A stretch of 63,241 nucleotides of DNA from Candidatus Micrarchaeota archaeon. GTDB taxonomy: Archaea; Micrarchaeota; Micrarchaeia; Anstonellales; Anstonellaceae. Shown here one piece after another: positions 1 to 63,241 of the stretch. Below the pieces are notes generated by a model that searched no databases, had not been told where the DNA came from, and was given only the letters and a program-made list of their open reading frames with translations. The position numbers and the translations under genes are program-made. How positions within the stretch are numbered: the stretch's first letter is position 1; the number at the start of each line of letters is the position of its first letter. The stretch spans positions 1 to 63,241 of the forward strand of contig JAOAJF010000002.1 of NCBI GenBank assembly GCA_026414325.1, in the 5' to 3' direction.

Positions 1-395
1 TTTGTCTTATTCATACAATAGCAATTACCTCCTTCATATACACACTCCATATTCTTATCTATCTCCTTACAATCATCCAAGCAATGTAATTGTGGATCTT
101 TTCCACTCAATCTCCCAGAACAAGAATAATATGTTATTGTCTTATTTGTCTCATTCTTTGTCTTATTCATACAATAGCAATTACCTCCTTCATATACACA
201 CTCCATATTCTTATCTATCTCCTTACAATCATCCAAGCAATGTAATTGTGGATCTTTTCCACTCAATCTCCCAGAACAAGAATAATATGTTATTGTCTTA
301 TTTGTCTCATTCTTTGTCTTATTCATACAATAGCAATTACCTCCTTCATATACACACTCCATATTCTTATCTATCTCCTTACAATCATCTAAGCA
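1..395 (-). repeat. In-frame 156-bp tandem repeat. Copies 1-156 and 157-312 are identical; the third copy is identical to ~389, then degenerate to ~470.
   Basis: I compared the stretches starting tttgtcttattcatacaatagc at 1, 157 and 313. The period of 156 bp equals 52 codons of the minus-strand CDS. The window begins inside the array. Confidence 0.9.
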
Positions 396-1832
396 CTTAT
401 ATTTTGGATTGTTAGATTTTTGTGTTCCTGAACAAGAGTAATATGTTTCTTCTTCTTTTGGAATACAAGTACAACTTACTATATCACAAACTAAATTTGG
501 ATCTTTACAATCTGGTATACATATTTTTTCCCTCGGCAAGCTAGGTTTGATTGGTGAAATTGGCACCAGTGGGTTAAAAAGATCTCCAATAATGGGAAGT
601 GGAAGCAAAAGTTTACTAAATCTAGTTATAAATTCATCAATAGGGTCTTTGGGTTTTTCTGGGATAATTTGTTCATAACAATATTTTGCTTCACATTGAC
701 AGGTTTTTTCATTCCAATATTCTGGAGGGCAATCTTTTCTTTCTTCTGGTGGGCAAACACAATCACATTTTTCTTTATCAAAAACATATGGCCTTAAACA
801 GATTCTATCTTCTTTACACTCACATTCACAAGTTTCTTCATTAAAAACAAAGTTTGGAGGACAATTTTTTATTTCTGGGCAGGCACATTTACAAGAGTAG
901 ACAGGATTTCCCCAGTAAGGAGAGGAGGTATCCTCCTCCGCAGAAGAAGTTGTGTAAGTGCGAGCAATACCCTCTATGGGAAGGCATATCTTTTTACCAG
1001 GACATCTGCCAAAACAACTTATTGGTTTACCTTCAGTATCTGTTCCAGAAATAAAAGTACAGTTTATATTTTTTGATACACATCTACATTTTGTTTTGGT
1101 CTCATTCTTTTCTACAATATTTTCTACAACACAAAAGCTTGGCTCACCAAGCACTTTTTCACAATCGTCAATACAAGCTAAAAACTCCTCTTCATAAACT
1201 GTAGGATTAAGAGAGCAACTAAAGACTCTTTTTTCTTTCTTTTTTTCTCCATCATCTGTTTGATTTGTATTATTTGTTTGGTTTTTATTAGTATCATTTA
1301 GATTTGTAGTCTCATTCTTTTTACAAACACAATCTTTAACATCACAGTAATAATCAGCTGGGCATTCATTTATACAATTAATTCTTTCATATTTTGTTTT
1401 ATATGGCGATTGAGGATTGCCTATACCTATACCTGCTGCTTCTATTATTATTGTATATTCGGAGGAAGAATTTTTAGGTAGGCGACACTTACTTTCATAA
1501 TAATAAGTACAACTACAATCCTCTTCGTTCCACCTTCCATTTGTCTTTATACAAAACTCTTTTTGTTGAGCTGGACAGACACACTGGCATTTTTCTAAAT
1601 CAAGAACTTTATTAATTCTTGCACAGCTCTGTTCTGTAAGTCTACAGCTACATTCACATCTTGGATAAGGAGTTTGAGAAATTAATCTGCATTCAAAATT
1701 TTCTTTATTACAGCTTCCAACACAAGTTAAGAGTTTTGAGTCATAATAACAACCAGGGGCTTGAATTACTTCTTGAGCGCTAATACTGTAAATCCAGACA
1801 AAAAATAAGAAAACCAAAAAATAGTTTCTCAA
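3..1832 (-). CDS. Secreted cysteine-rich repeat protein, 3'-truncated by the window edge (absent from the supplied ORF track)
   Basis: Hand translation of the minus strand from TTG at 1832 gives 610 codons with no stop. It starts MRNYFLVFLFFVWIYSISAQE (signal-peptide-like). Many CxC/CxCxC modules follow (PRCECSC, EKCQCVCP, ETCECEC, EKCDCVCP), then the 52-aa unit YYSCSGRLSGKDPQLHCLDDCKEIDKNMECVYEGGNCYCMNKTKNETNKTIT. Confidence 0.8.
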   Translation of the reverse strand, partial: MRNYFLVFLFFVWIYSISAQEVIQAPGCYYDSKLLTCVGSCNKENFECRLISQTPYPRCECSCRLTEQSCARINKVLDLEKCQCVCPAQQKEFCIKTNGRWNEEDCSCTYYYESKCRLPKNSSSEYTIIIEAAGIGIGNPQSPYKTKYERINCINECPADYYCDVKDCVCKKNETTNLNDTNKNQTNNTNQTDDGEKKKEKRVFSCSLNPTVYEEEFLACIDDCEKVLGEPSFCVVENIVEKNETKTKCRCVSKNINCTFISGTDTEGKPISCFGRCPGKKICLPIEGIARTYTTSSAEEDTSSPYWGNPVYSCKCACPEIKNCPPNFVFNEETCECECKEDRICLRPYVFDKEKCDCVCPPEERKDCPPEYWNEKTCQCEAKYCYEQIIPEKPKDPIDEFITRFSKLLLPLPIIGDLFNPLVPISPIKPSLPREKICIPDCKDPNLVCDIVSCTCIPKEEETYYSCSGTQKSNNPKYKCLDDCKEIDKNMECVYEGGNCYCMNKTKNETNKTITYYSCSGRLSGKDPQLHCLDDCKEIDKNMECVYEGGNCYCMNKTKNETNKTITYYSCSGRLSGKDPQLHCLDDCKEIDKNMECVYEGGNCYCMNKT

Positions 1833-1940
1833 AACATCACCTTCAATTTGTTTTATTAGCTCTAACAAAACAAAAATTTTTAAAGTTTTTCTTAGAAGTA
1901 TTTAAAAACTTTTATATTCTCTATAAAGATTTAAGTTTTT

Positions 1941-2447
1941 CTATCCATAATAGTCTAAAATTTTTTTTGCTGTTTGATTTAAAAGAAGCTCTTGTTTTTT
2001 AAGTTCGCTTTTTTTATTTATAGTCCAATATATTGTAGCTAGACTTAATCCAGCAGCTGCAGCTGCAGTTATCACTGATAATTTAGAGGCACCAAAAATA
2101 GAGAGTGCAGCAGTAGAAATTACAGAAAGATAAAAAATTTTACTTAAAAGTTTTTCTATTTTTAATATTTGTTTTCTTTCTTTTTCTAAAGAAAAGTTTA
2201 AGTCTCCATTGTTTTTTAATTTCATAGAAAGTTTTTCTCCCATATCCTGAAGAAGAAGAGTTTTTCTAAAAGTAGAATGAGTAAATTTATATTCTCTAAG
2301 GTTAGAATTGAAGCTATTAAACTTTTTGTTTAGTGTATTTTCTAGCTTATGAAATTTTAACAATTCTTTTTTCAATCTTTCTTTTTCAGTAGAATTTTGC
2401 AATTTTTTATTACCAAGTATTTTATACATTTTTCTCACTCCTCTCAT
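1941..2447 (-). CDS. Hypothetical coiled-coil protein with a C-terminal hydrophobic segment
   Basis: 168-aa ORF. The N-terminal part is K/E-rich; the hydrophobic stretch is LSVISTAALSIFGASKLSVITAAAAAGLSLATIYW. Confidence 0.5.
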   Translation of the reverse strand: MRGVRKMYKILGNKKLQNSTEKERLKKELLKFHKLENTLNKKFNSFNSNLREYKFTHSTFRKTLLLQDMGEKLSMKLKNNGDLNFSLEKERKQILKIEKLLSKIFYLSVISTAALSIFGASKLSVITAAAAAGLSLATIYWTINKKSELKKQELLLNQTAKKILDYYG

Positions 2448-2452
2448 TCTTA

Positions 2453-2523
2453 TGCGTCTGCCGGGATTTGAACCCGGGTCTTGAGCTTGGGAAGCTCACA
2501 TCCTGCCGCTGGACTACAGACGC
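2453..2523 (-). tRNA. tRNA-Gly (anticodon CCC)
   Basis: The reverse complement GCGTCTGTAGTCCAGCGGCAGGATGTGAGCTTCCCAAGCTCAAGACCCGGGTTCAAATCCCGGCAGACGCA folds as a cloverleaf. Anticodon loop is TTCCCAA, T-loop TTCAAAT. It is a GC-rich island in AT-rich DNA. Confidence 0.9.
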
Positions 2524-2562
2524 ACAAAATTTTTCCTCCTTTAAACTAAAATATAATTTAAT

Positions 2563-3252
2563 TCACTTTTTAAAAAAGTTTTTATTTTTCAAATATTCTT
2601 TAAATTTTTTGATTCCTTTAGAAGTTCCAATATCATGTATTTTTATATTCTGATATATTCCATATAATTTCTTTTTTTTTGCCAAAAAAGGAAATACTTC
2701 CTTTTCTAAACTTATTTTTTTATTTTTTTTACCTTTTTTATAATACAAATCCTTTTTTGAAATAAATCCAAAGCCAGAATATACAAACCCTTTTTTTATT
2801 TTTTTCTTTTCGTAAAACCCAACAATTTTTTCCCCATTCATTACTATAGCTCCTTTATTTTTTTGTTGATCTTCTGTTACTAACAACGTAGTTTTTTTTG
2901 TTTTTTCACATTTTTTTAGAAACTTCTCTAGTTTAATATTTTCAAGGTATGTGTCTGCATTTAAAATATAAAAAAAAGAAGGAAGTTTTCTAATTATCTG
3001 TATTATAGCACCAGCTGTGCCTAAAGCTCTTTTTTCTATAACTACCTCTATTTTTTTATTTTCATATTTTAAAAATTTTTTACCTCTATAGCCTGCTAAA
3101 AGAATTATTTTATCAAAAAAATTATAAAATTTTTCAAAAAGGTATCTAATAAATTCCTTATTATTAATTTTTATAAGTGGTTTTGGAACACTTTTAGTTA
3201 GAGCTCCTAATCTTTTTCCTCGCCCACCACACAATATAATTAATGTTCTCAT
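2563..3252 (-). CDS. hddC: Sugar-1-phosphate nucleotidylyltransferase, HddC-like (D-glycero-alpha-D-manno-heptose 1-phosphate guanylyltransferase candidate)
   Basis: N-terminal LCGGRGKRLGALTKSVPKPLIKI nucleotidyltransferase motif. It is divergently adjacent to hddA-gmhA-gmhB. Confidence 0.65.
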   Translation of the reverse strand: MRTLIILCGGRGKRLGALTKSVPKPLIKINNKEFIRYLFEKFYNFFDKIILLAGYRGKKFLKYENKKIEVVIEKRALGTAGAIIQIIRKLPSFFYILNADTYLENIKLEKFLKKCEKTKKTTLLVTEDQQKNKGAIVMNGEKIVGFYEKKKIKKGFVYSGFGFISKKDLYYKKGKKNKKISLEKEVFPFLAKKKKLYGIYQNIKIHDIGTSKGIKKFKEYLKNKNFFKK

Positions 3253-3313
3253 CTAAAAATAAACTAAAAATAAATTTATTAATATTTATAAAATTTCTTT
3301 CAATAATTAGTTT

Positions 3314-4318
3314 ATGGGTTTTTCTATAAAAACAAGGGCACCTCTAAGAATAAGTTTGGCAGGTGGCGGAACAGATGTTTCTCCTTTTTGTGATGAATAT
3401 GGAGGTGCTGTAATTAACATTGCCATCTCTAGATATGCTTATGTCTATTTATCTAAAATAAAACAAGGAATTAAAATCAAAAGTAATCTAAATACAAAAG
3501 GGATTTTATATAGCGGAAAAAAAGAATTTTTAAACAACCACCAACAAGATATTCTAAGAGCTATTTTAAAACATTATTTAAAATCCAAAGGCGGATATGA
3601 AATATCCTTTTTTTTAGATACTTTACCTAGATCTGGTTTGGGTTCTTCTGCAGCAGCATTTGTTTCTTTAATAGCTGCATTTAATTTTGCAGAATCTTTA
3701 GGATTGTCTAAAAAATCAATAGCAGAGCAAGCTTGGTATTTAGAAAGAGAAGAATTAAAAAATATAGGAGGAAAGCAAGATCAATATGCAAGCGTATTTG
3801 GAGGAATAAATTTTATGAAATTTTCAGCTAACGATGTTGAGCTTTATCCTCTAAGGGTAGATCAAAAAACTATTTTAGAACTAGAAAGCAGGATTTTAAT
3901 TTTTAATTATGCTCCTAGGGATCCTTCTGGTAAAATAATCGAGCAACAAATAAAAAATGTAAAGGAAAAGAAAAAACAAACCATAGATGCTCTTTTAAGA
4001 AATAAAGAAATAGCAAAAGAAATAACAAAGGAATTATTACAGACCAATATCGACAAGGTAGGGCTATTATTAGATGAAAGTTGGCAAGAAAAAAAGAAAT
4101 ATTCCTCATATATCTCTAATAGTGATTTAGATAAATTTTACAATAAACTAAAAAGCCTTGGTGTGATAGGTGGAAAAATTAGTGGGGCTGGGGGTGGAGG
4201 ACACATGTTTTTACTCTGTCAAGAGAACAAAACCCTCGATGTTTATTACTATTTATTAAATTCAGGGTTTAATCCATTCTTTTTAAAAATTGATTGGGAA
4301 GGGGTAATTGAATGGTAA
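3314..4318 (+). CDS. hddA: GHMP-family D-glycero-alpha-D-manno-heptose 7-phosphate kinase
   Basis: RAPLRISLAGGGTDVSPFCDEYGGAVINIAI N-terminus and GHMP motif LPRSGLGSSAAAFVSLI. Its stop overlaps the gmhA start. Confidence 0.75.
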   Translation: MGFSIKTRAPLRISLAGGGTDVSPFCDEYGGAVINIAISRYAYVYLSKIKQGIKIKSNLNTKGILYSGKKEFLNNHQQDILRAILKHYLKSKGGYEISFFLDTLPRSGLGSSAAAFVSLIAAFNFAESLGLSKKSIAEQAWYLEREELKNIGGKQDQYASVFGGINFMKFSANDVELYPLRVDQKTILELESRILIFNYAPRDPSGKIIEQQIKNVKEKKKQTIDALLRNKEIAKEITKELLQTNIDKVGLLLDESWQEKKKYSSYISNSDLDKFYNKLKSLGVIGGKISGAGGGGHMFLLCQENKTLDVYYYLLNSGFNPFFLKIDWEGVIEW

Positions 4319-4875
4319 ATATTAAAAATGCACGAGATGAGCTCATATCTTCTCTATCTAAAATAAATGAAGAAAGTATAATCCAAGCTGCATCTTTAAT
4401 AGCAGATGCTTTCAAAAAAAACAAAAAATTATTAGTAGCAGGTAATGGTGGTAGTGCTGCTGATGCACAACATTTTGTTACAGAATTGGTCTGTACATTT
4501 GAAAAAAAAGAAAGAAAAGCCCTCCCAGCTATAGCTCTTACCACCAATAGCAGTATCTTAACTGCCTGGTCTAATGATTTTTCATTCGAAACAGTTTTTG
4601 AACGACAAATTCTTTCATTAGCTAATAAAGAAGATATCTTTTTTTCTATCAGTACATCTGGAAATTCTAAAAATATAATTAAATCTATGCAAACAGCTAA
4701 AAAAATAGGTCTAACTAATATTTTACTTACAGGTCAGGATGGAGGAAAAGCCAAACAATTTGCAGATTTGGTATTATTTGTTAATTCAAACAATGTTCAA
4801 AGAATTCAAGAGTGCCATATATTTATACTCCACCAACTTTGTTCTCTTATAGAACGGGAGTTCTATGAAAAATAA
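4312..4875 (+). CDS. gmhA: Phosphoheptose isomerase (SIS domain)
   Basis: GNGGSAADAQHFVTEL and SISTSGNSKNI SIS motifs, 187 aa. It overlaps both flanking genes. Confidence 0.85.
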   Translation: MVNIKNARDELISSLSKINEESIIQAASLIADAFKKNKKLLVAGNGGSAADAQHFVTELVCTFEKKERKALPAIALTTNSSILTAWSNDFSFETVFERQILSLANKEDIFFSISTSGNSKNIIKSMQTAKKIGLTNILLTGQDGGKAKQFADLVLFVNSNNVQRIQECHIFILHQLCSLIEREFYEK

Positions 4876-5329
4876 GGCCTTATTTTTAGATAGAGATGGA
4901 ACCATAATAGAGCATGTGCCATATATAAATGATCCTTCAAAAGTTAAGCTTCGTAAAGATATTTTAGAAAAACTAAAAGAATTTCAAAAAGCCGGCTACC
5001 TTCTCATTATAATAACAAATCAATCTGGAATTGAAAGAGGTTTGATAACAATCGAACAATATCAAAATGTTACGAATAAAATGTTAAGTTTATTATCGTT
5101 GGAAGGAATAACTATTACCGATATATTTATGTGCCCCTCTCATCCTTCTAAAAATGATTATAGAAGAAAACCAAATCCAGGAATGATTTTAGAAGCAGCT
5201 AAAAAATATAATATAGATTTAAAAAATTCTATTTTGGTTGGCGATGATGCTAAGGATATTCAAGCAGGAAAAAATGCAGGGGTAGGTCATTGTTTATATT
5301 TAGAAGAATTTTTATCTTTCTCAGTTTAA
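4865..5329 (+). CDS. gmhB: D,D-heptose 1,7-bisphosphate phosphatase (HAD superfamily)
   Basis: FLDRDGTI (HAD motif I), ITNQSGIERG, RKPNPGM and GDDAKDIQAG motifs. Confidence 0.8.
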   Translation: MKNKALFLDRDGTIIEHVPYINDPSKVKLRKDILEKLKEFQKAGYLLIIITNQSGIERGLITIEQYQNVTNKMLSLLSLEGITITDIFMCPSHPSKNDYRRKPNPGMILEAAKKYNIDLKNSILVGDDAKDIQAGKNAGVGHCLYLEEFLSFSV

Positions 5330-5335
5330 TTTTTT

Positions 5336-6469
5336 CTAATTTCTTTTTGCAACCTCTTTTAATTTTTCTTCGATCTTTTCTAAATATACTTCTAAACTAA
5401 AATTCTTTAAAACATGTTCTCTAGCTTTTTTACCCATATTTTCTGTTTCTTGAGGATTTTCTGCCAAATATAGCATTTTTTGAGCCATCTGCTCTGGACT
5501 ATCTACTAAAAATCCAGTTTTTTTATCAATTATACTATATTTTGGTCCTCCCTCGTTAACAGAAATACAAGGTTTAGAGCTAGCCATATATTCTAATGGT
5601 ACTAATCCAAAATCTTCTTCTATAGCATAAAATAATCCAGCATAGCAATTAGAATAAAGTTCTTTTAGTTCTTTAGTAGATAAATTTGTTTTAAATTCTA
5701 TTTTGTAGCCTTGCGCTAAATTTTTTAGCTCTTCTAAATACTCGTTATATTCTGGTGCAACATTTCCAGCTAATACAAGACTAAAGTCTTTTCTTTTTTT
5801 ACAAAAAATTTTAAATGCTTCAATAACTTTTTCAAACCTTTTATTAGAAATAAATCTTGAGACGTATAAAAAATATTTATCATAAGTTTTATTTTCAAAT
5901 TCGTTTGGTTCTATTCCTGGCCATATTACCTCCGCATCTGTCCTTCCTATGTATTTAGCTAATCTCTCTTTTGTAATCTCTGAATTACAAGCTATCTTTT
6001 CTATTTTTTTTGTAATTCTTCTATCGATTGGAACATAAAAAGCCCTTGCAAAATGCATTAGAAGTTTTCCAATCATATTTTTCTTTCTATATCTTTCTTC
6101 AAATAAATCATAGACTAATCTATTTGGGCTATGGCAATAATAAAAAACTCTTTCATTTTTATTTGCAACAAAATGCGAAGGAGTGCCATGGGCATTTATC
6201 ACATCATAATCTGAAAATTTCACATCTAAACAGCGGAAAATAGAAGCAATCTCTCCTTTGCGATGCAAAAGCTTTAAATCAAAAAATTTCGGCTCAAAAA
6301 AAACTTTGGGGAGAGGTCTTAAATCAAATTCCTTTAACTCTTCAAATGTTTTCTCTGGCTCATAAACCACATAATATACAGTTGGGTTGAATTTTTTTAT
6401 AATCTCCAGCACACTTCTTTCTAATCCTCCTTTTTGATCAAAAAAAGGATGAACTAAAATTAAATCCAT
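5336..6469 (-). CDS. Glycosyltransferase, GT4 (GT-B fold) family
   Basis: 377 aa. C-terminal EEDFGLVPLEYMASSKPCISVNEGGPKYSI matches the GT4 E-x7-E region. It is convergent with the heptose genes. Confidence 0.75.
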   Translation of the reverse strand: MDLILVHPFFDQKGGLERSVLEIIKKFNPTVYYVVYEPEKTFEELKEFDLRPLPKVFFEPKFFDLKLLHRKGEIASIFRCLDVKFSDYDVINAHGTPSHFVANKNERVFYYCHSPNRLVYDLFEERYRKKNMIGKLLMHFARAFYVPIDRRITKKIEKIACNSEITKERLAKYIGRTDAEVIWPGIEPNEFENKTYDKYFLYVSRFISNKRFEKVIEAFKIFCKKRKDFSLVLAGNVAPEYNEYLEELKNLAQGYKIEFKTNLSTKELKELYSNCYAGLFYAIEEDFGLVPLEYMASSKPCISVNEGGPKYSIIDKKTGFLVDSPEQMAQKMLYLAENPQETENMGKKAREHVLKNFSLEVYLEKIEEKLKEVAKRN

Positions 6470-6595
6470 ACAACCACAAAAATTTTCAGAAATTATTTTT
6501 CTTCATTTTGGCTAGCCAATCTGGCAGTCGAACTCTCATCAACAGTAAATAAATTTAAAATAAACAAATAAAAACATTGTGTATGAAATTTATTT

Positions 6596-7000
6596 ATGAT
6601 TTCTATCGAGCTTTTTTTGTTTAACTTATTCATATGCTTTTTGTTAGGCTATCTTGTTGGTCTAGAGCGAGAACATAAACAAAAACCAGCTGGTGTTGGC
6701 ACTCACATTATTATCATCAGCTCTTCTATGACTTTCTCTTCAATATCCTTAGTTTTTTTAGGTGAGAGTGCAAGAGTTATTGCTGCAATAATAAGTGGGA
6801 TTGGGTTTTTAGGAGCAGGAATAATTTTTAGAGAAAAAACTGATAAAATAACTAATCTTACTACAGCTGCAACTATTTGGCTTTCTGCTTCTATTGGAAT
6901 ACTAATTGGGCTGGGCTATTATCTTCATGCCTTTATTCTAACCCTTTTTGAATTAATAGCATTAAACGTCCCTCATCTATCCTTAAAAAAGAATAATTAG
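6596..7000 (+). CDS. MgtC/SapB family membrane protein
   Basis: LLGYLVGLEREHKQKPAGVGTHIII and GIGFLGAGIIFRE motifs, 134 aa, 4-5 hydrophobic helices. Confidence 0.7.
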   Translation: MISIELFLFNLFICFLLGYLVGLEREHKQKPAGVGTHIIIISSSMTFSSISLVFLGESARVIAAIISGIGFLGAGIIFREKTDKITNLTTAATIWLSASIGILIGLGYYLHAFILTLFELIALNVPHLSLKKNN

Positions 7001-7050
7001 ATTTATTTTCTGCCCACTATTAATTTAAATTTAATTAGCCTAAATATTTT

Positions 7051-7956
7051 GTGGTGTTAGTTATGTTTAATCTAATTAAGAAAATAAAAAAAATCCCAAA
7101 ATTTTTAGAACTAGTTTTTAAATATGTTAAACTTGAGAGCATAGTCGATGTTTTTATCTCAAAAATTTTTTGGATCCCAAGGCAAATTAAATTTAAAGAT
7201 GGTTCTGAAGCTTTTTTTTCAATTACCTATTCACATCTGCCTGCCCTTCCATCTAAAAAAAACTTAGTAGATGAAAAATACAAAATCTATTGCTGGGAAA
7301 TAGCTGGTAGAAAATTTTACTCTACAATAGAACAGGTTAGCTCCATTACTCTTCTTGCAATAACTAAAGACATAGATGTTTATTATGCAGCAGATTATAA
7401 AAACAAAAAAGTATTAGATGTGGGTGGGCATATTGGAGATAGTGCAATGTACTTTTTAGACAAAGGTGCAGCATTTGTAGATATTTATGAGCCAGTAGAA
7501 CAAAATATAATTTCTATGAAACTGAATTTGGCAAATTATCCAAAAGAAAAATATAAGATAAATCAATTAGCAGTTTGTAATAAAGAGGGAGAGCTTTCAT
7601 TTACTACTTTAGATTTCCCAGGCAGCCCTTCTTTTGGCAGTTCCTTTTTTTTGAAACCTTTAGCAGAATTTTTTAAACCCAAAGTAGAGAAGTATTCCTT
7701 TAGTTGTGTCTCTTTTAAAAAGATCTTAACTGAAAATCACTATGATATTGCAAAGATAGACTGTGAAGGCTGTGAAAAATATTTGTTAGAATTAGATCAG
7801 AAAACTTTAACTAAAATTCCTATATGGCTGATAGAGGTGCATTCTAAAGAATTAGAAAAAAATATTTTAGAAAAATTTAAGCAAGCTGGGTTTAAATCAA
7901 CAACAATGGAAAAATCTATTCCAGATCTTGGAACATATAAATTTGAATTGATTTAA
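7051..7956 (+). CDS. FkbM-family SAM-dependent methyltransferase
   Basis: VLDVGGHIGDSAMYF (SAM motif I) and IAKIDCEGCEKYLL (FkbM-type motif). The track start is GTG; an alternative ATG lies at 7063. Confidence 0.7.
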   Translation: MVLVMFNLIKKIKKIPKFLELVFKYVKLESIVDVFISKIFWIPRQIKFKDGSEAFFSITYSHLPALPSKKNLVDEKYKIYCWEIAGRKFYSTIEQVSSITLLAITKDIDVYYAADYKNKKVLDVGGHIGDSAMYFLDKGAAFVDIYEPVEQNIISMKLNLANYPKEKYKINQLAVCNKEGELSFTTLDFPGSPSFGSSFFLKPLAEFFKPKVEKYSFSCVSFKKILTENHYDIAKIDCEGCEKYLLELDQKTLTKIPIWLIEVHSKELEKNILEKFKQAGFKSTTMEKSIPDLGTYKFELI

Positions 7957-7981
7957 TTTTTTAAATTTCAAATTATTGAAC

Positions 7982-8554
7982 TTAATCGAGAATTCTCCTT
8001 TTTATATTCTGTAGCACAAGCCCAAAGGCCCCTCCAATTATAGCTGTCTGCAGCTGTACTATTCCCATAATAGCTAAAAAAGCCTCAGGAACATAGCCAA
8101 AAAAATAAAGTAAAAAAGAAATTAAAAATAACCAAAATGCTTTTACCAAAGCGCTTAGCACAATTGCAAAAATTTTGTTTAACTTTTTATAAAAAACAAA
8201 ATATTTTATTAAAAAAACAAAAATCGCATTTGCTATCCAAATAAAAGGAACAAAATAAACTAAAAACACAGTAAAATTTCCAAAAATTAGTCCTGCTGCA
8301 AGAGCTGCAATTGAAGGCAAAAGAATCGGCCCTAGCAAAATTTTTCCCTTCAAATTAAATGCACTTAAAACCAAAACACAATTTATTATACTACCAACTA
8401 AAAGCTGAGGGTGGCCTAATAAAAATGGTGCAAAAAAAGAAACTAAAATATAAACAACCACCTCTAAATTATATTCAAGCTCTTTTAGCTCATATTCTGA
8501 AAAATTTAACACTTCTTGAGCTGTTTTATAATAATTTTGATATAAATTCTTCAT
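7982..8554 (-). CDS. Integral membrane protein, function unknown
   Basis: 190 aa with about 5-6 hydrophobic helices. I recognise no diagnostic motif. Confidence 0.5.
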   Translation of the reverse strand: MKNLYQNYYKTAQEVLNFSEYELKELEYNLEVVVYILVSFFAPFLLGHPQLLVGSIINCVLVLSAFNLKGKILLGPILLPSIAALAAGLIFGNFTVFLVYFVPFIWIANAIFVFLIKYFVFYKKLNKIFAIVLSALVKAFWLFLISFLLYFFGYVPEAFLAIMGIVQLQTAIIGGAFGLVLQNIKRRILD

Positions 8555-8632
8555 AAAACTACTAACAAAAATTAGATTATAAAGCTTTTGGCTTTAGCTA
8601 AACTTTTAAAACCTAATTAAATTTAACAAAAT

Positions 8633-10003
8633 ATGCCAAAGCGCTTAAGCGAGGAAGAATTTCTAAAAAGAATTGAAAAAATAAACCAAACTGACCCTTG
8701 TTTTATTTTCGATCCTTCCAAATGCTTAAGATGTGGTCGTTGCGCTATAAAATGCCAACTTATTCAAGGGCTTTGTCCAAAACAATTTGATGAAAATTCT
8801 AAAAAATGGCTTGCCTGCCCAACTATTAGCCATGATGAAAACCTCGCTTTTTGTTCTTATTGTGGCCAGTGTTTATTAGTCTGTCCAACTAATGCTATAG
8901 ACGATAAAAAACAAATCGAACAAGTAAGTAGAGAACTGGAAGATAAAACAAAAATAGTTGTGGCTCAGACCGCTCCGGCAATCAGGGCAACTATAGGTGA
9001 GACTCAAAACATGCCCCCTGGAACTCTTAGCACTGGAAGATTAGTAGCTGCTCTTAGAAAATTAGGTTTTAATAAAGTTTTTGATACAAATTTTGGAGCT
9101 GATCTAACTACTATCGAGGAAGCAGAAGAATTGTTAAAACGTATAGAAAACAATGAGCAATTGCCTCTAATTAGCTCTTGTTGCCCAGCTTGGATAAGAT
9201 ATATGGAAAAATTCTTTTTTGATTTTAAAGATAATGTAAGTACTACTAAAAGTCCACATCAGATGGTTGGTTCTGTTATTAAGACCTATTATGCAAAAAA
9301 GAACAATTTAGATCCAAAAAATATTGTAGTGGTAAGTCTCATGCCTTGCACTGCAAAAAAATTTGAAGCAACCAGAGAAGAACAAAAAATAAATGGCCTA
9401 GCAGCAGTTGATTATGTTCTTACAACAAGAGAGCTTGGTCTAATGCTCAAGCAAGCAGGTATTGAGCTTAGAGCATTAGGAGATGAGTTTTATGATAGCT
9501 TAGTTGGCTGGTCTTCTGGAGCAGCTGCTTTGTATGGTGTGAGTGGAGGAGTGAGCGAATCTGTACTAAGATATATAAGCTACAAGCTTAGCAATGGACA
9601 GGAACAAAAACCAGAATTTATTCAAGTGCGAGGGGATCAACAAATAAGGCAAGTCTCTCTAACTATTTGTAATAGAGAGCTAAATATAGTGATTGTTCAT
9701 GGTCTAAATAATGCAAAAAAAGTTTTAGAACAAGTAAGAGAAAAAAAACTTAATCCACATTTTATTGAGATTATGGCTTGCCCTTTTGGTTGCATTGGGG
9801 GAGGGGGTCAGCCAAAACCACCAGCCGAACAAGTAATTAAAAAAAGAGCCATGGCTTTGTACTATCAGGATAATTTGTTAGAGATTAGATACCCTCAACA
9901 AAACCAAGAAATACAAACTCTTTACAAGGAGTATTTAGGCCAGCCTGGTTCAGCAAAGGCTAAAGAAATACTTCATACTACTTATTTTAAAAGAGAAAAT
10001 TAG
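8633..10003 (+). CDS. hydA: [FeFe]-hydrogenase catalytic subunit (2x[4Fe-4S] ferredoxin domain + H-cluster domain + SSU-like tail)
   Basis: Cluster motifs CLRCGRCAIKC and CSYCGQCLLVCP. H-cluster motifs are L1 ISSCCPAW, L2 MPCTAKKFE and L3 EIMACPFGCIGGGGQP. Also VAQTAPAIRATIGE, FDTNFGADLT and a tail LGQPGSAKAKEILHTTY. Confidence 0.85.
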   Translation: MPKRLSEEEFLKRIEKINQTDPCFIFDPSKCLRCGRCAIKCQLIQGLCPKQFDENSKKWLACPTISHDENLAFCSYCGQCLLVCPTNAIDDKKQIEQVSRELEDKTKIVVAQTAPAIRATIGETQNMPPGTLSTGRLVAALRKLGFNKVFDTNFGADLTTIEEAEELLKRIENNEQLPLISSCCPAWIRYMEKFFFDFKDNVSTTKSPHQMVGSVIKTYYAKKNNLDPKNIVVVSLMPCTAKKFEATREEQKINGLAAVDYVLTTRELGLMLKQAGIELRALGDEFYDSLVGWSSGAAALYGVSGGVSESVLRYISYKLSNGQEQKPEFIQVRGDQQIRQVSLTICNRELNIVIVHGLNNAKKVLEQVREKKLNPHFIEIMACPFGCIGGGGQPKPPAEQVIKKRAMALYYQDNLLEIRYPQQNQEIQTLYKEYLGQPGSAKAKEILHTTYFKREN

Positions 10004-10019
10004 AAAAGCTAAAATTCAA

Positions 10020-10093
10020 TGCGTCCGCCGGGATTTGAACCCGGATTACTAGCTTGGAAGGCTAGAGTCCTAACCAGGTTGAACGACAGACGC
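10020..10093 (-). tRNA. tRNA-Gly (anticodon UCC)
   Basis: The reverse complement GCGTCTGTCGTTCAACCTGGTTAGGACTCTAGCCTTCCAAGCTAGTAATCCGGGTTCAAATCCCGGCGGACGCA folds as a cloverleaf. Anticodon loop is CTTCCAA. Confidence 0.9.
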
Positions 10094-10169
10094 ACTTTTC
10101 TAAATAGAACTTTTTCACTATTTTTATATTCTTAGAAATATTTAAATCTTTTTAAAATTTTATATCTTT

Positions 10170-10904
10170 TTATTCGAACAAAATCTTTGCAATATAAAGT
10201 AATATTATTCCCCCTAGCATTAACAAAAATCCAATAAAAGAATATTTTTTATTTTGTTCTTTGTGTAACTCTGGAACTAAATCTGCAGAAGCAATATATA
10301 TAAATCCTCCAGCAGCAATGCAAATTAAAACTAGTTTTAGGGGTTCAATATTTTCTGAAAGATAAAAACCAACTACAGAGCCAAGTACTGCAGAAAGAGA
10401 AACTAAAAAATTTAAAAAAAGTGCTTTTGATTTTTTCATTCCAAAATGCAGTAATATTCCCATATCTCCCAATTCTTGAGGGATTTCATGTAGGATTATT
10501 ACTGCACTGGTAGCTATACCTATATTAATATCTATCGAAAAGGCAGTTCCTATTGCCAATCCATCTATAAAATTATGTAAAACATCCCCATATAAATTCA
10601 TATAAGAAAGATGGTGCTTACATTGCGGCTCTTTGTCATGGCAATGATGCCAAAATAAAAATTTTTCTAAGATGAAAAAAAGCACAAAACCGCTTAATAC
10701 AAAAATCGCAACTTGTTCAAAATTTTTGGCTATTTCTAAAGCCTCATCAATTAAATGAAAAAATGCTCCTCCTAACAAAGCCCCTGCAGCAAAAGCAACA
10801 AGCAAGTAAATATATTTTGAAATTTTTGGGGAGTAAATTATCAATCCAACCAAAGAAAAGAGACTAACTATTATAGCTGCTGCTAAAGCAAATATTAATT
10901 CCAT
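10170..10904 (-). CDS. zupT: ZIP-family divalent metal (zinc) transporter
   Basis: HNFIDGLAIG and HEIPQELGD signature helices, 244 aa, multi-pass. Confidence 0.8.
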   Translation of the reverse strand: MELIFALAAAIIVSLFSLVGLIIYSPKISKYIYLLVAFAAGALLGGAFFHLIDEALEIAKNFEQVAIFVLSGFVLFFILEKFLFWHHCHDKEPQCKHHLSYMNLYGDVLHNFIDGLAIGTAFSIDINIGIATSAVIILHEIPQELGDMGILLHFGMKKSKALFLNFLVSLSAVLGSVVGFYLSENIEPLKLVLICIAAGGFIYIASADLVPELHKEQNKKYSFIGFLLMLGGIILLYIAKILFE

Positions 10905-10988
10905 AATTTTTTTTTGTTTTAAGAATTTAAAAATCTTTTTTAGTATTTGTTTTTATCCTAATAAAGATAACTTTTGCTTTATTCAAGT

Positions 10989-11585
10989 CTAAAAAAATAC
11001 TTCCTCTTTTGAAAATCTTATTTTTGGTTTTGGTTTATCTGCAGCATAACCAATTGGTACTACTACTGTTGGTATTAGATTAGGTGGTAATTTTAAAATT
11101 TTAGAATATTTTTCTGGCTCAAAGCCTTCCATTGGGCAAGAATCAAATCCCAAATATTTTGCAGCTAAAAGTGTTGTTTGCATTGCAATATAGACTTGTT
11201 TTTGTGCCCAATTCTTTTTTTGCTCCTCACTCATTGAAGCAGAAAATTCTTTTAGCATTTGTACATAAGCTTTAGCTTTTTGTTCAGGAAGCTTTTTGCT
11301 AAGTTCTTTTTCCAGAAGAGAAATATTTTTTTCTATATCTAGTTCTGCACAAAATACTAGCAAATGTGAACAAGTTCTAATCTGCTCTTGATTGTAAGAA
11401 GCAGCAAAAAGCTCTTCTTTAATTTTTTTATCCTCTACAACCTTTATTTTCCAAGGTTGCAAATTATATGAAGAAGGACTGAGCAAAATCATTTTAAAAA
11501 GCTCATCTAATTTTTCTTTTGGAATTTTTCTTCCATCAAATAATTTTGTTGCATATCTTTTTTCTAAAATTTCTTTAAAATCCAT
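10989..11585 (-). CDS. NAD(P)H nitroreductase family protein
   Basis: RYATKLFDGRKIPKEKLDELFKMILLSPSSYNLQPWKIKVV. The track ORF starts at TTG 11618. I prefer the ATG at 11585, which is preceded by GGTGAGAGT. Confidence 0.75.
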   Translation of the reverse strand: MDFKEILEKRYATKLFDGRKIPKEKLDELFKMILLSPSSYNLQPWKIKVVEDKKIKEELFAASYNQEQIRTCSHLLVFCAELDIEKNISLLEKELSKKLPEQKAKAYVQMLKEFSASMSEEQKKNWAQKQVYIAMQTTLLAAKYLGFDSCPMEGFEPEKYSKILKLPPNLIPTVVVPIGYAADKPKPKIRFSKEEVFF

Positions 11586-11655
11586 ACTCTCACCCCTGTT
11601 TTGTACTATTTTAATCAAAAATATCTTTTTAAATTAAATTGTTGTTTTTTAGGTT

Positions 11656-12678
11656 ATGAGTAATTCTACTCAAACAAAGGAAAGCTTTCCTTTCAGAAGC
11701 GCACAACAAATAATAAACGATATAAAAGAGCTAAAAATACAAGGTGCAAGAAGAATAGCAAAAGCTGCTGTTGATGCAGTTATCTGGCAAATAAAAAACT
11801 CCAAAGCAAAAACTACAGATCAATTCCATGATGAAATTGTAGCTTTGGTTTTAGAATTAGAAAAAACTCGTCCAACCGAGCCAATGATGAGAAATTCTCT
11901 TCGAACAACCTTAAGATTTATTTTAAGCTGGTTAAGATTGAATAAAAAAGACGATCTGGTTGCTTTAAAATCAAATCTATTAAAATTTGAAAAAAATTTG
12001 CTTGATCTAATGGATGAAGAAGTAGAAAAATTAGCTCAAATTGGTTCTTCTCTAATTAAAGATGGCTCTAAAATTTTAGTTCATTGCCACTCAAACTCAG
12101 TAGTAAAAATTTTACAAAATTGTTTTGATCAAAATAAAAATATAGAAGTTAGCTGTTTAGAAACTAGACCTCTTTTTCAAGGAAGGCTAACTGCAAGAGA
12201 GCTCTCTAGTTATGGAATAAAAACCAATCTTTATGTTGATGGAGCAGTTGGAAGTATTATTCAAAAACACGATCTGGTTTTGGTTGGCGCAGATGCAATA
12301 ACTGCAGAAGGGGATTTAATAAACAAAATAGGCACATTTACTATCGCCCAGGTCGCAAAAATAAATCAGGTTAAATTTTTTTCAGCTGCAGAAATTTTTA
12401 AATATGACCCTTTAACAAGGTTTGGGATAGAAGAGATTATCGAGCAAAGAGATTATTTAGAAGTTTGGGGAGATGGGCGATACCAAAAAGAGCCTCAAGA
12501 CATTGAAATTTCTATAAACGATAACTTAAAAGTTTATAATCCAAGTTTTGATAGAACTCCAGCTGCATTTATAAGTGCTTATATATGTGAAGAAGGCCTA
12601 ATTCCCCCTCCTCTTATGGGTTATGTTGCTGAAAAAAAATTAAAACTAAGTCTAGGTGATTTAAATGAAAGTCTCTGA
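11656..12678 (+). CDS. e2b2: Ribose-1,5-bisphosphate isomerase (eIF-2B alpha/beta/delta-like)
   Basis: eIF-2B-like fold motifs ILVHCHSNSV and VGADAITAEGDLINKIGT. It overlaps the downstream AMP phosphorylase gene by 14 nt. Confidence 0.8.
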   Translation: MSNSTQTKESFPFRSAQQIINDIKELKIQGARRIAKAAVDAVIWQIKNSKAKTTDQFHDEIVALVLELEKTRPTEPMMRNSLRTTLRFILSWLRLNKKDDLVALKSNLLKFEKNLLDLMDEEVEKLAQIGSSLIKDGSKILVHCHSNSVVKILQNCFDQNKNIEVSCLETRPLFQGRLTARELSSYGIKTNLYVDGAVGSIIQKHDLVLVGADAITAEGDLINKIGTFTIAQVAKINQVKFFSAAEIFKYDPLTRFGIEEIIEQRDYLEVWGDGRYQKEPQDIEISINDNLKVYNPSFDRTPAAFISAYICEEGLIPPPLMGYVAEKKLKLSLGDLNESL

Positions 12679-14230
12679 ATACAACAACATAAAAGAAAAA
12701 ATTTTTAAGATCCAAAAAATGGAGCTAAAGGTAAGAAAAATAAAAATAATGGCAGCAGGAAACATAGTAGTTTTAAATTCTACCTTTGCTTTTCAAAATG
12801 GAATTTATGCAGATTATAGAATAAAACTCGAAAATACAAAAAAGAAAAAAGAATTAATTGCAATTGTTGATCTAACTAATGAGATGTTAAAGCCAGGGGA
12901 AATTGGCCTTTTTGAAAATGTTGCAAAGGCTTTAGATGTTGAAGATGGCCAAAAAATATATGCTCAACTTGTACTCAGGCCCCAAACTCTTTCTTTTATT
13001 AAAGAAAAAATAGAAGGAAAAACCTTAACTGCAGACAAAATCGATCAAATAATAAAAGATGCTATGCAAAACAAACTTTCAGATGCAGAGCTAGCCTCAT
13101 TTATGACTGCTTGTTATATTAATGGTATGTCCGACGAGGAAATCATTGGTCTTACAAATACAATTGTGGAGAGTGGCCAGACCTTAAAACTAAACAAAAA
13201 ACCAATTGTAGATAAGCATAGCATTGGAGGAGTTGCAGGAAATAGAACTACTATGATAATTGTTCCAATTGTTGCTGCAGCAGGTTGTTATATTCCAAAA
13301 ACTTCTTCTAGAGCAATAACCTCTGCAGCAGGCACTGCTGATACAATGGAAGTTTTAGCAAATGTTTCGTTGGAAATTGAAGAGATAGAAAAACAAGTTA
13401 GATCAATTAATGGTTGTATTGTTTGGGGTGGGGCAATAAATTTAGCTGCTGCTGATGACAAACTAATAAAAATAAGAAATCCTCTTTCTTTAGATCCAAA
13501 AGGAGTTTTACTAGCCTCTATTTTAGCAAAGAAAAAAGCAGTAGGAGCAAGATATTGTATTATAGATATTCCAGTTGGCAGAGGAGTAAAAATAGAAGAT
13601 GCTTCTGAGGCAAAACAACTGGCAGGGGATTTTATAAATCTTGGAAAAAAGCTTGGAATAGAAATTGAAGCTCTTATAACAAACGGAGAAGACCCAATAG
13701 GAAATGGAATTGGTCCTGCACTAGAATGCAAAGATGTTTTAGAAGTTTTAGAAGGAAAAGGACCTCATGATCTAAGAGAAAAAGCTCTGATTATGGCTGG
13801 AAAGCTTTTAGAATTAGCTCAAAAAGCAAAGAAAGGAGAGGGCTTTGCTTTAGCAGAAAGTATTTTAAATAGCAAAAAAGCCTTAAAAAAATTTCAACAA
13901 ATCGTCCAATGGCAGGGGGGTAAAAAAAATATTTCTTCTAAAGATGTGCCTGTAGCAAAATATAAACATACTATTTATTCCACTAAAACCGGAAGAGTAT
14001 CTCATTTAGACAATAAACTTTTGGCAAGAGTTGCAAGGGCTGCTGGAGCACCATCTGATAAAGAAGCAGGTATCTATCTCTATTGTGAAAAAGGCGATAT
14101 GATCTCAAAAGGTCAGCCAATTATGGATATCTATTCAAACTCAGAAACAAAATTGTCAGTAGCAATAAAAGTATTAGAAGAATATGGTCCAGTAGAGTTA
14201 GAAAAAGTTTTACTTGATAGTATTCGCTAG
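12665..14230 (+). CDS. deoA: AMP phosphorylase (thymidine phosphorylase family with archaeal N-terminal extension)
   Basis: 521 aa. DKHSIGGVAGNRTTMIIVPIVAAAG and TSSRAITSAAGTADTMEVL pyrimidine-nucleoside-phosphorylase motifs. GGTGAT lies 5 nt upstream of the ATG. Confidence 0.85.
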   Translation: MKVSEYNNIKEKIFKIQKMELKVRKIKIMAAGNIVVLNSTFAFQNGIYADYRIKLENTKKKKELIAIVDLTNEMLKPGEIGLFENVAKALDVEDGQKIYAQLVLRPQTLSFIKEKIEGKTLTADKIDQIIKDAMQNKLSDAELASFMTACYINGMSDEEIIGLTNTIVESGQTLKLNKKPIVDKHSIGGVAGNRTTMIIVPIVAAAGCYIPKTSSRAITSAAGTADTMEVLANVSLEIEEIEKQVRSINGCIVWGGAINLAAADDKLIKIRNPLSLDPKGVLLASILAKKKAVGARYCIIDIPVGRGVKIEDASEAKQLAGDFINLGKKLGIEIEALITNGEDPIGNGIGPALECKDVLEVLEGKGPHDLREKALIMAGKLLELAQKAKKGEGFALAESILNSKKALKKFQQIVQWQGGKKNISSKDVPVAKYKHTIYSTKTGRVSHLDNKLLARVARAAGAPSDKEAGIYLYCEKGDMISKGQPIMDIYSNSETKLSVAIKVLEEYGPVELEKVLLDSIR

Positions 14231-14388
14231 AAGTGAAACACACCTATTTAAATCTTTTTGTCTATTAAATATTTATCTAGATTTACTTAGAGGAGGTTGT
14301 ATTCTCATGGCTCTAAAGGAGGTAACAAAACAAAAAGGGTGTTTAGCCATCCTCTAATTTTATCACCAATACAAATTTTTCTTCTTCT

Positions 14389-14565
14389 TTGAACTTAAGA
14401 AAAAAACAACCTCTAAATTCTAATTTTAAAACTAAATTAAGTATCGAGCAAATACGCTATATTAAAAATTACTATTTATCCAATCCAATAAGTGTTAGAG
14501 AACTTGCCAAAATTTTTAATGTTTCTCCATCTTCTATTTGGAGAGCAATAACCAAGGAGGTGTAA
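14389..14565 (+). CDS. Small stand-alone helix-turn-helix protein or transposase/resolvase-type HTH remnant (58 codons, TTG start; not in ORF track)
   Basis: Hand translation gives ...KTKLSIEQIRYIKNYYLSNPISVRELAKIFNVSPSSIWRAITKEV*. The frame is open from 14347. There is no ATG, so the start is uncertain. Confidence 0.3.
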   Translation: MNLRKKQPLNSNFKTKLSIEQIRYIKNYYLSNPISVRELAKIFNVSPSSIWRAITKEV

Positions 14566-14568
14566 ATT

Positions 14569-14754
14569 ATGAAAATTATAGGAAATTGTTTTCTTTTAAG
14601 ACCCATAAACACAGAACAAAAGCCGCTCTTATTGAAAAAAGAAGAGAATTCAGCCCAAAATACAGCAGCTCAAAAAAACAATAAAGAAGAATTCAACAAA
14701 TTTTTTAATAGGGATAGGAAAATGCCAGATGCCCCAGGAGGGATAGGATTTTAA
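14569..14754 (+). CDS. Hypothetical small protein (61 aa)
   Basis: The ATG is preceded by AAGGAGGTG, which overlaps the end of the HTH mini-ORF. I recognise no motif. Confidence 0.4.
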   Translation: MKIIGNCFLLRPINTEQKPLLLKKEENSAQNTAAQKNNKEEFNKFFNRDRKMPDAPGGIGF

Positions 14755-14819
14755 AAGAAAACTAAACTAAAAAACTAAAATAAAAAACAATTTAAATTAA
14801 TTTCTCCATTATAAAGTTC

Positions 14820-14921
14820 GGAGGGGTAGCAAAGCCTGGTCAAATGCGCAGGACTCAGAAGAGCGCAGCTGGGCAATCCTGTCCCTAAGTGGGTTCGTGG
14901 GTTCAAATCCCACCCCTTCCA
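14820..14921 (+). tRNA. tRNA-Leu (anticodon CAG) with a 16-nt intron at the canonical 37/38 position
   Basis: Acceptor GGAGGGG/CCCTTCC. Anticodon stem CAGGA...TCCTG is interrupted by AGAGCGCAGCTGGGCA (14860-14875). Long variable arm TCCCTAAGTGGGTTC, T-arm GTGGGTTCAAATCCCAC, followed by a T7 run. Confidence 0.85.
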
Positions 14922-14982
14922 TTTTTTTGTTAGTTTAATGCTCGCAATTAAACTATTAAATATTAATTTCTAAACAAAAATT

Positions 14983-15906
14983 ATGGACAGTTTAACATTT
15001 TTTAAAAAACTTGGAAAAATCAAAGTTTATAAAATCAATTCACAAGCTTATCCAGAAAACAGCTATGTAATTTGTCATCCATCTTTTGCAGAAGTTTTAT
15101 ACAAGCCATTTTGTGCAGGCATTTCTTTGCAAAATAAAATGCAGAGAGCTTCTTTGGAATTTGCAAAAGCACTCAAATTTCTTTGTCTAAAAAATCAAAT
15201 AGAAAAGAAGACAGTCGTGGAATTAGTTCTTTTAAGTGGAGGGCTATTTTATAATCTAAACTTTGCTTTTAAAAAACTTTATAATTTTTCTTTACAGCAA
15301 TGCTTTTTAGGTATCTCTCGTTACATGCTAAAAGAAAAATTTGGGGAATTTGATGCAAAGATAGACTACTCTAATTTTGAAGCATTGCCAGATAATGCAA
15401 CTGTTTTAATAGGAGATACACTAGCAACTGGCGCAACCCTTTCTAAAGCAGTGGAGCATTTAAAACAAGTTTCAGAAGAACAAAATAAAAAAATTCGCTC
15501 AATATTTTTTGTTACTTTAGCAGGTTCAAAAAAAGGTGCTATTGCATTTAAAAACGCAACTAAAAAATTTGAAAATATTTCTAGTGCAATTATTTTTGCC
15601 CATCAAGTATTTCATTTAATGCCAGATGGAACTGATTTAAGATTTTTTGGGCCAGATGCTTTAGCTCCCTTAGAAAGTATTAATAAAACAAAAAAGCTCT
15701 ACGGTGAAAAATTAGGCCATGAGTTTAAATGCGCAGTTTTTGATTGGGGGACTAGATGTAAAAACCCTTTAGCTCATTATGAAGAATTTGAAAACTATAT
15801 TGAAAATTTTTCTAGAACTTTATCTGATAAAAATTCATTAAAGGTTTTAGATGGTTTATTAAAAGAAGTTAAAAAAGAAAAAAAAGCTTACAGTGGAACA
15901 ATATAA
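14983..15906 (+). CDS. Divergent phosphoribosyltransferase-fold protein (UPRTase-like)
   Basis: ATVLIGDTLATGATL resembles the PRPP-binding loop (VxxxDPMLATGGS in UPRTases). LLSGG and MPDGTDLRFFG are in UPRT-like positions. Confidence 0.45.
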   Translation: MDSLTFFKKLGKIKVYKINSQAYPENSYVICHPSFAEVLYKPFCAGISLQNKMQRASLEFAKALKFLCLKNQIEKKTVVELVLLSGGLFYNLNFAFKKLYNFSLQQCFLGISRYMLKEKFGEFDAKIDYSNFEALPDNATVLIGDTLATGATLSKAVEHLKQVSEEQNKKIRSIFFVTLAGSKKGAIAFKNATKKFENISSAIIFAHQVFHLMPDGTDLRFFGPDALAPLESINKTKKLYGEKLGHEFKCAVFDWGTRCKNPLAHYEEFENYIENFSRTLSDKNSLKVLDGLLKEVKKEKKAYSGTI

Positions 15907-15933
15907 TTTAAACCTTTTTGTTTCTATTTTAAT

Positions 15934-16668
15934 ATGGTTGAATTGTTTAGGTCTAGAAAATTTATTGAAATTCCTAAATTTTTTAATATAAAAAATAATT
16001 CTTTTAAAAACAATTTTTTGAAATTTTTTTCTAAACAAAATGAACGAAAAGAATTTGAGTTAGTTCTAAAAAATTATTTTTCATCAAAAAAAATCTCCAA
16101 ACCATTAATCTATAACTATTTAATGAAAACACCCTACTTTTATTTATTTGATAATTCAAAACTTCCATTATTAGAAAATTATACTGAAAAAGAGCTCAAA
16201 AGTTTTCTCAATTTAATCACCTCTATCCGACTAAAAAATTTTGTATTCGAGCTTATTTTTTTACCAGAGGTACCTAAAAATCCAAAAAATCCTTTAGAAA
16301 AATTTTTCTTTAAATTTAAATATGCTAAATATGTTGTTGATAAAGCAATTGCAGATTTTATTTATCCTGCTGTTTTTAGTTCTGAAGTTTGCAGAAAACT
16401 CTTTAAGTATACTCACTATGTTTCAAATTTAGCAGTGTTCTTAGGAACTTATTTTATTAGCAATGATCTTTCTTATTCTTTTTCTTCTTTAGCTTATTTC
16501 AATCTTCCATTCTTATTATTTTACTATGCTCTTCATGTAAGAAACAAAATTTTAGATAACTTTTCTTATGAGTTCAATTTTACTATTAAAAGGGCTTCAG
16601 CTGAAGCCTTTTCAATTCATATTATTTCTAATTCTAAAGATTTTATGGATCGCATCTATCTAAATTAA
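15934..16668 (+). CDS. Hypothetical protein with C-terminal hydrophobic segments
   Basis: 244-aa ORF with no recognisable motif. Confidence 0.4.
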   Translation: MVELFRSRKFIEIPKFFNIKNNSFKNNFLKFFSKQNERKEFELVLKNYFSSKKISKPLIYNYLMKTPYFYLFDNSKLPLLENYTEKELKSFLNLITSIRLKNFVFELIFLPEVPKNPKNPLEKFFFKFKYAKYVVDKAIADFIYPAVFSSEVCRKLFKYTHYVSNLAVFLGTYFISNDLSYSFSSLAYFNLPFLLFYYALHVRNKILDNFSYEFNFTIKRASAEAFSIHIISNSKDFMDRIYLN

Positions 16669-16737
16669 TTTATTGTCGAAAGATGCTTTAAGCGTTGGCT
16701 AAAGATTTAAATATTTTAACTTTCTTTTTTGTTGTTT

Positions 16738-18483
16738 ATGTCAACAAAGCTGGAAAATATAGTCGTAAAATTTGGAGGAGAAGCTGGCGAAGGCTTAATG
16801 ACTGCTGGTTTTATAGCAGCAAAATATTTTCAAAGAACAGGTTTGTTTGTTTTTGCAGAAAACGACTATCCTTCTTTAATTAGGGGTGGGCACAATACCT
16901 TTACAGTTAGAGCAAATACAGAAAAAATTTATGCCTTGGATGGAAAAGTAGATATTTTAATAGCTTTAGACAAACGTTCAGTTCTAGAGCATATAAACGA
17001 ATTGTCAGCAAATTCTGTAGTAATTTTTGACAAAAAATTAGAAGGAGAATTAAGCCAAATCTTTACTAATAAAAATATCTATCCTGTTCCAGTACCACTA
17101 ACGCAACATTCAGCAGAATTAGGAGATCTAATTTATTCAAATCAGATTGCTATTGGCTCTCTGATTGGTTTAATCGGTGGAAAATTAGAAATACTTTCAA
17201 CAATATTAAAAGAAAAGTTCTCTTCAAAAAAAGAAGAAATTTTAGAAAAAAATTTAGCAGCAGCAACCTTTGGCTATGATTTTGTAAAAATGCATTTTAA
17301 AGAGCCTTTTGAATTACCAATAAAAGAGCAGAAAAAAAATTATTATCTTTTAGATGGAAATGATGCAGTTTGTCTAGCCTCAATAAAAGCAGGTGTAAAA
17401 TTAGTTGCAGAATATCCAATGAGCCCTTCTTCTTCAATCTTACATTGGATGGCAGCTCATTCTCAAGATTATGGAATTGTAGTAAAACAAACTGAAGATG
17501 AAATTGCTGCAATAAATTATGTTTTGGGTGCAGCTTATGCTGGAGTAAGAGCAATGACTGCTACTTCTGGAGGAGGATTTTCTCTAATGACTGAAGCATT
17601 GGGTAATGCTGGATTGGCAGAAATTCCTTGTGTTATTGTAGAAGTCCAAAGAGCTGGCCCTTCTACTGGTCTACCTACTTATACTGATCAGGCAGATTTG
17701 TTATTTGTAATCAATGCCTCTCAAGGAGAATTTCCAAGAATTGTTTGTATGCCTGGAGATCCAGCAGAAGCATTTTATGAAACATTTAATGTTTGGAATA
17801 TGGCTGAGTTAGTCCAAACTCCGGCAATAATTTTACTTGATAAATATTTAGGAGAATCTTTTCAGACAGTAGAAATAAAAACAGATAATTTAGTAGTAAA
17901 ACGAGGTTTACTTCAAACTGATCAAGAGATGGAAAATGCCAAACAATTTTTAAGGCATAAAATAACTCCTTCTGGAATCTCTCCTCGTTCTATTCCAGGA
18001 CAGAAAAATGGCTTGTATGTTGCTTCCTCTTATGAGCATGATGAGAGTGGCTATAGTAGTGAAGATCCATTAAATAGAGTAATGCAAATAGATAAAAGAG
18101 CTAGAAAACTTTCAGCTATAAATCCACAGCTTTATCAGCCAGTTTTTTTTGGCCCAGCAACTGCCCCGTTATTAGTTGTGTCTTGGGGTTCTAGCAAAGG
18201 TGTGATTTTAGAAGCACTAAAGCATCTAAACAGGCAAAATATTCCTATAAGGTATATGCATATAAAATATGCTATTCCTTTTGCAACAGATACTGTAAAA
18301 GAAGCACTTGTTTCAGCTTCTAAATCAATTATCTTTGAGGGAAATTCCACTGCCCAGATGAGAAGTTATATTCGACAAAAAACAGGTATTTTAATAGAAA
18401 ATGTCTGTCTTAAGTATGATGCTAGGCCATTTCAAGTAGAGCAAGTAGTTAATGAAATAAAAAAACTGTATCAAAGCCAGTAG
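16738..18483 (+). CDS. 2-oxoacid:ferredoxin oxidoreductase, fused gamma-alpha subunit
   Basis: Gamma-like FGGEAGEGLMTAGFIAAK...YPSLIRGGHNTF, then alpha-like DGNDAVCLASIKAGVKLVAEYPMSPSS. I prefer the ATG at 16738 over the TTG at 16729. Confidence 0.85.
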   Translation: MSTKLENIVVKFGGEAGEGLMTAGFIAAKYFQRTGLFVFAENDYPSLIRGGHNTFTVRANTEKIYALDGKVDILIALDKRSVLEHINELSANSVVIFDKKLEGELSQIFTNKNIYPVPVPLTQHSAELGDLIYSNQIAIGSLIGLIGGKLEILSTILKEKFSSKKEEILEKNLAAATFGYDFVKMHFKEPFELPIKEQKKNYYLLDGNDAVCLASIKAGVKLVAEYPMSPSSSILHWMAAHSQDYGIVVKQTEDEIAAINYVLGAAYAGVRAMTATSGGGFSLMTEALGNAGLAEIPCVIVEVQRAGPSTGLPTYTDQADLLFVINASQGEFPRIVCMPGDPAEAFYETFNVWNMAELVQTPAIILLDKYLGESFQTVEIKTDNLVVKRGLLQTDQEMENAKQFLRHKITPSGISPRSIPGQKNGLYVASSYEHDESGYSSEDPLNRVMQIDKRARKLSAINPQLYQPVFFGPATAPLLVVSWGSSKGVILEALKHLNRQNIPIRYMHIKYAIPFATDTVKEALVSASKSIIFEGNSTAQMRSYIRQKTGILIENVCLKYDARPFQVEQVVNEIKKLYQSQ

Positions 18484-18492
18484 GGTGAGAAA

Positions 18493-19350
18493 ATGGTTGA
18501 GTTAAGTCAGTTGCATGAGCCAACCCATACTATTACTTGGTGTCCAGGTTGTGGAAACTTTTCTATTTTGGCTGCATTAAAAAAAGCAATTGTAGATTGT
18601 AATCTAGAGCCTCATAATACAGTAATAGTTTCAGGTATTGGTTGTGGAGGAAAAATACCGCACTTTATAAAAACTTATGGATTTGAATCTTTGCATGGAA
18701 GAGCATTAGCCGCAGCTTCAGGAATAAAGCTTGCAAATCATAAACTAGAAGTAATAGTTGTAGGCGGAGATGGAGATGGATATGGAATTGGTGCTAATCA
18801 TTTTATTCATGCTTCTAGAAGAAATTATGATATGACTTACATAGTACAGAATAATCAAATTTATGGTCTAACCACTGGGCAGGCTTCTCCAACTTCTGAG
18901 AAATCTATGAAAACTAAAAGCACTCCTTTTGGAGTTATAGAGCAGCCAATAAATCCAATTGCTTTGGCTTTAGCAGCAGGAGCAACTTTTATTGCAAGAG
19001 GCTTTAGTGGAGATCTAACTCATCTTTCCAATTTAATTTCACAAGGAATAAAACACAAAGGTTTTGCTTTTATTGATGTTTTTCAGCCTTGTGTTATTTG
19101 GAATCATATTAACACTTTTGAATATTTTAGAAAAAAATGCTACAAGCTAGAACAAACAGATTACAAACCAAATGATAAATTTGAAGCATTTAGAAAAGCA
19201 TTTGAAACAGATAAACTTCCAATAGGTGTTTTTTATCAAGAGCAAAGGCCAACTTATGAAGATGAGTTGCCACAGCTAAGTACTAGCCCCCTGGTTAAAC
19301 AACCAATAGATAATATTGATATTCAAAAAACTTTAGAAAAATATTTGTAA
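18493..19350 (+). CDS. 2-oxoacid:ferredoxin oxidoreductase, beta (TPP-binding) subunit
   Basis: WCPGCGNFSIL and GGDGDGYGIGANHFIHASRRN...QNNQIYGLTTGQ TPP motifs. It lies 10 nt downstream of the alpha gene. Confidence 0.85.
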   Translation: MVELSQLHEPTHTITWCPGCGNFSILAALKKAIVDCNLEPHNTVIVSGIGCGGKIPHFIKTYGFESLHGRALAAASGIKLANHKLEVIVVGGDGDGYGIGANHFIHASRRNYDMTYIVQNNQIYGLTTGQASPTSEKSMKTKSTPFGVIEQPINPIALALAAGATFIARGFSGDLTHLSNLISQGIKHKGFAFIDVFQPCVIWNHINTFEYFRKKCYKLEQTDYKPNDKFEAFRKAFETDKLPIGVFYQEQRPTYEDELPQLSTSPLVKQPIDNIDIQKTLEKYL

Positions 19351-19351
19351 G

Positions 19352-20836
19352 GTGAATTCGATGATAGTTAAGATAGGAAAAAATATTTTTTTTATTATAA
19401 TTTTTTTATTTTTTGCTCTAGGTACGGTAATTGGAGATTGTTTTGAGCAGGTTTATCAATATTCTGAGCCAAATTTGGCTCTAAATTGTCAGGACTTAAT
19501 TTTGGAAAATAATCAGGCACAAATAGTATATATCTCTTCTAATCCAACTTTATTGTTTATAAAAAATTCTTCTAAACCAATAGAAAACCAAGAGCAAATT
19601 AAAACTATTTTAGATAATTCTGTAATTTTCGAATCAAAATTTAATACTTTAGTGCAGGAGCTAAAGCAGAGAACAAATGAATTAAAAGTTTCTAAATCTG
19701 CTGCCGAGCAGAAGTGTTTGCAATATACTGGTATGGATCGCTATGAGTGCTATGATAAAGATTCTTGTCTATTAGCTGCATTTGCAGTTCCTCAAGCTTC
19801 TATTGCAGTTAATTCTCCAGGTTTTATTGATGCAATGCTTGATTTTGATAAAAAAAGAAAAAAATTAAATTCCTCGATAGAGAATTTATCTTCTTTGCTT
19901 TCTAATCCATCTCCCTCTTTAGAATATTCCAAACAGCTTAGAGCAGCAGTAGAAAATTTAGAGCAGGAAATTATAAACTACAATAGCTGTAATTTGATGT
20001 TAGATAAGACTGATCCAGGCTGTAATGTAAGTGGTGCAAAATGCTTTGAATACTGTCCAAAAATTTTACTTCCTTCTAAATGGATAGAAACTAAAAAAGA
20101 ACTGAGCTCAACCTCTTCTACTTTAGAAAAACTAAATTCCAATTCTGATTTAGCAAAAACTTTGGCTAAAAACACTATTGACTGGCTGAAATTTTTAGAA
20201 AAAAGAACGGTTCTTTGGGATGAGCTAAAAAGGGAGTTAAACAGTTTATTTCAAAACATAAATAATTCTCTCTCCTCAAAAAAATTTTCTGATAAGGCTT
20301 TAGAAGAATCCTTAAACCAGTCTCTGAATGCTTATGAGCAGATAAACTCAAAAATAAAAAATGGTGAATTTTTTCTAGCTATTGAACAAGGGATGAGTCT
20401 AAAAATAAATTTAGAACAACTCTCAAAACAAGTTTCAGGCTATAGAGAAAAACTAAATCAAATTGATAGAAAGCTTAATACTATCCAGCTCTCTTTAAAA
20501 GAAATCAAACAATCTGAAAATTTTGATAAGTTCAACCAAAAATTTTTAGAATTAAAAAATAGAACTTCCTCTCCAGTCCAAGCAAACGAGTTGGATGAGC
20601 TGCTAGCTACTTCTTCTGAATTAGAAGAGCAAGTATTGCTAGAAGTTGCAAAAATTAAATTAAAAATAAAAGACCAACCATCCAGCCAGGAAAAAAACAC
20701 CTCTAATCTTTCAGTAGAGAAAAAACCAGAAGGCCTTAGTTCTGGTTCATTACTGCCAACTTCGTTCTGTCCTTTAGCAAGTGGTTTTATTGGGTTGATC
20801 TTTATTTTTATTTTTTTCAGAAAAAGCCAAGAATAA
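19352..20836 (+). CDS. Secreted/anchored coiled-coil surface protein, function unknown
   Basis: N-terminal hydrophobic KNIFFIIIFLFFALGTVIG, a long coiled-coil-like body, and a C-terminal CPLASGFIGLIFIFIFFRKSQE tail. Confidence 0.6.
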   Translation: MNSMIVKIGKNIFFIIIFLFFALGTVIGDCFEQVYQYSEPNLALNCQDLILENNQAQIVYISSNPTLLFIKNSSKPIENQEQIKTILDNSVIFESKFNTLVQELKQRTNELKVSKSAAEQKCLQYTGMDRYECYDKDSCLLAAFAVPQASIAVNSPGFIDAMLDFDKKRKKLNSSIENLSSLLSNPSPSLEYSKQLRAAVENLEQEIINYNSCNLMLDKTDPGCNVSGAKCFEYCPKILLPSKWIETKKELSSTSSTLEKLNSNSDLAKTLAKNTIDWLKFLEKRTVLWDELKRELNSLFQNINNSLSSKKFSDKALEESLNQSLNAYEQINSKIKNGEFFLAIEQGMSLKINLEQLSKQVSGYREKLNQIDRKLNTIQLSLKEIKQSENFDKFNQKFLELKNRTSSPVQANELDELLATSSELEEQVLLEVAKIKLKIKDQPSSQEKNTSNLSVEKKPEGLSSGSLLPTSFCPLASGFIGLIFIFIFFRKSQE

Positions 20837-20899
20837 AACTTTTCCTACCTTGCTTTCAGTTAAGAAAGCCTTATAAATCTTTTTTGATAAAAAAGTTTT

Positions 20900-21493
20900 A
20901 TGAGTAAAACATTTTTGGTATTTAGCTCTATATTTATTTTGATTATTTTTTCCTTGATCTTTTTCTCCACATTACCTTTTTCCTTTACTAAAGCAGCTAT
21001 TAAATTCCTTGGAATTATTGGGTTTTTTTTGCTTTCTCTTTCTTTAATTTTGGGCCCACTTGCTGTCCTCTGGCCGAATATGTTTTTGAAATATTTAGAA
21101 TTTAGAAAAACAATTGGTGTTGCTGCATTTTTGTTTGTAGCTGGGCACTTATACTTAACTATGCAAAATTATTTTGGTTGGAATTTTTCTAAAGCAGTAG
21201 CTGCTCCTGGAGTACTTCCTGGTATACTTGGATTTTTTATTCTGACAATATTGGCTATAACATCTTTTGATAAAATTGCATCTTTTTTGGGTTCAAAAGT
21301 TTGGAAATTTATCCATTATTTTAATTATGTGGCTTTTATTTTATCTTTTATTCATTTTGTTTTAAAGAGCGCTGGACCAGCCCAAATTTTTGGCTTTAAT
21401 TATTTAGAATTTATTGCAATTTTATTTGGAGTTCTAGCGATTTTTTTACAACTTGCTGGCTTTTTTATTAGAATAACAAAAAAATCATCTTGA
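20900..21493 (+). CDS. Ferric-reductase-like transmembrane (MsrQ/YedZ-like) heme-binding membrane protein
   Basis: Six hydrophobic helices. Histidines sit in FRKTIGVAAFLFVAGHLYL and KFIHYFNYVAFILSFIHFVL, as in the MsrQ/FRD family. Confidence 0.5.
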   Translation: MSKTFLVFSSIFILIIFSLIFFSTLPFSFTKAAIKFLGIIGFFLLSLSLILGPLAVLWPNMFLKYLEFRKTIGVAAFLFVAGHLYLTMQNYFGWNFSKAVAAPGVLPGILGFFILTILAITSFDKIASFLGSKVWKFIHYFNYVAFILSFIHFVLKSAGPAQIFGFNYLEFIAILFGVLAIFLQLAGFFIRITKKSS

Positions 21494-21603
21494 GCCTACT
21501 TTAGGCATTAATTTATAAATTTTGGCCAACAAATTAAGTTAGCACTAGTTTTATCTTAGTAAAATTAGTGTTAAGTTAAAAGTAGAAAAGAGGAAAGATA
21601 TAA

Positions 21604-21771
21604 ATGGAAGATGATATGGAAAATACCGAAGGCTCTAGAGGGCAGACTAACAGAAAAATGTATGATGCAGTTTGCTCTAAATGCCACAAGCCCTGCCAGG
21701 TTCCCTTTCAACCCCAAGAAGGAAGGCCTGTTTATTGTAGGGATTGTTATAGACCAAGAAGAAGATATTAA
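21604..21771 (+). CDS. CxxC-x17-CxxC zinc-ribbon small protein (55 aa; below the ORF-track cutoff)
   Basis: Hand translation gives MEDDMENTEGSRGQTNRKMYDAVCSKCHKPCQVPFQPQEGRPVYCRDCYRPRRRY*. AGAGGAAAG lies upstream. Confidence 0.65.
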   Translation: MEDDMENTEGSRGQTNRKMYDAVCSKCHKPCQVPFQPQEGRPVYCRDCYRPRRRY

Positions 21772-21843
21772 AACTTCTTATAGTAGTTAACCAATTTTTT
21801 TATTTTTTATTCTTATTTATTTAGTTTTTTCTAGTTTGTAGTA

Positions 21844-22035
21844 GTGGAAAGTAGCCCTTTAGAAATGGTTTTAGGCTATATTTTATTCTTTTTATTTGGG
21901 ATAGGTATGTTTGACTATTATTTATGGGTAAAAAAGCCAAAAAGAAAAAGACCAGACTTTCATCCAAGTTTGTTTAGCTTTTTAGCTAAAGAGAAAAAAA
22001 CAGCTTCAGCTCAAAAGCTAACAAATTATTTTTAA
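21844..22035 (+). CDS. Hypothetical small membrane protein
   Basis: 63-aa GTG-start ORF with one hydrophobic helix followed by a KKPKRKRP basic patch. Weak support. Confidence 0.3.
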   Translation: MESSPLEMVLGYILFFLFGIGMFDYYLWVKKPKRKRPDFHPSLFSFLAKEKKTASAQKLTNYF

Positions 22036-22056
22036 TTTTTATGCAGTTAGACTAAT

Positions 22057-22587
22057 ATGGAAAAAAAAGTTTTGGCTATTGTTGCACCAAAAGATTTTAG
22101 AGACGAAGAGCTTTTTGTACCAAAACAATATTTAGAACAAAACAATGTAGCTGTTTTAGTTGCTTCTACTACAAAAGGCATTGCAAAAGGAAAATTAGGA
22201 GGGCAAATAAAAATAGATCTTACACTTTCAGAAGTAAAAATCCAGGACTTTGACGGGGTGTTTTTTGTAGGTGGGCCAGGAACTATCATTGTAAGAGCAG
22301 AACCAAATGCCCTTAACATTGCTAAAGAAGCTTATAAAGCAGGCAAAATAATAGGAGCGATTTGCTGGGCTCCAACTATTTTAGCAAAAGCAGGTATTTT
22401 AAAAGACAAAAAGGCAACCTGCTGGCTAGGTCCAGATTCAGAATATGGAATGCAAACAGATACGGTTTTAGAAAAATTTGGCTCTAAATTTGTAAACCAG
22501 CCAGTAGTTATAGATGGAAAAATTATTACTGCAAATGGGCCTGCTGCTGCAGAAGAATTTGCTAAAAAGATGTTGGAGGCTTTATAG
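22057..22587 (+). CDS. DJ-1/PfpI family protein
   Basis: FDGVFFVGGPG and IGAICWAPTILAKAG (nucleophile-elbow Cys), 176 aa. Confidence 0.8.
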   Translation: MEKKVLAIVAPKDFRDEELFVPKQYLEQNNVAVLVASTTKGIAKGKLGGQIKIDLTLSEVKIQDFDGVFFVGGPGTIIVRAEPNALNIAKEAYKAGKIIGAICWAPTILAKAGILKDKKATCWLGPDSEYGMQTDTVLEKFGSKFVNQPVVIDGKIITANGPAAAEEFAKKMLEAL

Positions 22588-22621
22588 ACATATTAATCCA
22601 TTAATATAAACATTTATAAAT

Positions 22622-23731
22622 TTGTATAAATCTCAATATATTATGAAAAATATGCTAACTCTTTCTCCATGTTCTAAGGAACTTACTAAACTTATCAAAT
22701 CTACTAGTCAGTATTTTAAGTATCATAAAATGAGCGGGCTTTATTTAAATGTAGCAAATGCTACAAACACATTTTTTAGTTCTAATTTTAACAAAGAAGA
22801 AAAAATTTTAGCTAAACATCTTTTTAGTTGTTTTATTTATTCTACCTTAGTAAATAAATACAAAATTAGTAAAGAGATTTTGCAAAATACTAACTTATGG
22901 GTTAACTTTTCTAATGGTTCTATCTTTCTTTATGCTATTAAAAGTAAAGAGAATCATCCAAAATTAGGAGATTATTATTTTATAGTCCCAATAATCGATG
23001 AAAACCCAAAAGCTTATGGGCATTATTGTGTTTTTTCAGATGAAATTTTTGTAGTCTTAAATAGATTGCCTCAATATTTTAGTTCTGAAAAATACCAAAA
23101 ATTTGCCAAAAAGTTTAGCTTTTCTGAAATATTGGATGGAGCTATTTTACATGAGCAAAACCATAGGGTTTTCTCTTATCAACTAGATCCTATTTTTAGA
23201 TATCTCTATCTTCTTGTAGATGAGAAAACATTAAATAATTTTGACTTTCTTTGTAGGGAACTATATGAATTTTATGCCTATATTGCAAATGCAAAATACT
23301 CTGTAGAACAAACAGCACTAACTGCCCTATATTTATCAGAATATAAAAGCTCTGGAAACATTCATCGTTGCGCCTTGGAAAGACTTTTCAACTATCTATC
23401 TTGCTCCATTAATGGTTCTAGTAAAAAAACCGCTCAAAACCTTGAGTCTTGTTTATTAAAACTATCTGAAAAATTAAGTTTGAGTAAAAAAGAATTAAAT
23501 CATTTAGAAGAAAGTTTTGGGCTATTGGCATTTAAAAAGGATTTTTTAAGGCTATTTGGTTTAAACTATTTTATTAATTTAGAAAAAGAATTGCAAATAG
23601 CTCTAAACAATCTTTCAGCCTTTATATCAAAACATTTTGATTATTTAGAAGACTTTAAAGACGAGTTAGGACAGAATCTTTCTAAAATTTTAAACTCTCT
23701 TAAAAAACTAAACAACTTATTTAACTTTTAG
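22622..23731 (+). CDS. Hypothetical protein containing an HExxH motif
   Basis: 369-aa ORF (TTG at 22622; first ATG at 22643). AILHEQNHRVF is the only motif seen. Confidence 0.45.
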   Translation: MYKSQYIMKNMLTLSPCSKELTKLIKSTSQYFKYHKMSGLYLNVANATNTFFSSNFNKEEKILAKHLFSCFIYSTLVNKYKISKEILQNTNLWVNFSNGSIFLYAIKSKENHPKLGDYYFIVPIIDENPKAYGHYCVFSDEIFVVLNRLPQYFSSEKYQKFAKKFSFSEILDGAILHEQNHRVFSYQLDPIFRYLYLLVDEKTLNNFDFLCRELYEFYAYIANAKYSVEQTALTALYLSEYKSSGNIHRCALERLFNYLSCSINGSSKKTAQNLESCLLKLSEKLSLSKKELNHLEESFGLLAFKKDFLRLFGLNYFINLEKELQIALNNLSAFISKHFDYLEDFKDELGQNLSKILNSLKKLNNLFNF

Positions 23732-23777
23732 TCGAGCATTAACTTTTTATTTAACTTTATTTATACTATTAATGTCG

Positions 23778-23827
23778 ATGATGAGACCGCTCCAGTATGA
23801 TTTAATGATTAGCGGAGTAGCTTCTGA
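23778..23827 (+). ncRNA. C/D-box sRNA candidate (2'-O-methylation guide)
   Basis: ATGATGA (C) - 12 nt GACCGCTCCAGT - ATGA (D') - TTTA - ATGATTA (C') - 12 nt GCGGAGTAGCTT - CTGA (D). Both guides have exact 12-nt spacing. The guides are GC-rich in an AT-rich intergenic region. Confidence 0.6.
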
Positions 23828-23976
23828 GCTTGTTGCTGTTTTAGAAAAAACAATAAAGCTATTCTTTCAATTCCTTTAATCTTTTTAAATTCCAAAAATT
23901 AAGTTCTTCTGAAAAAATTTTAACTGCACTTTTACCATTAAAACCAAAATTTAAAAGTATTATAAAAAACAGCTTT

Positions 23977-24453
23977 ATGTATTGGGACAATCGCTATGAT
24001 GTTTTTTTAAATCTTCCTTTTATAAGGAGAGATATTTTTCCAACTTATCCAGAGATATCTTATGGAGAAGATAAAATAGCAGCAAATAAACTCAAAGATT
24101 ATTATAAACATGCAAAAAAATTTGTACTAGAAGAAGAGTTTTTAAGATTTCAAGAAGATTTTTCTATCCATTCGTTTATAAAAAGATATCTCTGGTATGG
24201 AAGAACTTTTTTACCATATTTAAAACTATGTGCAGATAAAAAAGAGTATATAAGAATCTTGTTATCTGTTTTCGGAGTATTTTTTCCAATCTTTCTTTTA
24301 ATTCCATTTTTTGTTGGATTTTTTGATTCAATAAAATTTTTAAAAATTTATCCAGCAAATTTAGTCTTTTTCCCATTATTTGCAGTTTTTGCTAGTTGGT
24401 TGATGGGCGTAGGTTTTCTATTAGGATTTTTTTACAAAGATTTAGGCCATTAA
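23977..24453 (+). CDS. Membrane protein resembling only the C-terminal half of a GT2 glycosyltransferase (possible gene remnant)
   Basis: YGEDKIAANKL ... FIKRYLWYGR resembles the GT2 ED / Q(R)xxRW region, followed by 2-3 TM helices. There is no DxD-containing N-terminal domain, and only ~245 bp lie upstream. Confidence 0.4.
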   Translation: MYWDNRYDVFLNLPFIRRDIFPTYPEISYGEDKIAANKLKDYYKHAKKFVLEEEFLRFQEDFSIHSFIKRYLWYGRTFLPYLKLCADKKEYIRILLSVFGVFFPIFLLIPFFVGFFDSIKFLKIYPANLVFFPLFAVFASWLMGVGFLLGFFYKDLGH

Positions 24454-24519
24454 AATAAAAAATTCCCCCATAAAGTTTAAATATACTCAAACTTAATATA
24501 TTAAGTTATAATCTTAAAA

Positions 24520-25185
24520 TTGGGAAATTTAATGTTGCAGCGTTTTAAGCCTAAAAAGCAAAATACTTTTTTTAAATTCTTTTCAATTAAATCAAGTTTT
24601 TTTAAAAAGCATAATTCTATTAAGCCTTTCAATAAAGAGAATGAAAATGAAAAAGTTCTTTATATCCTAAAAGCATTTAACAATTTTAATACTATGAACT
24701 CTAATTCTCTAGACTATTATTATAACAAAGCACTCAATTCAATTAAAAGCTTAGAGTATACCTCTATAGATGTGCAAAAATTTTGTTTTGAGCTTAAAAA
24801 TTTTGAAAATCAAGCAGATGATTTTAAAGTCAAAGCTGGATTATTTCTTTCTGCTCTAATAAATCAGAGCAAGGAGCAAAAATTTTTATTAGACACAACT
24901 GCACTAAGTTCAAAAATTCATTATTTAGGCTATTCAAACACAAAAGAAATTGTAGTCAATGGAAATGTTGGAAATAATCTTGGTTCTAATATGGAAAAAG
25001 GCAAAATAACTGTTTATGGAAATGCAGGAACAAATGTAGGTTATTTAATGAAAGGAGGGGAAATCTATATCGAAGGCCAATATCAATCTATTTATCCATA
25101 TTTATTAGGAAAAGTATATCATAAAAACCAGCTAATTTTTAAAGATGGAAAAAAATTAAACGATTTAGCAAACCAAAAGAAATAA
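24520..25185 (+). CDS. GXGXG-motif beta-helix protein (GltB domain 3 / FwdC-like C-terminal region)
   Basis: VVNGNVGNNLGSNMEKGKITVYGNAGTNVGYLMKGGEIYIEGQ. The N-terminal ~140 aa are unassigned. Confidence 0.45.
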   Translation: MGNLMLQRFKPKKQNTFFKFFSIKSSFFKKHNSIKPFNKENENEKVLYILKAFNNFNTMNSNSLDYYYNKALNSIKSLEYTSIDVQKFCFELKNFENQADDFKVKAGLFLSALINQSKEQKFLLDTTALSSKIHYLGYSNTKEIVVNGNVGNNLGSNMEKGKITVYGNAGTNVGYLMKGGEIYIEGQYQSIYPYLLGKVYHKNQLIFKDGKKLNDLANQKK

Positions 25186-25210
25186 AAATCTCTTTAAAAT
25201 ATTTAAATTG

Positions 25211-25495
25211 ATGAAAAATAAAATTCAAGCTATAAAAATTCTAGTTTTTGGAAAAGTCCAAGGAGTATTTTTCAGAGCTTGGGCAAAGGAGCAGGCTTAC
25301 TCTCTTTTTTTAGTCGGGTGGGTAAAAAATTTAGCAGATGGCTCAGTAGAAATTTTTGTACAAGGTTCAAAAGAAAGTTTAGAAAAATTTCTTTTTTCAT
25401 GTTTGAGAGGTCCTACTGCAGCACAAGTTTCAAAACTTGTAGTTGAACCACTAGAGCCTTTAGGAGAACTAGAAAATTTTGAAATTCGCTACTAA
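25211..25495 (+). CDS. acyP: Acylphosphatase
   Basis: VFGKVQGVFFRAWAKEQA...GWVKNLADGSVEIFVQG signature. I use the ATG at 25211; the track starts at TTG 25208. Confidence 0.85.
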   Translation: MKNKIQAIKILVFGKVQGVFFRAWAKEQAYSLFLVGWVKNLADGSVEIFVQGSKESLEKFLFSCLRGPTAAQVSKLVVEPLEPLGELENFEIRY

Positions 25496-25497
25496 TT

Positions 25498-26061
25498 TTA
25501 GTTTTTGTGATAATGATAAGAAGAATCAATAGCAAGGTGTATAAAATAAGAACCAAAAAACACAATACTAAGTAAAATTGCTTGTTGCTGGCCTAATAAG
25601 AAAAACAAAAAAATGTAACAGCCAAGACTAACTAAAATTAATGCAAAATAACTATGCATAAAGTTTTCAGATGGGATAAACCCAACTATCATTCTTGCAA
25701 TAATATAGAAAAATACTAACAAAATTCCTAAAAAAATTATATTACAATATACTGTAAGATTTGCTGCTATAGGCTCAGTTATAGAAACACAAACATTATT
25801 AGCTATATTTATCGAAGAAGGATAAAAAATAATTAGAGCTGAGCCCAAAATAAATAAAAATATTGCCAGCCAATGAATAAAGTTTTTCAAAAAATTTGTA
25901 ATAAGGTCTAAATCAGGCAAAACCATTCCAACTAAAAATGCAAGAAATATAAAATCCAAAAGTTCTTTTTGAAAATAATTAGGCCCAACACTATAAGTAA
26001 TCAAAAAGGCTAAAAAAATAGCAATCAATTTTTTACCAGTTGCTATTGCCCAACCAAACAT
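25498..26061 (-). CDS. Polytopic membrane protein, possibly YdjM/DUF457-like metal-dependent hydrolase
   Basis: 187 aa. LVGMVLPDLDL and C-terminal HLAIDSSYHYH are reminiscent of DUF457. Confidence 0.35.
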   Translation of the reverse strand: MFGWAIATGKKLIAIFLAFLITYSVGPNYFQKELLDFIFLAFLVGMVLPDLDLITNFLKNFIHWLAIFLFILGSALIIFYPSSINIANNVCVSITEPIAANLTVYCNIIFLGILLVFFYIIARMIVGFIPSENFMHSYFALILVSLGCYIFLFFLLGQQQAILLSIVFFGSYFIHLAIDSSYHYHKN

Positions 26062-26080
26062 AATTTTATCTCTATTTTAC

Positions 26081-26893
26081 TTAATATAAAACTATCACTG
26101 GTTCGCTATAGTATCTAGCAGAGCCATATTTAACTCTTTTTTTTATCATTTCTTTTAGATGCATTTCTATACTTTCTTTTGATTCATTTAAATATCCGAG
26201 CCTAAAATTTAATCTTACTATTCTGCCAGGTATCTCATGTCTTGTACTTTTTGGAGGAAAAATTTTACCCTCCAAAATATGGTCAACTATTTCTTTTTTT
26301 GAAAAAATCTTTCTTGCAAAAACAACATCCCCTCGTTCTAAAAATATATCTTTTCTAATATCTTCTATAAATATTAGCTCTTCTCCATTACCATTATTAA
26401 TTAAATCAAACCCAGCAAATTTTTCAAAAAATTCTTTTTGCTCTTTAATAACTCCATCAAAATTTTGTTGTTTGCTTTCTAATATCTTACACTTTATAGA
26501 ATTATTTTCTTTTATCATCGCCATTAAAAACGCTTCATATTCACCTAATTTTTTTAAACCTTCTTCATATTCTATTTTTTCTCCCCTAATTTTTTCAAAA
26601 TCTATTTTTTTTGTGGCAATGTACCATCCACCTATTTTTATTTTCGGATCATAATAATCAATTGGCTGGCAAACAGCATAAGAAACTTTCAATTCTTCTA
26701 AAACTTTTCTTCTATGATTTCCATCCAAAACAATTTTATGTTCTTTATCAATTATTAGTGGGTCTATTAGTTTTCCAATATTTAGCATAGTCTCTCTTAA
26801 AGCAAAAAGGTTTGGTTCTAATACCTGCTCATGTATTTTTAATTTTTCTAATTCAACTACTTCTAATTTTTCAATTATTTCTTCAGCTAACAT
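26081..26893 (-). CDS. ParB/sulfiredoxin-fold protein, SerK/SbnI-like (free-serine kinase family candidate)
   Basis: LEKLKIHEQVLEPNL...IDPLIIDKEHKIVLDGNHRRKVL (ParB/Srx DGxHR motif) plus a ~170-aa C-terminal domain. Confidence 0.5.
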   Translation of the reverse strand: MLAEEIIEKLEVVELEKLKIHEQVLEPNLFALRETMLNIGKLIDPLIIDKEHKIVLDGNHRRKVLEELKVSYAVCQPIDYYDPKIKIGGWYIATKKIDFEKIRGEKIEYEEGLKKLGEYEAFLMAMIKENNSIKCKILESKQQNFDGVIKEQKEFFEKFAGFDLINNGNGEELIFIEDIRKDIFLERGDVVFARKIFSKKEIVDHILEGKIFPPKSTRHEIPGRIVRLNFRLGYLNESKESIEMHLKEMIKKRVKYGSARYYSEPVIVLY

Positions 26894-27015
26894 TAGATCA
26901 CTTTAATAGTTTATCAGTCTATTTTAAAATTTTAAAATCTATCTTTTTTCTTACTCAAACTTCTAACCTCTAATTTTAGAATATTTTTTTAAATGTTTTT
27001 AGTTTTATTATTCTT

Positions 27016-27705
27016 ATGCCTGGTTCTAAAATACACAGCTCAATAATAGGTTTTGATGAGATAGTTGGAGGAGGAATAGCCCCAGGCAGTATGGTTTTAC
27101 TCAAAGGTCCACCTTTTTGTGGAAAAAAACTTTTTATGATGCAATTTTTATTTGAACAGCTAAAATCCTCACAAAAAGTTTTATTTATTTTAACTGATTT
27201 CAGCTATGAAGATTTTAAAACAAAGATGTTAAATTTTAAATGGGATATTGAACCATTTGAAAAACAACAGGCTTGTTTTTTTATAGATGCTTATTCCAAG
27301 CAGTATTTTCCACAATTGCTAGATAGCAATACTGTAAAATATATCTCTTCTCCAGGAGCTTTATCAGAACTCTCTCTTGCTGTTTCAAAAATACAAGAAG
27401 AGTTTTCATTAAAAAACTTTTTTATAGGCCTTCATTCTCTTTCAACAATTTTAAAAAGTAGCAACTCAAAATCTTTTTTTAATTTTTTAAATTTTGAAAT
27501 AGGAAAATTAAAAAGATTAGGTTCTACCGCATTGTTTACATTAGAAAAAAATGCTCAGAGTATAAAAGAAGAGCTTGCAATAGAACATTTAATGGATGGG
27601 GTAGTAGAATTTGAAAATGCAAAAATCTTGGTAAAGGGCTTAGAAACATTTGAAAACCAATGGCATGATTATTCTATAACAGAACATGGAATTTCAATTT
27701 TGTAA
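27016..27705 (+). CDS. KaiC/RecA-superfamily single-domain ATPase-like protein
   Basis: GFDEIVGGGIAPGSMVLLKGPPFCGKKLFMMQF. The Walker A ends in GKK rather than GK[ST]. The Walker B-like motif is CFFIDAYS. Confidence 0.6.
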   Translation: MPGSKIHSSIIGFDEIVGGGIAPGSMVLLKGPPFCGKKLFMMQFLFEQLKSSQKVLFILTDFSYEDFKTKMLNFKWDIEPFEKQQACFFIDAYSKQYFPQLLDSNTVKYISSPGALSELSLAVSKIQEEFSLKNFFIGLHSLSTILKSSNSKSFFNFLNFEIGKLKRLGSTALFTLEKNAQSIKEELAIEHLMDGVVEFENAKILVKGLETFENQWHDYSITEHGISIL

Positions 27706-28410
27706 TTACCATTTTTCTGTTTTTATTTTTTCTTGTTTAATCTCATTTTTAATCAAAAGCTCTGAAAGCTGAGCTACAAATTCTTTTCCACCACACAAAT
27801 AGTATTTTGAATCTTTCCAATTTTTGTTATACTTTTTTATCATTTCTATATTTATTCTACCGTTTTCAAAATTTTCTTTTTGTTCTTGGCTGAGAGTATA
27901 AATAATTTTAAGAAATTTATTTTTTTTCTCTATTAAATCCAACAAATTTTTATAAGCTATATCTTTTTCTGTTTTATTGGAATAAAATAAATAAACCATT
28001 TTTTGATAATTCTTTTGTTCTAGCTCTTTTAACATACAAACAAAAGGAGTGATCCCAATTCCTCCTGCCAAAAAAACCGAACAATCCTCTTTTTCATCAA
28101 ATAAAAATTCTCCATAAGGACCAGCTATATTTATACTCTGGCCTATTTGCAAATCAATAAGTGCAGCAGAAAATTGTGCATGTTTTTTTATACCAAAACT
28201 TATTCTCTCTTTTTGATATGGTAATAAAGCCGAATAAGGTCTAAAATTTGGTTTTAATTGAGATTGGTCTATTTTAATCATAAAAAATTGCCCTGCCTTA
28301 TAAAAAGGAACCTCAAAACCAGCAGTTTCAAACTCCAAAGTATAAACATCCTCAGTTTCTCTAATCTTATTTTTTAAGATATATTTTTTGTATTCTATCA
28401 TAAAACCCAA
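27706..28410 (-). CDS. Ferredoxin-NAD(P)+ reductase-type FAD/NAD(P)-binding oxidoreductase
   Basis: RPYSAL (RxYS FAD motif) and FLAGGIGITPF (NAD(P) motif). 234 aa with no Fe-S Cys cluster. Confidence 0.7.
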   Translation of the reverse strand: MGFMIEYKKYILKNKIRETEDVYTLEFETAGFEVPFYKAGQFFMIKIDQSQLKPNFRPYSALLPYQKERISFGIKKHAQFSAALIDLQIGQSINIAGPYGEFLFDEKEDCSVFLAGGIGITPFVCMLKELEQKNYQKMVYLFYSNKTEKDIAYKNLLDLIEKKNKFLKIIYTLSQEQKENFENGRINIEMIKKYNKNWKDSKYYLCGGKEFVAQLSELLIKNEIKQEKIKTEKW

Positions 28411-28536
28411 CTATTAAATATTTAGCAGCAAATTCTTTATATACAATTAGATTTAAAAATATTTAATCACCTAATAAATTTAGTTTATTTTTATTTTGGC
28501 TTAGTATACATTAACAAAAATTTTTTGGTGAATTAA

Positions 28537-28878
28537 ATGCATAAAGCTGAAGATGAAGATAAAACTTCTCAGGCTTTTTTAGATGAATTAACAAAAATTT
28601 CTGAAGTAGAAAAAAAATCTGAATTATTGCTTGATGCTGCTGAAAAAAAAGCTCAAGAAATTATCCAACATGCAAATATCGAGTCTTCAAAAATAGTTTC
28701 AGAGGCTTTAGAAAAGTCTCTAAAAACTAAAAACGAGATTATTTTAGAAAAGAAAAAACAAGCAGATAAGGAAGCAAAAATGATTTTGGACAGTGCCTTA
28801 AAAAAAGCAGAAGAAATTAAAAAAATCTCTCTCTCAAATTCAGAGGTATCCTCGCTTTTAGATATTTTGCTAGAATAA
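28537..28878 (+). CDS. atpH: A-type ATP synthase subunit H
   Basis: 113-aa charged helical protein at the first position of the HIKECFABD operon. Confidence 0.65.
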   Translation: MHKAEDEDKTSQAFLDELTKISEVEKKSELLLDAAEKKAQEIIQHANIESSKIVSEALEKSLKTKNEIILEKKKQADKEAKMILDSALKKAEEIKKISLSNSEVSSLLDILLE

Positions 28879-28914
28879 TAAGTTTTTACTTAGTTGGTTT
28901 TAGAGAGGTAGTAG

Positions 28915-30834
28915 ATGTTTAAACCTGCAAAAATGAAGAAAGTAAAAATGATTGGTCTGCTGCAGGACTTAAATGCAGCTTTGATTCTTTGGCGTAGATT
29001 AGGTGTTATTCAGCTAGATTACTACTCCTATGAAAATCTAAATATTGAAAAAGGAAAAGCTTTGGATATATATGAGGTTTTATCAGAACAATTACTAAAA
29101 CTTAGAACAGCAAAAAATTTTCTAATACCAAAGAAAGAGATAACTCCTATGGCTTTGGAAAAAAATCCTCTTGAAATGGCTAAAGAAATAAATATAAATG
29201 ATAAGCTGCTAGAGATTGAAAATTCTTTAAAAGAACTTTCCAAAGAGCAAGAAAATTTAAAAAAACAAATAGCATTTCTAAATAGAATTGAGCCACTAAA
29301 TATAAATTTTTCTCTCCTGCCAAAATCTTTGGATTATTATTTATTTTCTATAAATAAAAAGAAATTTGCACAACTAAAAGAAACATTAAACCAAATTACA
29401 ACTACTTATGATCTTTTAGCGATCGATGATTTAGAAAACAAAGAAAATTATCTAGTTTTTTTAGCAATCGAAAAAGAAAAAGATGTTTCAAAAATTTCTT
29501 CTTTTGCAACATTTTTAGAAATTCCAAAAATAAATTCTTATCCAAAAAATCATAAGCTTGCCTTGCAGCTAAAACTTAATGAAATAGAAGACAAGTTAAA
29601 CCATTTACTCTATCAAAAAGTTATTCTTTCTGAGCAATATTATGAGACAATAGTTAGATTGGAAGAGGCTTTAGCCTTAGAAGCAGATTTAGCTAGAGAA
29701 GCACTAAAGTTTGGTGTTTCAAAAAGTTGTTTTTTTGCAACTGGTTGGATCAAAGAATCAGATTTTGAGAGATTTAAAAATACTACTTTAAAATTCTTTG
29801 AAGGAAGAATACTTATTTCTGAAATTCCACCCTCGGTTCATCATTATAATAATTGTCCAACTTTATTGGAAAATCCAAAGGTAGTAAAACCATTTGAAAA
29901 TATTTTAAACTTTTTATTTGTTCCAAAAGCAACAGAAATTGATCCCTCAGCTTTAATTTTTCTTTCTATCCCACTTGTTTATGCGATGATTGTTGGTGAC
30001 GCTGGCTATGCTCTTTTATCTATGATTATTTCTTTATTTATAATATTTAGTGCACCTAAAGGAGGTCTTCTAGAAGCATTAGGAAAAATCTGGTTAATTA
30101 GCTCTGTTCCAACTCTATTTTTTGGTATTTTATTTGACGAATATTTTGGCTTTACTCACGAGCATTTATTAGGAACAAAACTTTATAAGCCACTTTTACA
30201 TAGAGCTCATGAAGTACCTATTTTATTGGCTTATTCTATTTTAGTTGGTTGGCTATTGATCGCCTTTGGTTTTATTTTAGGTGCAATAAATTCAATTTCT
30301 CATTCACTAAAGCATGCTCTAGCAAAAGTCTCTTGGCTTATACTCCAAATTGGTCTAACCTTAGCAGTTGCTGGATTTTTATTTTCAGAATTTTCTTCTT
30401 TTTTGGTTTATGGTTTAGTTATATTTTTTGTAGGTGCAATCGGATTAATTGCTTTTGAAGGATTTTTAGCAGTTGTGGAGATTCCAGGACTTATCTCTAA
30501 CATTATGTCTTTTTCCAGAGTTACTGCTGTAGGTGTAGCTGGTTTAATATTAGCTGAGGCAATAAACAAATTTTTATTTCCAAAAGCTGCTGGCCCATTC
30601 TCAATAGAAGGAGCTCTTTCATTTTTGTTTATTTTCTTTGTATATACCTTACTACATTTTGTTAATACTTTTATTGCAATGTTCGAAGGATTTTTACACT
30701 CAGCCAGATTGTCATTTTTAGAATTTTTTACAAAGTTTTTTGTAGGAGGGGGTAAACTTTTCTCCCCATTAAAACTAATAAGAAAATATACTTTAGATAA
30801 AGATGAAAAAACGCTAAAAGCTCAAAAGAGCTAA
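28915..30834 (+). CDS. atpI: A-type ATP synthase subunit I (stator a-subunit)
   Basis: 639 aa. Soluble N-terminal half plus a polytopic C-terminal half containing SFSRVTAVGVAG. Operon position agrees. Confidence 0.85.
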   Translation: MFKPAKMKKVKMIGLLQDLNAALILWRRLGVIQLDYYSYENLNIEKGKALDIYEVLSEQLLKLRTAKNFLIPKKEITPMALEKNPLEMAKEININDKLLEIENSLKELSKEQENLKKQIAFLNRIEPLNINFSLLPKSLDYYLFSINKKKFAQLKETLNQITTTYDLLAIDDLENKENYLVFLAIEKEKDVSKISSFATFLEIPKINSYPKNHKLALQLKLNEIEDKLNHLLYQKVILSEQYYETIVRLEEALALEADLAREALKFGVSKSCFFATGWIKESDFERFKNTTLKFFEGRILISEIPPSVHHYNNCPTLLENPKVVKPFENILNFLFVPKATEIDPSALIFLSIPLVYAMIVGDAGYALLSMIISLFIIFSAPKGGLLEALGKIWLISSVPTLFFGILFDEYFGFTHEHLLGTKLYKPLLHRAHEVPILLAYSILVGWLLIAFGFILGAINSISHSLKHALAKVSWLILQIGLTLAVAGFLFSEFSSFLVYGLVIFFVGAIGLIAFEGFLAVVEIPGLISNIMSFSRVTAVGVAGLILAEAINKFLFPKAAGPFSIEGALSFLFIFFVYTLLHFVNTFIAMFEGFLHSARLSFLEFFTKFFVGGGKLFSPLKLIRKYTLDKDEKTLKAQKS

Positions 30835-30851
30835 AAAGAGGTGAAAAATAT

Positions 30852-31106
30852 ATGGCAGCAGAACAACAAATTCTACAAAGCCTTCTTTTAGAGAAAGAAG
30901 GAGCTTTGGCTATAGGTGCAGGAATAGCTATGGCTGGTGCAGCTTTAGCTACTGCTTGGGCACAAGCCTCTATAGGTTCTTCCATTATGGGGGTATTGGC
31001 AGAAAAGCCAGAAGAAGCATTTAGATTGATAGTATACATGGCTCTACCAGAGATTATAGTTCTCTTAGGCTTTGTAGCAACCTTTCTAATGCTTGAGAAA
31101 ATTTAA
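30852..31106 (+). CDS. atpK: A-type ATP synthase subunit K (c-ring proteolipid, single hairpin)
   Basis: 84 aa. Gly/Ala-rich helix AIGAGIAMAGAALATAWAQ and a second helix with the carboxylate in MALPEIIVLLG. Confidence 0.85.
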   Translation: MAAEQQILQSLLLEKEGALAIGAGIAMAGAALATAWAQASIGSSIMGVLAEKPEEAFRLIVYMALPEIIVLLGFVATFLMLEKI

Positions 31107-31119
31107 AGTGGGAGTTTAG

Positions 31120-31737
31120 ATGGGGCTTAATTCTTTAATTAGCCAAATAGAAAAAGAAACAGAAAAAAAGATCCAAACAATTATAGAAAACGCTAAAGCC
31201 CAGCAAGAAGAAATTATCAAAGAAGCAAAAAAACAAGCAAAAAAAATTACTCAACAGGCAGTCCAACAAGCAGAAGAAATAGCTCAAAATTATAGAGAAG
31301 AGAAAATAGCAGCAGCAAAAACAGAGGAGCAAAGAATATTACTTCAAGCTCGAGAAGAAGCAACTGATAGAGCGCTTGCTCAACTATGGGAGGCTTTTGT
31401 AAAATTTAGCCAAAGTTCAAACTATCCAAAATATCTAAAAAAATTAGCAGCTCTAGCTTTAGAAGAGATCGATAACAAAGCAGCTGTAGCTTTATGCAAT
31501 CAAAAAGACAAAAAATTAGTCCAGTCCTTTGGTCTAAAGGTAGAAAAAACAATTGATTGCACAGCTGGCCTTATAGTTCAGACTAAAGATGGAAAAATAC
31601 TTGTAGATTACACTTTCGAAGCAATTTTCGAGCAGAAAAAACAGAAGCTAAAAACTCAAATAAATACCATTTTAGCAGAAAAAGAATCTAATCTAAAACA
31701 ATTAACAAAAACAAAGAAAGTAGCAAAATCAAAATAA
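31120..31737 (+). CDS. atpE: A-type ATP synthase subunit E
   Basis: 205 aa with a charged N-terminal helix. Operon position agrees. Confidence 0.75.
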   Translation: MGLNSLISQIEKETEKKIQTIIENAKAQQEEIIKEAKKQAKKITQQAVQQAEEIAQNYREEKIAAAKTEEQRILLQAREEATDRALAQLWEAFVKFSQSSNYPKYLKKLAALALEEIDNKAAVALCNQKDKKLVQSFGLKVEKTIDCTAGLIVQTKDGKILVDYTFEAIFEQKKQKLKTQINTILAEKESNLKQLTKTKKVAKSK

Positions 31738-31755
31738 AGCTAATAAGGGAAAAAA

Positions 31756-32853
31756 ATGTTTAACATTAAAATTGAGTCCAAACCATTAGTTTATGGTTAT
31801 AGTAATGCTAGGGCTCATGCAATGTTTTCTAAGCTTTTAACTAGCCAGCAGCTTTTAGAACTAATCCAAATGCCTTCGACCAATACTATTGCCGAGGCTC
31901 TAAATAGAACAGAATACAAAGAAGAAATTTTACAGCTTTCACTCAATTATAAAGGAGAACAACTAATTGATTTTGCTTTAAGTGAAAATTTTGCTAAATT
32001 TTGCAAAAAGCTCTATAAAATTACTCCAAACAAGGACAAAAAAATAATTTTTGGACTTCTCTCTCGATGGGATTCTCATAATATAAAAACAGTGATATTA
32101 GCAAGAAAACAAAAAAAACCTTGGAACGAAATTAGACCCTTCTTAGTTTTAGCTGGAACACTTCAATTACAGCAATTAGAAAAACTCTACGCAGCAGCAG
32201 ATAGTGCGGAGTTTTACTCTCTTTTTAGATTAACTGAATTTGGCTCTGGTTTTATTAACTCAAAAATCCCACTTTTAACTAAGCCAGTAAGAGATGCTTT
32301 TAAAACAATGGATTCAGATTCATTTATTTTTGATATGCTTTTGCTTAGCTTAGACTTCTATCAATATCAAATACTTTCAAAAATTGTTCAAGAACACAAA
32401 AATGATAAACAACTGGCACAATTTCTTTCCTCCTTTACAGATGAGAAAAATCTAGAAATAGTCTTAAGACTTTCAAAAGAAAATTTAAGTGATGAAAAAC
32501 TTAGGTCTTATTTATTACCTGGAGGAAAAATTCAGCCATCTAGATGGCTAAAAGCTGCTGCAAAAAAAGAGCCTTTTGCTATTTTAACTTTCTTAGCTGA
32601 TGCTTTACCTTTAAAAGGAGTAATCGAAGAATTCAAAAAAACAAAAAAGCTTTCTGAGATTGAAAAATTGGTTTCTATAGAATTTTCTAAAAAAAGACTA
32701 AAACTATTTAGAGGTGCAAATCTTTCAGTTGCAGTTCTTGTTGCAGCTTTATTTTTCAAAGAACAAGAAGTTGAAAATATAAGAAAAATTCTTAGAGGAA
32801 AACAATATGGCTTTAGTGAAGATGAACTTAAAAGATTAATTTTATTTTATTAG
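31756..32853 (+). CDS. atpC: A-type ATP synthase subunit C
   Basis: 365 aa. YGYSNARAHAM N-terminus is typical of AtpC/V-type subunit d. Operon position agrees. Confidence 0.8.
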   Translation: MFNIKIESKPLVYGYSNARAHAMFSKLLTSQQLLELIQMPSTNTIAEALNRTEYKEEILQLSLNYKGEQLIDFALSENFAKFCKKLYKITPNKDKKIIFGLLSRWDSHNIKTVILARKQKKPWNEIRPFLVLAGTLQLQQLEKLYAAADSAEFYSLFRLTEFGSGFINSKIPLLTKPVRDAFKTMDSDSFIFDMLLLSLDFYQYQILSKIVQEHKNDKQLAQFLSSFTDEKNLEIVLRLSKENLSDEKLRSYLLPGGKIQPSRWLKAAAKKEPFAILTFLADALPLKGVIEEFKKTKKLSEIEKLVSIEFSKKRLKLFRGANLSVAVLVAALFFKEQEVENIRKILRGKQYGFSEDELKRLILFY

Positions 32854-32862
32854 GAGATTAAA

Positions 32863-33207
32863 ATGGTTGAAGGAAAAATTGTTGTTATTGGAGATGAACT
32901 TGCAATAACAGGCTTTAAATTAGCTGGAGTTCAAGAAGGCTATATTGTAGAAAAGAAAGAGGAGGTAGAACATTTATTAAATAATTTTTTAGTAGATTCT
33001 TCTATCGGTATAATAATAATTTTAGATAAACTTTTGGAACAAGTTGATTGGAAAATAAAAAGAAAAATTGAACTCACAGCAAAACCTATTGTGGTTGCAA
33101 TTCCTTCCAAAGATGGTCCTATAGAAGAAGAAGTATCTTTAGCAAAATTAATTAAGAGAGCTTTAGGTTTTGATATTTTAAATTCTAATCATAATTCTAA
33201 AAAATGA
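32863..33207 (+). CDS. atpF: A-type ATP synthase subunit F
   Basis: 114 aa. KIVVIGDELAITGFKLAGV motif. Confidence 0.8.
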   Translation: MVEGKIVVIGDELAITGFKLAGVQEGYIVEKKEEVEHLLNNFLVDSSIGIIIILDKLLEQVDWKIKRKIELTAKPIVVAIPSKDGPIEEEVSLAKLIKRALGFDILNSNHNSKK

Positions 33208-33216
33208 GGTGTTGAT

Positions 33217-34959
33217 ATGGGAAAACTAATAAAAATATCTGGCCCAGTAGTAGTTGCAGAGGGAATGTTAGGCTCAGCAATGTATGATGTAGTTTTAGTC
33301 GGCGAAGAAAAATTAACTGGCGAAATTATTAAAATAGAAGGAGAGAGAGCAACAATTCAGGTTTATGAAGATACATCTGGTCTAAAGCCAGGGGAGATAG
33401 TAGAATCTACTAATCAGCCACTAGCAGTAGAATTAGGCCCAGGACTTTTAACCTCAATTTATGATGGAATTCAAAGACCACTAGAACAAATTGCAAAAAA
33501 ATCTTCTTCGCATTTTATTTTTAGAGGAGTTAATGTTCCTGCTTTAGATAGAACAAAAAAATGGGACTTTAAACCAACAGTAAGCATTGGCACTAAAGTA
33601 AAAAAAGGAGATATTTTAGGTACTGTTCAAGAAACAGATCTAATCGAGCACAGAATTTTATCTCCGTATTCTGGAGAGGTGGCTTTAATTAAAAAAGGTA
33701 AATACACTATTACTGAAACAATTGCACAAATACAAACCCAGGAAAAAAAGTTTGATGTACAGATGTTAACAAAGCACAATGTTAGAAGCCCAAGGCCAGT
33801 GTTAGAAAAACTAGAACCATCCATTCCGCTCATAACTGGACAGCGAGTAGTTGATACATTTTTCCCATTAGCTAAAGGAGGTACTTGCGCAATTCCAGGA
33901 CCATTTGGTTCAGGAAAAACTGTTGCTCAACACCAGTTTGCAAAATGGTCTGACACTCAAATAGTAGTCTATATTGGTTGTGGAGAGCGAGGAAATGAAA
34001 TGACTGATGTTTTAACTGAGTTTCCTCATCTAATAGATCCAAAATCAGGCAAACCACTTATGCAACGAACGGTGTTAATTGCAAATACATCTAATATGCC
34101 GGTTGCAGCAAGAGAAGCTTCAATTTATACTGGAATCACTATTGCCGAATACTATCGAGATATGGGTTATGATGTTTCATTAATGGCAGATTCAACTTCT
34201 AGGTGGGCAGAGGCAATGAGAGAAATTGGAGGAAGATTAGAAGAGATGCCTGGAGAAGAGGGCTATCCAGCTTATTTAGCTAGAAGATTAGCAGAATTTT
34301 ATGAAAGAGCTGGAAGAGTAAGGTGCTTAGGCTCCAGTGAGCGCTATGGTTCAGTTTCAATAATCGGTGCAGTTTCTCCTCCGGGTGGTGATATAAACGA
34401 GCCAGTCTCGCAAAACACTTTAAGAGTTACAAAAGTTTTTTTGGCTTTGGAAGCAGCCTTAGCTCAACGAAGACACTTTCCAGCATTTAATTGGTTGAGG
34501 TCTTACTCACTTTATAGCCCTATTTTAGACAAATGGTTTACTCAAAATATTTCAGCAGATTGGGCAGCAAATAGAACTGAGGCAATGGCGCTTTTACAAA
34601 AAGAAGCAGAATTACAAGAAGTGGTACAATTAGTTGGACCAGATGCTTTGCCAGAAAAAGAACAACTCGTTTTATTTGTTACAAAAATGATTAGAGAATA
34701 TTTTTTAGCCCAAAACGCATATTCAGAAGTGGATACCTACTGTTCTTTAAAAAAGCAATATTTGATGCTAAAAAATATTTTGTATTTTTACAAAAGGGCC
34801 TTAGATGCACTAAAAGCCGGAGTACAATTTAAAAAAATTGTTTCTTTGCCAATAAAAGATAGTTTAGCAAGAATGAAAGAAGTTGAAGAGAAAAATCTTT
34901 CTCAATTAGAAACACTAATAAATAAAATAGATTCAGAATTTGATATGCTTGTAAAATAA
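33217..34959 (+). CDS. atpA: A-type ATP synthase catalytic subunit A
   Basis: Walker [10 protein letters not shown], plus [13 protein letters not shown] and [27 protein letters not shown]. 580 aa with no intein. Confidence 0.95.
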
Positions 34960-34975
34960 TTATGGTGGTGAGTAA

Positions 34976-36427
34976 ATGAAAGAATATAAAACAATTTCTA
35001 AAATCGCTGGACCGTTAGTTTTTGTTTCAAATGTAAAAAATGTAATGTACAACGAGCTAGTTTTGATCTCTCTTCCAAATGGAGAAAAACGCTATGGCCA
35101 AGTTCTAGAAGCATCAAAAGACGCAGCAGTTATTCAAGTTTTTGGTCCAGTCGCAGGTATCAATCTAACAGATACAAAAGTAAGATTTTTAGGAGAAACT
35201 ATGAAGTTGGGTGTATCTGTTGAAATGCTTGGAAGAATTTTTGATGGACTTGGAAGACCAAAAGACAATGGGCCAGAAATTGTACCTGAACAGCGTTTAG
35301 ATATTAATGGCTATCCTCTCAATCCATATTCTAGAGATTTTCCAAGAGATTTTATTCAAACTGGTATTTCTACTATCGATGGGTTAAATACTTTAATTAG
35401 AGGACAAAAACTACCAATTTTTTCTGGTTCTGGTTTACCTCACAATCAGCTTGCAGTACAAATTGCAAGGCAGGCAACTGTGGTTTCAAAAGAAAAAGAA
35501 CAATTTGCAGTTGTTTTTGCAGCCATTGGTATTACTCACGAAGAAGCAGCCTTTTTTATAAAAGACTTTCGCCAGACTGGAGCTATAAAAAGAGCAGTCT
35601 TGTTTTTGAATTTAGCTAACGATCCATCAGTTGAAAGACTTATCACTCCAAGGCTTGCTCTAACAGTTGCAGAATATTTAGCATACGAAAAAGATATGCA
35701 TGTACTTGTAATTCTAACCGATATGACTAATTATTGTGAAGCTTTAAGAGAAATTGCAGCTGCAAGAGAGGAAGTTCCAGGTAGAAGAGGTTATCCAGGT
35801 TATATGTACACTGATCTTTCTACTATCTATGAAAGAGCAGGGAGAGTAAAAGGAAGAAAAGGAACTGTTACTCAGCTATCAATTTTGACTTTGCCTGGAG
35901 ATGATATAACTCACCCAATTCCAGACTTAACTGGTTATATTACAGAAGGTCAGATTGTTCTTGGTAGAGACCTTCATAGAAGAGGAATTTATCCTCCTGT
36001 AAATGTTTTGCCCTGTTTATCTAGACTAATGGGCTCAAACATAGGGCCTGGAAAAACTAGAGAAGATCACAAAAGTGTTGCAGATCAGCTCTATGCTGCC
36101 TATGCTACAGGAAGGGATCTGCGCTCATTAGCAGCAGTGGTTGGCGCAGAGGCTCTAACAGAAGTAGATAAATTATATTTAGAATTTGCAGATGCTTTTG
36201 AAGAAAAATTTGTCAGACAAGGAGAAAAAGAAAACAGAACTTTGGACCAAACATTAGATCTTGGCTGGGAGCTTTTATCCATGTTGCCTGAAGGAGAATT
36301 AAACAGAGTCAAAAAAGAGCATTTAGAAAAATATGGTAGAAAATATTTTGAGCAAAGAAAAAAACAACTAGCCCAACAATCAGAAGTTGAAAAAAGAATT
36401 GACCAAAAAATAAGAGAGGAACAATAA
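34976..36427 (+). CDS. atpB: A-type ATP synthase subunit B
   Basis: [34 protein letters not shown] and [25 protein letters not shown]. Confidence 0.95.
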
Positions 36428-36445
36428 GACAAAAAGGGAAAGTCT

Positions 36446-37084
36446 ATGGCAGAAAATATAAGCCCAACAAGAATGGAGCTTCTTAATACAAGAAAAAAGA
36501 TTAAGTTAGCTTATCAAGGGCACAAATTGCTAAAACAAAAGCGAGATGTTTTAATTTTGGAATTTTTCAAAATTTTATCAAAAGCAAAAGATTTACGAGC
36601 AGAATTAGCTGAACAAATAAAAACTGCTTATAGAGCAGTAGCTTTAGCACAGGCTTATCATGGAGTAGCTGATGTACAGAATATAGCAATTTCTTTAGCA
36701 CCAATAAAACCAGTTAAGATCGATGTTAAAAATATAATGGGAATAAAAATTGCTTCAGTTCAATCTGAAGAGATAAGCACTAAACCTATTTTAGAGCGTG
36801 GTTATTCTTTAATCGGTTCTTCAGCAAAAATTGACGAGGCAGTAGAGGAATTTTCCAAAACCTTAAATTTAATAATAAAATTAGCAGAAATAGAAAACGC
36901 AACTAGAAGGTTAATAACAGAAATAGAAAAAACAAAAAGAAGAGTGAATGCTCTTGAGTTTGTTCTTATTCCTCGTCTTAGCCAGCAAGAAAAATTAATT
37001 CAATTTCAACTTGAAGAAATGGAAAGAGATTCATTTGTAATGCTAAAATCCATAAAAAGAAAATTATCTTCTTCTCAAGCTTAA
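36446..37084 (+). CDS. atpD: A-type ATP synthase subunit D
   Basis: ISPTRMELLNTRKKIKLAYQGHKLLKQKRDVL N-terminus and KTKRRVNALE motif. Confidence 0.9.
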   Translation: MAENISPTRMELLNTRKKIKLAYQGHKLLKQKRDVLILEFFKILSKAKDLRAELAEQIKTAYRAVALAQAYHGVADVQNIAISLAPIKPVKIDVKNIMGIKIASVQSEEISTKPILERGYSLIGSSAKIDEAVEEFSKTLNLIIKLAEIENATRRLITEIEKTKRRVNALEFVLIPRLSQQEKLIQFQLEEMERDSFVMLKSIKRKLSSSQA

Positions 37085-37087
37085 TAG

Positions 37088-37159
37088 TAGCCCCGGGCAG
37101 ATTCGAACTGCCGTTTTCGGGTCCAAAGCCCGATGTCCTTGCCACTAGACGACGGGGCT
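37088..37159 (-). tRNA. tRNA-Gln (anticodon UUG)
   Basis: The reverse complement AGCCCCGTCGTCTAGTGGCAAGGACATCGGGCTTTGGACCCGAAAACGGCAGTTCGAATCTGCCCGGGGCTA has an A1-U72 acceptor and anticodon loop CTTTGGA. Confidence 0.9.
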
Positions 37160-37202
37160 AAAAAGCATTTTTCTTAAATTTATTAAATTTGTTTTTTAAT
37201 TT

Positions 37203-37688
37203 TTAAGCTTTTCCAACTCTTTCTCTTGCTCTTTTCTTCCTATAAACATAAAGCCAAGTTCCTTCTATTTCAATAATTTCATTATTATCATTATCAGTAA
37301 TTTTATTTGTATAAATATAGAAATACTCATGTTGATTGTTTTTCAAAAAGTCTTCCAACTTTTTCTTTCCTTCTTCTCCCATTTTTTTTAATTCTTCTGG
37401 TGATATAAATATTTCTCCTCTCTCATCAAGAGATTCAATCTGATTTTTTATTCTATCATAATTTTCTTGTTGTTCTTTTGTTAATTTTATTTTTGGTATT
37501 TGCTGAAGTTTATTCTCTTTGGTAGAAGGTGGGGGGTTTTCTTTTTTAGGTTTTTGTTCTTCTTTTTGCTTTGATTTTTGTTGAGTATCTGCTGGCCTTG
37601 TACGTTTTGGAATAATTCTGGATGGATTAGCTCTTTTCTTTTTTTCTTCTTCCAAATATTTTAGTCCTTCACTCATTTTATTCACCAT
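37203..37688 (-). CDS. Hypothetical Lys/Glu-rich protein, translationally coupled to proS
   Basis: 161-aa ORF. Its ATG overlaps the proS stop (TAATG). Confidence 0.5.
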   Translation of the reverse strand: MVNKMSEGLKYLEEEKKKRANPSRIIPKRTRPADTQQKSKQKEEQKPKKENPPPSTKENKLQQIPKIKLTKEQQENYDRIKNQIESLDERGEIFISPEELKKMGEEGKKKLEDFLKNNQHEYFYIYTNKITDNDNNEIIEIEGTWLYVYRKKRARERVGKA

Positions 37689-39142
37689 TAATATTGTTTT
37701 GCAACATAAACAAACTCTTTAGCTTCTTTTTTGCAGACAATACATTTTCTTTCTATTGGCTTTTCAGCATCCAAATATTTAATTCCTCTAACATCTAAAG
37801 AATATTTATCTTTTAAAAATTTTGCACAAGTCTCTCCATTTGCTTCTATTGAGCAAAATGGAATTTTTATTAATCCAAAGTCCTTTGCTTTTTGTTCTAA
37901 TTCTTCAATACTATAGGCACTTGTTTGTAATCCTTGAAAAGTGTCGATAGCTCTTTTTTCTAAACGCTTGTTAAATTCATTTGCTTCAAATCTTATTCTT
38001 TGGCTTAAATCTTCAACAGCAACTAAAAGCTTTTGTTCTTTTTCTTTTTTATCTCTCAGAGCGAGAGTAACTTTTCCTTCTTCTACTTCCTTTATCCCTA
38101 TCTCAATTCTAATAGGAACTCCTCTCACCTCCCAATAATTATATTTATATCCAGGAGTATTTTCACTCTCGTCTAAAATCGTTCTATATCCAAAATTACT
38201 AATTATTTTATAAACTGAGTGGCAATACTGTGTTATTTTTTCTTGTGCTACTTCCTTTGTTAATATAGGTATAATAACAATATGCACCGGACAAAATTCA
38301 AAAGGAAGCATTATTCCTCTTTCATCACCATGAATACAAATCATTGCCCCATAAATTCTAGATATTGCTGGTCCATAGCAAGTTTGCCAGACATATTCTT
38401 TCTTTCCTTCACTATTCAAATAGCCTACATCAAAAGCTTTTGAAAAATTTTGCCCCAACAAATGTGTTGAAGGAAGTTGTAAAACTTTTTTATCTGGCAT
38501 TAAAGTATCTGCAGCAAAAGTTTTTTGAGCTCCAGGAAATTTATCCCACTCTGGTCTTTGAAAAAAAATAAAAGGAATTTTAAATTTTTCAAAAACAACA
38601 TGTTCTGTCATTTGCATATCTTGTTTTACTTGCTCTATTGCTTCCTTTTCAGTTGCAAAAGCAGTATGTGCTTCAATCCAGTAAAATTCTCGTGAGCGAA
38701 AAAACGGCTTTGTAGCTTTTGTTTCATATCTCCATACCTGGCAGGATTGATAAACTTTTAGTGGAAGGTCTACAATTCCCTGAATCCATAATGAAAACAT
38801 CTGATACATTGCTGTTTCAGAAGTTGGTCTGAGGGCTAATTTTTCTTCTAGTTTTTCTTTACCAGCTTTTTCTACCCAAAAAACTTCTGGACTAAAACCC
38901 TTTACATGCTCTTTTTCAATATCAAAATTTTTTTTTGGAATTAAAGCAGGAAATATTACTGGCTTGTGTCCATTTCTTTCAAGCTCTTTTTCATATTCTT
39001 CATACATCAATTTTATTGTTTTTGCAGCCCAAGGTCTTATAACAATACAGCCTTTAACATTGTATCTAATATCTGATAATTCTGCCAAATCTAATACTGT
39101 GTTGTACCATTCTGAAAAATTTTTTTGCTTATCAATATTCAT
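37688..39142 (-). CDS. proS: Prolyl-tRNA synthetase, archaeal type
   Basis: MNIDKQKNFSEWYNTVLDLAELSDIRYNVKGC..., plus RPTSETAMY, FRSREFYWIEAHT and a C-terminal zinc-type CIVCKKEA. The track ORF extends 74 codons further to 39364, across the rbcL start. I prefer the ATG at 39142. Confidence 0.9.
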   Translation of the reverse strand: MNIDKQKNFSEWYNTVLDLAELSDIRYNVKGCIVIRPWAAKTIKLMYEEYEKELERNGHKPVIFPALIPKKNFDIEKEHVKGFSPEVFWVEKAGKEKLEEKLALRPTSETAMYQMFSLWIQGIVDLPLKVYQSCQVWRYETKATKPFFRSREFYWIEAHTAFATEKEAIEQVKQDMQMTEHVVFEKFKIPFIFFQRPEWDKFPGAQKTFAADTLMPDKKVLQLPSTHLLGQNFSKAFDVGYLNSEGKKEYVWQTCYGPAISRIYGAMICIHGDERGIMLPFEFCPVHIVIIPILTKEVAQEKITQYCHSVYKIISNFGYRTILDESENTPGYKYNYWEVRGVPIRIEIGIKEVEEGKVTLALRDKKEKEQKLLVAVEDLSQRIRFEANEFNKRLEKRAIDTFQGLQTSAYSIEELEQKAKDFGLIKIPFCSIEANGETCAKFLKDKYSLDVRGIKYLDAEKPIERKCIVCKKEAKEFVYVAKQY

Positions 39143-39193
39143 ATATATTTTTAAATAAGTTAAAATTATAAACACTCGCTGTTTGAACATTTT

Positions 39194-40438
39194 ATGTACG
39201 GCGGCTATGGAAATTATATAAAAACCTCTTTTGTTCCAGATAAGGACGATTACTTGATCGCAACATTTAAAATAACTCCAAATAAAAATTCGCTTTATTA
39301 TTGTGCAGAGGCTGTTGCTGCTGAAAGCTCTATAGGTACTTGGACTAGTCTTTCTACAATGCAAAAAAGAGTTCTAAAAAATTTGCAACCAAAAGTTTTT
39401 TATATTGATAAAAAAAGTAGAATTATTAAAATCGCTTATCCAATTGAGTTATTCGAGCCTTCTAACCCAGCTCAACTACTTTCTGATATTGCAGGAAATA
39501 TTTTTGGAATGAGAGAAGTAAAATGGCTAGCTCTTTTAGATTTTGAGGCTCCATTAAATTATTTTAATTCTTTTCCAGGACCAAAATTTGGAAAATTAGG
39601 TATTAGAAGACTAATCTCTACAGATAAAAATCCAAGGCCTCACATTGGCACCATTATAAAGCCAAAAGTGGGACTCAATCCAGTCGAGGCAGCAAAAGTA
39701 GCGTATGATTCTTGGGTCGGAGGGCTAGATTTAGTAAAAGACGATGAAAATTTAACCTCGCACACTTTTTCTAAGTTTGAAGATAGGCTTGCAAAAATCC
39801 TTGAGGCAAAAGACAAAGCAGAACAGCAAACTGGCAAGAAAAAAATTTACTGCCCAAATATTTCTGCTTCTGCTGAAATTATGCTTAAAAGAGCAGAGCT
39901 AGCTCAAGATATGGGTTCAAATTGTATTATGATAGATATTTTAACAGTTGGTTTTAGCGCAGTTCAATTTATTAGAAATCAAAATTTTAAGATGTTTATT
40001 CATGCTCATAGAGCAATGCATGCAGCTTTAACAAAAAATAAAAATCATGGAATTTCAATGCTTGTTTTAGCAAAATTAGCCAGAATGGCAGGAGCAGATC
40101 AGCTACATGTTGGAGCAATATTTGGCAAAATGGAAGGCTCTAAAAAAGAAGTACTACAAATTCACAAGTGGCTAAATTCTCCAGTGGGTAATTTAGCAGA
40201 GGTTTTTTCTGTTGCTTCTGGTGGTGTTAGCCCACTAACTTTACCAAAAATCGCAAAAGCTTTTGGTAAGGATGTTGTTATTCAAGCTGGAGGAGGGGTA
40301 CATGGTCATCCTTCTGGAACTAGAGCAGGAGCAGCTGCACTTTATCAAGCACTACAAGCAACTTTGCAAAATATTCCTTTAGAAAAATATGCTCTTGAAC
40401 ATAAGGAACTAAAACAAGCACTACAAAAATGGCACTAA
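39194..40438 (+). CDS. rbcL: Ribulose-1,5-bisphosphate carboxylase/oxygenase large subunit, form III-like
   Basis: GTIIKPKVGL, GGLDLVKDDENL (KDDE carbamylation/metal site), IHAHRAMHAA, LHVGAIFGKMEG, VASGG and AGGGVHGHPSG. No small-subunit gene is present. Confidence 0.9.
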   Translation: MYGGYGNYIKTSFVPDKDDYLIATFKITPNKNSLYYCAEAVAAESSIGTWTSLSTMQKRVLKNLQPKVFYIDKKSRIIKIAYPIELFEPSNPAQLLSDIAGNIFGMREVKWLALLDFEAPLNYFNSFPGPKFGKLGIRRLISTDKNPRPHIGTIIKPKVGLNPVEAAKVAYDSWVGGLDLVKDDENLTSHTFSKFEDRLAKILEAKDKAEQQTGKKKIYCPNISASAEIMLKRAELAQDMGSNCIMIDILTVGFSAVQFIRNQNFKMFIHAHRAMHAALTKNKNHGISMLVLAKLARMAGADQLHVGAIFGKMEGSKKEVLQIHKWLNSPVGNLAEVFSVASGGVSPLTLPKIAKAFGKDVVIQAGGGVHGHPSGTRAGAAALYQALQATLQNIPLEKYALEHKELKQALQKWH

Positions 40439-40525
40439 ATACTAAATTAAGGAAAAATTTTTGTTCAAAGAAAAAATAATTTATACTATTAATTTTTTTG
40501 GATAACTCTATTGGATAATTCTATT

Positions 40526-41545
40526 TTAATTTCTTTCTTTATTTTCAATAAATTCAATAATCGTTTCTATTTGTTTGATCATTTCTTTATCTTCTTTTTC
40601 TCTAGCCTTGGCCAAAGAATTTTTAGCATAATCTAATGCGTTTTTTCCTTCTTCATCTTTCAATGTTACATCTGCCCCTGCTTTAAGAAGAATAAAAGCA
40701 CTTTTTGTGTCTAGTTTTTCTAGAGCTATCATCAATGCAGTTTTTCCATTTCCATCTTGAATATTTAAATCTGTTTCTTTCAAAGATGCTAAAAATTCAA
40801 CAAACCTATCTTTTTTTATTTCAGCAGCATGCATAAGAGGGGTTTTTCCTCCCATGGAAATAGAATTGATATCTATCCCATACTTAATTAGTTTTTCTGC
40901 TATTTCAATACTATCTGCCAAAACAGCAATGTCTAATGCATTCATTCTATAAAGATTTAGCATATTTACATCTGCTTTATTTTCTAATAGATAATCTATA
41001 ATTTTATTTTTAGAAGGATCTGAAGGTAGTGCTATAGCTACCATTAATGCGCTATTACCTCTTCCATCAATATTTCTTTTGTCATTAATATCCGCTTTTA
41101 AATCTTCAACAAAAATTTTAAGAGCTTTTAAATTTTTATTTTTTATAGCTTTTATTAATGGTGTTTGGTATTCTACCATCTCTCTATCATATAGATTTAT
41201 CTTATTATTTGCTAAGGCATTTTGCAAAATTTTTATCGGGTCTGGATTATTCGGGCTTAATTTTTTTGCTATGTATTCTACAGTTTCTTCTGAACTACCA
41301 GTAATAGCCCATAGAAGTAATTGCTCATCAACTGCTATACCTTCCTTTTCTAAAGTCTTTATGGTTTGTATATCCCCTCTTATTGCGGCTCTTATCATTT
41401 TTGACTTGTAATAAAATAGATGGGCTGCAGCAAATTTTTCATCTAAATTGCTAAATCTTACAAACTCTTCTTTTCTTGTTTGTTTATAACTTTCTCCATT
41501 TTTGTTGTTATCTTTTCTATTTTGTTTCCCGAAATATTTTTGCAT
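40526..41545 (-). CDS. Ankyrin-repeat protein
   Basis: Repeated G(N/K)(S/T)(A/P)LM.A...(G/N)....V..LL..GADVN-type units, e.g. GNSALMVAIAL, GKTPLMHAAEI, GKTALMIALEKLDTKSAFILLKAGADV. No signal peptide. Confidence 0.85.
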   Translation of the reverse strand: MQKYFGKQNRKDNNKNGESYKQTRKEEFVRFSNLDEKFAAAHLFYYKSKMIRAAIRGDIQTIKTLEKEGIAVDEQLLLWAITGSSEETVEYIAKKLSPNNPDPIKILQNALANNKINLYDREMVEYQTPLIKAIKNKNLKALKIFVEDLKADINDKRNIDGRGNSALMVAIALPSDPSKNKIIDYLLENKADVNMLNLYRMNALDIAVLADSIEIAEKLIKYGIDINSISMGGKTPLMHAAEIKKDRFVEFLASLKETDLNIQDGNGKTALMIALEKLDTKSAFILLKAGADVTLKDEEGKNALDYAKNSLAKAREKEDKEMIKQIETIIEFIENKERN

Positions 41546-41678
41546 ATTCTCACCTTTTCCTTTCTAAAAAATCTATACTTATCTAAAACATTTATATAAC
41601 GATATAACGTCTAAAATATTGTTGTAAGATTTATATATATGTTAGGTTACAATATTATGTACATCTAAACACAAAAAG

Positions 41679-44600
41679 GTGTGGGAGTTGAGCAAATATT
41701 TACTACTAGTTTTGGTCTTTATCTATTTATTTTCAATTTTTTTTGCTGCTGAAAGATGTACTGAAGGCGGTCTAATTCGCTGCTCAAGAAATATTTTACA
41801 AATCTGTGATGGTGCATTTTGGCAGGATTTTGAAAATTGCCAATACGGCTGTGATCCAAACCTTTTAGCTTGTTATCAATGTCAAAAAGGAACAAGCTTT
41901 TGTTCAGGAAATGTTTTAGTCTCCTGTCCAGATGGATATTATTCTAATTATAATTGTGAGAGAGAAGGAAAAGTTTGTGATTCAAACAAAAAACAATGTT
42001 TAACAAATATAGTTTGCTCTAATGGTGATAGGGTATGCAATGGTAATATTCTATTAGAGTGTAAAGCTAATAAATGGATTGAATTATTTGATTGTTCTCG
42101 CTCTCCATTTATAGAATGTTATCAACAAACTCCTTCTTTTGCTTTCTGTAAGGAATGTTCTGCGGTAGGAGAAAAAGCTTGCACCTCTCTAAAGTCCTAT
42201 AGAAGATGTTTAGAGAATTTTTCCTGGTCTAAAGAAGAATTTTGCCCAACTAATTCTATTTGTTCTCTTTTTACTGGCAATTGCGTTTTTTCTACATCTA
42301 CAAAACAAACAGTTTTAGAAACCTCAAGGCAAAATTGTGATGCTTTTCCGTCTTATTATTTTACAACCCTCGTTACAGATACATTAGATAGAACCTTAGA
42401 AAATAGAATGGCTTCAACTCAAAGCGATATTTATTCTTCTAAATTAGAGGATAATGATGTACCTACTATACTCTCTCCACTAAGGGGAACTAACTATCTT
42501 TATCCTTCGCTCCTTTATAGAATCTCTAATCAACAATTTCGAGGTTTTGAAAATAGAGTTATTTCAATATTTTCACAGCAGAATTATACTATAGAACAAT
42601 CTTTTTGGATTGGCTCTAAAGAAGATGGTGTAAGTTTTGACCCTACTTCAAAGACCATCATAGCACAACCCAAAGTACTTGCTTACTCTATAAAATTTGA
42701 TAGAGAAGGTTATGGTATTCCATTATGTAATATTGGAAACCCAAATGATTTTCAAGACTATGAAAATTTTGCTTGGTGTGATCCTTACTCAAAACATTCA
42801 CTTAAAAATCATTTTGTTAGAATACCTTTTTTAGGTTCAGATTGGATTATTTCTGAGGTTTCTCCGCCTTCTTCTTCGTTGCCTAGTGCAATAGCATCTA
42901 TTACTGGTGGTAAAGTTATACTCTCTAAACCCAGATACTATGGCTATTTAAATGTTGGTGAAATAGTACAAATAAACGATTTAAAACTAAAATTAATTGA
43001 TTTGATCCAAACAAATAGATCATCATATAATCCTAAATTTTGTTTTTCAGTTGGCAGGAACTCACTTATTGTTGGTTATATCTGTATACCTGCTGGAGAA
43101 AATTATACTTTTTTTAGTCCAGGTGGGGAAGAACCTATCAATATAGTATTATCTCAAGTAGCTGTTTTGCCCTCTAGTCAAATTTCTGTTGTTTCAGATG
43201 GTTCTTCTTTAGAAAATTTTGAACTTAATTTTAATGAGGAAAAAAATATAAATGGATTTAGAGTTAAATTTTCCTCAGTTGTTTTTATTAATAATGAACC
43301 TTATGCAGTTTTTGATGTATTCGTGCCTGATAGTGATGTTGTTGGAGCTATAGTTATCTCAAAAGGGCAGGAGCAGTCATTTGTAGATATAAGAACAAAA
43401 AGAAAATTAACTTTGAGTTTAAATGATTTAGTCTTGCCTTCTGTAATAATCTCTTTAACTTCAAACTCATTTTCTTTAGACAATCTTGTTCTAACTTTAG
43501 GACAACAATATTCTGAAGCAGGAGTTTCTGTTTTATTCCAGGGGGTGTTTTCTAATCCTTATACTTTTACTAAGTACTCTTTTTTTAGTATTTTAGATAA
43601 AAATGATAAAGAACTTGCTCAGCTATATTTAAAAGAAGGAGATATCTATACTTTTATTTATTCTCTTGAGCCTAAAAATTCTTTTATTATTGCTCAGAGG
43701 AATATTGTTTTCAATCCTTCTTCAAAAGAAAATAGCTTCAGCGAGGTGTTTATCTATCCTGAACAACTACTTTTAGAGAATGGAAAAAATATTTTATATT
43801 TTTCAGATGGAAATTTAAAACAATTACCTTATAAAGCAAATCTTATTTGGAAGAACTTATATTATAGTGGACGAGCTAGCTCTACAGTACCTGACTCTTT
43901 AAGAGAAATTGTAATTTACAAAGAGATAGACAAGAAATATCTGCCAGCCAATGTGATAGATTTTAGCCCAATTGATAGAACAGTATTTAGAATAAATTAT
44001 ACTGGTCTAGATTTATCTTCTGAAGATTATATTCCTATTGCTATAGAATCTTTAGCTCTTTCTTCTTATCCAATATCTTTGGATGGAAAAGATTGCAAAG
44101 AGAGCTCTAATGTGGTTAATTACTCTGCACGATTAATTAGATTTTCTAGTCCTTCTCAAAACTTTGGCTATCTAACAGACAATTTTGAAAATAGTTTTAG
44201 TTCATTTCTCTTTGATCCTATTGGTTGTAAAGCTTTAGATAATTGCCCAGAGAATGTTGTCGAACGCTTTAATGGAACGCAGGACTGGAAAAATATGTTT
44301 ACTAATCATTTTGCTAATTCCAGACCAGCAATATTATATAAGCCCTCTGGCTATGACTGCTATTTAGTTAAAGATATTCAAAAAGGTCAAAACATTTCTG
44401 CTCTCCTCGCTCCTGGGACCAATACTATAAACATTTTAGATCCAGCTAGTAGCTCATCTTTTGGTTTGCTATTTTTTAGTGTAAGCGCTGACAATGTTTT
44501 TAGTGGTTTAAACATGCCTTCTATTAACATCAATAATTATTTGGGTGGTATTGCTATAGCAGTGCAAGAAGACGCAGGAAATTTTGATACCTTTACAAGT

Positions 44601-45527
44601 TACCCAGTTACAACAGCTATTTTATTATTTGCAACCCCTATGGCAGATTCATTTAGTTTTGTGCAACAACCTCAAAAAGCTCAAATTTTTTATTCTTCAA
44701 TCAAAAAGAAAGCAACCCTAGAATCTTTAGCTAGTCAGCTAAATCCATCTAATTCCTATGACTCATATTTCCCACCCTTTTATACAGAAAGAGGTTCTTA
44801 TATTGATAAGATTAATTCCTCTGTTTATAATTTCTATATAGCAAAAAAAGTTGGAAGAGCGACATTTAACTTTTCTTTTTTTGATCCAGATTGTGCTGAG
44901 CAAGTTTTTCCCCCGAAAGAAAATGAAGAAGAGATAAATCAAAATGTTTCAGATAATATTCCATCAGAAGATTCTAATCTGCCAAAAAATAATGATTCTA
45001 ATTCAACACTCTCTTGGGAAAGTTTTAGTAATAATTTCTTTAGTGGCGGTGGAGAACTTTCTTCTATTTGTAAAACTTATTCTAACTGGCTTTTAAATTC
45101 TACAGTAGAATATTTCGAAAATAACAAAAAATGTAGGAATTCAACTTATCTGTCTTTTTGTGTACTATCCAATGGCTCTATCGATTATTCTAAATGGAAA
45201 AAAAATATAACTTCAGAATGTTTTGAAAAAGAGCAAAAACAAGAGCAATGCAATTATATCTTTTTAAATTCTATTTCATATGTTGATAATTCTACTACCC
45301 TTTGCAGAAATTGTACAAAAAATATATTTGCACTTAAGTGTGATGGGGTTATAAAATACAATAGCACAAAAGAAGAGCTTATCTGTTCAGATTTTTATGT
45401 TTGCACTAAGGCTGTAGAAGAAAAAAAGACAGATCTACTAAACTATATCATTCTTGTCACTTTAGCTTTATCTCTTCTAACTCTAGCTTTCTTCTACTTT
45501 AACAATATTTACAAACATTCTAAATAA
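41679..45527 (+). CDS. Giant (1282-aa) secreted, C-terminally anchored surface protein with Cys-rich terminal modules
   Basis: GTG start. Signal-like YLLLVLVFIYLFSIFFAAE. Four N-terminal modules of type CxxGxxxCxGNxLxxC...W....C. Many N-x-S/T sequons. Cys-rich C-terminal region, then TM LLNYIILVTLALSLLTLAFFYF. Confidence 0.75.
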   Translation: MWELSKYLLLVLVFIYLFSIFFAAERCTEGGLIRCSRNILQICDGAFWQDFENCQYGCDPNLLACYQCQKGTSFCSGNVLVSCPDGYYSNYNCEREGKVCDSNKKQCLTNIVCSNGDRVCNGNILLECKANKWIELFDCSRSPFIECYQQTPSFAFCKECSAVGEKACTSLKSYRRCLENFSWSKEEFCPTNSICSLFTGNCVFSTSTKQTVLETSRQNCDAFPSYYFTTLVTDTLDRTLENRMASTQSDIYSSKLEDNDVPTILSPLRGTNYLYPSLLYRISNQQFRGFENRVISIFSQQNYTIEQSFWIGSKEDGVSFDPTSKTIIAQPKVLAYSIKFDREGYGIPLCNIGNPNDFQDYENFAWCDPYSKHSLKNHFVRIPFLGSDWIISEVSPPSSSLPSAIASITGGKVILSKPRYYGYLNVGEIVQINDLKLKLIDLIQTNRSSYNPKFCFSVGRNSLIVGYICIPAGENYTFFSPGGEEPINIVLSQVAVLPSSQISVVSDGSSLENFELNFNEEKNINGFRVKFSSVVFINNEPYAVFDVFVPDSDVVGAIVISKGQEQSFVDIRTKRKLTLSLNDLVLPSVIISLTSNSFSLDNLVLTLGQQYSEAGVSVLFQGVFSNPYTFTKYSFFSILDKNDKELAQLYLKEGDIYTFIYSLEPKNSFIIAQRNIVFNPSSKENSFSEVFIYPEQLLLENGKNILYFSDGNLKQLPYKANLIWKNLYYSGRASSTVPDSLREIVIYKEIDKKYLPANVIDFSPIDRTVFRINYTGLDLSSEDYIPIAIESLALSSYPISLDGKDCKESSNVVNYSARLIRFSSPSQNFGYLTDNFENSFSSFLFDPIGCKALDNCPENVVERFNGTQDWKNMFTNHFANSRPAILYKPSGYDCYLVKDIQKGQNISALLAPGTNTINILDPASSSSFGLLFFSVSADNVFSGLNMPSININNYLGGIAIAVQEDAGNFDTFTSYPVTTAILLFATPMADSFSFVQQPQKAQIFYSSIKKKATLESLASQLNPSNSYDSYFPPFYTERGSYIDKINSSVYNFYIAKKVGRATFNFSFFDPDCAEQVFPPKENEEEINQNVSDNIPSEDSNLPKNNDSNSTLSWESFSNNFFSGGGELSSICKTYSNWLLNSTVEYFENNKKCRNSTYLSFCVLSNGSIDYSKWKKNITSECFEKEQKQEQCNYIFLNSISYVDNSTTLCRNCTKNIFALKCDGVIKYNSTKEELICSDFYVCTKAVEEKKTDLLNYIILVTLALSLLTLAFFYFNNIYKHSK

Positions 45528-45539
45528 TTTTAATTAGTT

Positions 45540-45878
45540 CTATACTTCTTTTCCATAAAATATCAAAGCAAATTTTAGAGATTTTTTTAGATACTTATCA
45601 GATATTCTACTTCTTTGTTCTGGTGGTTTTTTATCATCTTTTAAGGTTGTAAACTTAGTTTTATCTAATTTTTTAAATATTGAATTTACAAAAATACTAC
45701 TATTTGCTTTATCTTTTTCTTCTAATTCTAAAAATATTTTTCTAAATTGTTCTAAAAATATCTCTTTTCTTTTTTTAGCATATTCTGCTGCCGCAGCATC
45801 AATCATAAACTCTTGTTTTTTATCTTTAGGTATTTTTTTCTCTATCAAGTAGTGCCTTGGTAATATAAAGAAAAACAC
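45540..45878 (-). CDS. Hypothetical protein (possibly the 3' part of a disrupted gene)
   Basis: 112-aa GTG-start ORF. An adjoining start-less open frame (46070-45826) overlaps it in another frame. Confidence 0.35.
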   Translation of the reverse strand: MFFFILPRHYLIEKKIPKDKKQEFMIDAAAAEYAKKRKEIFLEQFRKIFLELEEKDKANSSIFVNSIFKKLDKTKFTTLKDDKKPPEQRSRISDKYLKKSLKFALIFYGKEV

Positions 45879-46167
45879 CTTCTCTTTTTTCTAAAGTTAA
45901 TTGATTAGTTTTTGTATACTTTTTAATCCAGCTAAATAAATCTAAAGAATTAGTAAAAATAGGTAGATTTAACTTAGATAAATATTTTTTATAATATTGG
46001 TAAAAAGAGTTTAAAAATGAGTTGGTAGTTAAATTTTTTGCAGCAAAAAATTTCTTAGACCAAGTTTTGTAGAATTAGAATTAGTGATTGAGTGATTAGC
46101 TATTAATTTTTAATTCTAATCTCATTTAATAGCAATAAATATATACTTTATAGAATAACAGTATAAT

Positions 46168-47427
46168 ATGGCAATTGAACAAGCAGTAGTTTTAGCAGCT
46201 GGGGCTGGAACTAGGCTAAAGCCAATTACAAATACTCGACCTAAATCTATGATAAAAATAGTTGGAAAGCCTCTTTTACACTATATGATAGAAAATCTTC
46301 AAAAAATAGGAGTAAAAAAAGCTTATATCATAGTAAAATACAAAAAAGAAGAGGTAATTAATTATTTTGAAAAAATAAGAAGCGACTTAAAAATAAAAAT
46401 AGAATTTATTGAGCAAGGACAAAACTATGGGACTGCTGCTGCAGTTTTAGAAGCAAAAAATAAAATTGATGGGACTTTTTTCGTGGTAGCTGGAGATATA
46501 ATTACTACTGCAAATACATTGAAAAAATTAAAAGATGAACATGAAGGAAAAATGAGTCTGATATTAAAAAAAGTTGAAAATCCAGAAAACTATGGTTTTG
46601 CAAAAATAAAGGATGGTTATGTTGAAAAATTTGAAGAAAAACCACTTCAACCACTAGAGAATTCCTATGTTAATTGTTCGTTATATTCCTTTGAGCCAGA
46701 AATACTAAAAGAAATTGAAAAAATAAAAAAATCCCCTCGAGGAGAGTATGAAATAACAGATCTTCTAAAAACTACAAAAGCAAAGGCAATTATTAGTTCA
46801 GATTATTGGATGGACATAGGTCTACCCTGGCAATTGTTTGATGCAACTAAATTTATTTTAGAGAATTCAGAATCAAGAATAGAAGGAAAAATAGAAAACA
46901 CAACGGTTAATGGAAAAATAATTGTAGAAAAAGGGGCTAAGATAATTGACTCCTACTTAGAGGGAAATATTTATATTGGAAAGAATACAATAATTGGACC
47001 ACACTCGTATATAAAAGGAGAAAGTTCTATTGGGGAGGAATGTTCTATTGGAGACTCGACAACAATAAAAAATTCGATAATATTAGATAGAGTAAATGCA
47101 AAACATCTAACCTATATCGGTGACTCTATAATTGGAGAAAATTGTAATTTTGGAGCTGGAACACAGATTGCTAATTTTAGATTTGATGCTAGTCCTATAA
47201 AAGCGAAGGTAAATGAAATAACAATAGACACAAAAAGAAAAAAGCTTGGAGCAATAATAGGAGATAATGTTAAAACCGGTGTTCTTAGCTCAATTATGCC
47301 TGGAAAAATGATAGGGAACAATTGCTGGATAGGAGCTGGAGTTGTTATAAAAGAAAACATTGAGCCAAATACTTATGTTGAGTTAGAACAAAAACTTATT
47401 TATAAAAAGATAGGTGAGATTAATTGA
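46168..47427 (+). CDS. glmU: Bifunctional sugar-1-phosphate nucleotidylyltransferase / acetyltransferase (archaeal GlmU-like)
   Basis: LAAGAGTRLKPITNTRPKSMIKI N-terminal NTP-transferase domain plus C-terminal left-handed beta-helix hexapeptide repeats (IGDSTTIKNSII, IGENCNFGAGTQI, IGDNVKTGV). Confidence 0.8.
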   Translation: MAIEQAVVLAAGAGTRLKPITNTRPKSMIKIVGKPLLHYMIENLQKIGVKKAYIIVKYKKEEVINYFEKIRSDLKIKIEFIEQGQNYGTAAAVLEAKNKIDGTFFVVAGDIITTANTLKKLKDEHEGKMSLILKKVENPENYGFAKIKDGYVEKFEEKPLQPLENSYVNCSLYSFEPEILKEIEKIKKSPRGEYEITDLLKTTKAKAIISSDYWMDIGLPWQLFDATKFILENSESRIEGKIENTTVNGKIIVEKGAKIIDSYLEGNIYIGKNTIIGPHSYIKGESSIGEECSIGDSTTIKNSIILDRVNAKHLTYIGDSIIGENCNFGAGTQIANFRFDASPIKAKVNEITIDTKRKKLGAIIGDNVKTGVLSSIMPGKMIGNNCWIGAGVVIKENIEPNTYVELEQKLIYKKIGEIN

Positions 47428-48386
47428 ATTATTATATAGTAGGTGTCGATCCTGGTAATAACATAGGCCTTGCTTTTATTGATTTTGAAGGAAAAATAAT
47501 ACAGACAACCACCATAGTTGGATCAATTGAAGATAGTATAAAATATATTCATCAAATTGGAAAACCAGCTATAATAGCAACAGATGTAAAACCTGCACCT
47601 TCATTTGTATTAAGACTTGCGTCTTATTTTAATGCTAAATTATTTGTTCCAAAAAATATAATTAGAGAAAGTGAAAAATGGAGAATAATAAGAGAGCAAG
47701 AAAAAAAAGAGAAAAAAAGAATTTGTAAAAATTTACACGAAAGAGATGCTCTTTTTGCTGCGATTACAGCCTTTAGAGAAAATCAAAATTTGTTGAGAAA
47801 TATTTTGAGTTTGGATATAGAAGAAAAAGAAGAAGTAGCTTATTTGGTTTTGCAAGGATATAGAACAGAACTAGCAATTCAATTGATTAAAAATAAAAAA
47901 AGTTCTAAAGAAGAAGAGCAAGAAAAAGAAAAAGAGCAAGAAAAGCATAAGAAAAAAATGGAAGATAACAAACATCAAGCTCTGCTAAATGAGAAGTTAA
48001 TAAAACTAGAAAAAGAAAATGTAGAACTAAAAAAGCGAATAAACTTTTTGGAGCAGGAACTTCTTTTTGCAACTCAAGAAATTAAAAAATTAAGAAATGA
48101 GAACTATCAAAGAATTTTAAAAGAAAAGGAAATTACAAAATTAAAAGCAAAAATAAATATATTAAAAAGAGTTATTTTGTTTTTAAGAAATAAAAATGAA
48201 CAAGAAAAATTACAAAAACAAGAAAACAAAAAAGAGAATTTAACTCAAGAGAAAAATGAAGAAAAAATAAAACAACAAGAAATGCTACAAAAAAGGCAAA
48301 AAGAAACAAAAGATAAGGATTTAAAAGAATTAGATACAGATATAATAATACAAATAATAGAAAATTACAGAAAAAAACGACAATAA
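47424..48386 (+). CDS. RNase H-fold (RuvC/YqgF-like, DUF460/COG2433-like) protein with a long coiled-coil tail
   Basis: YIVGVDPGNNIGLAFIDFEGKII...AIIATDVKPAPSFV, followed by a K/E-rich heptad region. The TTG start overlaps the glmU-like stop. Confidence 0.5.
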   Translation: MNYYIVGVDPGNNIGLAFIDFEGKIIQTTTIVGSIEDSIKYIHQIGKPAIIATDVKPAPSFVLRLASYFNAKLFVPKNIIRESEKWRIIREQEKKEKKRICKNLHERDALFAAITAFRENQNLLRNILSLDIEEKEEVAYLVLQGYRTELAIQLIKNKKSSKEEEQEKEKEQEKHKKKMEDNKHQALLNEKLIKLEKENVELKKRINFLEQELLFATQEIKKLRNENYQRILKEKEITKLKAKINILKRVILFLRNKNEQEKLQKQENKKENLTQEKNEEKIKQQEMLQKRQKETKDKDLKELDTDIIIQIIENYRKKRQ

Positions 48387-48414
48387 ATGCTAACATATAC
48401 AAAGAGGTGAAAAA

Positions 48415-48723
48415 ATGGGAGAAACAACCGAGACAAAAAAAAGTGCCGAGAAGGCAGATGAAAACACCATTTTCGTTGGGAAGAAAAGCACAATGGGTTA
48501 TGTCCTAGCAGTAGTGACACAATTTAACAGTGGAGCAAAGGCAGTAAAAGTTAAAGCAAGAGGAAAACTGATCTCAAAAGCTGTAGATGTAGTTGAGATC
48601 ACAAGAGGAAGATTTTTGCAAAATGCAAAAATCAAGAATATTGAGATTATGACCGAGGAGGTCCAAAACGAAGATGGCTCAAAATCCAAGGTATCATCCA
48701 TTGAGATAACTATAGAAAAATAA
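48415..48723 (+). CDS. albA: Chromatin/RNA-binding protein Alba
   Basis: NTIFVGKKSTMGYVLAVVTQFNSGAKAVKVKARGKLISKAVDVVEITRGRF. 102 aa. Confidence 0.9.
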   Translation: MGETTETKKSAEKADENTIFVGKKSTMGYVLAVVTQFNSGAKAVKVKARGKLISKAVDVVEITRGRFLQNAKIKNIEIMTEEVQNEDGSKSKVSSIEITIEK

Positions 48724-48758
48724 ATACAGATGGGACCTCTCGGTTTAGTGGTGAAAAA

Positions 48759-49253
48759 ATGAGGACCCCCATCTGTAAGGAATGTGCATTTGCTGAAAAA
48801 CTTTGTGCACAATGTAGCAAAAAACTTGCAGATGGGGAGATAACCTCTTTAGATGTGGAGATCTCAAAAATATTATATAAAATTAATGAGAATTACAATA
48901 TTTCTTCTTCTGATTTTTTAAAAGCATATGAACTGGAAGGAATAGTGATAATTGAAAGTTCTACTCCTGGTTTTTTGATTGGAAAAAGGGGGAAGATAAT
49001 ATCTCTAATTTCAAGTGCTCTTCAAAAAAAGGTTAGAATAATTAGGCCAAGCCAGAATATCAAAGAAAAAATTTCAGATATTGTAGCACCAATAAAACTA
49101 ATTGGAATAAATACATATTTTAAAGAAGGAAAAGAAATGGCAAAGGTTATTTTAGAAAAAAAACCTGGCCAGAATCTTTATGTTGAAGAACAAAAACTAA
49201 AAAAAATTTTAACAAAATGGTTAAAAAGAGACACTGAAATAATTTATCAATAA
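48759..49253 (+). CDS. KH-domain RNA-binding protein (NusA-like) with N-terminal CxxC...CxxC zinc ribbon
   Basis: CKECAFAEKLCAQC, then the GxxG KH motif in FLIGKRGKIISLI. Confidence 0.45.
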   Translation: MRTPICKECAFAEKLCAQCSKKLADGEITSLDVEISKILYKINENYNISSSDFLKAYELEGIVIIESSTPGFLIGKRGKIISLISSALQKKVRIIRPSQNIKEKISDIVAPIKLIGINTYFKEGKEMAKVILEKKPGQNLYVEEQKLKKILTKWLKRDTEIIYQ

Positions 49254-49273
49254 AAAGAAGAGAGAGGTAAAAC

Positions 49274-50572
49274 ATGAAACTAAAAAGAACAGATTATATA
49301 GTAGATATTGGAAAAAAAGAAAATAAAGAAGTTGTGATTGTAGGCTGGATAAACGAGCTACGAGATATAGGCAAAATAAGATTTGTTCAGATTAGGGATA
49401 AAACTGGAATTGCACAAGTAGTTGCAAAAAAAGAAACTAGCCCAAAAGAGGTTTTTGAAAAAATAGATAATCCTAAAGAAACAGTAGTTGCTATAAAAGG
49501 AATTGTTAGAAAATCAACAATTGCAAAATCTGGCTATGAAATAGAGCCATTAGAAATCGAGATATTAAATAGTTTGAGTGCAAAAGTTCCATTTGAATTA
49601 ACTGGAAAAGTACCAGCAGAATTAGATACCAGATTAGATTATCGATATGTGGATATTCGAAGGCACAATGTTTATGCTATATTTAAGATAAAGTCTAGAA
49701 TAATAAATGCTTTTAGACAATTCCTTTTAAATAAGGGCTTTGATGAAATTCAGCCACCAGTGCTTGTAGCTGCTGCTACAGAAGGAGGAGCAGAACTCTT
49801 TGAAGTAAAATATTTCGAAAAAGAAGCGTACTTGGCTCAATCTCCTCAATTGTACAAACAATTAGCAGTAATAGGAGGTATGGACAAAGTGTTTATCACC
49901 ATGCCTGTTTTTAGAGCAGAAAAGCACAATACCTTAGAACATTTAAATGAGATAATTCAAATGGATTGTGAGATTGGGTTTTGCGATGAAAAAGAAGCAA
50001 TAGAACTTCTAAAAGAGACATTTAAACACATAGTAAAAGAAGTAAAAAATAATTGTAAAAAAGAGCTTGATCTTTTAGGTACTGAACTTAAGACAGTGGA
50101 AGAAATACCTAGCTATAGCTATAGCCAATTAGTTGAAAAATTACAAGAACATGATGCAAAGATAGAATGGGGCCAAGATTTTGATAGAGAACATGAAAAA
50201 AAACTCAATCAAATACTTAAAAAAGAAGCTTATGTTATAACTAAATGGCCAACAAAAATAAGAGCATTTTATTCCATGCCTGAAGAAGAAAATCCAGAGA
50301 TTTGTAAAGCCTATGACTTAGTATATAAAGGTTTAGAAATTTCTTCTGGTGCACAAAGAATTCATCAGCCAGAGTTACTTATAGGGCAGCTTAAAAAACG
50401 AGGACAAAATCCAGAGAATTTCAAATTTTATATCGATGCTTTTAGAGTTGGAGCACCGCCCCATGCTGGTTGGTCAATAGGCCTAGAAAGAATCACAATG
50501 AAAATCTGTGATTTAAAAAATATAAGAGAGGCTGCGCTCTTTCCTAGAGGTAGAAATAGACGAACTCCCTAA
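49274..50572 (+). CDS. aspS: Aspartyl-tRNA synthetase, archaeal type
   Basis: OB-fold N-terminus (GWINELRDIGKIRFVQIRD). Class II motifs FRAEKHNTLEHLNE and GAPPHAGWSIGLERI. Confidence 0.9.
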   Translation: MKLKRTDYIVDIGKKENKEVVIVGWINELRDIGKIRFVQIRDKTGIAQVVAKKETSPKEVFEKIDNPKETVVAIKGIVRKSTIAKSGYEIEPLEIEILNSLSAKVPFELTGKVPAELDTRLDYRYVDIRRHNVYAIFKIKSRIINAFRQFLLNKGFDEIQPPVLVAAATEGGAELFEVKYFEKEAYLAQSPQLYKQLAVIGGMDKVFITMPVFRAEKHNTLEHLNEIIQMDCEIGFCDEKEAIELLKETFKHIVKEVKNNCKKELDLLGTELKTVEEIPSYSYSQLVEKLQEHDAKIEWGQDFDREHEKKLNQILKKEAYVITKWPTKIRAFYSMPEEENPEICKAYDLVYKGLEISSGAQRIHQPELLIGQLKKRGQNPENFKFYIDAFRVGAPPHAGWSIGLERITMKICDLKNIREAALFPRGRNRRTP

Positions 50573-50583
50573 TGAAAACTTTA

Positions 50584-51405
50584 TTAAATTTTTGGATAAT
50601 GAAGTTGAAAATCGATTAACTCGAAAAATAATAAAGAATTTTCTACTTTAGGTGTAATTCTAAAGCCTTGCCAGCCAAATTGCTCTTCTATTAATATAGC
50701 CTTTGGCTTGGGTTGATTATTTTTAAAGCTAACAACTGTTTTCTGGCCAGCAGTAGAGCTAAATACAACTTTTTTTGCTGAGGCTGAAGAAAAAAACAAT
50801 AGAGCATAGTTTGAATCTAAATTGTATTCTTTTCCTTCTTTAAATTCTAAAACATGTTTTTTTATTAAGATTTGGCCTTTTTCTTTTGTTAAAAATACAT
50901 TTTGTGTTTGCAGTTGATCTAAACTTTTTCTTCCACAAGCCAATTTGCTTTCTTTTAATTTTTTTATAGCAGAGCTAGAAAGAACAAAGTGCTTTATGTT
51001 TAACAAAAAATTTTTTCCTTCAGAGCTAGATAAAAATTCTGCTAAAAGTTTTGAAAAAGCACAATGTTTGTATTCAAAAGTAGATTTTTTTAAAGGCTCA
51101 AAAAAAGTGCTAAAATAATTTGAACTATCTAATTTTTGATAGAGATAAAATAACAAAAATTTCTTATCGATTGCTTGGGAAAAATCAAAATCATTATTTA
51201 TATAACCTTCAACTATTGCTCGCTCGATATCAAATTTTAGATTATACAGATTTAAAAGCAAAATTTTTGAAAGAGATTGTGTTTTAGCTAAAGCCGGGGG
51301 TTGCTTTTTAAATGGATTTTCTTGTCGTTCTATTTTTTTTACTAAAACAAAAGACTGGTCAGTAGTTTTTTGAATTTCTCCAATTATTTTTGTTCGTATT
51401 GCCAT
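50584..51405 (-). CDS. Hypothetical protein downstream of the FtsZ-like gene
   Basis: 273-aa ORF with no recognisable motif. Confidence 0.45.
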   Translation of the reverse strand: MAIRTKIIGEIQKTTDQSFVLVKKIERQENPFKKQPPALAKTQSLSKILLLNLYNLKFDIERAIVEGYINNDFDFSQAIDKKFLLFYLYQKLDSSNYFSTFFEPLKKSTFEYKHCAFSKLLAEFLSSSEGKNFLLNIKHFVLSSSAIKKLKESKLACGRKSLDQLQTQNVFLTKEKGQILIKKHVLEFKEGKEYNLDSNYALLFFSSASAKKVVFSSTAGQKTVVSFKNNQPKPKAILIEEQFGWQGFRITPKVENSLLFFELIDFQLHYPKI

Positions 51406-51512
51406 ATAGATATAGAATGGAAAAACTAGTTAATAAAATTAACTAAGGAAAATAAAATGAAAATAAAAAAATGAAAATAAAAATCGAGAGAAAAAAAGAA
51501 AAAATTAAGAAC

Positions 51513-52013
51513 TTAGTTTTGCTTGAAAGAGAGGGCCAAATTTTCATCCATTTTGTTAAATGCTTCTTCGATAGTATAATCTGGATAAGTTTTGATTAGT
51601 TCATCATTTTCTCTTATTAGAATATCATCTGCCATATTTTTTAGAATGGGGAGAACTTTTTGTGCAAGTTCATAGCGATTTTGTTCTATTTTAAATGGGC
51701 AAGTTATAATCAAACCTACTGATTTTGCTTTGAGTTTTGCAATAGCGCTAACTATTAAAGCAAGTGTGGTTCCACAAACTCCTCCCAAGCCTGCAAAAAT
51801 TAGAACATCTTGGTTTTCTAGCTCTCTGCTTAATTGCTCTAAAAGAGTTTTACTTTCTATTGGTAGATTTATTAAAATCTTATTTGAAGCTTTTATGTTG
51901 AATTGTTCTAGTCTTGCTATAGTATTTATTCCACAGCCTCCTAAGCCAATAAAAACTGGATCTAAATAGTTGTTTTTAAAGCCCAGGGGCTTTAGCTTTA
52001 TTTGCTTTTCCAT
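51513..52013 (-). CDS. Minimal FtsZ/tubulin-like GTPase-domain protein (166 aa; no C-terminal domain, degenerate signature)
   Basis: FIGLGGCGINTIARL (compare VIGVGGGGGNA), IFAGLGGVCGTTLALIVSAIAK (compare AGMGGGTGTGAAP) and GLIITCPFKIEQNRYELAQKVLPILKNMADDILIRENDEL (compare VVTKPFxFEGxxR...IPND). I prefer the ATG at 52013, preceded by GGTGATCAG; the track starts at TTG 52067. Confidence 0.5.
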   Translation of the reverse strand: MEKQIKLKPLGFKNNYLDPVFIGLGGCGINTIARLEQFNIKASNKILINLPIESKTLLEQLSRELENQDVLIFAGLGGVCGTTLALIVSAIAKLKAKSVGLIITCPFKIEQNRYELAQKVLPILKNMADDILIRENDELIKTYPDYTIEEAFNKMDENLALSFKQN

Positions 52014-52103
52014 CTGATCACCCAGCCTATCCAAAGCTATCCAAAGAATAGCAAAATATAATGACAAAAAAGATTTATAAAAGTTAGTTAAAAAGGCTAA
52101 AAG

Positions 52104-52178
52104 CGCTCCCAGCGGGATTTGAACCCGCGTTTTAGCCTTGAGAGGGCTACGTCCTTGACCGCCCTAGACGATGGGAGC
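52104..52178 (-). tRNA. tRNA-Glu (anticodon CUC)
   Basis: The reverse complement GCTCCCATCGTCTAGGGCGGTCAAGGACGTAGCCCTCTCAAGGCTAAAACGCGGGTTCAAATCCCGCTGGGAGCG has anticodon loop CTCTCAA. Confidence 0.9.
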
Positions 52179-52263
52179 AAGATTAATAAAAATAAAAATG
52201 AATTTAAATATTTAAAAATCTAAATATTGCTATTATTTGGCTAGTAGGAGGGAGGAAAAAGTA

Positions 52264-52336
52264 GGGCCTGTGGTGGAAGGGCTAACACGTTCGCTTCACA
52301 GGCGAAAGACTCCCGGTTCAAATCCGGGCAGGCCCA
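52264..52336 (+). tRNA. tRNA-Val (anticodon CAC)
   Basis: GGGCCTGTGGTGGAAGGGCTAACACGTTCGCTTCACAGGCGAAAGACTCCCGGTTCAAATCCGGGCAGGCCCA. Anticodon loop is TTCACAG. Confidence 0.9.
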
Positions 52337-52377
52337 TTTAAAAAAATTAAAGCAAAAATATAATAGATGTGATAAAA

Positions 52378-55095
52378 ATGACTACTAAACAAGAATTATT
52401 TGAATTATTTCAAAAAGATTATCAAAAACATTATGAATTAGAGATACTTAAAAATCGAGGATTTAAAAGACAAAAATGTAAAAAATGCGATAGATATTTT
52501 TGGGCAAAAAATGAATTAAATTATTGCCAGGATTCTTCTTGTGTCGGATACAAATTTATTGGAAATCCTCCAACAAATAAAAGCCTTAGCTATATTCAAA
52601 CTTGGAAGGAAATAGAAAAATATTTTACTGAACATGGGCACAAAAAAGTTAAACCCTATCCTACAGTTGCTCGATGGAGGGATGACATATATTTTAATAT
52701 TGCATCTATAGGAGGATTTCAGCCGTATGTTGTAAGTGGAGAAATAGAAGCCCCAGCTAATCCATTAATTATCCCTCAGCCATGCATTAGATTTGGAGAT
52801 TTGACTAACGTAGGAGTTACTGGCAGGCATTACACTAACTTTGTTATGATAGGGCAACATGCTTTTAATACTCAAAAAACTGGACTTTTTTATTGGAAAG
52901 AAGAGGCGATAGAGCATGATATAAACTATTTGGCCAAATTAGGATTAAGTGAAGAAAAAATAACATTCAAAGAAGATGTTTGGCTAGGGGGAGGAAATTT
53001 TGGCCCATCTATGGAATACTTTTGCGATGGTTTAGAACTAGGCAATTGTGTTTTTATGCAATATGAGCTTATGCCAGATGGCAGCTATAGAGAGCTAAAA
53101 ACAAAAGTAATAGATATGGGTGCTGGTCTTTCTAGGCTTTGTTGGATTACAAATAATAGCCCAACTTCATACGAATTAGTATTTGGCCAAGTTATAGAAA
53201 AAATGAAAGAAAAGGTTGGCTTAAAAATAGATAAAAAAATATTTTTAGAATATGCTAAACTTTCTGGTAGCATAGATATTGAAGAGGGAAGAACACTACA
53301 AGATTATAGAAAATATATAGCAAATGTTTTAGGAGTTGATGAAAAAGAATTATTTGACCAACTTGCAGAATTGTTTGCTCTTTATGCAACTGCAGATCAT
53401 TTGAGCACCCTACTTCATACAATAACTGATGGACAACTTCCGTCAAATGCTGGTGGAGGATACAATCTTCGCCTTATATTAAGAAGAGCTTTTGGCTTTA
53501 ATGAAGAATATGGCTGGAATTTGGATTTTGGACAAATTGTTGAGGGCCAAGCAAAAAATTTAGAAGAGCTTTTCCCCCACTTAAAAGAAGGAGTAAAAAC
53601 AACAATAGATGTAATAGCTGAAGAATTAGATAAATACAAAAAAAGCAAAAAAAACGCTTTAGAAAAAGTTAGTCGCTTAATTAGCTCTGCTTCAAAAACC
53701 AATAAACAAATAACAGTAGAGGAGCTAACAACTTTGTACGTATCAGATGGAATACCACCTGAAACAGTAGAAGCAGTAGCAAAGGAACAAGGTATAGAAG
53801 TAAAAATCCCACCAGACTTTTATTCTAAAATAAGAAAGACTGACGAAGAAGAAACAAAAATCCACACTATAGACATAATGGGGATAGAAAAAACAGAGAT
53901 GCTTTGCTATAACAATCAAATTGAATTTGAAGCTAAAATAATTGCAATAAAGGATGGCTGGGTTATATTAGACAAAACTGCATTTTATGCAGAGGCTGGA
54001 GGACAGGTTTCTGACGATGGAACAATAGAAGAAAAAAAAGTTTTACAAGTAAGAAAAGAAGCCGGAGTAATACTTCATAAATTAGAAAATTTAGAAGGGC
54101 TAGAAGTTGGAAAAATAGTAAAAGGTAAAATAAATGCTACTAGAAGGAGACAGATAATGGCTCATCATACAGGAGCACATGTGCTAAATATTGCTGCAAG
54201 AGAAATATTAGGGGCCCATGTTTGGCAGTGTGGAGCATACAAAGATGAATTTAAAGCTCATTTAGACCTAACACATTATAAAAAAATAACAGCTGAAGAA
54301 TTAGAAAAAATAGAGCAAAGAGCAAACGAGATAATAGCAGCAAATTTAATAGTTGAAAAAAAGATTTATCCTAGAGACGAAGCAGAGGCAAAATTTGGTT
54401 TTAGAATTTATCAGGGAGGTGCGGTTCCTGGAAAAGAACTAAGAATAGTTTCAATATTAGACCCACAGAATAGACTAAGAAAGATCGCACCGCCTGTCTT
54501 TGAGTATGGAGTGGATCATCAGGCCTGTGGTGGAACACATTTGGATTATACTGGAGAAATCGGTCTGTTTAAGATTGTAAAAAAAGAATCTATTCAAGAC
54601 GGAGTAGAGAGAGTAACATTTAAATGTTATTTGGCAGCTCTAGAGCATATTCAAAAACAACAAAGAATATTAAGAGAAGTACAAGAAAAGCTCTATAGCC
54701 AGGAAGAAAGTATAGTAAAAAATTTAGACAAAATAATTTTAGAATGGAAAAAACGCTCTAAAGAATTAGAAGATGTTCAAGAAAAGTACTTAGAGCTAAT
54801 TATTGAAAGGGAGATAGAAAAGGCTCTAAAGGAAAATTCTAAAAAAATAGAGCTAAAATTGGATGGAGAGCAAAAACTGGTAGATAAAGCTGCAAAAAAA
54901 ATTGCTGCCAAGGGATTTGATGCTATAGTAGAAAATGAAGAAGGATTTGTTGTTATTGCTATTGCAGAAAATAGTCTAGCTGATGCTTTAGCTATTCTTC
55001 AGCAGCTTGGGCTAAAAGGAGGAGGGGACAAAAAATTAGCTAGAGGAAAAAAGATTAAAAAGGCTCAAAATTCTAAAGAGAATTCTAAAGAATAA
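52378..55095 (+). CDS. alaS: Alanyl-tRNA synthetase, archaeal type
   Basis: About 905 aa. N-terminal Zn-like CKKCDRYFW, FQPYVVSG, the editing-domain HHTGAHVLN...CGGTH motif, and a C-terminal DHHA1-like region. I use the ATG at 52378; the track starts at GTG 52369. Confidence 0.9.
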   Translation: MTTKQELFELFQKDYQKHYELEILKNRGFKRQKCKKCDRYFWAKNELNYCQDSSCVGYKFIGNPPTNKSLSYIQTWKEIEKYFTEHGHKKVKPYPTVARWRDDIYFNIASIGGFQPYVVSGEIEAPANPLIIPQPCIRFGDLTNVGVTGRHYTNFVMIGQHAFNTQKTGLFYWKEEAIEHDINYLAKLGLSEEKITFKEDVWLGGGNFGPSMEYFCDGLELGNCVFMQYELMPDGSYRELKTKVIDMGAGLSRLCWITNNSPTSYELVFGQVIEKMKEKVGLKIDKKIFLEYAKLSGSIDIEEGRTLQDYRKYIANVLGVDEKELFDQLAELFALYATADHLSTLLHTITDGQLPSNAGGGYNLRLILRRAFGFNEEYGWNLDFGQIVEGQAKNLEELFPHLKEGVKTTIDVIAEELDKYKKSKKNALEKVSRLISSASKTNKQITVEELTTLYVSDGIPPETVEAVAKEQGIEVKIPPDFYSKIRKTDEEETKIHTIDIMGIEKTEMLCYNNQIEFEAKIIAIKDGWVILDKTAFYAEAGGQVSDDGTIEEKKVLQVRKEAGVILHKLENLEGLEVGKIVKGKINATRRRQIMAHHTGAHVLNIAAREILGAHVWQCGAYKDEFKAHLDLTHYKKITAEELEKIEQRANEIIAANLIVEKKIYPRDEAEAKFGFRIYQGGAVPGKELRIVSILDPQNRLRKIAPPVFEYGVDHQACGGTHLDYTGEIGLFKIVKKESIQDGVERVTFKCYLAALEHIQKQQRILREVQEKLYSQEESIVKNLDKIILEWKKRSKELEDVQEKYLELIIEREIEKALKENSKKIELKLDGEQKLVDKAAKKIAAKGFDAIVENEEGFVVIAIAENSLADALAILQQLGLKGGGDKKLARGKKIKKAQNSKENSKE

Positions 55096-55128
55096 AGACT
55101 AAAAAATAAAAAATAAAATTTCTACAGA

Positions 55129-56010
55129 TCAAAATTTATTATTTTTATTTTTCCAGCTGAAGAACAATAGAGCTAAAAAGCCAGCTGATGGTAAACAGCA
55201 GCAAGAAAGATTAGAAAGTGGGGAGTTTCCTTTTTCTTTTGTTGAATTGGAAGTTGTGGAAGGAGAATTAAACAAATTTGATTGAGGTTTTATACAAATA
55301 CCTGTTTTTTTATCACATACCTCACCTGCAGGACAGGGGGGATTGAGATATTGACAACCTTTTTTTGGAACACAAATTCCTTTTGGATCAGTAGAAGTAT
55401 CACACTCTTCTAAAGAAGTACAACTTATTCTTTTTTCTGGCGGGATTATGGAAGAACAACCAGATTGAGCTACACATTTTCCATCATCTGCTGGATTTGA
55501 TTCAACATATTCACAGTTATAGCCTGCCTGGCAGATTAATGTGCCCCACCTGCAGCCTACTTTTGATTGACAGGATTTTTTATCTGGAGAAATTTCCTTA
55601 CCTTGAGGGCAACCACAAGAAAGTGGATCATCTACAATGCTTCCCAAAACACATCTTTTTGGTTTTTCTTCTAGACAAGCACCATTTAAAATTTCTTTAC
55701 CTTGATAATCACAATTTATTTTTACACATTCGCCATCTTTTTCAGTATAACCCGGAAAATTTTCACAAGCACAAAGATGAGCCCCTGTTTTATAATCTTT
55801 AACTAATTTTGTTTGAAGATCGTTTTGTAATTTTAATTCTGAACCACCTTTAGAATAATCTGGCAGACAAGCATAGCCTGGTTTTGTTTTAGAGCATTGC
55901 CAATACTTTGTGCCATCTGGGCAGGTTTTTGTATAAAGATCAGAAAGGTCTGCACAAAAAACGCTTTGAACTAAAAATAGAGCAAATAACAAAAAAAATA
56001 TTTTTTTCAT
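55129..56010 (-). CDS. Secreted cysteine-rich protein with a C-terminal (S/A)GF-hydrophobic-basic anchor
   Basis: Signal MKKIFFLLFALFLVQSVFC. About 28 Cys in 293 aa by hand count (CAC and CGC motifs). S/T-rich linker, then CCCLPSAGFLALLFFSWKNKNNKF. Confidence 0.75.
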   Translation of the reverse strand: MKKIFFLLFALFLVQSVFCADLSDLYTKTCPDGTKYWQCSKTKPGYACLPDYSKGGSELKLQNDLQTKLVKDYKTGAHLCACENFPGYTEKDGECVKINCDYQGKEILNGACLEEKPKRCVLGSIVDDPLSCGCPQGKEISPDKKSCQSKVGCRWGTLICQAGYNCEYVESNPADDGKCVAQSGCSSIIPPEKRISCTSLEECDTSTDPKGICVPKKGCQYLNPPCPAGEVCDKKTGICIKPQSNLFNSPSTTSNSTKEKGNSPLSNLSCCCLPSAGFLALLFFSWKNKNNKF

Positions 56011-56094
56011 CTGGTCACCTTTTCTAATTAATAAAATTTGCTAATTAATAAACTAAGAAATAAAATATAAATTTTTTGGTTTAACTAGATTTTA

Positions 56095-58302
56095 TTAGTT
56101 AATTGATTTTGGTTTATAATAATTTAAAGAAAATGTATTTAGTACAACGCTCACTGAGCTAAAAGCCATGGCCAAACCTGCAAACATAGGATTTAAAAGC
56201 AAACCAAAAGAAGGATAAAATATACCTGCTGCTAAAAATAGTCCAAAGATGTTATAGATAAAAGCCCAAAAAAAGTTTTGCTTAATTTTTTTAAAGATTA
56301 TCTGATTTAGCTCAAGTGCAGCTAAAACATGGATTGGGTCGTTTTTCAGTAAAATAATTTGGCCTGTTTCCAAGGCAATATCTGAACCACTAGCCATAAC
56401 AATAGACACATTTGCTTGAGCCAAAGCAGGAGAGTCATTTATTCCATCTCCGACCATAGCAACTATTTTACCTTCTTTTTGAAGTTTTATTATTTCTTGA
56501 GCTTTTGTTGTTGGTAAAACTTCAGATATTATTTTATCTATTTTAAGATGTCTACCAATTGCCTGAGCTACTCTAAAATTGTCTCCTGTTAGAAGGATTG
56601 TCTGTTTTCCCATTTTCTTTAGTTTATCAATAACTAGCAATGAATTTGGCTTTAAATTATCTACTACAGTGATTAAACCTATAATTTTTTTATTTAAAGC
56701 TAATAGTATTGCAGTCTTACCTTCATTTTCTAAATTGTTTATTTGAGTTTCAAATTTAGAAACATTTATTTTGTAAAGAGAGTAGAGTTTTTTGTTTCCA
56801 AAAAATATTTTATTCTTTTTGTAATTTGCGACTATTCCTTTTCCAACAATTATTTTAGATTTATCTGGATAGGGAATAATTAGATTAAATTTTTTAGCTT
56901 CTTCTAAAATAGCTTTTGAAATTGGATGCTCTGAGCCTTTTTCAGCCACAGCAGCATAAAAAAGAATTTCGTTTTTAGAATATTTAGATAAAGAAATAAT
57001 ATCAACTACTGAGGGTTTTCCTTCTGTTAGTGTGCCGGTTTTATCAAAAATTACAGTGTTTATTTTTCCAACAGATTCCAATGCTGCTGGGTCTTTAATT
57101 AATATTCCTTCCTTTGCTGCCTTAGAAGTACCTACTAATATTGCTATAGGGGTTGCTAAACCCAATGCACAAGGACAAGCGATAATAAGAATTGAAACAA
57201 AGATATCTAAAATAAAGGGTATATCCTTGCCAGCAAAAAACCAAAATGCAGAACTAATAATTGCAAATATTAAAACTGCTGGTACAAAAATGCTGCTTAT
57301 TTTATCTGCTAACTTTTGAATAGGTGGCTTTCTTTGTTGAGCATCAATAACCAATTTTACAATTTGGCTAAGAAGCATATCTTCTCCTATCTTGGTTGCT
57401 TTTATATGAAGATAGCCACTTTGGTTTAAAGTTCCTCCAAAAACTTTGTCGCCTTTTGTTTTTTCTACTGCTAAACTTTCACCACTAATCATAGACTCGT
57501 CGACAGCAGAATAACCCTTTAAAACAATTCCATCTACTGGAATTTTTTGGCCTGGTTTAACTAGGACAATGTCACCAACTTTTATTTGATTTATTGGGAC
57601 CTGAATTTCTTTTCCATTTTTTAATAAGGTTGTTGTTGACGGTTGCAATAGAAGTAATTTTTGAATAGCATTAGATGCTTTAGCATTTGAAAGAGCAACA
57701 AGAAAATTTCCAAGTAAAACAAAAGTGATTAAAACTGCAGAAGTTTCAAAATATAACATTTCTTTCTCGTTTAAAAAAAATACTAAATAGAGACTATAAA
57801 AATAAGCAGCAGAGGTTCCTAAAACAATCAAAGTATCCATTGTAGCGGTTTTATTTTTCAATGCCCCAAAAGCATTTTTATAAAATCTAAAACCAACAAA
57901 AAACTGAACTATACTAGAGCAGAGTATTACAATTTCTAAATCGAATGGAAAACTTATGTTAAACCATTTAAAAGGCATTGAAATAAGAAAAACTGGAGTA
58001 GTAAAAAAAAGTGAAATTAAAAGTAGAAGCTTTAGCTCTGAGATCTCTTTTTTTTGTTCTTCTTGTTGTTTATGAAAATAATCTTTTTCTTGGAAAAATT
58101 CAATTCCATAACCAAGCTCCTTTACAATTGAAACTATTTTGTTCTCATTTATTATACTCTCATCAAAAGAAACAGTACCAGAAGAGGTAGCAAAATCTAC
58201 TGAAACAAATTTTATTCCTTTTGTTTTTTCTAAAGTACTGGCTATTGTTTGAGCACAAGAAGCACAATGCATTCTACTTACTAGAAATTTTTTTACTTTC
58301 AT
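56095..58302 (-). CDS. copA: Copper-translocating P1B-type ATPase
   Basis: N-terminal [15 protein letters not shown]6 CPC ([13 protein letters not shown]), DKTGTLT, SEHPIS and [10 protein letters not shown]. Confidence 0.9.
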
Positions 58303-58312
58303 TTTAATCCCT

Positions 58313-58813
58313 TTAACTAAAGAGCCTAATTCCTTGTTCTAAATCTGACTTTTTTATTAGTAAAGAGTTATTAAAAACAAATGAAGGTAAGTAAACTGGC
58401 CAGCATCCCCCTCCTGCTTTATTTTCCTTTCCCAACATATCGATCAAAAATTTATTTCCGCAAGCATTGCACACCATATAGTTATCTTCTTGCCTATAAC
58501 CCTTTTTATAGGGATAGCAAACATCGCAAGCATCGAAAGCTGTTTTGATTGAGCCATCTGAAGCTTTTAGAACAAAAAATCTTATATTTGTTCCATTTAA
58601 GTTATAAGTATAAAACTTTGCCTTATTTGAGATCTCAGCTAAATCTATTAATAAATATTCGTTTAAATCAAAGCTTGAAGAATTTTTTTGCTCAAAAGAA
58701 TTATTATTGGATAAAAAATTGGGCTGGTTTTTGTTTACTACAAAAAATAAGATAATAAGGCAAATAAGGACTGAAAAAATAAATAAATTCGTTCCAGAAA
58801 AAATTTTTAACAA
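58313..58813 (-). CDS. Membrane-anchored Cys-rich metal-binding protein, DUF2318-like
   Basis: N-terminal TM helix, then [30 protein letters not shown]...[10 protein letters not shown]. It lies 10 nt upstream of copA. Confidence 0.5.
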
Positions 58814-58836
58814 TTCAACTACCTCGTCTTTTTAAT

Positions 58837-59874
58837 TTATTTTCTATATCCGCAGCCACAGCTACATCCTCCCAAACTAAGAGAGCAGCCTTTAGCCTGA
58901 GCATTAGAATTATTTGTAAAAGATTGAAAATTTGAATTTTGTAATTGACTATTTTGTTGAGAAAAATTACTGTCTAAGTTTTGGACTAAAGATGCTTTAT
59001 AGGTTTTAAAAACATCTAAAGAAAGTATTTGCTGTTGAGTTACTTTTGAGGGATCAAAAGAAATTGTAAAATAGTTTGGAAAGTCATATTTTACTGCTTT
59101 TACTCCGTTAAGTTTTTTCAATTCACTAGAAATTAAAGGAGAGTGCCCTGAACAAGGAATATCAACACTTAATTTTATTAACTGAAAATTATTTTGTGAG
59201 TTGTTAGAGCTAGAAATATTAGTAGAAATATTAGAATTGGAAAAAGACAAGAGAGCTGAATCTGAGGTAGAGGCTGTAGCAAAATTAGTTACTATTGGAA
59301 ATATAAATAGAAATAATATTAGATTAATAGTTAGAGTTGAGCCATATAAGGTAAAAAGATATTTCCATTTCTTTTTTATTCCTTCTATAGATAGTAGACC
59401 AACTGATTTAAGATATATAAGTGCTGAAAAGGTTGCTATAGCAATAGATAAAACTATTAGTATGTAGAAAAAATAGGGGCTTAATAAAAATGGTTTGAAA
59501 AATTCTACTGCAAGACTTACTCCTAAAATAGAAGCTAAAATAAAAGCTATACAAAAAGTATGAGGAATTAAACCATAGATTAAACCACTAAGTAAAGAAT
59601 TTTGATTAAATGAAGAAGAAGCATTAGACAAATTATTATTACAAATACAAGGATTTGAGTTACAGACGCAATAACCTAAAGAAATTATTTTTGATTTGAT
59701 TTTGTCTAAACTTATCTTTTTTTTATCATAAATTATTGTTGCTAATTCTTTTTGTAAATTAATTTCTACTGATTTTATTCCCTCTATAGCTAAAGCTGAT
59801 TTAATTTTGTTTACACAGCTTATGCAACTCATTTTTTTTATGTTAAATTCTGCTTTTGATGTTGAATCTTGCAT
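58837..59874 (-). CDS. HMA-domain / polytopic membrane / HMA-like fusion protein with a Cys-rich C-terminus
   Basis: N-terminal MSCISCVNKIKSAL (CxxC HMA), CVCNSNPCIC, about 4 TM helices, a second ferredoxin-like domain IKLSVDIPCSGHSPLISSELKKLNGVKAVKYDF, and the tail GCSLSLGGCSCGCGYRK. Confidence 0.6.
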   Translation of the reverse strand: MQDSTSKAEFNIKKMSCISCVNKIKSALAIEGIKSVEINLQKELATIIYDKKKISLDKIKSKIISLGYCVCNSNPCICNNNLSNASSSFNQNSLLSGLIYGLIPHTFCIAFILASILGVSLAVEFFKPFLLSPYFFYILIVLSIAIATFSALIYLKSVGLLSIEGIKKKWKYLFTLYGSTLTINLILFLFIFPIVTNFATASTSDSALLSFSNSNISTNISSSNNSQNNFQLIKLSVDIPCSGHSPLISSELKKLNGVKAVKYDFPNYFTISFDPSKVTQQQILSLDVFKTYKASLVQNLDSNFSQQNSQLQNSNFQSFTNNSNAQAKGCSLSLGGCSCGCGYRK

Positions 59875-59953
59875 AAAAACACCAAATAAAAAGAAAATGA
59901 AACAGCTTAAAAAGAATAGTAAAAAACTAGTTTCAAACTAATTTCTAAAAAAC

Positions 59954-60463
59954 CTAGTGCTTTAAAACCACTATGTTGGACATACCTCTTCTCTTTCTTT
60001 CAATAAGCCCCCTTCCTTCTAGTTTATCTAAGATTCTACTTACTTTTACTTTTGAAAAACCTTTAGACTCATCTATAAGTTCAGATTGCAAAATTGCACC
60101 TGCAGAATCTATAATTTTTTGAAAAATAATTTTTTCTTCATTAGATAAAAGCTTAAGAATTTCATTATAATTTTTAGGTTTAGGCTCTTGTTTTGCGCTT
60201 TCTTTTTGTTTAGAGCTTTTAAAAACTATTTTCTTTTCTTCTTTTGCAAAAAACATAAAATAAATACTTAAAACAAAAATTATTCCTAATAGTATTAAAC
60301 TTATATTTGTGTGAAAATCTATACTTCCCCACATAGGGCAGGATGGACCATGAGAACAAGAAGTGTTTACTATTTCAACTAAAGCCCTATTAAACAAAAA
60401 TATTATTAAACCAACTATTAAAGAGATTATGAATAATAAAAAACCAACAGTTTTATTGTTCAT
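59954..60463 (-). CDS. Membrane-tethered winged-helix transcriptional regulator with a Cys/His/Met-containing extracytoplasmic loop
   Basis: Two TM helices flank NTSCSHGPSCPMWGS. C-terminal wHTH is ILQSELIDESKGFSKVKVSRILDKLEGRGLIERKRRG. It is the first gene of the copper operon. Confidence 0.6.
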   Translation of the reverse strand: MNNKTVGFLLFIISLIVGLIIFLFNRALVEIVNTSCSHGPSCPMWGSIDFHTNISLILLGIIFVLSIYFMFFAKEEKKIVFKSSKQKESAKQEPKPKNYNEILKLLSNEEKIIFQKIIDSAGAILQSELIDESKGFSKVKVSRILDKLEGRGLIERKRRGMSNIVVLKH

Positions 60464-60508
60464 AAAAAAATTAATCTTAAGAGTTTTATAAATCTAACTT
60501 GTTTATTC

Positions 60509-61861
60509 TCAATTAATTTTTCTTAAAAAATAGTCTGCAGCAATGGCCAAAAATGTTTTATTTTTTAATAGCTCTTCTGGTTTGAAGATAGATGCTTTTG
60601 CTATAGCTTTATGCAACTCTTTTGGAATTCCAAACTTTGCTGGATTTTTTAAAATAAAGCTCACCAGTTCTTCTGGTCTAAAAAACTTTCTTTTTTCAAT
60701 TGCTATAATTTGATGGTGTTCAACATGAATATTAAGAGCTTTTTTATGTTTTTTTATAAATTCTTGCACATTTTTTTCATCAAAAATTTCTGGACCTTGA
60801 ATATGTTTGATTAGAGGGAGAGAAAAATCCAGGCTTTCTAAAAGTATAAAACAATTTGTCTCATCTGCATAAAAATAGTAATCAATAATTCTAAATTCTT
60901 CTTTTTCTAGATTAAATACTAAGGAATTTGTCATTTTTCTTAACTGGGGCCAGAGAATATCTTCTACTAAATCTGGGTTTTTAAAACTAATAACTAAGAT
61001 ATTTGATTTTCTTTTTTGAATTATTTTTTTTAAAGTAACTGAATTTGGCTGTGGTTTTTTTGGAAAAAAATATAGTAGAGAAGGCTTAGCTAAAAATTTT
61101 CTTGCTGCTAGAACAAATCTTGAAAAAGAGGTTCTTGAAACGACTGCTGCAACATTTCTTTTTTTATCTACCGGGTCTACAACTATAAAATTTGCTGTTT
61201 TAAAAAAGTTTAGTGCCTCTTCTTTTGAATAATAACCTTTCACATCAATTACTGTGTATTTTTCCCATTTAGCTGCAGCTTCTAATAATTTTAAAAATGA
61301 GCCATAATAAAGTATCAAGAGCTCGCAAAGATAGCCAGAAAAACCTTCTACCCTTAAAGAAGCTCCATAAATTCCTAAGTTATCTAAAAATTTTTTTAGT
61401 AATCTAACTTCATCTTTTTGTTCTTCTTTTAGATGGGAATTTATAAATTGAGTATGAAGCTGAGAGCGATCAACTGCTGTTTTTAATTTAGCAATATTTG
61501 CTGTTTTAGAAGATGGAACTATATCTATTTTAAAGTTGTCATAAAAAACTTTTAAATAAGGATGTTGTGCATATCTAACTTCTGTTCTAAAGCCTTGGAA
61601 AGCTTTTTTAGAATAGAGTAGACCCAACTTTTTTATTTGTTCTGTGCTATAATTTGGGCCAAATAATAAAAAAAAATCTATATCAATATTTGTATTTAGA
61701 TAAGTACCTTTAGCAACTGAGCCGCAAAGAAGAATTTCTACATCTTTTGGTAAAGTTTTTTGAAGATTATTTTTTACTAAGTGTATTAAATTAGAAATTT
61801 TTTCTTCTAATTTTTTAGAAGGTCTTAATTTCTTTTTTACTTTTTCGATTAGTTTTTGCAT
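60509..61861 (-). CDS. cca: CCA-adding enzyme (class I, archaeal tRNA nucleotidyltransferase)
   Basis: LCGSVAKGTYLNTNIDIDFFLLF (Pol-beta NT motif GS...DxD) and RAQHPYL-type YAQHPYLKV. 450 aa. Confidence 0.85.
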   Translation of the reverse strand: MQKLIEKVKKKLRPSKKLEEKISNLIHLVKNNLQKTLPKDVEILLCGSVAKGTYLNTNIDIDFFLLFGPNYSTEQIKKLGLLYSKKAFQGFRTEVRYAQHPYLKVFYDNFKIDIVPSSKTANIAKLKTAVDRSQLHTQFINSHLKEEQKDEVRLLKKFLDNLGIYGASLRVEGFSGYLCELLILYYGSFLKLLEAAAKWEKYTVIDVKGYYSKEEALNFFKTANFIVVDPVDKKRNVAAVVSRTSFSRFVLAARKFLAKPSLLYFFPKKPQPNSVTLKKIIQKRKSNILVISFKNPDLVEDILWPQLRKMTNSLVFNLEKEEFRIIDYYFYADETNCFILLESLDFSLPLIKHIQGPEIFDEKNVQEFIKKHKKALNIHVEHHQIIAIEKRKFFRPEELVSFILKNPAKFGIPKELHKAIAKASIFKPEELLKNKTFLAIAADYFLRKIN

Positions 61862-61891
61862 AAAAACAACTAGCCAAATAAAACTTAAAAA

Positions 61892-62440
61892 CTATACTAT
61901 TTTAAAATTTTTTATTACTTCATAAACATAGCCTTGAGAAGTAGGATTACTTCTAAAAATTGATATGTGGTCAACAGCGCAGTTCTTCTCATTCCATACA
62001 ATAGTACTATATCGTTTTACTAAATCAGAAGCATTTAGCTTCTTGCTTGAGCGGGCAATAGTTATATGTGGCTTAAATGGCTTATTATCTTTAAAAGAAA
62101 GAGAGGCTAATTCCTCTCTTATTTTTTCTGCTAATAAATTTAAATTTTCAGATTGCAAGCCGCAGAATAAAACAGTAGCAAATTTATCCTTAGGAAAAGC
62201 TCCAAAACCAACACATTTTGCTTCAAAAGTTTTATAACTCGAACATATCTGAGAAAGTTTTTCTGAAATTAAATTGATATCTTCTAAAGTTACATTATTT
62301 CCTAAAAATAAAAATGTTAGATGCAGTTTTTCTTCTGGAACAAATCTCCAGAAAGAATTTTCTTTTTTTAATTTTTTCTGAAAATTTACTAAGGCTATTA
62401 GGGAATTTTGATCTGGTCTAAAGCCAATAAAACAGCGCAT
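61892..62440 (-). CDS. thpR: RNA 2',3'-cyclic phosphodiesterase (2H family, ThpR/LigT)
   Basis: Two HxT motifs: KLHLTFLFLG and KPHITIARS. 182 aa. Confidence 0.8.
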   Translation of the reverse strand: MRCFIGFRPDQNSLIALVNFQKKLKKENSFWRFVPEEKLHLTFLFLGNNVTLEDINLISEKLSQICSSYKTFEAKCVGFGAFPKDKFATVLFCGLQSENLNLLAEKIREELASLSFKDNKPFKPHITIARSSKKLNASDLVKRYSTIVWNEKNCAVDHISIFRSNPTSQGYVYEVIKNFKIV

Positions 62441-62491
62441 AAAACTATTTCAATAAAAAGATTTATAATTATAAAATTCTAAATTTGGAAT

Positions 62492-63222
62492 ATGAAAAAC
62501 TCTATTATTTTACTCTTAATTTTGCTTTTGAATTTGAATTATCTATATTCACAATCTTTAGAGCTTCTTCTACCAAATAAAACGATTGGACAATATCAAA
62601 GCATATATTATGGAGAGGTTGGACCTGGACAGACCTTTATTATAAAAATTAATCCAATAGTAAGAGATAAAAATGGTGAGTTTTTAGGCCAGTGGGATTT
62701 GGCTCAGGTAAGTAAAATGCCAGAAGGCTGGAAGGCAGTACCATCAAAAATCTATGCAAATCCTTTGGTTGTAGAAATAACTTCACCCAAATATGCCGAG
62801 GATGGAGAGTATAGCATAGAAATAGAAGTAATTGATGAAAAAAATCAAGAAAATATAGGAGGAAAATTCGTATTTGAAATAATAGTTAAAATAAACAAAA
62901 AGGTTGTTAGTAGTACAATAATACAAAAACCAAAAGTGGTGGGAGCAGGCCAACCTGCAAGATTTGTAGTAGAAATAGAAAATCTTGGAAATGCAAAAGA
63001 TGTTTTTGTTGTTTCTCTAAAGGGAGTAAAACAATTAGAATTTGAAAAATATGTCTACATTCCCCCTAAAGAAAATAGAACTGTGGTTTTTGAATTTACT
63101 GAACCTACTGCTGGTAAATATTCTCTACTACTTGAGGTAAAATCCCTCTCTTCCCCAAAGATAGCTACAGAAAACAAAATAGACTTTATTATAAAAACTG
63201 ATTTGGCTACTGAGTATAGAGC
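62492..63222 (+). CDS. Secreted protein with CARDB/NEW3-like Ig-fold repeats, 3'-truncated (absent from the ORF track)
   Basis: Hand translation from ATG 62492 gives MKNSIILLLILLLNLNYLYSQS..., then GAGQPARFVVEIENLGNAKDVFVVSL...ENRTVVFEFTEPTAGKYSLLLEV. The frame runs into the terminal adapter. Confidence 0.65.
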
Positions 63223-63241
63223 CTGTCTCTTATACACATCT
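63223..63241. other. Nextera/Tn5 mosaic-end adapter sequence (non-biological contig end)
   Basis: The terminal 19 nt CTGTCTCTTATACACATCT exactly match the Tn5 mosaic end used in Nextera libraries. Confidence 0.95.

Follow-up and report, generated by a model that had tools for sequence, protein, structure and literature searches.

An intact M2-type group A [FeFe] hydrogenase native to Micrarchaeota and its conserved membrane-protein neighbour

[FeFe] hydrogenases are overwhelmingly bacterial. The occurrence of a gene for such an enzyme, hydA, on a Micrarchaeota contig raises the question of which kind of hydrogenase it encodes, whether it is native to this archaeon, and with which partners its product would work. 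The window, that is, the whole analysed stretch of 63,241 nucleotides, carries the gene and its motifs as follows; residue equivalents are given for CpI, the M3 enzyme of Clostridium pasteurianum, and DdH is the M2-type enzyme of Desulfovibrio desulfuricans.

8633..10003, plus strand: hydA, ATG start, 456 aa, with PF02906, PF02256 and PF00037 domains and a TIGR02512 score over the cut-off
8723..8884, plus strand: F-domain; its pair of ferredoxin-type [4Fe-4S] motifs (C31/34/37/41; C74/77/80/84) corresponds to C147-C157 and C190-C200 in CpI
8723-8755, plus strand: F-domain motif 1, CLRCGRCAIKC, aa 31-41
8852-8884, plus strand: F-domain motif 2, CSYCGQCLLVC, aa 74-84
9173..9193, plus strand: L1, SSCCPAW, aa 181-187, with proton-relay C183 and [4Fe-4S]H ligand C184 (CpI C299/C300)
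9341..9367, plus strand: L2, MPCTAKKFE, aa 237-245, with M237, C239 and K242 (CpI M353, C355 and K358)
9767..9814, plus strand: L3, EIMACPFGCIGGGGQP, aa 379-394, with M381, C383 and C387 (CpI M497, C499 and C503)
9830..9994, plus strand: C-terminal small-subunit-like domain, residues 400-454 (PF02256, E 8.8e-20), aligning with the CpI C-terminus and the DdH small subunit

The HydA product matched the Pfam families Fe_hyd_lg_C (residues 107-391, E 1.8e-92), Fe_hyd_SSU (the C-terminal domain listed above) and Fer4, and its similarity to solved [FeFe] hydrogenases (E 5.9e-118 to 8a6t_A and ~1e-106 to CpI) far exceeds chance. An earlier note on this DNA had described two [4Fe-4S] ferredoxin motifs, the L1, L2 and L3 motifs and an LHTTY tail in a 456-aa product; all of them were verified in the translation, with LHTTY at aa 447-451 inside the C-terminal domain. 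The spacing of the F-domain cysteines (Cx2Cx2Cx3Cx32Cx2Cx2Cx3C) fits the 2[4Fe4S] pattern of PMC11216029. Alignment to CpI showed that the H-cluster cysteines C184, C239, C383 and C387 (CpI C300, C355, C499 and C503) are kept in all nine members of the M2 clade to which HydA belongs (see below), and that the proton-transfer chain E163/E166/R170/C183/S203 (CpI E279/E282/R286/C299/S319) is intact. The eight F-cluster cysteines, the proton chain, K242, M237 and M381 are likewise kept in the window enzyme and its eight clade relatives. No Nar1/NARF-like loss of H-cluster or proton-pathway residues was found in this alignment: every catalytic residue is retained, in line with the earlier view that HydA is not a degenerate Nar1-type protein, and none of the four ligating cysteines, whose loss would have spoken against a functional enzyme, is missing. 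These intact residues suggest that HydA is apparently able to bind an H-cluster and to act as a catalyst.

As to class, HydA scored 441.1 bits against the group A model TIGR02512 (cut-off 405.95). A single 2x[4Fe-4S] domain lies N-terminal to the H-domain, with neither a [2Fe-2S] module nor a His-ligated [4Fe-4S] one, and alignments with M3 enzymes and profiles begin only at position 129; the group A, M2 assignment made earlier is thus borne out. The stop-to-stop frame opens only at 8627, two codons ahead of the ATG, and therefore a hidden N-terminal domain is impossible. The most similar proteins are the HydA subunits of HydABC enzymes (group A3, called 'group A6' in NCBIfam; 8a6t and 7q4v), which HydA resembles across the F-domain, the H-domain and the C-terminal tail. 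It is therefore conceivable that HydA is the catalytic subunit of a bifurcating group A3 HydABC complex, with the HydB and HydC genes at some other place in the genome, given that its best profile and PDB matches are of this type (NF040763, 564 bits; 8a6t_A) and that its nearest relatives outside the clade lie in archaeal HydABC operons. We consider this very unlikely, however: the NF040763 score (564.6) stays below the cut-off of 765, with profile positions 1-128 unmatched, and HydA lacks these ~128 N-terminal residues, which hold the [2Fe-2S] and His-ligated [4Fe-4S] clusters of the M3-type subunit. In addition, the window contains neither HydB nor HydC (tblastn best E 0.08), and none was called in the nine loci of the M2 clade, although HydC, HydB and HydA are contiguous in related archaea. 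A further difference is that L1 reads SSCCP in HydA and TSCSP in most bacterial HydABC members; a literature search on the TSCSP variant yielded nothing informative.

HydA was also compared with other solved hydrogenases. It keeps every cluster ligand of CpI together with the proton pathway, but CpI has two additional N-terminal clusters. DdH likewise combines the H-cluster with two F-clusters only (1hfe_L and 8rtg_A, E ~1e-83), but is a periplasmic heterodimer in which the small subunit is a chain of its own; in HydA, the small-subunit-like segment is part of the same chain. The closest solved topology is that of the engineered large-small subunit fusions 8ryh and 9gbu (E ~1e-92).

Enzymes of this kind are known from archaea. 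Greening et al. (Cell 2024, 187:3357; PMC11216029) reported group A [FeFe] hydrogenases in Micrarchaeota, usually without maturases and with 2-oxoacid:ferredoxin oxidoreductase (OFOR) genes as neighbours, predicted ferredoxin-coupled H2 production for the monomeric archaeal group A1, and measured H2 production for a Micrarchaeota enzyme. With that group, exemplified by 'Mu' of Micrarchaeota UBA95, HydA shares the phylum (a DPANN host), a monomeric form without HydB/C or other partner subunits, a nearby OFOR, a 'hyd6TM'-like neighbour, the usual lack of maturases and the predicted role in fermentative, ferredoxin-dependent H2 production. In contrast, the enzymes highlighted in that paper are 'minimal', with a mean of 363 aa and an H-domain free of accessory FeS clusters, while HydA has 456 aa and keeps its 2x[4Fe-4S] F-domain. 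True forms of ~356-369 aa were found in five of the examined loci (L127, L136, L138, L143 and L146), all outside the M2 clade; four of them form their own clade with 100% support, and L138 is unplaced. HydA documents an M2 architecture intermediate between the HydABC-type and 'minimal' enzymes of DPANN archaea. The earlier note had presented an archaeal [FeFe] hydrogenase as informative in itself. The enzyme is indeed real and intact, but its class, the lack of maturases and the OFOR link were published in 2024 (PMC11216029), and close homologues in NCBI MAGs are already labelled '[FeFe] hydrogenase, group A'. One M2-clade member (P0007) comes from MAG GCA_002778455.1, whose low accession number suggests that it predates that paper, and P0007 is probably among its 26 group A1 sequences. 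The hydA finding is therefore largely known already; HydA is a further well-preserved member of a recently described class, and the greater value lies in its membrane-protein neighbour (hereafter 6TM), the pairing with which is the new point. The genes and elements around hydA that bear on its origin and role are the following.

7982..8554, minus strand: 6TM membrane protein gene, 190 aa, divergent from hydA; an N-terminal helix and six long helices in the AF2 model
8555..8632: shared intergenic region of 78 nt with two TATA-like elements, TTATAAA (8577-8583) and TTTTAAAA (8604-8611)
10019..10094, minus strand: tRNA-Gly(UCC), convergent with hydA and 16 nt past its stop codon
10170..10904, minus strand: ZIP-family divalent-metal transporter (PF02535, E 7e-43), a conserved downstream neighbour of hydA
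16729..19350, plus strand: two-subunit OFOR (Pfam), alpha 16729-18483 and beta 18493-19350
27706-28410: FNR-like flavoprotein (Pfam)

The contig itself bears an archaeal stamp, with an A-type ATPase operon, a class I CCA-adding enzyme, DUF460, Alba, an archaeal-type ProRS and an intron-sized tRNA. Its ATPase A is 93% identical to that of Ca. Anstonellaceae archaeon MAGs, and the named sequences among the best 120 matches are all archaeal, nearly all of them from Micrarchaeota. The composition of hydA is unremarkable: its codon-usage distance is 0.057 (contig range 0.046-0.123), its tetranucleotide distance falls at the 91st percentile, and its GC of 0.36, slightly over the contig mean, equals that of the ATPase genes. 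Moreover, the gene order around hydA recurs in at least five independent assemblies. The neighbourhood shared with independent MAGs and metagenomes comprises GT4, MgtC, 6TM, tRNA-Gly, ZIP, nitroreductase, R15P isomerase, AMP phosphorylase, OFOR and FNR; the identity of these neighbours (51-83%) brackets the 56-70% of HydA. The tRNA-Gly(UCC), for example, lies directly 3' of hydA in L004 and L088, and the ZIP gene adjoins hydA in L004/L088, L005 and L007. Because the composition is normal and the neighbourhood is common to independent, similarly diverged relatives, hydA is, by these measures, native to this Anstonellaceae contig; neither the tetranucleotide profile, part of the binning check proposed earlier, nor the shared gene order gave any sign of a chimera.

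The relationships of HydA were examined in a distance-based neighbour-joining tree of 137 sequences with 100 bootstraps, in which HydA falls into a monophyletic M2 clade with 99% support. The named members of this clade are all labelled Micrarchaeota or Anstonellaceae, and the rest have the same 6TM-hydA gene order. The sequences nearest to the clade, P0010 and P0012, are encoded in HydC-HydB-HydA operons that adjoin archaeal TFE; a sister relationship of the clade to archaeal A3 enzymes reached only 37% bootstrap. These data support well the assignment of HydA to a Micrarchaeota-specific clade, which appears closest to archaeal HydABC-type (group A3) HydA. That hydA is bacterial DNA, mis-binned or chimerically joined to archaeal sequence, or that it was acquired from bacteria very recently, is an idea that draws on the bacterial prevalence of [FeFe] hydrogenases, the many Bacillota among the next-best matches beyond the clade and the slightly raised GC. 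It is effectively refuted by the archaeal genes flanking hydA on a single contig, by its ordinary codon usage and tetranucleotide profile, by the shared gene order with neighbours as diverged as hydA, and by the 99% clade, and by the low similarity of the sequences from the bacterial genome loci, none of which exceeds ~48% identity. A candidate clade-specific mark, Q325 changed to His, was dropped, being also present in 69 of 110 homologues that are not linked to 6TM.

Overall, we consider it highly probable that hydA encodes a native, apparently competent, monomeric group A M2 [FeFe] hydrogenase that is coupled to the OFOR and stands in a conserved pair with 6TM. Its most likely role would be ferredoxin-dependent H2 evolution downstream of the OFOR. 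The two-subunit OFOR nearby would reduce ferredoxin and so be the probable electron source; its genes are 70-81% identical in relatives, where they abut the 6TM-hydA pair (L004/L088) or lie 3 kb off (L005). From ferredoxin, electrons would reach the H-cluster by way of the pair of [4Fe-4S] clusters in the F-domain; protons would arrive by the conserved Glu-Ser-Glu-Cys relay, and H2 would be released. H2 evolution would thereby act as an electron sink for fermentation in an organism whose reduced genome encodes an AMP/RuBisCO salvage pathway as well. We infer the electron donor because the window holds no ferredoxin gene: in six frames, the CxxCxxCxxxC motif occurs only twice, both times within HydA. 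An OFOR and an FNR-type flavoprotein had been named earlier as the plausible redox partners in the window, and Pfam confirmed both. The two TATA-like elements lie ~26 nt from the start codons, TTATAAA from that of 6TM and TTTTAAAA from the hydA ATG, and the corresponding spacers in L170, L171 and L173 also contain a TTATATA-like element. In a genome of ~70% AT, this spacer is a putative back-to-back archaeal promoter pair giving leaderless transcripts. As described earlier, hydA is its own transcription unit.

A further question is how the H-cluster of HydA would be assembled. Pfam was run on all ORFs of at least 90 aa not inside or largely overlapping a longer annotated ORF, and neither HydE, HydF nor HydG was found in the 63 kb; in tblastn with the bona fide HydE/F/G of a relative the lowest E was 0.21, and a CxxxCxxC motif is absent from every ORF of at least 150 aa in the window. 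The earlier statement that no maturase, ferredoxin or bifurcating partner lies nearby therefore holds throughout the window. As a control, 79 bacterial hydA loci were taken from a HydA scan of genome contigs (the MPCTAKKF pattern drew bacterial matches and no Micrarchaeota relatives); a maturase gene lay within 10 kb in six of them and was unlinked in the other 73, and the missing maturases in 63 kb are thus uninformative. The window covers ~63 kb of a genome that may measure 0.9 Mb, and HydEFG may be encoded in the remainder or may be lacking, which is the usual state in archaea with such enzymes; of 130 archaeal genomes that have [FeFe] hydrogenases, only 5 held a complete maturase set, and how the H-cluster is assembled without HydE/F/G in archaea and some eukaryotes has been raised as an open question (PMC11216029).

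Without HydEFG, there might be no maturation at all in this organism, and HydA might be made but never receive the [2Fe] subcluster, being an apo-protein, a relic or a protein with a non-hydrogenase or sensory role. The lack of maturases in the window and their rarity among archaeal genomes would fit such a view, which we nevertheless regard as very unlikely. Residues that serve solely to bind the H-cluster or to transfer protons are fully kept across a clade whose HydA sequences diverge down to 56% identity, indicating purifying selection for catalysis. Furthermore, bona fide HydG and HydE, and HydF at its cut-off, are still encoded beside hydA in one nested clade member. A group A1 enzyme from Micrarchaeota showed activity after artificial maturation, and H2 is made by Asgard cultures that lack maturases (PMC11216029).

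We then turn to the membrane protein. The earlier description of hydA as sitting alone between a membrane protein and a tRNA is right about the flanks, but not about the solitude. 6TM lies divergently upstream of hydA in eight of the nine M2-clade lineages, its homologues with 40-57% identity being the gene immediately upstream in L001, L004, L005, L088 and L170-L173. In the ninth lineage (L007), a HydG-HydF-HydE cluster fills exactly the 6TM slot, and the 6TM family HMM found no match in that locus; an 89-aa ORF downstream of the L007 hydA, considered as a 6TM remnant, was rejected after the HMM found nothing there. The association extends well beyond this clade. In the reverse direction, a HydA-like ORF was present in 39 of 80 loci of the 6TM family, which comprises 931 representative clusters, and lay within 91 nt in 32 of these 39. 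Among the 31 metagenomic loci in which each flank measured 1.5 kb or more, ~24 had 6TM beside hydrogenase genes and seven had no hydrogenase nearby. The linked hydrogenases are of four architectures (M3-like, M2, ~360-aa minimal and ~270-aa group-E-like) and occur in four orientations (same-strand upstream, same-strand downstream, divergent and convergent), often with gaps of 0-30 nt. Within the archaeal hydA loci sampled, 6TM was seen in Micrarchaeota and one Woesearchaeota locus, and the family was found in none of the 79 bacterial hydA loci.

One might argue that 6TM is unrelated to the hydrogenase and that its position merely reflects the conserved gene order of one lineage. In its favour, Anstonellales relatives largely share the gene order of this region, a hydrogenase is missing from seven of the 31 well-flanked family loci, and no redox-cofactor motifs were found in the protein. 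This explanation is very unlikely, since the link spans four architectures in separate, well-supported clades and all four orientations, with all other neighbours different, and a link that persists in this way while other neighbours vary is the signature of a functional one. The persistence of the pair across several hydrogenase architectures also suggests that 6TM is functionally tied to the H-domain. Judged from gene order, 6TM is hence a conserved partner of hydA and not a mere boundary. Very probably, 6TM corresponds to 'hyd6TM' in Greening et al. (2024; PMC11216029), which is matched here by description: an uncharacterised membrane protein of 4-6 helices adjacent to archaeal group A hydA. 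A search for residues exclusive to 6TM-linked as opposed to unlinked hydrogenases revealed no such column, the top-ranked one being the bacterial TSCSP variant. On the side of the membrane protein, an alignment of 17 family sequences was too diverse for a pattern search, and closer sets were used.

What 6TM does may be approached through its predicted fold. The AF2 model (pLDDT 91.9) may resemble ECF S-components such as RibU, ThiT, YkoE-like 5edl and BioY, which are of similar size (~180-190 aa) and have six membrane helices as well. In a Foldseek search of the PDB, the top six matches were all S-components, with probabilities of 0.96-1.0 and TM-scores of 0.42-0.64, but with E values of only 0.045-0.4. 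By sequence, no relationship to them was detectable: searches of 6TM against Pfam (E<=10), NCBIfam and PDB profiles gave no meaningful match. EcfA or EcfT genes and an LSGGQ ABC signature were found nowhere in the window. 6TM may accordingly act as a membrane partner or anchor of HydA or as a small-molecule transporter.

A more far-reaching idea is that 6TM belongs to a HydEFG-independent route to the H-cluster in DPANN archaea, as an importer of a [2Fe] precursor or building block or as an insertion scaffold. We put this forward tentatively and think it rather unlikely, but it would make 6TM, which accompanies hydrogenase genes in all the archaeal architectures examined, a concrete candidate for building the H-cluster without HydE/F/G. 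In the importer version, the S-component-like protein would bring in the [2Fe] precursor ready-made, or else an essential building block scavenged from a host or the surrounding community. In another locus (L096), a radical-SAM ORF near the 6TM-hydA pair was considered as a candidate HydG; its scores against the HydG (122 bits) and ThiH (123 bits) models stay far under the cut-offs, it is without the HydG C-terminal region, and it was given no weight here. Hints that bear on this idea are that 6TM tracks the H-domain over the four architectures while being absent from the sampled bacterial loci, and that the maturase genes of the one nested lineage stand precisely where the other eight carry 6TM.

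The ORF at 8633-10003 (+) encodes the 456-aa [FeFe] hydrogenase HydA, as the earlier note had described, and every motif given there was found at its expected position. Its reading frame opens just two codons before the ATG, so no N-terminal part is concealed. Pfam matched the 4Fe-4S motifs, the H-domain (PF02906, residues 107-391, E 1.8e-92) and the small-subunit domain (PF02256, residues 400-454, E 8.8e-20). Among the NCBIfam models, TIGR02512 ('[FeFe] hydrogenase, group A') scored 441 bits, above its cut-off of 406, and the top model, HydABC-type 'group A6', reached 564.6 bits, below its cut-off of 765, aligning over profile positions 129-571 only. The closest solved structures were HydA1 of the bifurcating HydABC (8a6t_A, E 5.9e-118) and then the Clostridium pasteurianum M3 hydrogenase CpI (E about 1e-106); in both alignments the M3 enzyme is matched from its residue 129 onwards, so that the preceding residues of M3-type HydA have no counterpart here. 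When mapped to CpI, all eight F-cluster cysteines, the H-cluster cysteines (C184, C239, C383 and C387), the proton-transfer chain (E163, E166, R170, C183 and S203) as well as K242, M237 and M381 are conserved, and all of these are likewise kept in the eight closest relatives. Judged from its sequence, HydA is thus an M2-type group A enzyme, as had been proposed, and a Nar1-like relic is ruled out by the conservation of all relevant residues.

The contig proved to be archaeal in its gene content, which includes the following features:
28.9-37.1 kb, A-type ATPase operon (I, E, C, F, A, B, D)
11656-14230 (+), ribose-1,5-bisphosphate (R15P) isomerase (IF-2B family) and AMP phosphorylase, ORFs overlapping by 14 nt
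14820-14921 (+), 102-nt tRNA (Rfam, 46.8 bits; not reported by ARAGORN)
39194-40438 (+), form III-type RuBisCO large subunit

The isomerase, AMP phosphorylase and RuBisCO form a set among the archaeal genes, which also comprise a class I CCA-adding enzyme, DUF460, Alba, an archaeal-type ProRS and a GHMP kinase; the roughly 30 extra nt of the tRNA suggest an intron-containing archaeal tRNA. The ATPase subunit A of three 'Candidatus Anstonellaceae archaeon' MAGs is 93% identical to the one encoded here, for which all named matches in the top 120 are archaea, nearly all Micrarchaeota. As for mis-binning or a chimera, which the earlier note had raised, the composition of hydA is unremarkable: its codon-usage distance is 0.057 (contig range 0.046-0.123), its GC (0.36) is the same as in the ATPase A/B genes, and its tetranucleotide distance lies at the 91st percentile. 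The most telling evidence for a native gene is a neighbourhood common to independent assemblies (homologous loci L001-L007 and L088), in which a glycosyltransferase, MgtC, the membrane protein, hydA, tRNA-Gly(UCC), ZIP, nitroreductase, R15P isomerase, AMP phosphorylase, 2-oxoacid:ferredoxin oxidoreductase (OFOR) and FNR recur. Because these neighbours have diverged like HydA (51-83% identity, bracketing HydA's 56-70%), a chimera or recent bacterial transfer is, together with the composition, effectively excluded.

The reported lack of maturases in the 63 kb was confirmed: tblastn with the bona fide HydE/F/G of L007 gave a best E of 0.21, and a radical-SAM motif occurs in no window ORF of 150 aa or more. 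Likewise, the window contains no ferredoxin motif outside HydA and neither HydB/C nor an ABC signature, in agreement with the claimed absence of a ferredoxin or bifurcating partner nearby. However, the missing maturases carry little weight, because only 6 of 79 bacterial hydA loci (flanks up to 10 kb) contain any maturase gene. Greening et al. (PMC11216029), however, found the full set in only 5 of the 130 archaeal genomes that carry such hydrogenases, and they proposed an alternative maturation pathway.

From its geometry, hydA is its own transcription unit, since the neighbours on both sides lie on the opposite strand; it is in this sense monocistronic, as had been stated, but it does not sit alone. 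Its divergent upstream neighbour is the following gene:
7982-8554 (-), 190-aa membrane protein (6TM)

Homologues of 6TM (40-57% identity) lie directly upstream of hydA in L001-3, L004/L088, L005/6 and L170-L173, so that eight of the nine lineages of the M2 clade (HydA and its closest relatives) have the divergent gene, the exception being L007. Within the 78-nt spacer, each of the two start codons has a TATA-like element about 26 nt away, which weakly suggests, in a genome of 70% AT, back-to-back promoters and leaderless mRNAs. The 6TM protein has no Pfam match even at E<=10, no NCBIfam match, and it resembles no PDB chain in sequence. Its family was found to number 931 members when 1.84 billion representatives were searched with a profile, and the ten members looked up bore no annotation beyond 'hypothetical protein'. 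Its AlphaFold2 model, of high confidence (pLDDT 91.9), consists of an N-terminal helix plus six long helices, and the six structures that match it best are without exception S-components of ECF transporters (Foldseek probability 0.96-1.0, TM-score 0.42-0.64, with weak E-values of 0.045-0.4). Invariant positions (P43, Q50, N58, N109, K138, Q167, T170 and others) hold polar or structural residues; a redox cofactor is unlikely, because no Cys is invariant and the sole conserved His (H48) is not. The protein could serve as an anchor or scaffold, or as a small-molecule transporter, and the conserved downstream ZIP metal transporter may also be relevant.

In the reverse direction, 80 metagenomic loci were collected with the 6TM family as the starting point. 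A HydA-like ORF was present in 39 of them, with a gap of <=91 nt in 32 of these 39. In 31 loci the 6TM gene had flanks of 1.5 kb or more on both sides; 20 of these had a hydrogenase within 300 nt and 22 anywhere in the locus, and two further ones had HydB/HydC-like ORFs at the contig edge. The relative orientation of the two genes varies, and the linked hydrogenases are of four kinds, which fall in separate clades:
Kind 1, M3-like, about 570-617 aa
Kind 2, M2, 463 aa
Kind 3, 'minimal', 356-369 aa, without accessory clusters
Kind 4, about 264-284 aa, motifs NPCP / GPCxxKKL / CxGGCINGPG

The best match of the fourth kind is to the C-terminal portion of the group B1 model, and by its fit to the description this kind probably represents 'ultraminimal group E' [FeFe] hydrogenases. 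These ORFs sit directly downstream of the 6TM gene (L141, L142, L144, L145, L147-149, L152, L153, L155-157 and L165), always preceded by it on the same strand and often overlapping it. The family was found in none of 79 bacterial hydA loci and is present in the one Woesearchaeota locus. As a separate observation, of the 137 group A sequences aligned, 76 have an L1 that reads TSCSP, with Ser at the CpI C300 position; most of these are bacterial and HydABC-type (P0011-P0120; PDB 7q4v_A). Two L1 cysteines are retained by the window enzyme, by every member of the M2 clade and, with a single exception, by the 6TM-linked enzymes checked; that exception (L138) has no recognisable L1 motif.

The exceptional lineage, L007 (GCA_043810635.1, Micrarchaeota), carries a complete HydG-HydF-HydE cluster (211-3969, -) divergently adjoining its hydA, in the same upstream slot that the 6TM gene occupies in the eight sister lineages, and no 6TM family member occurs in its 15.5 kb. 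HydG (582 bits, cut-off 312) and HydE (350 bits, cut-off 255) score clearly, HydF falls just under its cut-off (325.2 versus 325.55), and the L007 HydA is nested inside the M2 clade (97% support). In another locus, L096, a 378-aa tyrosine-lyase-like radical-SAM protein (11269-12402, -; ThiH 123 bits, HydG 122 bits, both far below cut-offs) lies 700 nt from the hydA-6TM pair, beside a maturase-less hydrogenase.

The nearest relatives of HydA (55-70% identity, 455-519 aa) share the M2 architecture and are labelled Micrarchaeota or Anstonellaceae wherever their source names them; all remaining homologues are at most about 54% identical, and no match above 48% was found among bacterial genome loci. 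A bootstrapped neighbour-joining tree of 137 sequences over 456 columns gave the M2 clade 99% support; the clade's weakly supported sister group (37%) comprises M3-like proteins of about 565 aa. Two of these, P0010 and P0012, are encoded in HydC-HydB-HydA operons adjoining archaeal TFE and are therefore archaeal group A3. Most simply, the M2 enzymes would be an N-terminally shortened, partner-less offshoot of DPANN HydABC-type HydA. An arrangement that may be intermediate towards the M2 form is seen in L169, an archaeal HydC-HydB-HydA operon in which the [2Fe-2S] N-domain is separate, by either gene fission or a frameshift:
7804-8010 (+), 68-aa [2Fe-2S] ORF
8001-9506 (+), 501-aa HydA, overlapped at its start by the former

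The window HydA is an intact, native, monomeric M2 hydrogenase. Most likely, electrons from 2-oxoacid oxidation would reduce ferredoxin and pass through the two F-clusters to the H-cluster, where H2 would be released as a fermentative sink; this scheme draws on family knowledge, on a synteny with the two-subunit OFOR that is conserved among relatives, and on the ferredoxin-driven H2 release predicted for monomeric archaeal enzymes (Greening et al., PMC11216029).

The earlier note had overstated the novelty of an archaeal [FeFe] hydrogenase: Micrarchaeota group A enzymes, their missing maturases and the OFOR linkage were already reported (Greening et al., PMC11216029), and close homologues are annotated '[FeFe] hydrogenase, group A' at NCBI. 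By itself, hydA would not surprise a specialist. In contrast to the 'minimal' A1 enzymes of that study (PMC11216029), it retains the F-domain, and unlike the A3 enzymes it lacks the N-terminal module and HydB/C. The sole mention of 6TM in the literature, very probably under the name hyd6TM, is in two figure legends of Greening et al. (PMC11216029), where hyd6TM is defined for group A hydrogenases only. Three observations on 6TM are apparently new: its resemblance to the S-component fold, its linkage to group-E-like enzymes as well, and its exchange for HydGFE in L007. They are bioinformatic leads rather than demonstrations; the conserved 6TM partner and its apparent alternation with HydGFE offer a directly testable handle on the maturation problem.

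Several other genes were also observed. The archaeal AMP salvage pathway is complete in the window (R15P isomerase, AMP phosphorylase and form III-type RuBisCO), and the first two of its genes likewise lie in synteny with hydA in L007 and L088. A 494-aa ORF (19352-20836, +), with no Pfam match even at E 0.01 and no counterpart in L001, L004, L005, L007 or L088, has a GTG start 2 nt past the OFOR beta stop and looks translationally coupled. A 1282-aa ORF without any Pfam domain (41679-45527, +) adjoins an ankyrin-repeat protein (40526-41545, -); L005 has a 1121-aa ORF with faint ankyrin matches in a similar neighbourhood. For the 184-aa ORF at 51513-52067 (-), the sole match is to the Tubulin/FtsZ GTPase domain, in its C-terminal half (positions 96-189 of the 190 in the profile); it may be an FtsZ-like gene that is truncated or divergent. 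In a metal-handling cluster (56095-59874, -), a P-type (E1-E2) ATPase that carries an HMA domain is accompanied by a 345-aa HMA-domain protein and by an FtrD-like membrane iron-sulfur protein (58313-58813). Finally, the ProRS ORF (37688-39364, -; TTG start) overlaps the opposite-strand RuBisCO ORF by 171 nt, its start probably being over-extended by the mechanical ORF call.

Follow-up and report, generated by a model that had tools for sequence, protein, structure and literature searches.

Based on our analysis, we conclude that the 50-nt element at positions 23778-23827 of the plus strand is very probably the gene for an independently transcribed dual-guide box C/D sRNA, with guides directed to two sites in domain V of the 23S rRNA (E. 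coli positions 2247-2258 and 2434-2445). The window, by which we mean the whole 63,241-nt stretch of DNA that was analysed, belongs to a metagenome-assembled genome (MAG; G000) of Micrarchaeota (DPANN), of 798 kb in 62 contigs, with 30% G+C and a completeness of 84%. A single public sequencing run contains the stretch, a DNA run from a hot-springs metagenome, and no RNA run was found to contain it. As read from the sequence, the element and its genome have the features expected of an archaeal box C/D sRNA, namely the C and D boxes, the D' and C' boxes, the guide spacers, complementarity to rRNA and the genes for the protein machinery. Under the N+5 rule the two guides would direct 2'-O-methylation of G2251 and U2438.

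The layout of the core was re-read base by base. Box C (AUGAUGA, or ATGATGA in the DNA; 23778-23784) is followed by the D' guide GACCGCUCCAGU (DNA GACCGCTCCAGT; 23785-23796), box D' (AUGA; 23797-23800), the D'-C' loop UUUA (23801-23804), box C' (AUGAUUA; 23805-23811), the D guide GCGGAGUAGCUU (DNA GCGGAGTAGCTT; 23812-23823) and box D (CUGA; 23824-23827), all on the plus strand. Boxes C and D are invariant across our alignment of homologues (A1). Box D' is CUGA in many homologues and box C' is either AUGAUGA or GUGAUGA, while the D'-C' loop ranges from 3 to 10 nt and is unconserved. Both guide spacers are 12 nt long in the element, as in each of the 33 aligned homologues, and the guides contain 67% (D') and 58% (D) G+C compared with 30% for the genome. 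The original prediction had described a 50-nt plus-strand element in an intergenic region with these boxes in this order, exact 12-nt spacing in both halves and GC-rich guides on an AT-rich background, and each of these points was confirmed.

The ORFs on either side of the sRNA, both on the plus strand (22622-23731 and 23977-24453), leave a gap of 245 nt, and neither has a Pfam match at an E-value of 0.01 or better. A TATA-like box, TTTTTATTTA (23744-23753, plus strand), is positioned ~25-34 nt 5' of box C and may serve as the archaeal promoter of the sRNA. Homologues carry a TATA-like octamer ~26-36 nt 5' of box C (TTTATAAA, TTTTTAAA, TTTATATG and TTTTATTAA) within flanks that are otherwise unrelated. 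The transcript is probably ~55-62 nt long, including the 50-nt core. Additionally, the plus-strand flanks at 23772-23777 and 23828-23833 contain the 5' and 3' strands of a terminal stem, which among homologues consists of 2-5 bp and covaries (GGC/GCC, UGC/GCA, GGU/ACC and UAG/CUA). In columns 3-5 and 65-67 of alignment A1, 85% of the cells are paired, and in 13 both partners have changed. This level of covariation was reached by none of 500 shuffles, and controls in which the stem was slid gave 22-57%. In the source MAG itself the stem is weak and nearly absent, with about one C-G pair.

A search for the genes of the box C/D machinery, which the original prediction had suggested as a check, identified all three in the MAG, each with a score above the Pfam cut-off: fibrillarin (C59:21043-21693; 268.9 bits), Nop5 (C9:2645-3310; 197.6 bits) and L7Ae (C14:10499-10774; 94.2 bits). 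In many archaea nop5 and the fibrillarin gene form an operon. In this MAG the two genes are not adjacent and are found on separate contigs of 16 kb (C9) and 30 kb (C59). By analogy with known archaeal C/D RNPs, the C/D and C'/D' pairs would fold as a k-turn and a k-loop to be bound by L7Ae, and Nop5 and fibrillarin would assemble next on the L7Ae-bound RNA. Each 12-nt guide would then form a duplex of ~10 bp with the 23S rRNA, allowing fibrillarin to methylate the 2'-hydroxyl of the nucleotide opposite the guide base that lies five positions upstream of box D' or D.

No 16S or 23S rRNA genes were detected in the MAG, which is incomplete at 84%, and the targets were therefore read from relatives, namely a congener (G001) in which the 50-nt sRNA core is identical, and rRNAs from across the order. 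The D' guide pairs with GCUGGGGCGGUA in the 23S rRNA of relatives including the congener. This segment is the helix 80 P-loop, E. coli 2247-2258, where the E. coli equivalent ACUGGGGCGGUC begins at position 2247 (numbering checked on rrlH of NC_000913). Positions 2-11 of the guide pair at 10 of 10 positions with the congener's 23S rRNA (2248-2257), forming nine Watson-Crick pairs and one G.U wobble, and the wobble directly adjoins the nucleotide predicted to be methylated, G2251.

The D' match was equalled by 14 of 300 shuffled guides when compared with the 16S and 23S rRNAs of the congener, and in our reading of these sequences this target is argued for more strongly by the comparative pattern. 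Almost all of the variation in the D' guide among homologues consists of C/U exchanges opposite the GGGG run of the P-loop, giving the variants CGCUCC, CGUUCC, CGUCCC and CGCCCC. One compensatory change was identified, in G171, where a G-to-A change in the guide is paired with a C-to-U change in the P-loop. Furthermore, the homologues from outside Micrarchaeota have the D' guide UACCGCCCCAGU, which is complementary to the Iainarchaeum P-loop ACUGGGGCGGUA at all 12 positions. The end bases of the guide (the first, by box C, and the last, by box D') vary freely, which fits a duplex of ~10 bp. Structures of C/D RNPs show a guide-target duplex of roughly that length.

The best rRNA match of the D guide is AAGCUACCCCGG, a segment that is invariant in the 23S rRNAs of the order and corresponds to E. 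coli 2434-2445, so that the N+5 rule predicts Um2438. The guide forms 9 of 10 possible pairs with the congener's 23S rRNA (2435-2444). Taken alone this match is unremarkable, as 68 of 300 shuffled guides did equally well. The D target was instead fixed by comparing guide and target from the same genome in 24 related genomes, with changes counted per genome. Guide position 10 forms a G-C pair in 17 genomes, an A-U pair in six genomes from three families (G162, G022, G124, G117, G168 and G026) and a G.U wobble in one. Guide position 4 forms a G-C pair in 21 genomes and an A-U pair, with the target AAGUUACC, in three genomes of family f6 (G172, G023 and G171). These double changes at positions 4 and 10 identify the 23S site as the D target. 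At position 8, all 24 genomes have an A.C mismatch.

The G.U wobbles in the D' duplex and the A.C mismatch in the D duplex mean that the literal guide complements, ACTGGAGCGGTC and AAGCTACTCCGC, which the original prediction had given as targets, are not the targets. The real sites are GCUGGGGCGGUA and AAGCUACCCCGG, and since both guides pair imperfectly, a search for exact strings of at least 9-10 nt would partly miss them. Two 16S sites of the congener, AAGCUAAUCCCC and GAGGUACUCCGA, were also considered as D targets and rejected; both are poorer, neither covaries with the guide, and one of them has a mismatch adjoining the target nucleotide.

Selection may account for the kept A.C mismatch and for the non-Watson-Crick position opposite G2252. 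Such mismatches may block pairing between the CCCC-containing and the GGGG-containing guide, or may tune product release. In toy folds the predicted hairpin of the real RNA had an energy of -12.9 kcal/mol, compared with -15.0 when both guides were made perfect and -8.1 when the D' guide alone was made perfect. Guide-guide self-pairing as the cause of the A.C mismatch was set aside as speculation, as the pairing is not present in all homologues.

In domain V, the two target sites are separated by 187 nt and flank the peptidyl-transferase centre. Archaeal dual guides usually target nearby sites, and chaperone roles have been discussed for them (PMC7994747); the 187-nt spacing fits this preference for neighbouring sites. 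An sRNA that bridges both sites might aid the folding of nascent domain V in addition to guiding methylation. A stronger form of this proposal is that the RNA does assemble into a C/D sRNP, with one or both guides acting mainly as a pre-rRNA folding chaperone that connects helix 80 and helix 74, and with methylation slight or absent, particularly at the D site with its mismatch. The A.C mismatch kept in every genome would be understandable on that basis, as would the G.U or A.G oppositions beside the D' target nucleotide and the placement of both targets within a single domain. However, the register of the guides relative to boxes D' and D is exact in all homologues, a property that matters for methylation and not for mere pairing. 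In addition, G2251 recurs among the methylation sites predicted in other archaea (PMC4644070), and N. equitans has the D guide in a perfect pairing. We consider a chaperone with little or no methylation unlikely, and favour a methylation guide at both sites.

The mismatch at position 8 can also be read in another way, in which the true target of the D guide would be a different RNA, such as a tRNA, 5S rRNA, RNase P RNA or SRP RNA, with a perfect AAGCUACUCC. In such a target the conserved A at position 8 would pair with a U, and the 23S match is, as described above, not significant when taken alone. Yet the 35 tRNAs identified across the genome all lack the targets of both guides, which extends to the whole genome a statement that the original prediction had made for the tRNAs of the window and rejects tRNAs as targets. 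The best other near-matches in the genome fall within or antisense to protein-coding frames. The compensatory changes at positions 4 and 10 follow the 23S rRNA of each genome. A different D target is therefore very unlikely, and we retain the 23S site for this guide. As a separate observation, several of the 35 tRNAs have introns, as expected for an archaeon; among the tRNAs is a 102-nt tRNA-Ala(CGC) at 14820-14921 of the window.

The sRNA is widely conserved. The D' half (box C, guide and box D'), searched with up to three mismatches, was found in 10 other genomes of the order, representing six genera and four families, and a control with the reversed pattern gave no matches. Each of these 10 genomes contains a complete dual-guide RNA. 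We then used a covariance model (R1), built from the 15 distinct sequences of alignment A1 and giving E-values that are to be read as rough, to search collections with one genome per species. The model matched 134 of 151 genomes of the order, nearly all in single copy, and 58 of the 62 that are of high quality. In a phylum-wide sample 72 of 151 genomes had a match, and two families were nearly without one (1 of 45 genomes in f13 and 0 of 25 in f14). The boxes and guide cores are invariant and the flanks and D'-C' loop (3-10 nt) are not conserved.

An exact degenerate pattern, run against one genome per prokaryotic species, identified 14 contigs, which came from Micrarchaeota and from MAGs labelled Iainarchaeum, Aenigmatarchaeota, 'Bathyarchaeota' and 'Nanohalarchaeota'. 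Four of the loci (L055, L056, L063 and L064, labelled Aenigmatarchaeota, 'uncultured archaeon', Bathyarchaeota and Nanohalarchaeota) have near-identical sRNAs and flanks (ggta...accttatg). These MAGs probably represent one lineage, in which the names Bathyarchaeota and Nanohalarchaeota may have been assigned wrongly.

A chance occurrence can be excluded from the conservation together with pattern controls, in which a strict dual-guide regular expression matched once in both strands of the 798-kb genome and not at all in 40 random genome-sized first-order Markov sequences. The same observations bear on the weakest alternative, that the boxes are a chance match in AT-rich intergenic DNA or a cis-acting k-turn bound by L7Ae in the 5' leader of the ORF at 23977-24453: although that ORF is on the same strand 150 nt downstream and L7Ae reportedly binds mRNA leaders in archaea, the element recurs in over 130 genomes whose flanks are unrelated and its guides covary with rRNA, and this reading is effectively refuted. 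Folding of the naked RNA was no better than that of shuffled sequences (z = -0.46), which is expected for a C/D sRNA and lends no support. Taken together, the machinery genes, the order-wide conservation and the compensatory changes between guides and targets support the proposal of a dual-guide C/D sRNA with which the original prediction began.

The 23S genes of the relatives appear, from their sequences, to be intron-rich around the peptidyl-transferase centre. In G152 (L044:768-1500), G021 (L048) and G173 (L106) an intron of ~716-862 nt lies inside the P-loop target of the D' guide (GGCUGGG|intron|GCGGUA), with the junction GGCUGGG|AGUCC.... The D' guide would consequently pair fully only with the spliced rRNA and, if this is true, the intron would order methylation after splicing. 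An ORF of 210 aa, antisense to the rRNA, occupies part of the G152 intron (~730 nt) and has a LAGLIDADG_3 domain (E = 5e-9). Insertions were also observed just 3' of the D target in the 23S genes of L108 (G124), L044 (G152) and L111 (G026), where they follow GGGGUA or GGGGUAA at approximately E. coli 2449-2451, and BLAST alignments split near that region in G168, G022, G023 and G133.

The strict and loosened regular expressions and model R1 at one stage suggested that the sRNA was the only one of its kind in the genome. This idea was rejected because at least two more candidates, whose boxes are degenerate, were identified. The first, at 6486-6542 of the window on the minus strand, consists of TTGATGA, GAGTTCGACTGC, CAGA, a palindromic loop TTGGCTAGCCAAA, ATGAAGA, a 10-nt AT-rich spacer and CTGA. 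The second is intergenic and lies outside the window on the minus strand of another contig (C23:6688-6744; L126), with TTGATGA, GAATACGACTG, CAGA, an 11-nt loop, ATGAAGA, TATTGACTTGACT and CTGA. The two candidates have box variants and a CGACTG guide core in common. The D-guide core of the second, GACTTGACT, and its CTGA are kept in two congeners (G001 and G002), and its best target guess is a weak one in 16S rRNA (GUCAGGUUAA; eight Watson-Crick pairs and two G.U). No convincing rRNA target was identified for either candidate.

With respect to biological meaning, the sRNA is an ordinary member of a known RNA class, its mechanism is a textbook one and both target sites have precedents. No C/D sRNA from Micrarchaeota was found in the literature searched. 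Our results add to the MAG a non-coding gene that is invisible to ORF-based annotation, and they provide testable predictions, Gm2251 and Um2438, beside the peptidyl-transferase centre of an uncultured DPANN lineage. Of mild interest are the near-universal conservation of a single copy in an order with reduced genomes, the A.C mismatch and the P-loop introns.

A fast turnover of guides has been reported for other archaea. On the evidence of the genomes searched, the single-copy sRNA of the present study, found nearly throughout the order and also in MAGs of the Iainarchaeum and Aenigmatarchaeota type, contrasts with this turnover. Since the guide pair is kept across the order and beyond, it should be a useful anchor for studying the evolution of guide RNAs and for annotating related MAGs. 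Among seven archaea studied previously, no guide target was common to all (PMC7994747). We tentatively raise the possibility, which we regard as rather unlikely, that DPANN archaea with small genomes have in this sRNA an ancient core guide that replaces a stand-alone P-loop methyltransferase.

Among the closest known systems, the Pyrococcus C/D families of Rfam (sR20, RF01140; sR44, sR11, sR1 and others) have the same size, box order and 12-nt spacers. At gathering thresholds, an Rfam search of the whole window identified only tRNAs. A permissive scan of 23600-24000 gave sub-threshold matches to many of these families, full-length and at the exact coordinates of the sRNA. The best was to sR20, whose gathering score is 44, and reached 26.6 bits (E = 0.0012). 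Despite the full-length alignment, the guides are unrelated and the scores are far under the gathering thresholds, and the sRNA belongs to no Rfam family.

The D guide has a counterpart in NeqsR14 of N. equitans (Randau 2012; Dennis et al. 2015, PMC4644070 Additional file 1). In that RNA the D guide AAGGAGUAGCUG is a perfect match to the N. equitans 23S segment AAGCUACUCC, and N14 is marked at the start of this alignment block (PMC4644070 supplements). The two RNAs have in common the guide core GGAGUAGCU, located by box D, and their D guides address a common 23S site (AAGCUAC...; E. coli 2434-2445). In N. equitans guide position 8 forms an A-U pair, whereas in Micrarchaeota the target has a C and the opposition is A.C. 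The D' half of NeqsR14, GAGAAAGCACAAT, is unrelated to that of the Micrarchaeota sRNA and has no P-loop target, and its boxes are degenerate (AUGAAGA and CAGA). The two RNAs share the D guide core alone, and the sRNA described here is not of the NeqsR14 type.

The predicted D' target is a site modified by more than one route. The same P-loop guanosine is 2'-O-methylated by a protein enzyme in bacteria (RlmB) and by Pet56/Mrm1 in yeast mitochondria, and corresponds to Gm2619 of yeast 25S rRNA, guided by snR67. The bacterial and mitochondrial enzymes for Gm2251 are stand-alone proteins of the SpoU type, and in the eukaryotic snoRNA the second guide is a different one. In archaea, G2251 (alignment position G2520) is predicted to be C/D-guided in three of seven species studied by Dennis et al. 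(PMC4644070), and these guides are predicted to address the same nucleotide of the helix 80 P-loop as the D' guide here. The labels of sRNAs from P. calidifontis, T. tenax, M. kandleri and I. hospitalis stand above that region of the published alignment (PMC4644070). The partner guides differ, as the rows of the table in that study pair G2520 with U2544 or G2490. The likeness seen between these archaeal RNAs and the Micrarchaeota sRNA is confined to the guide and the boxes.
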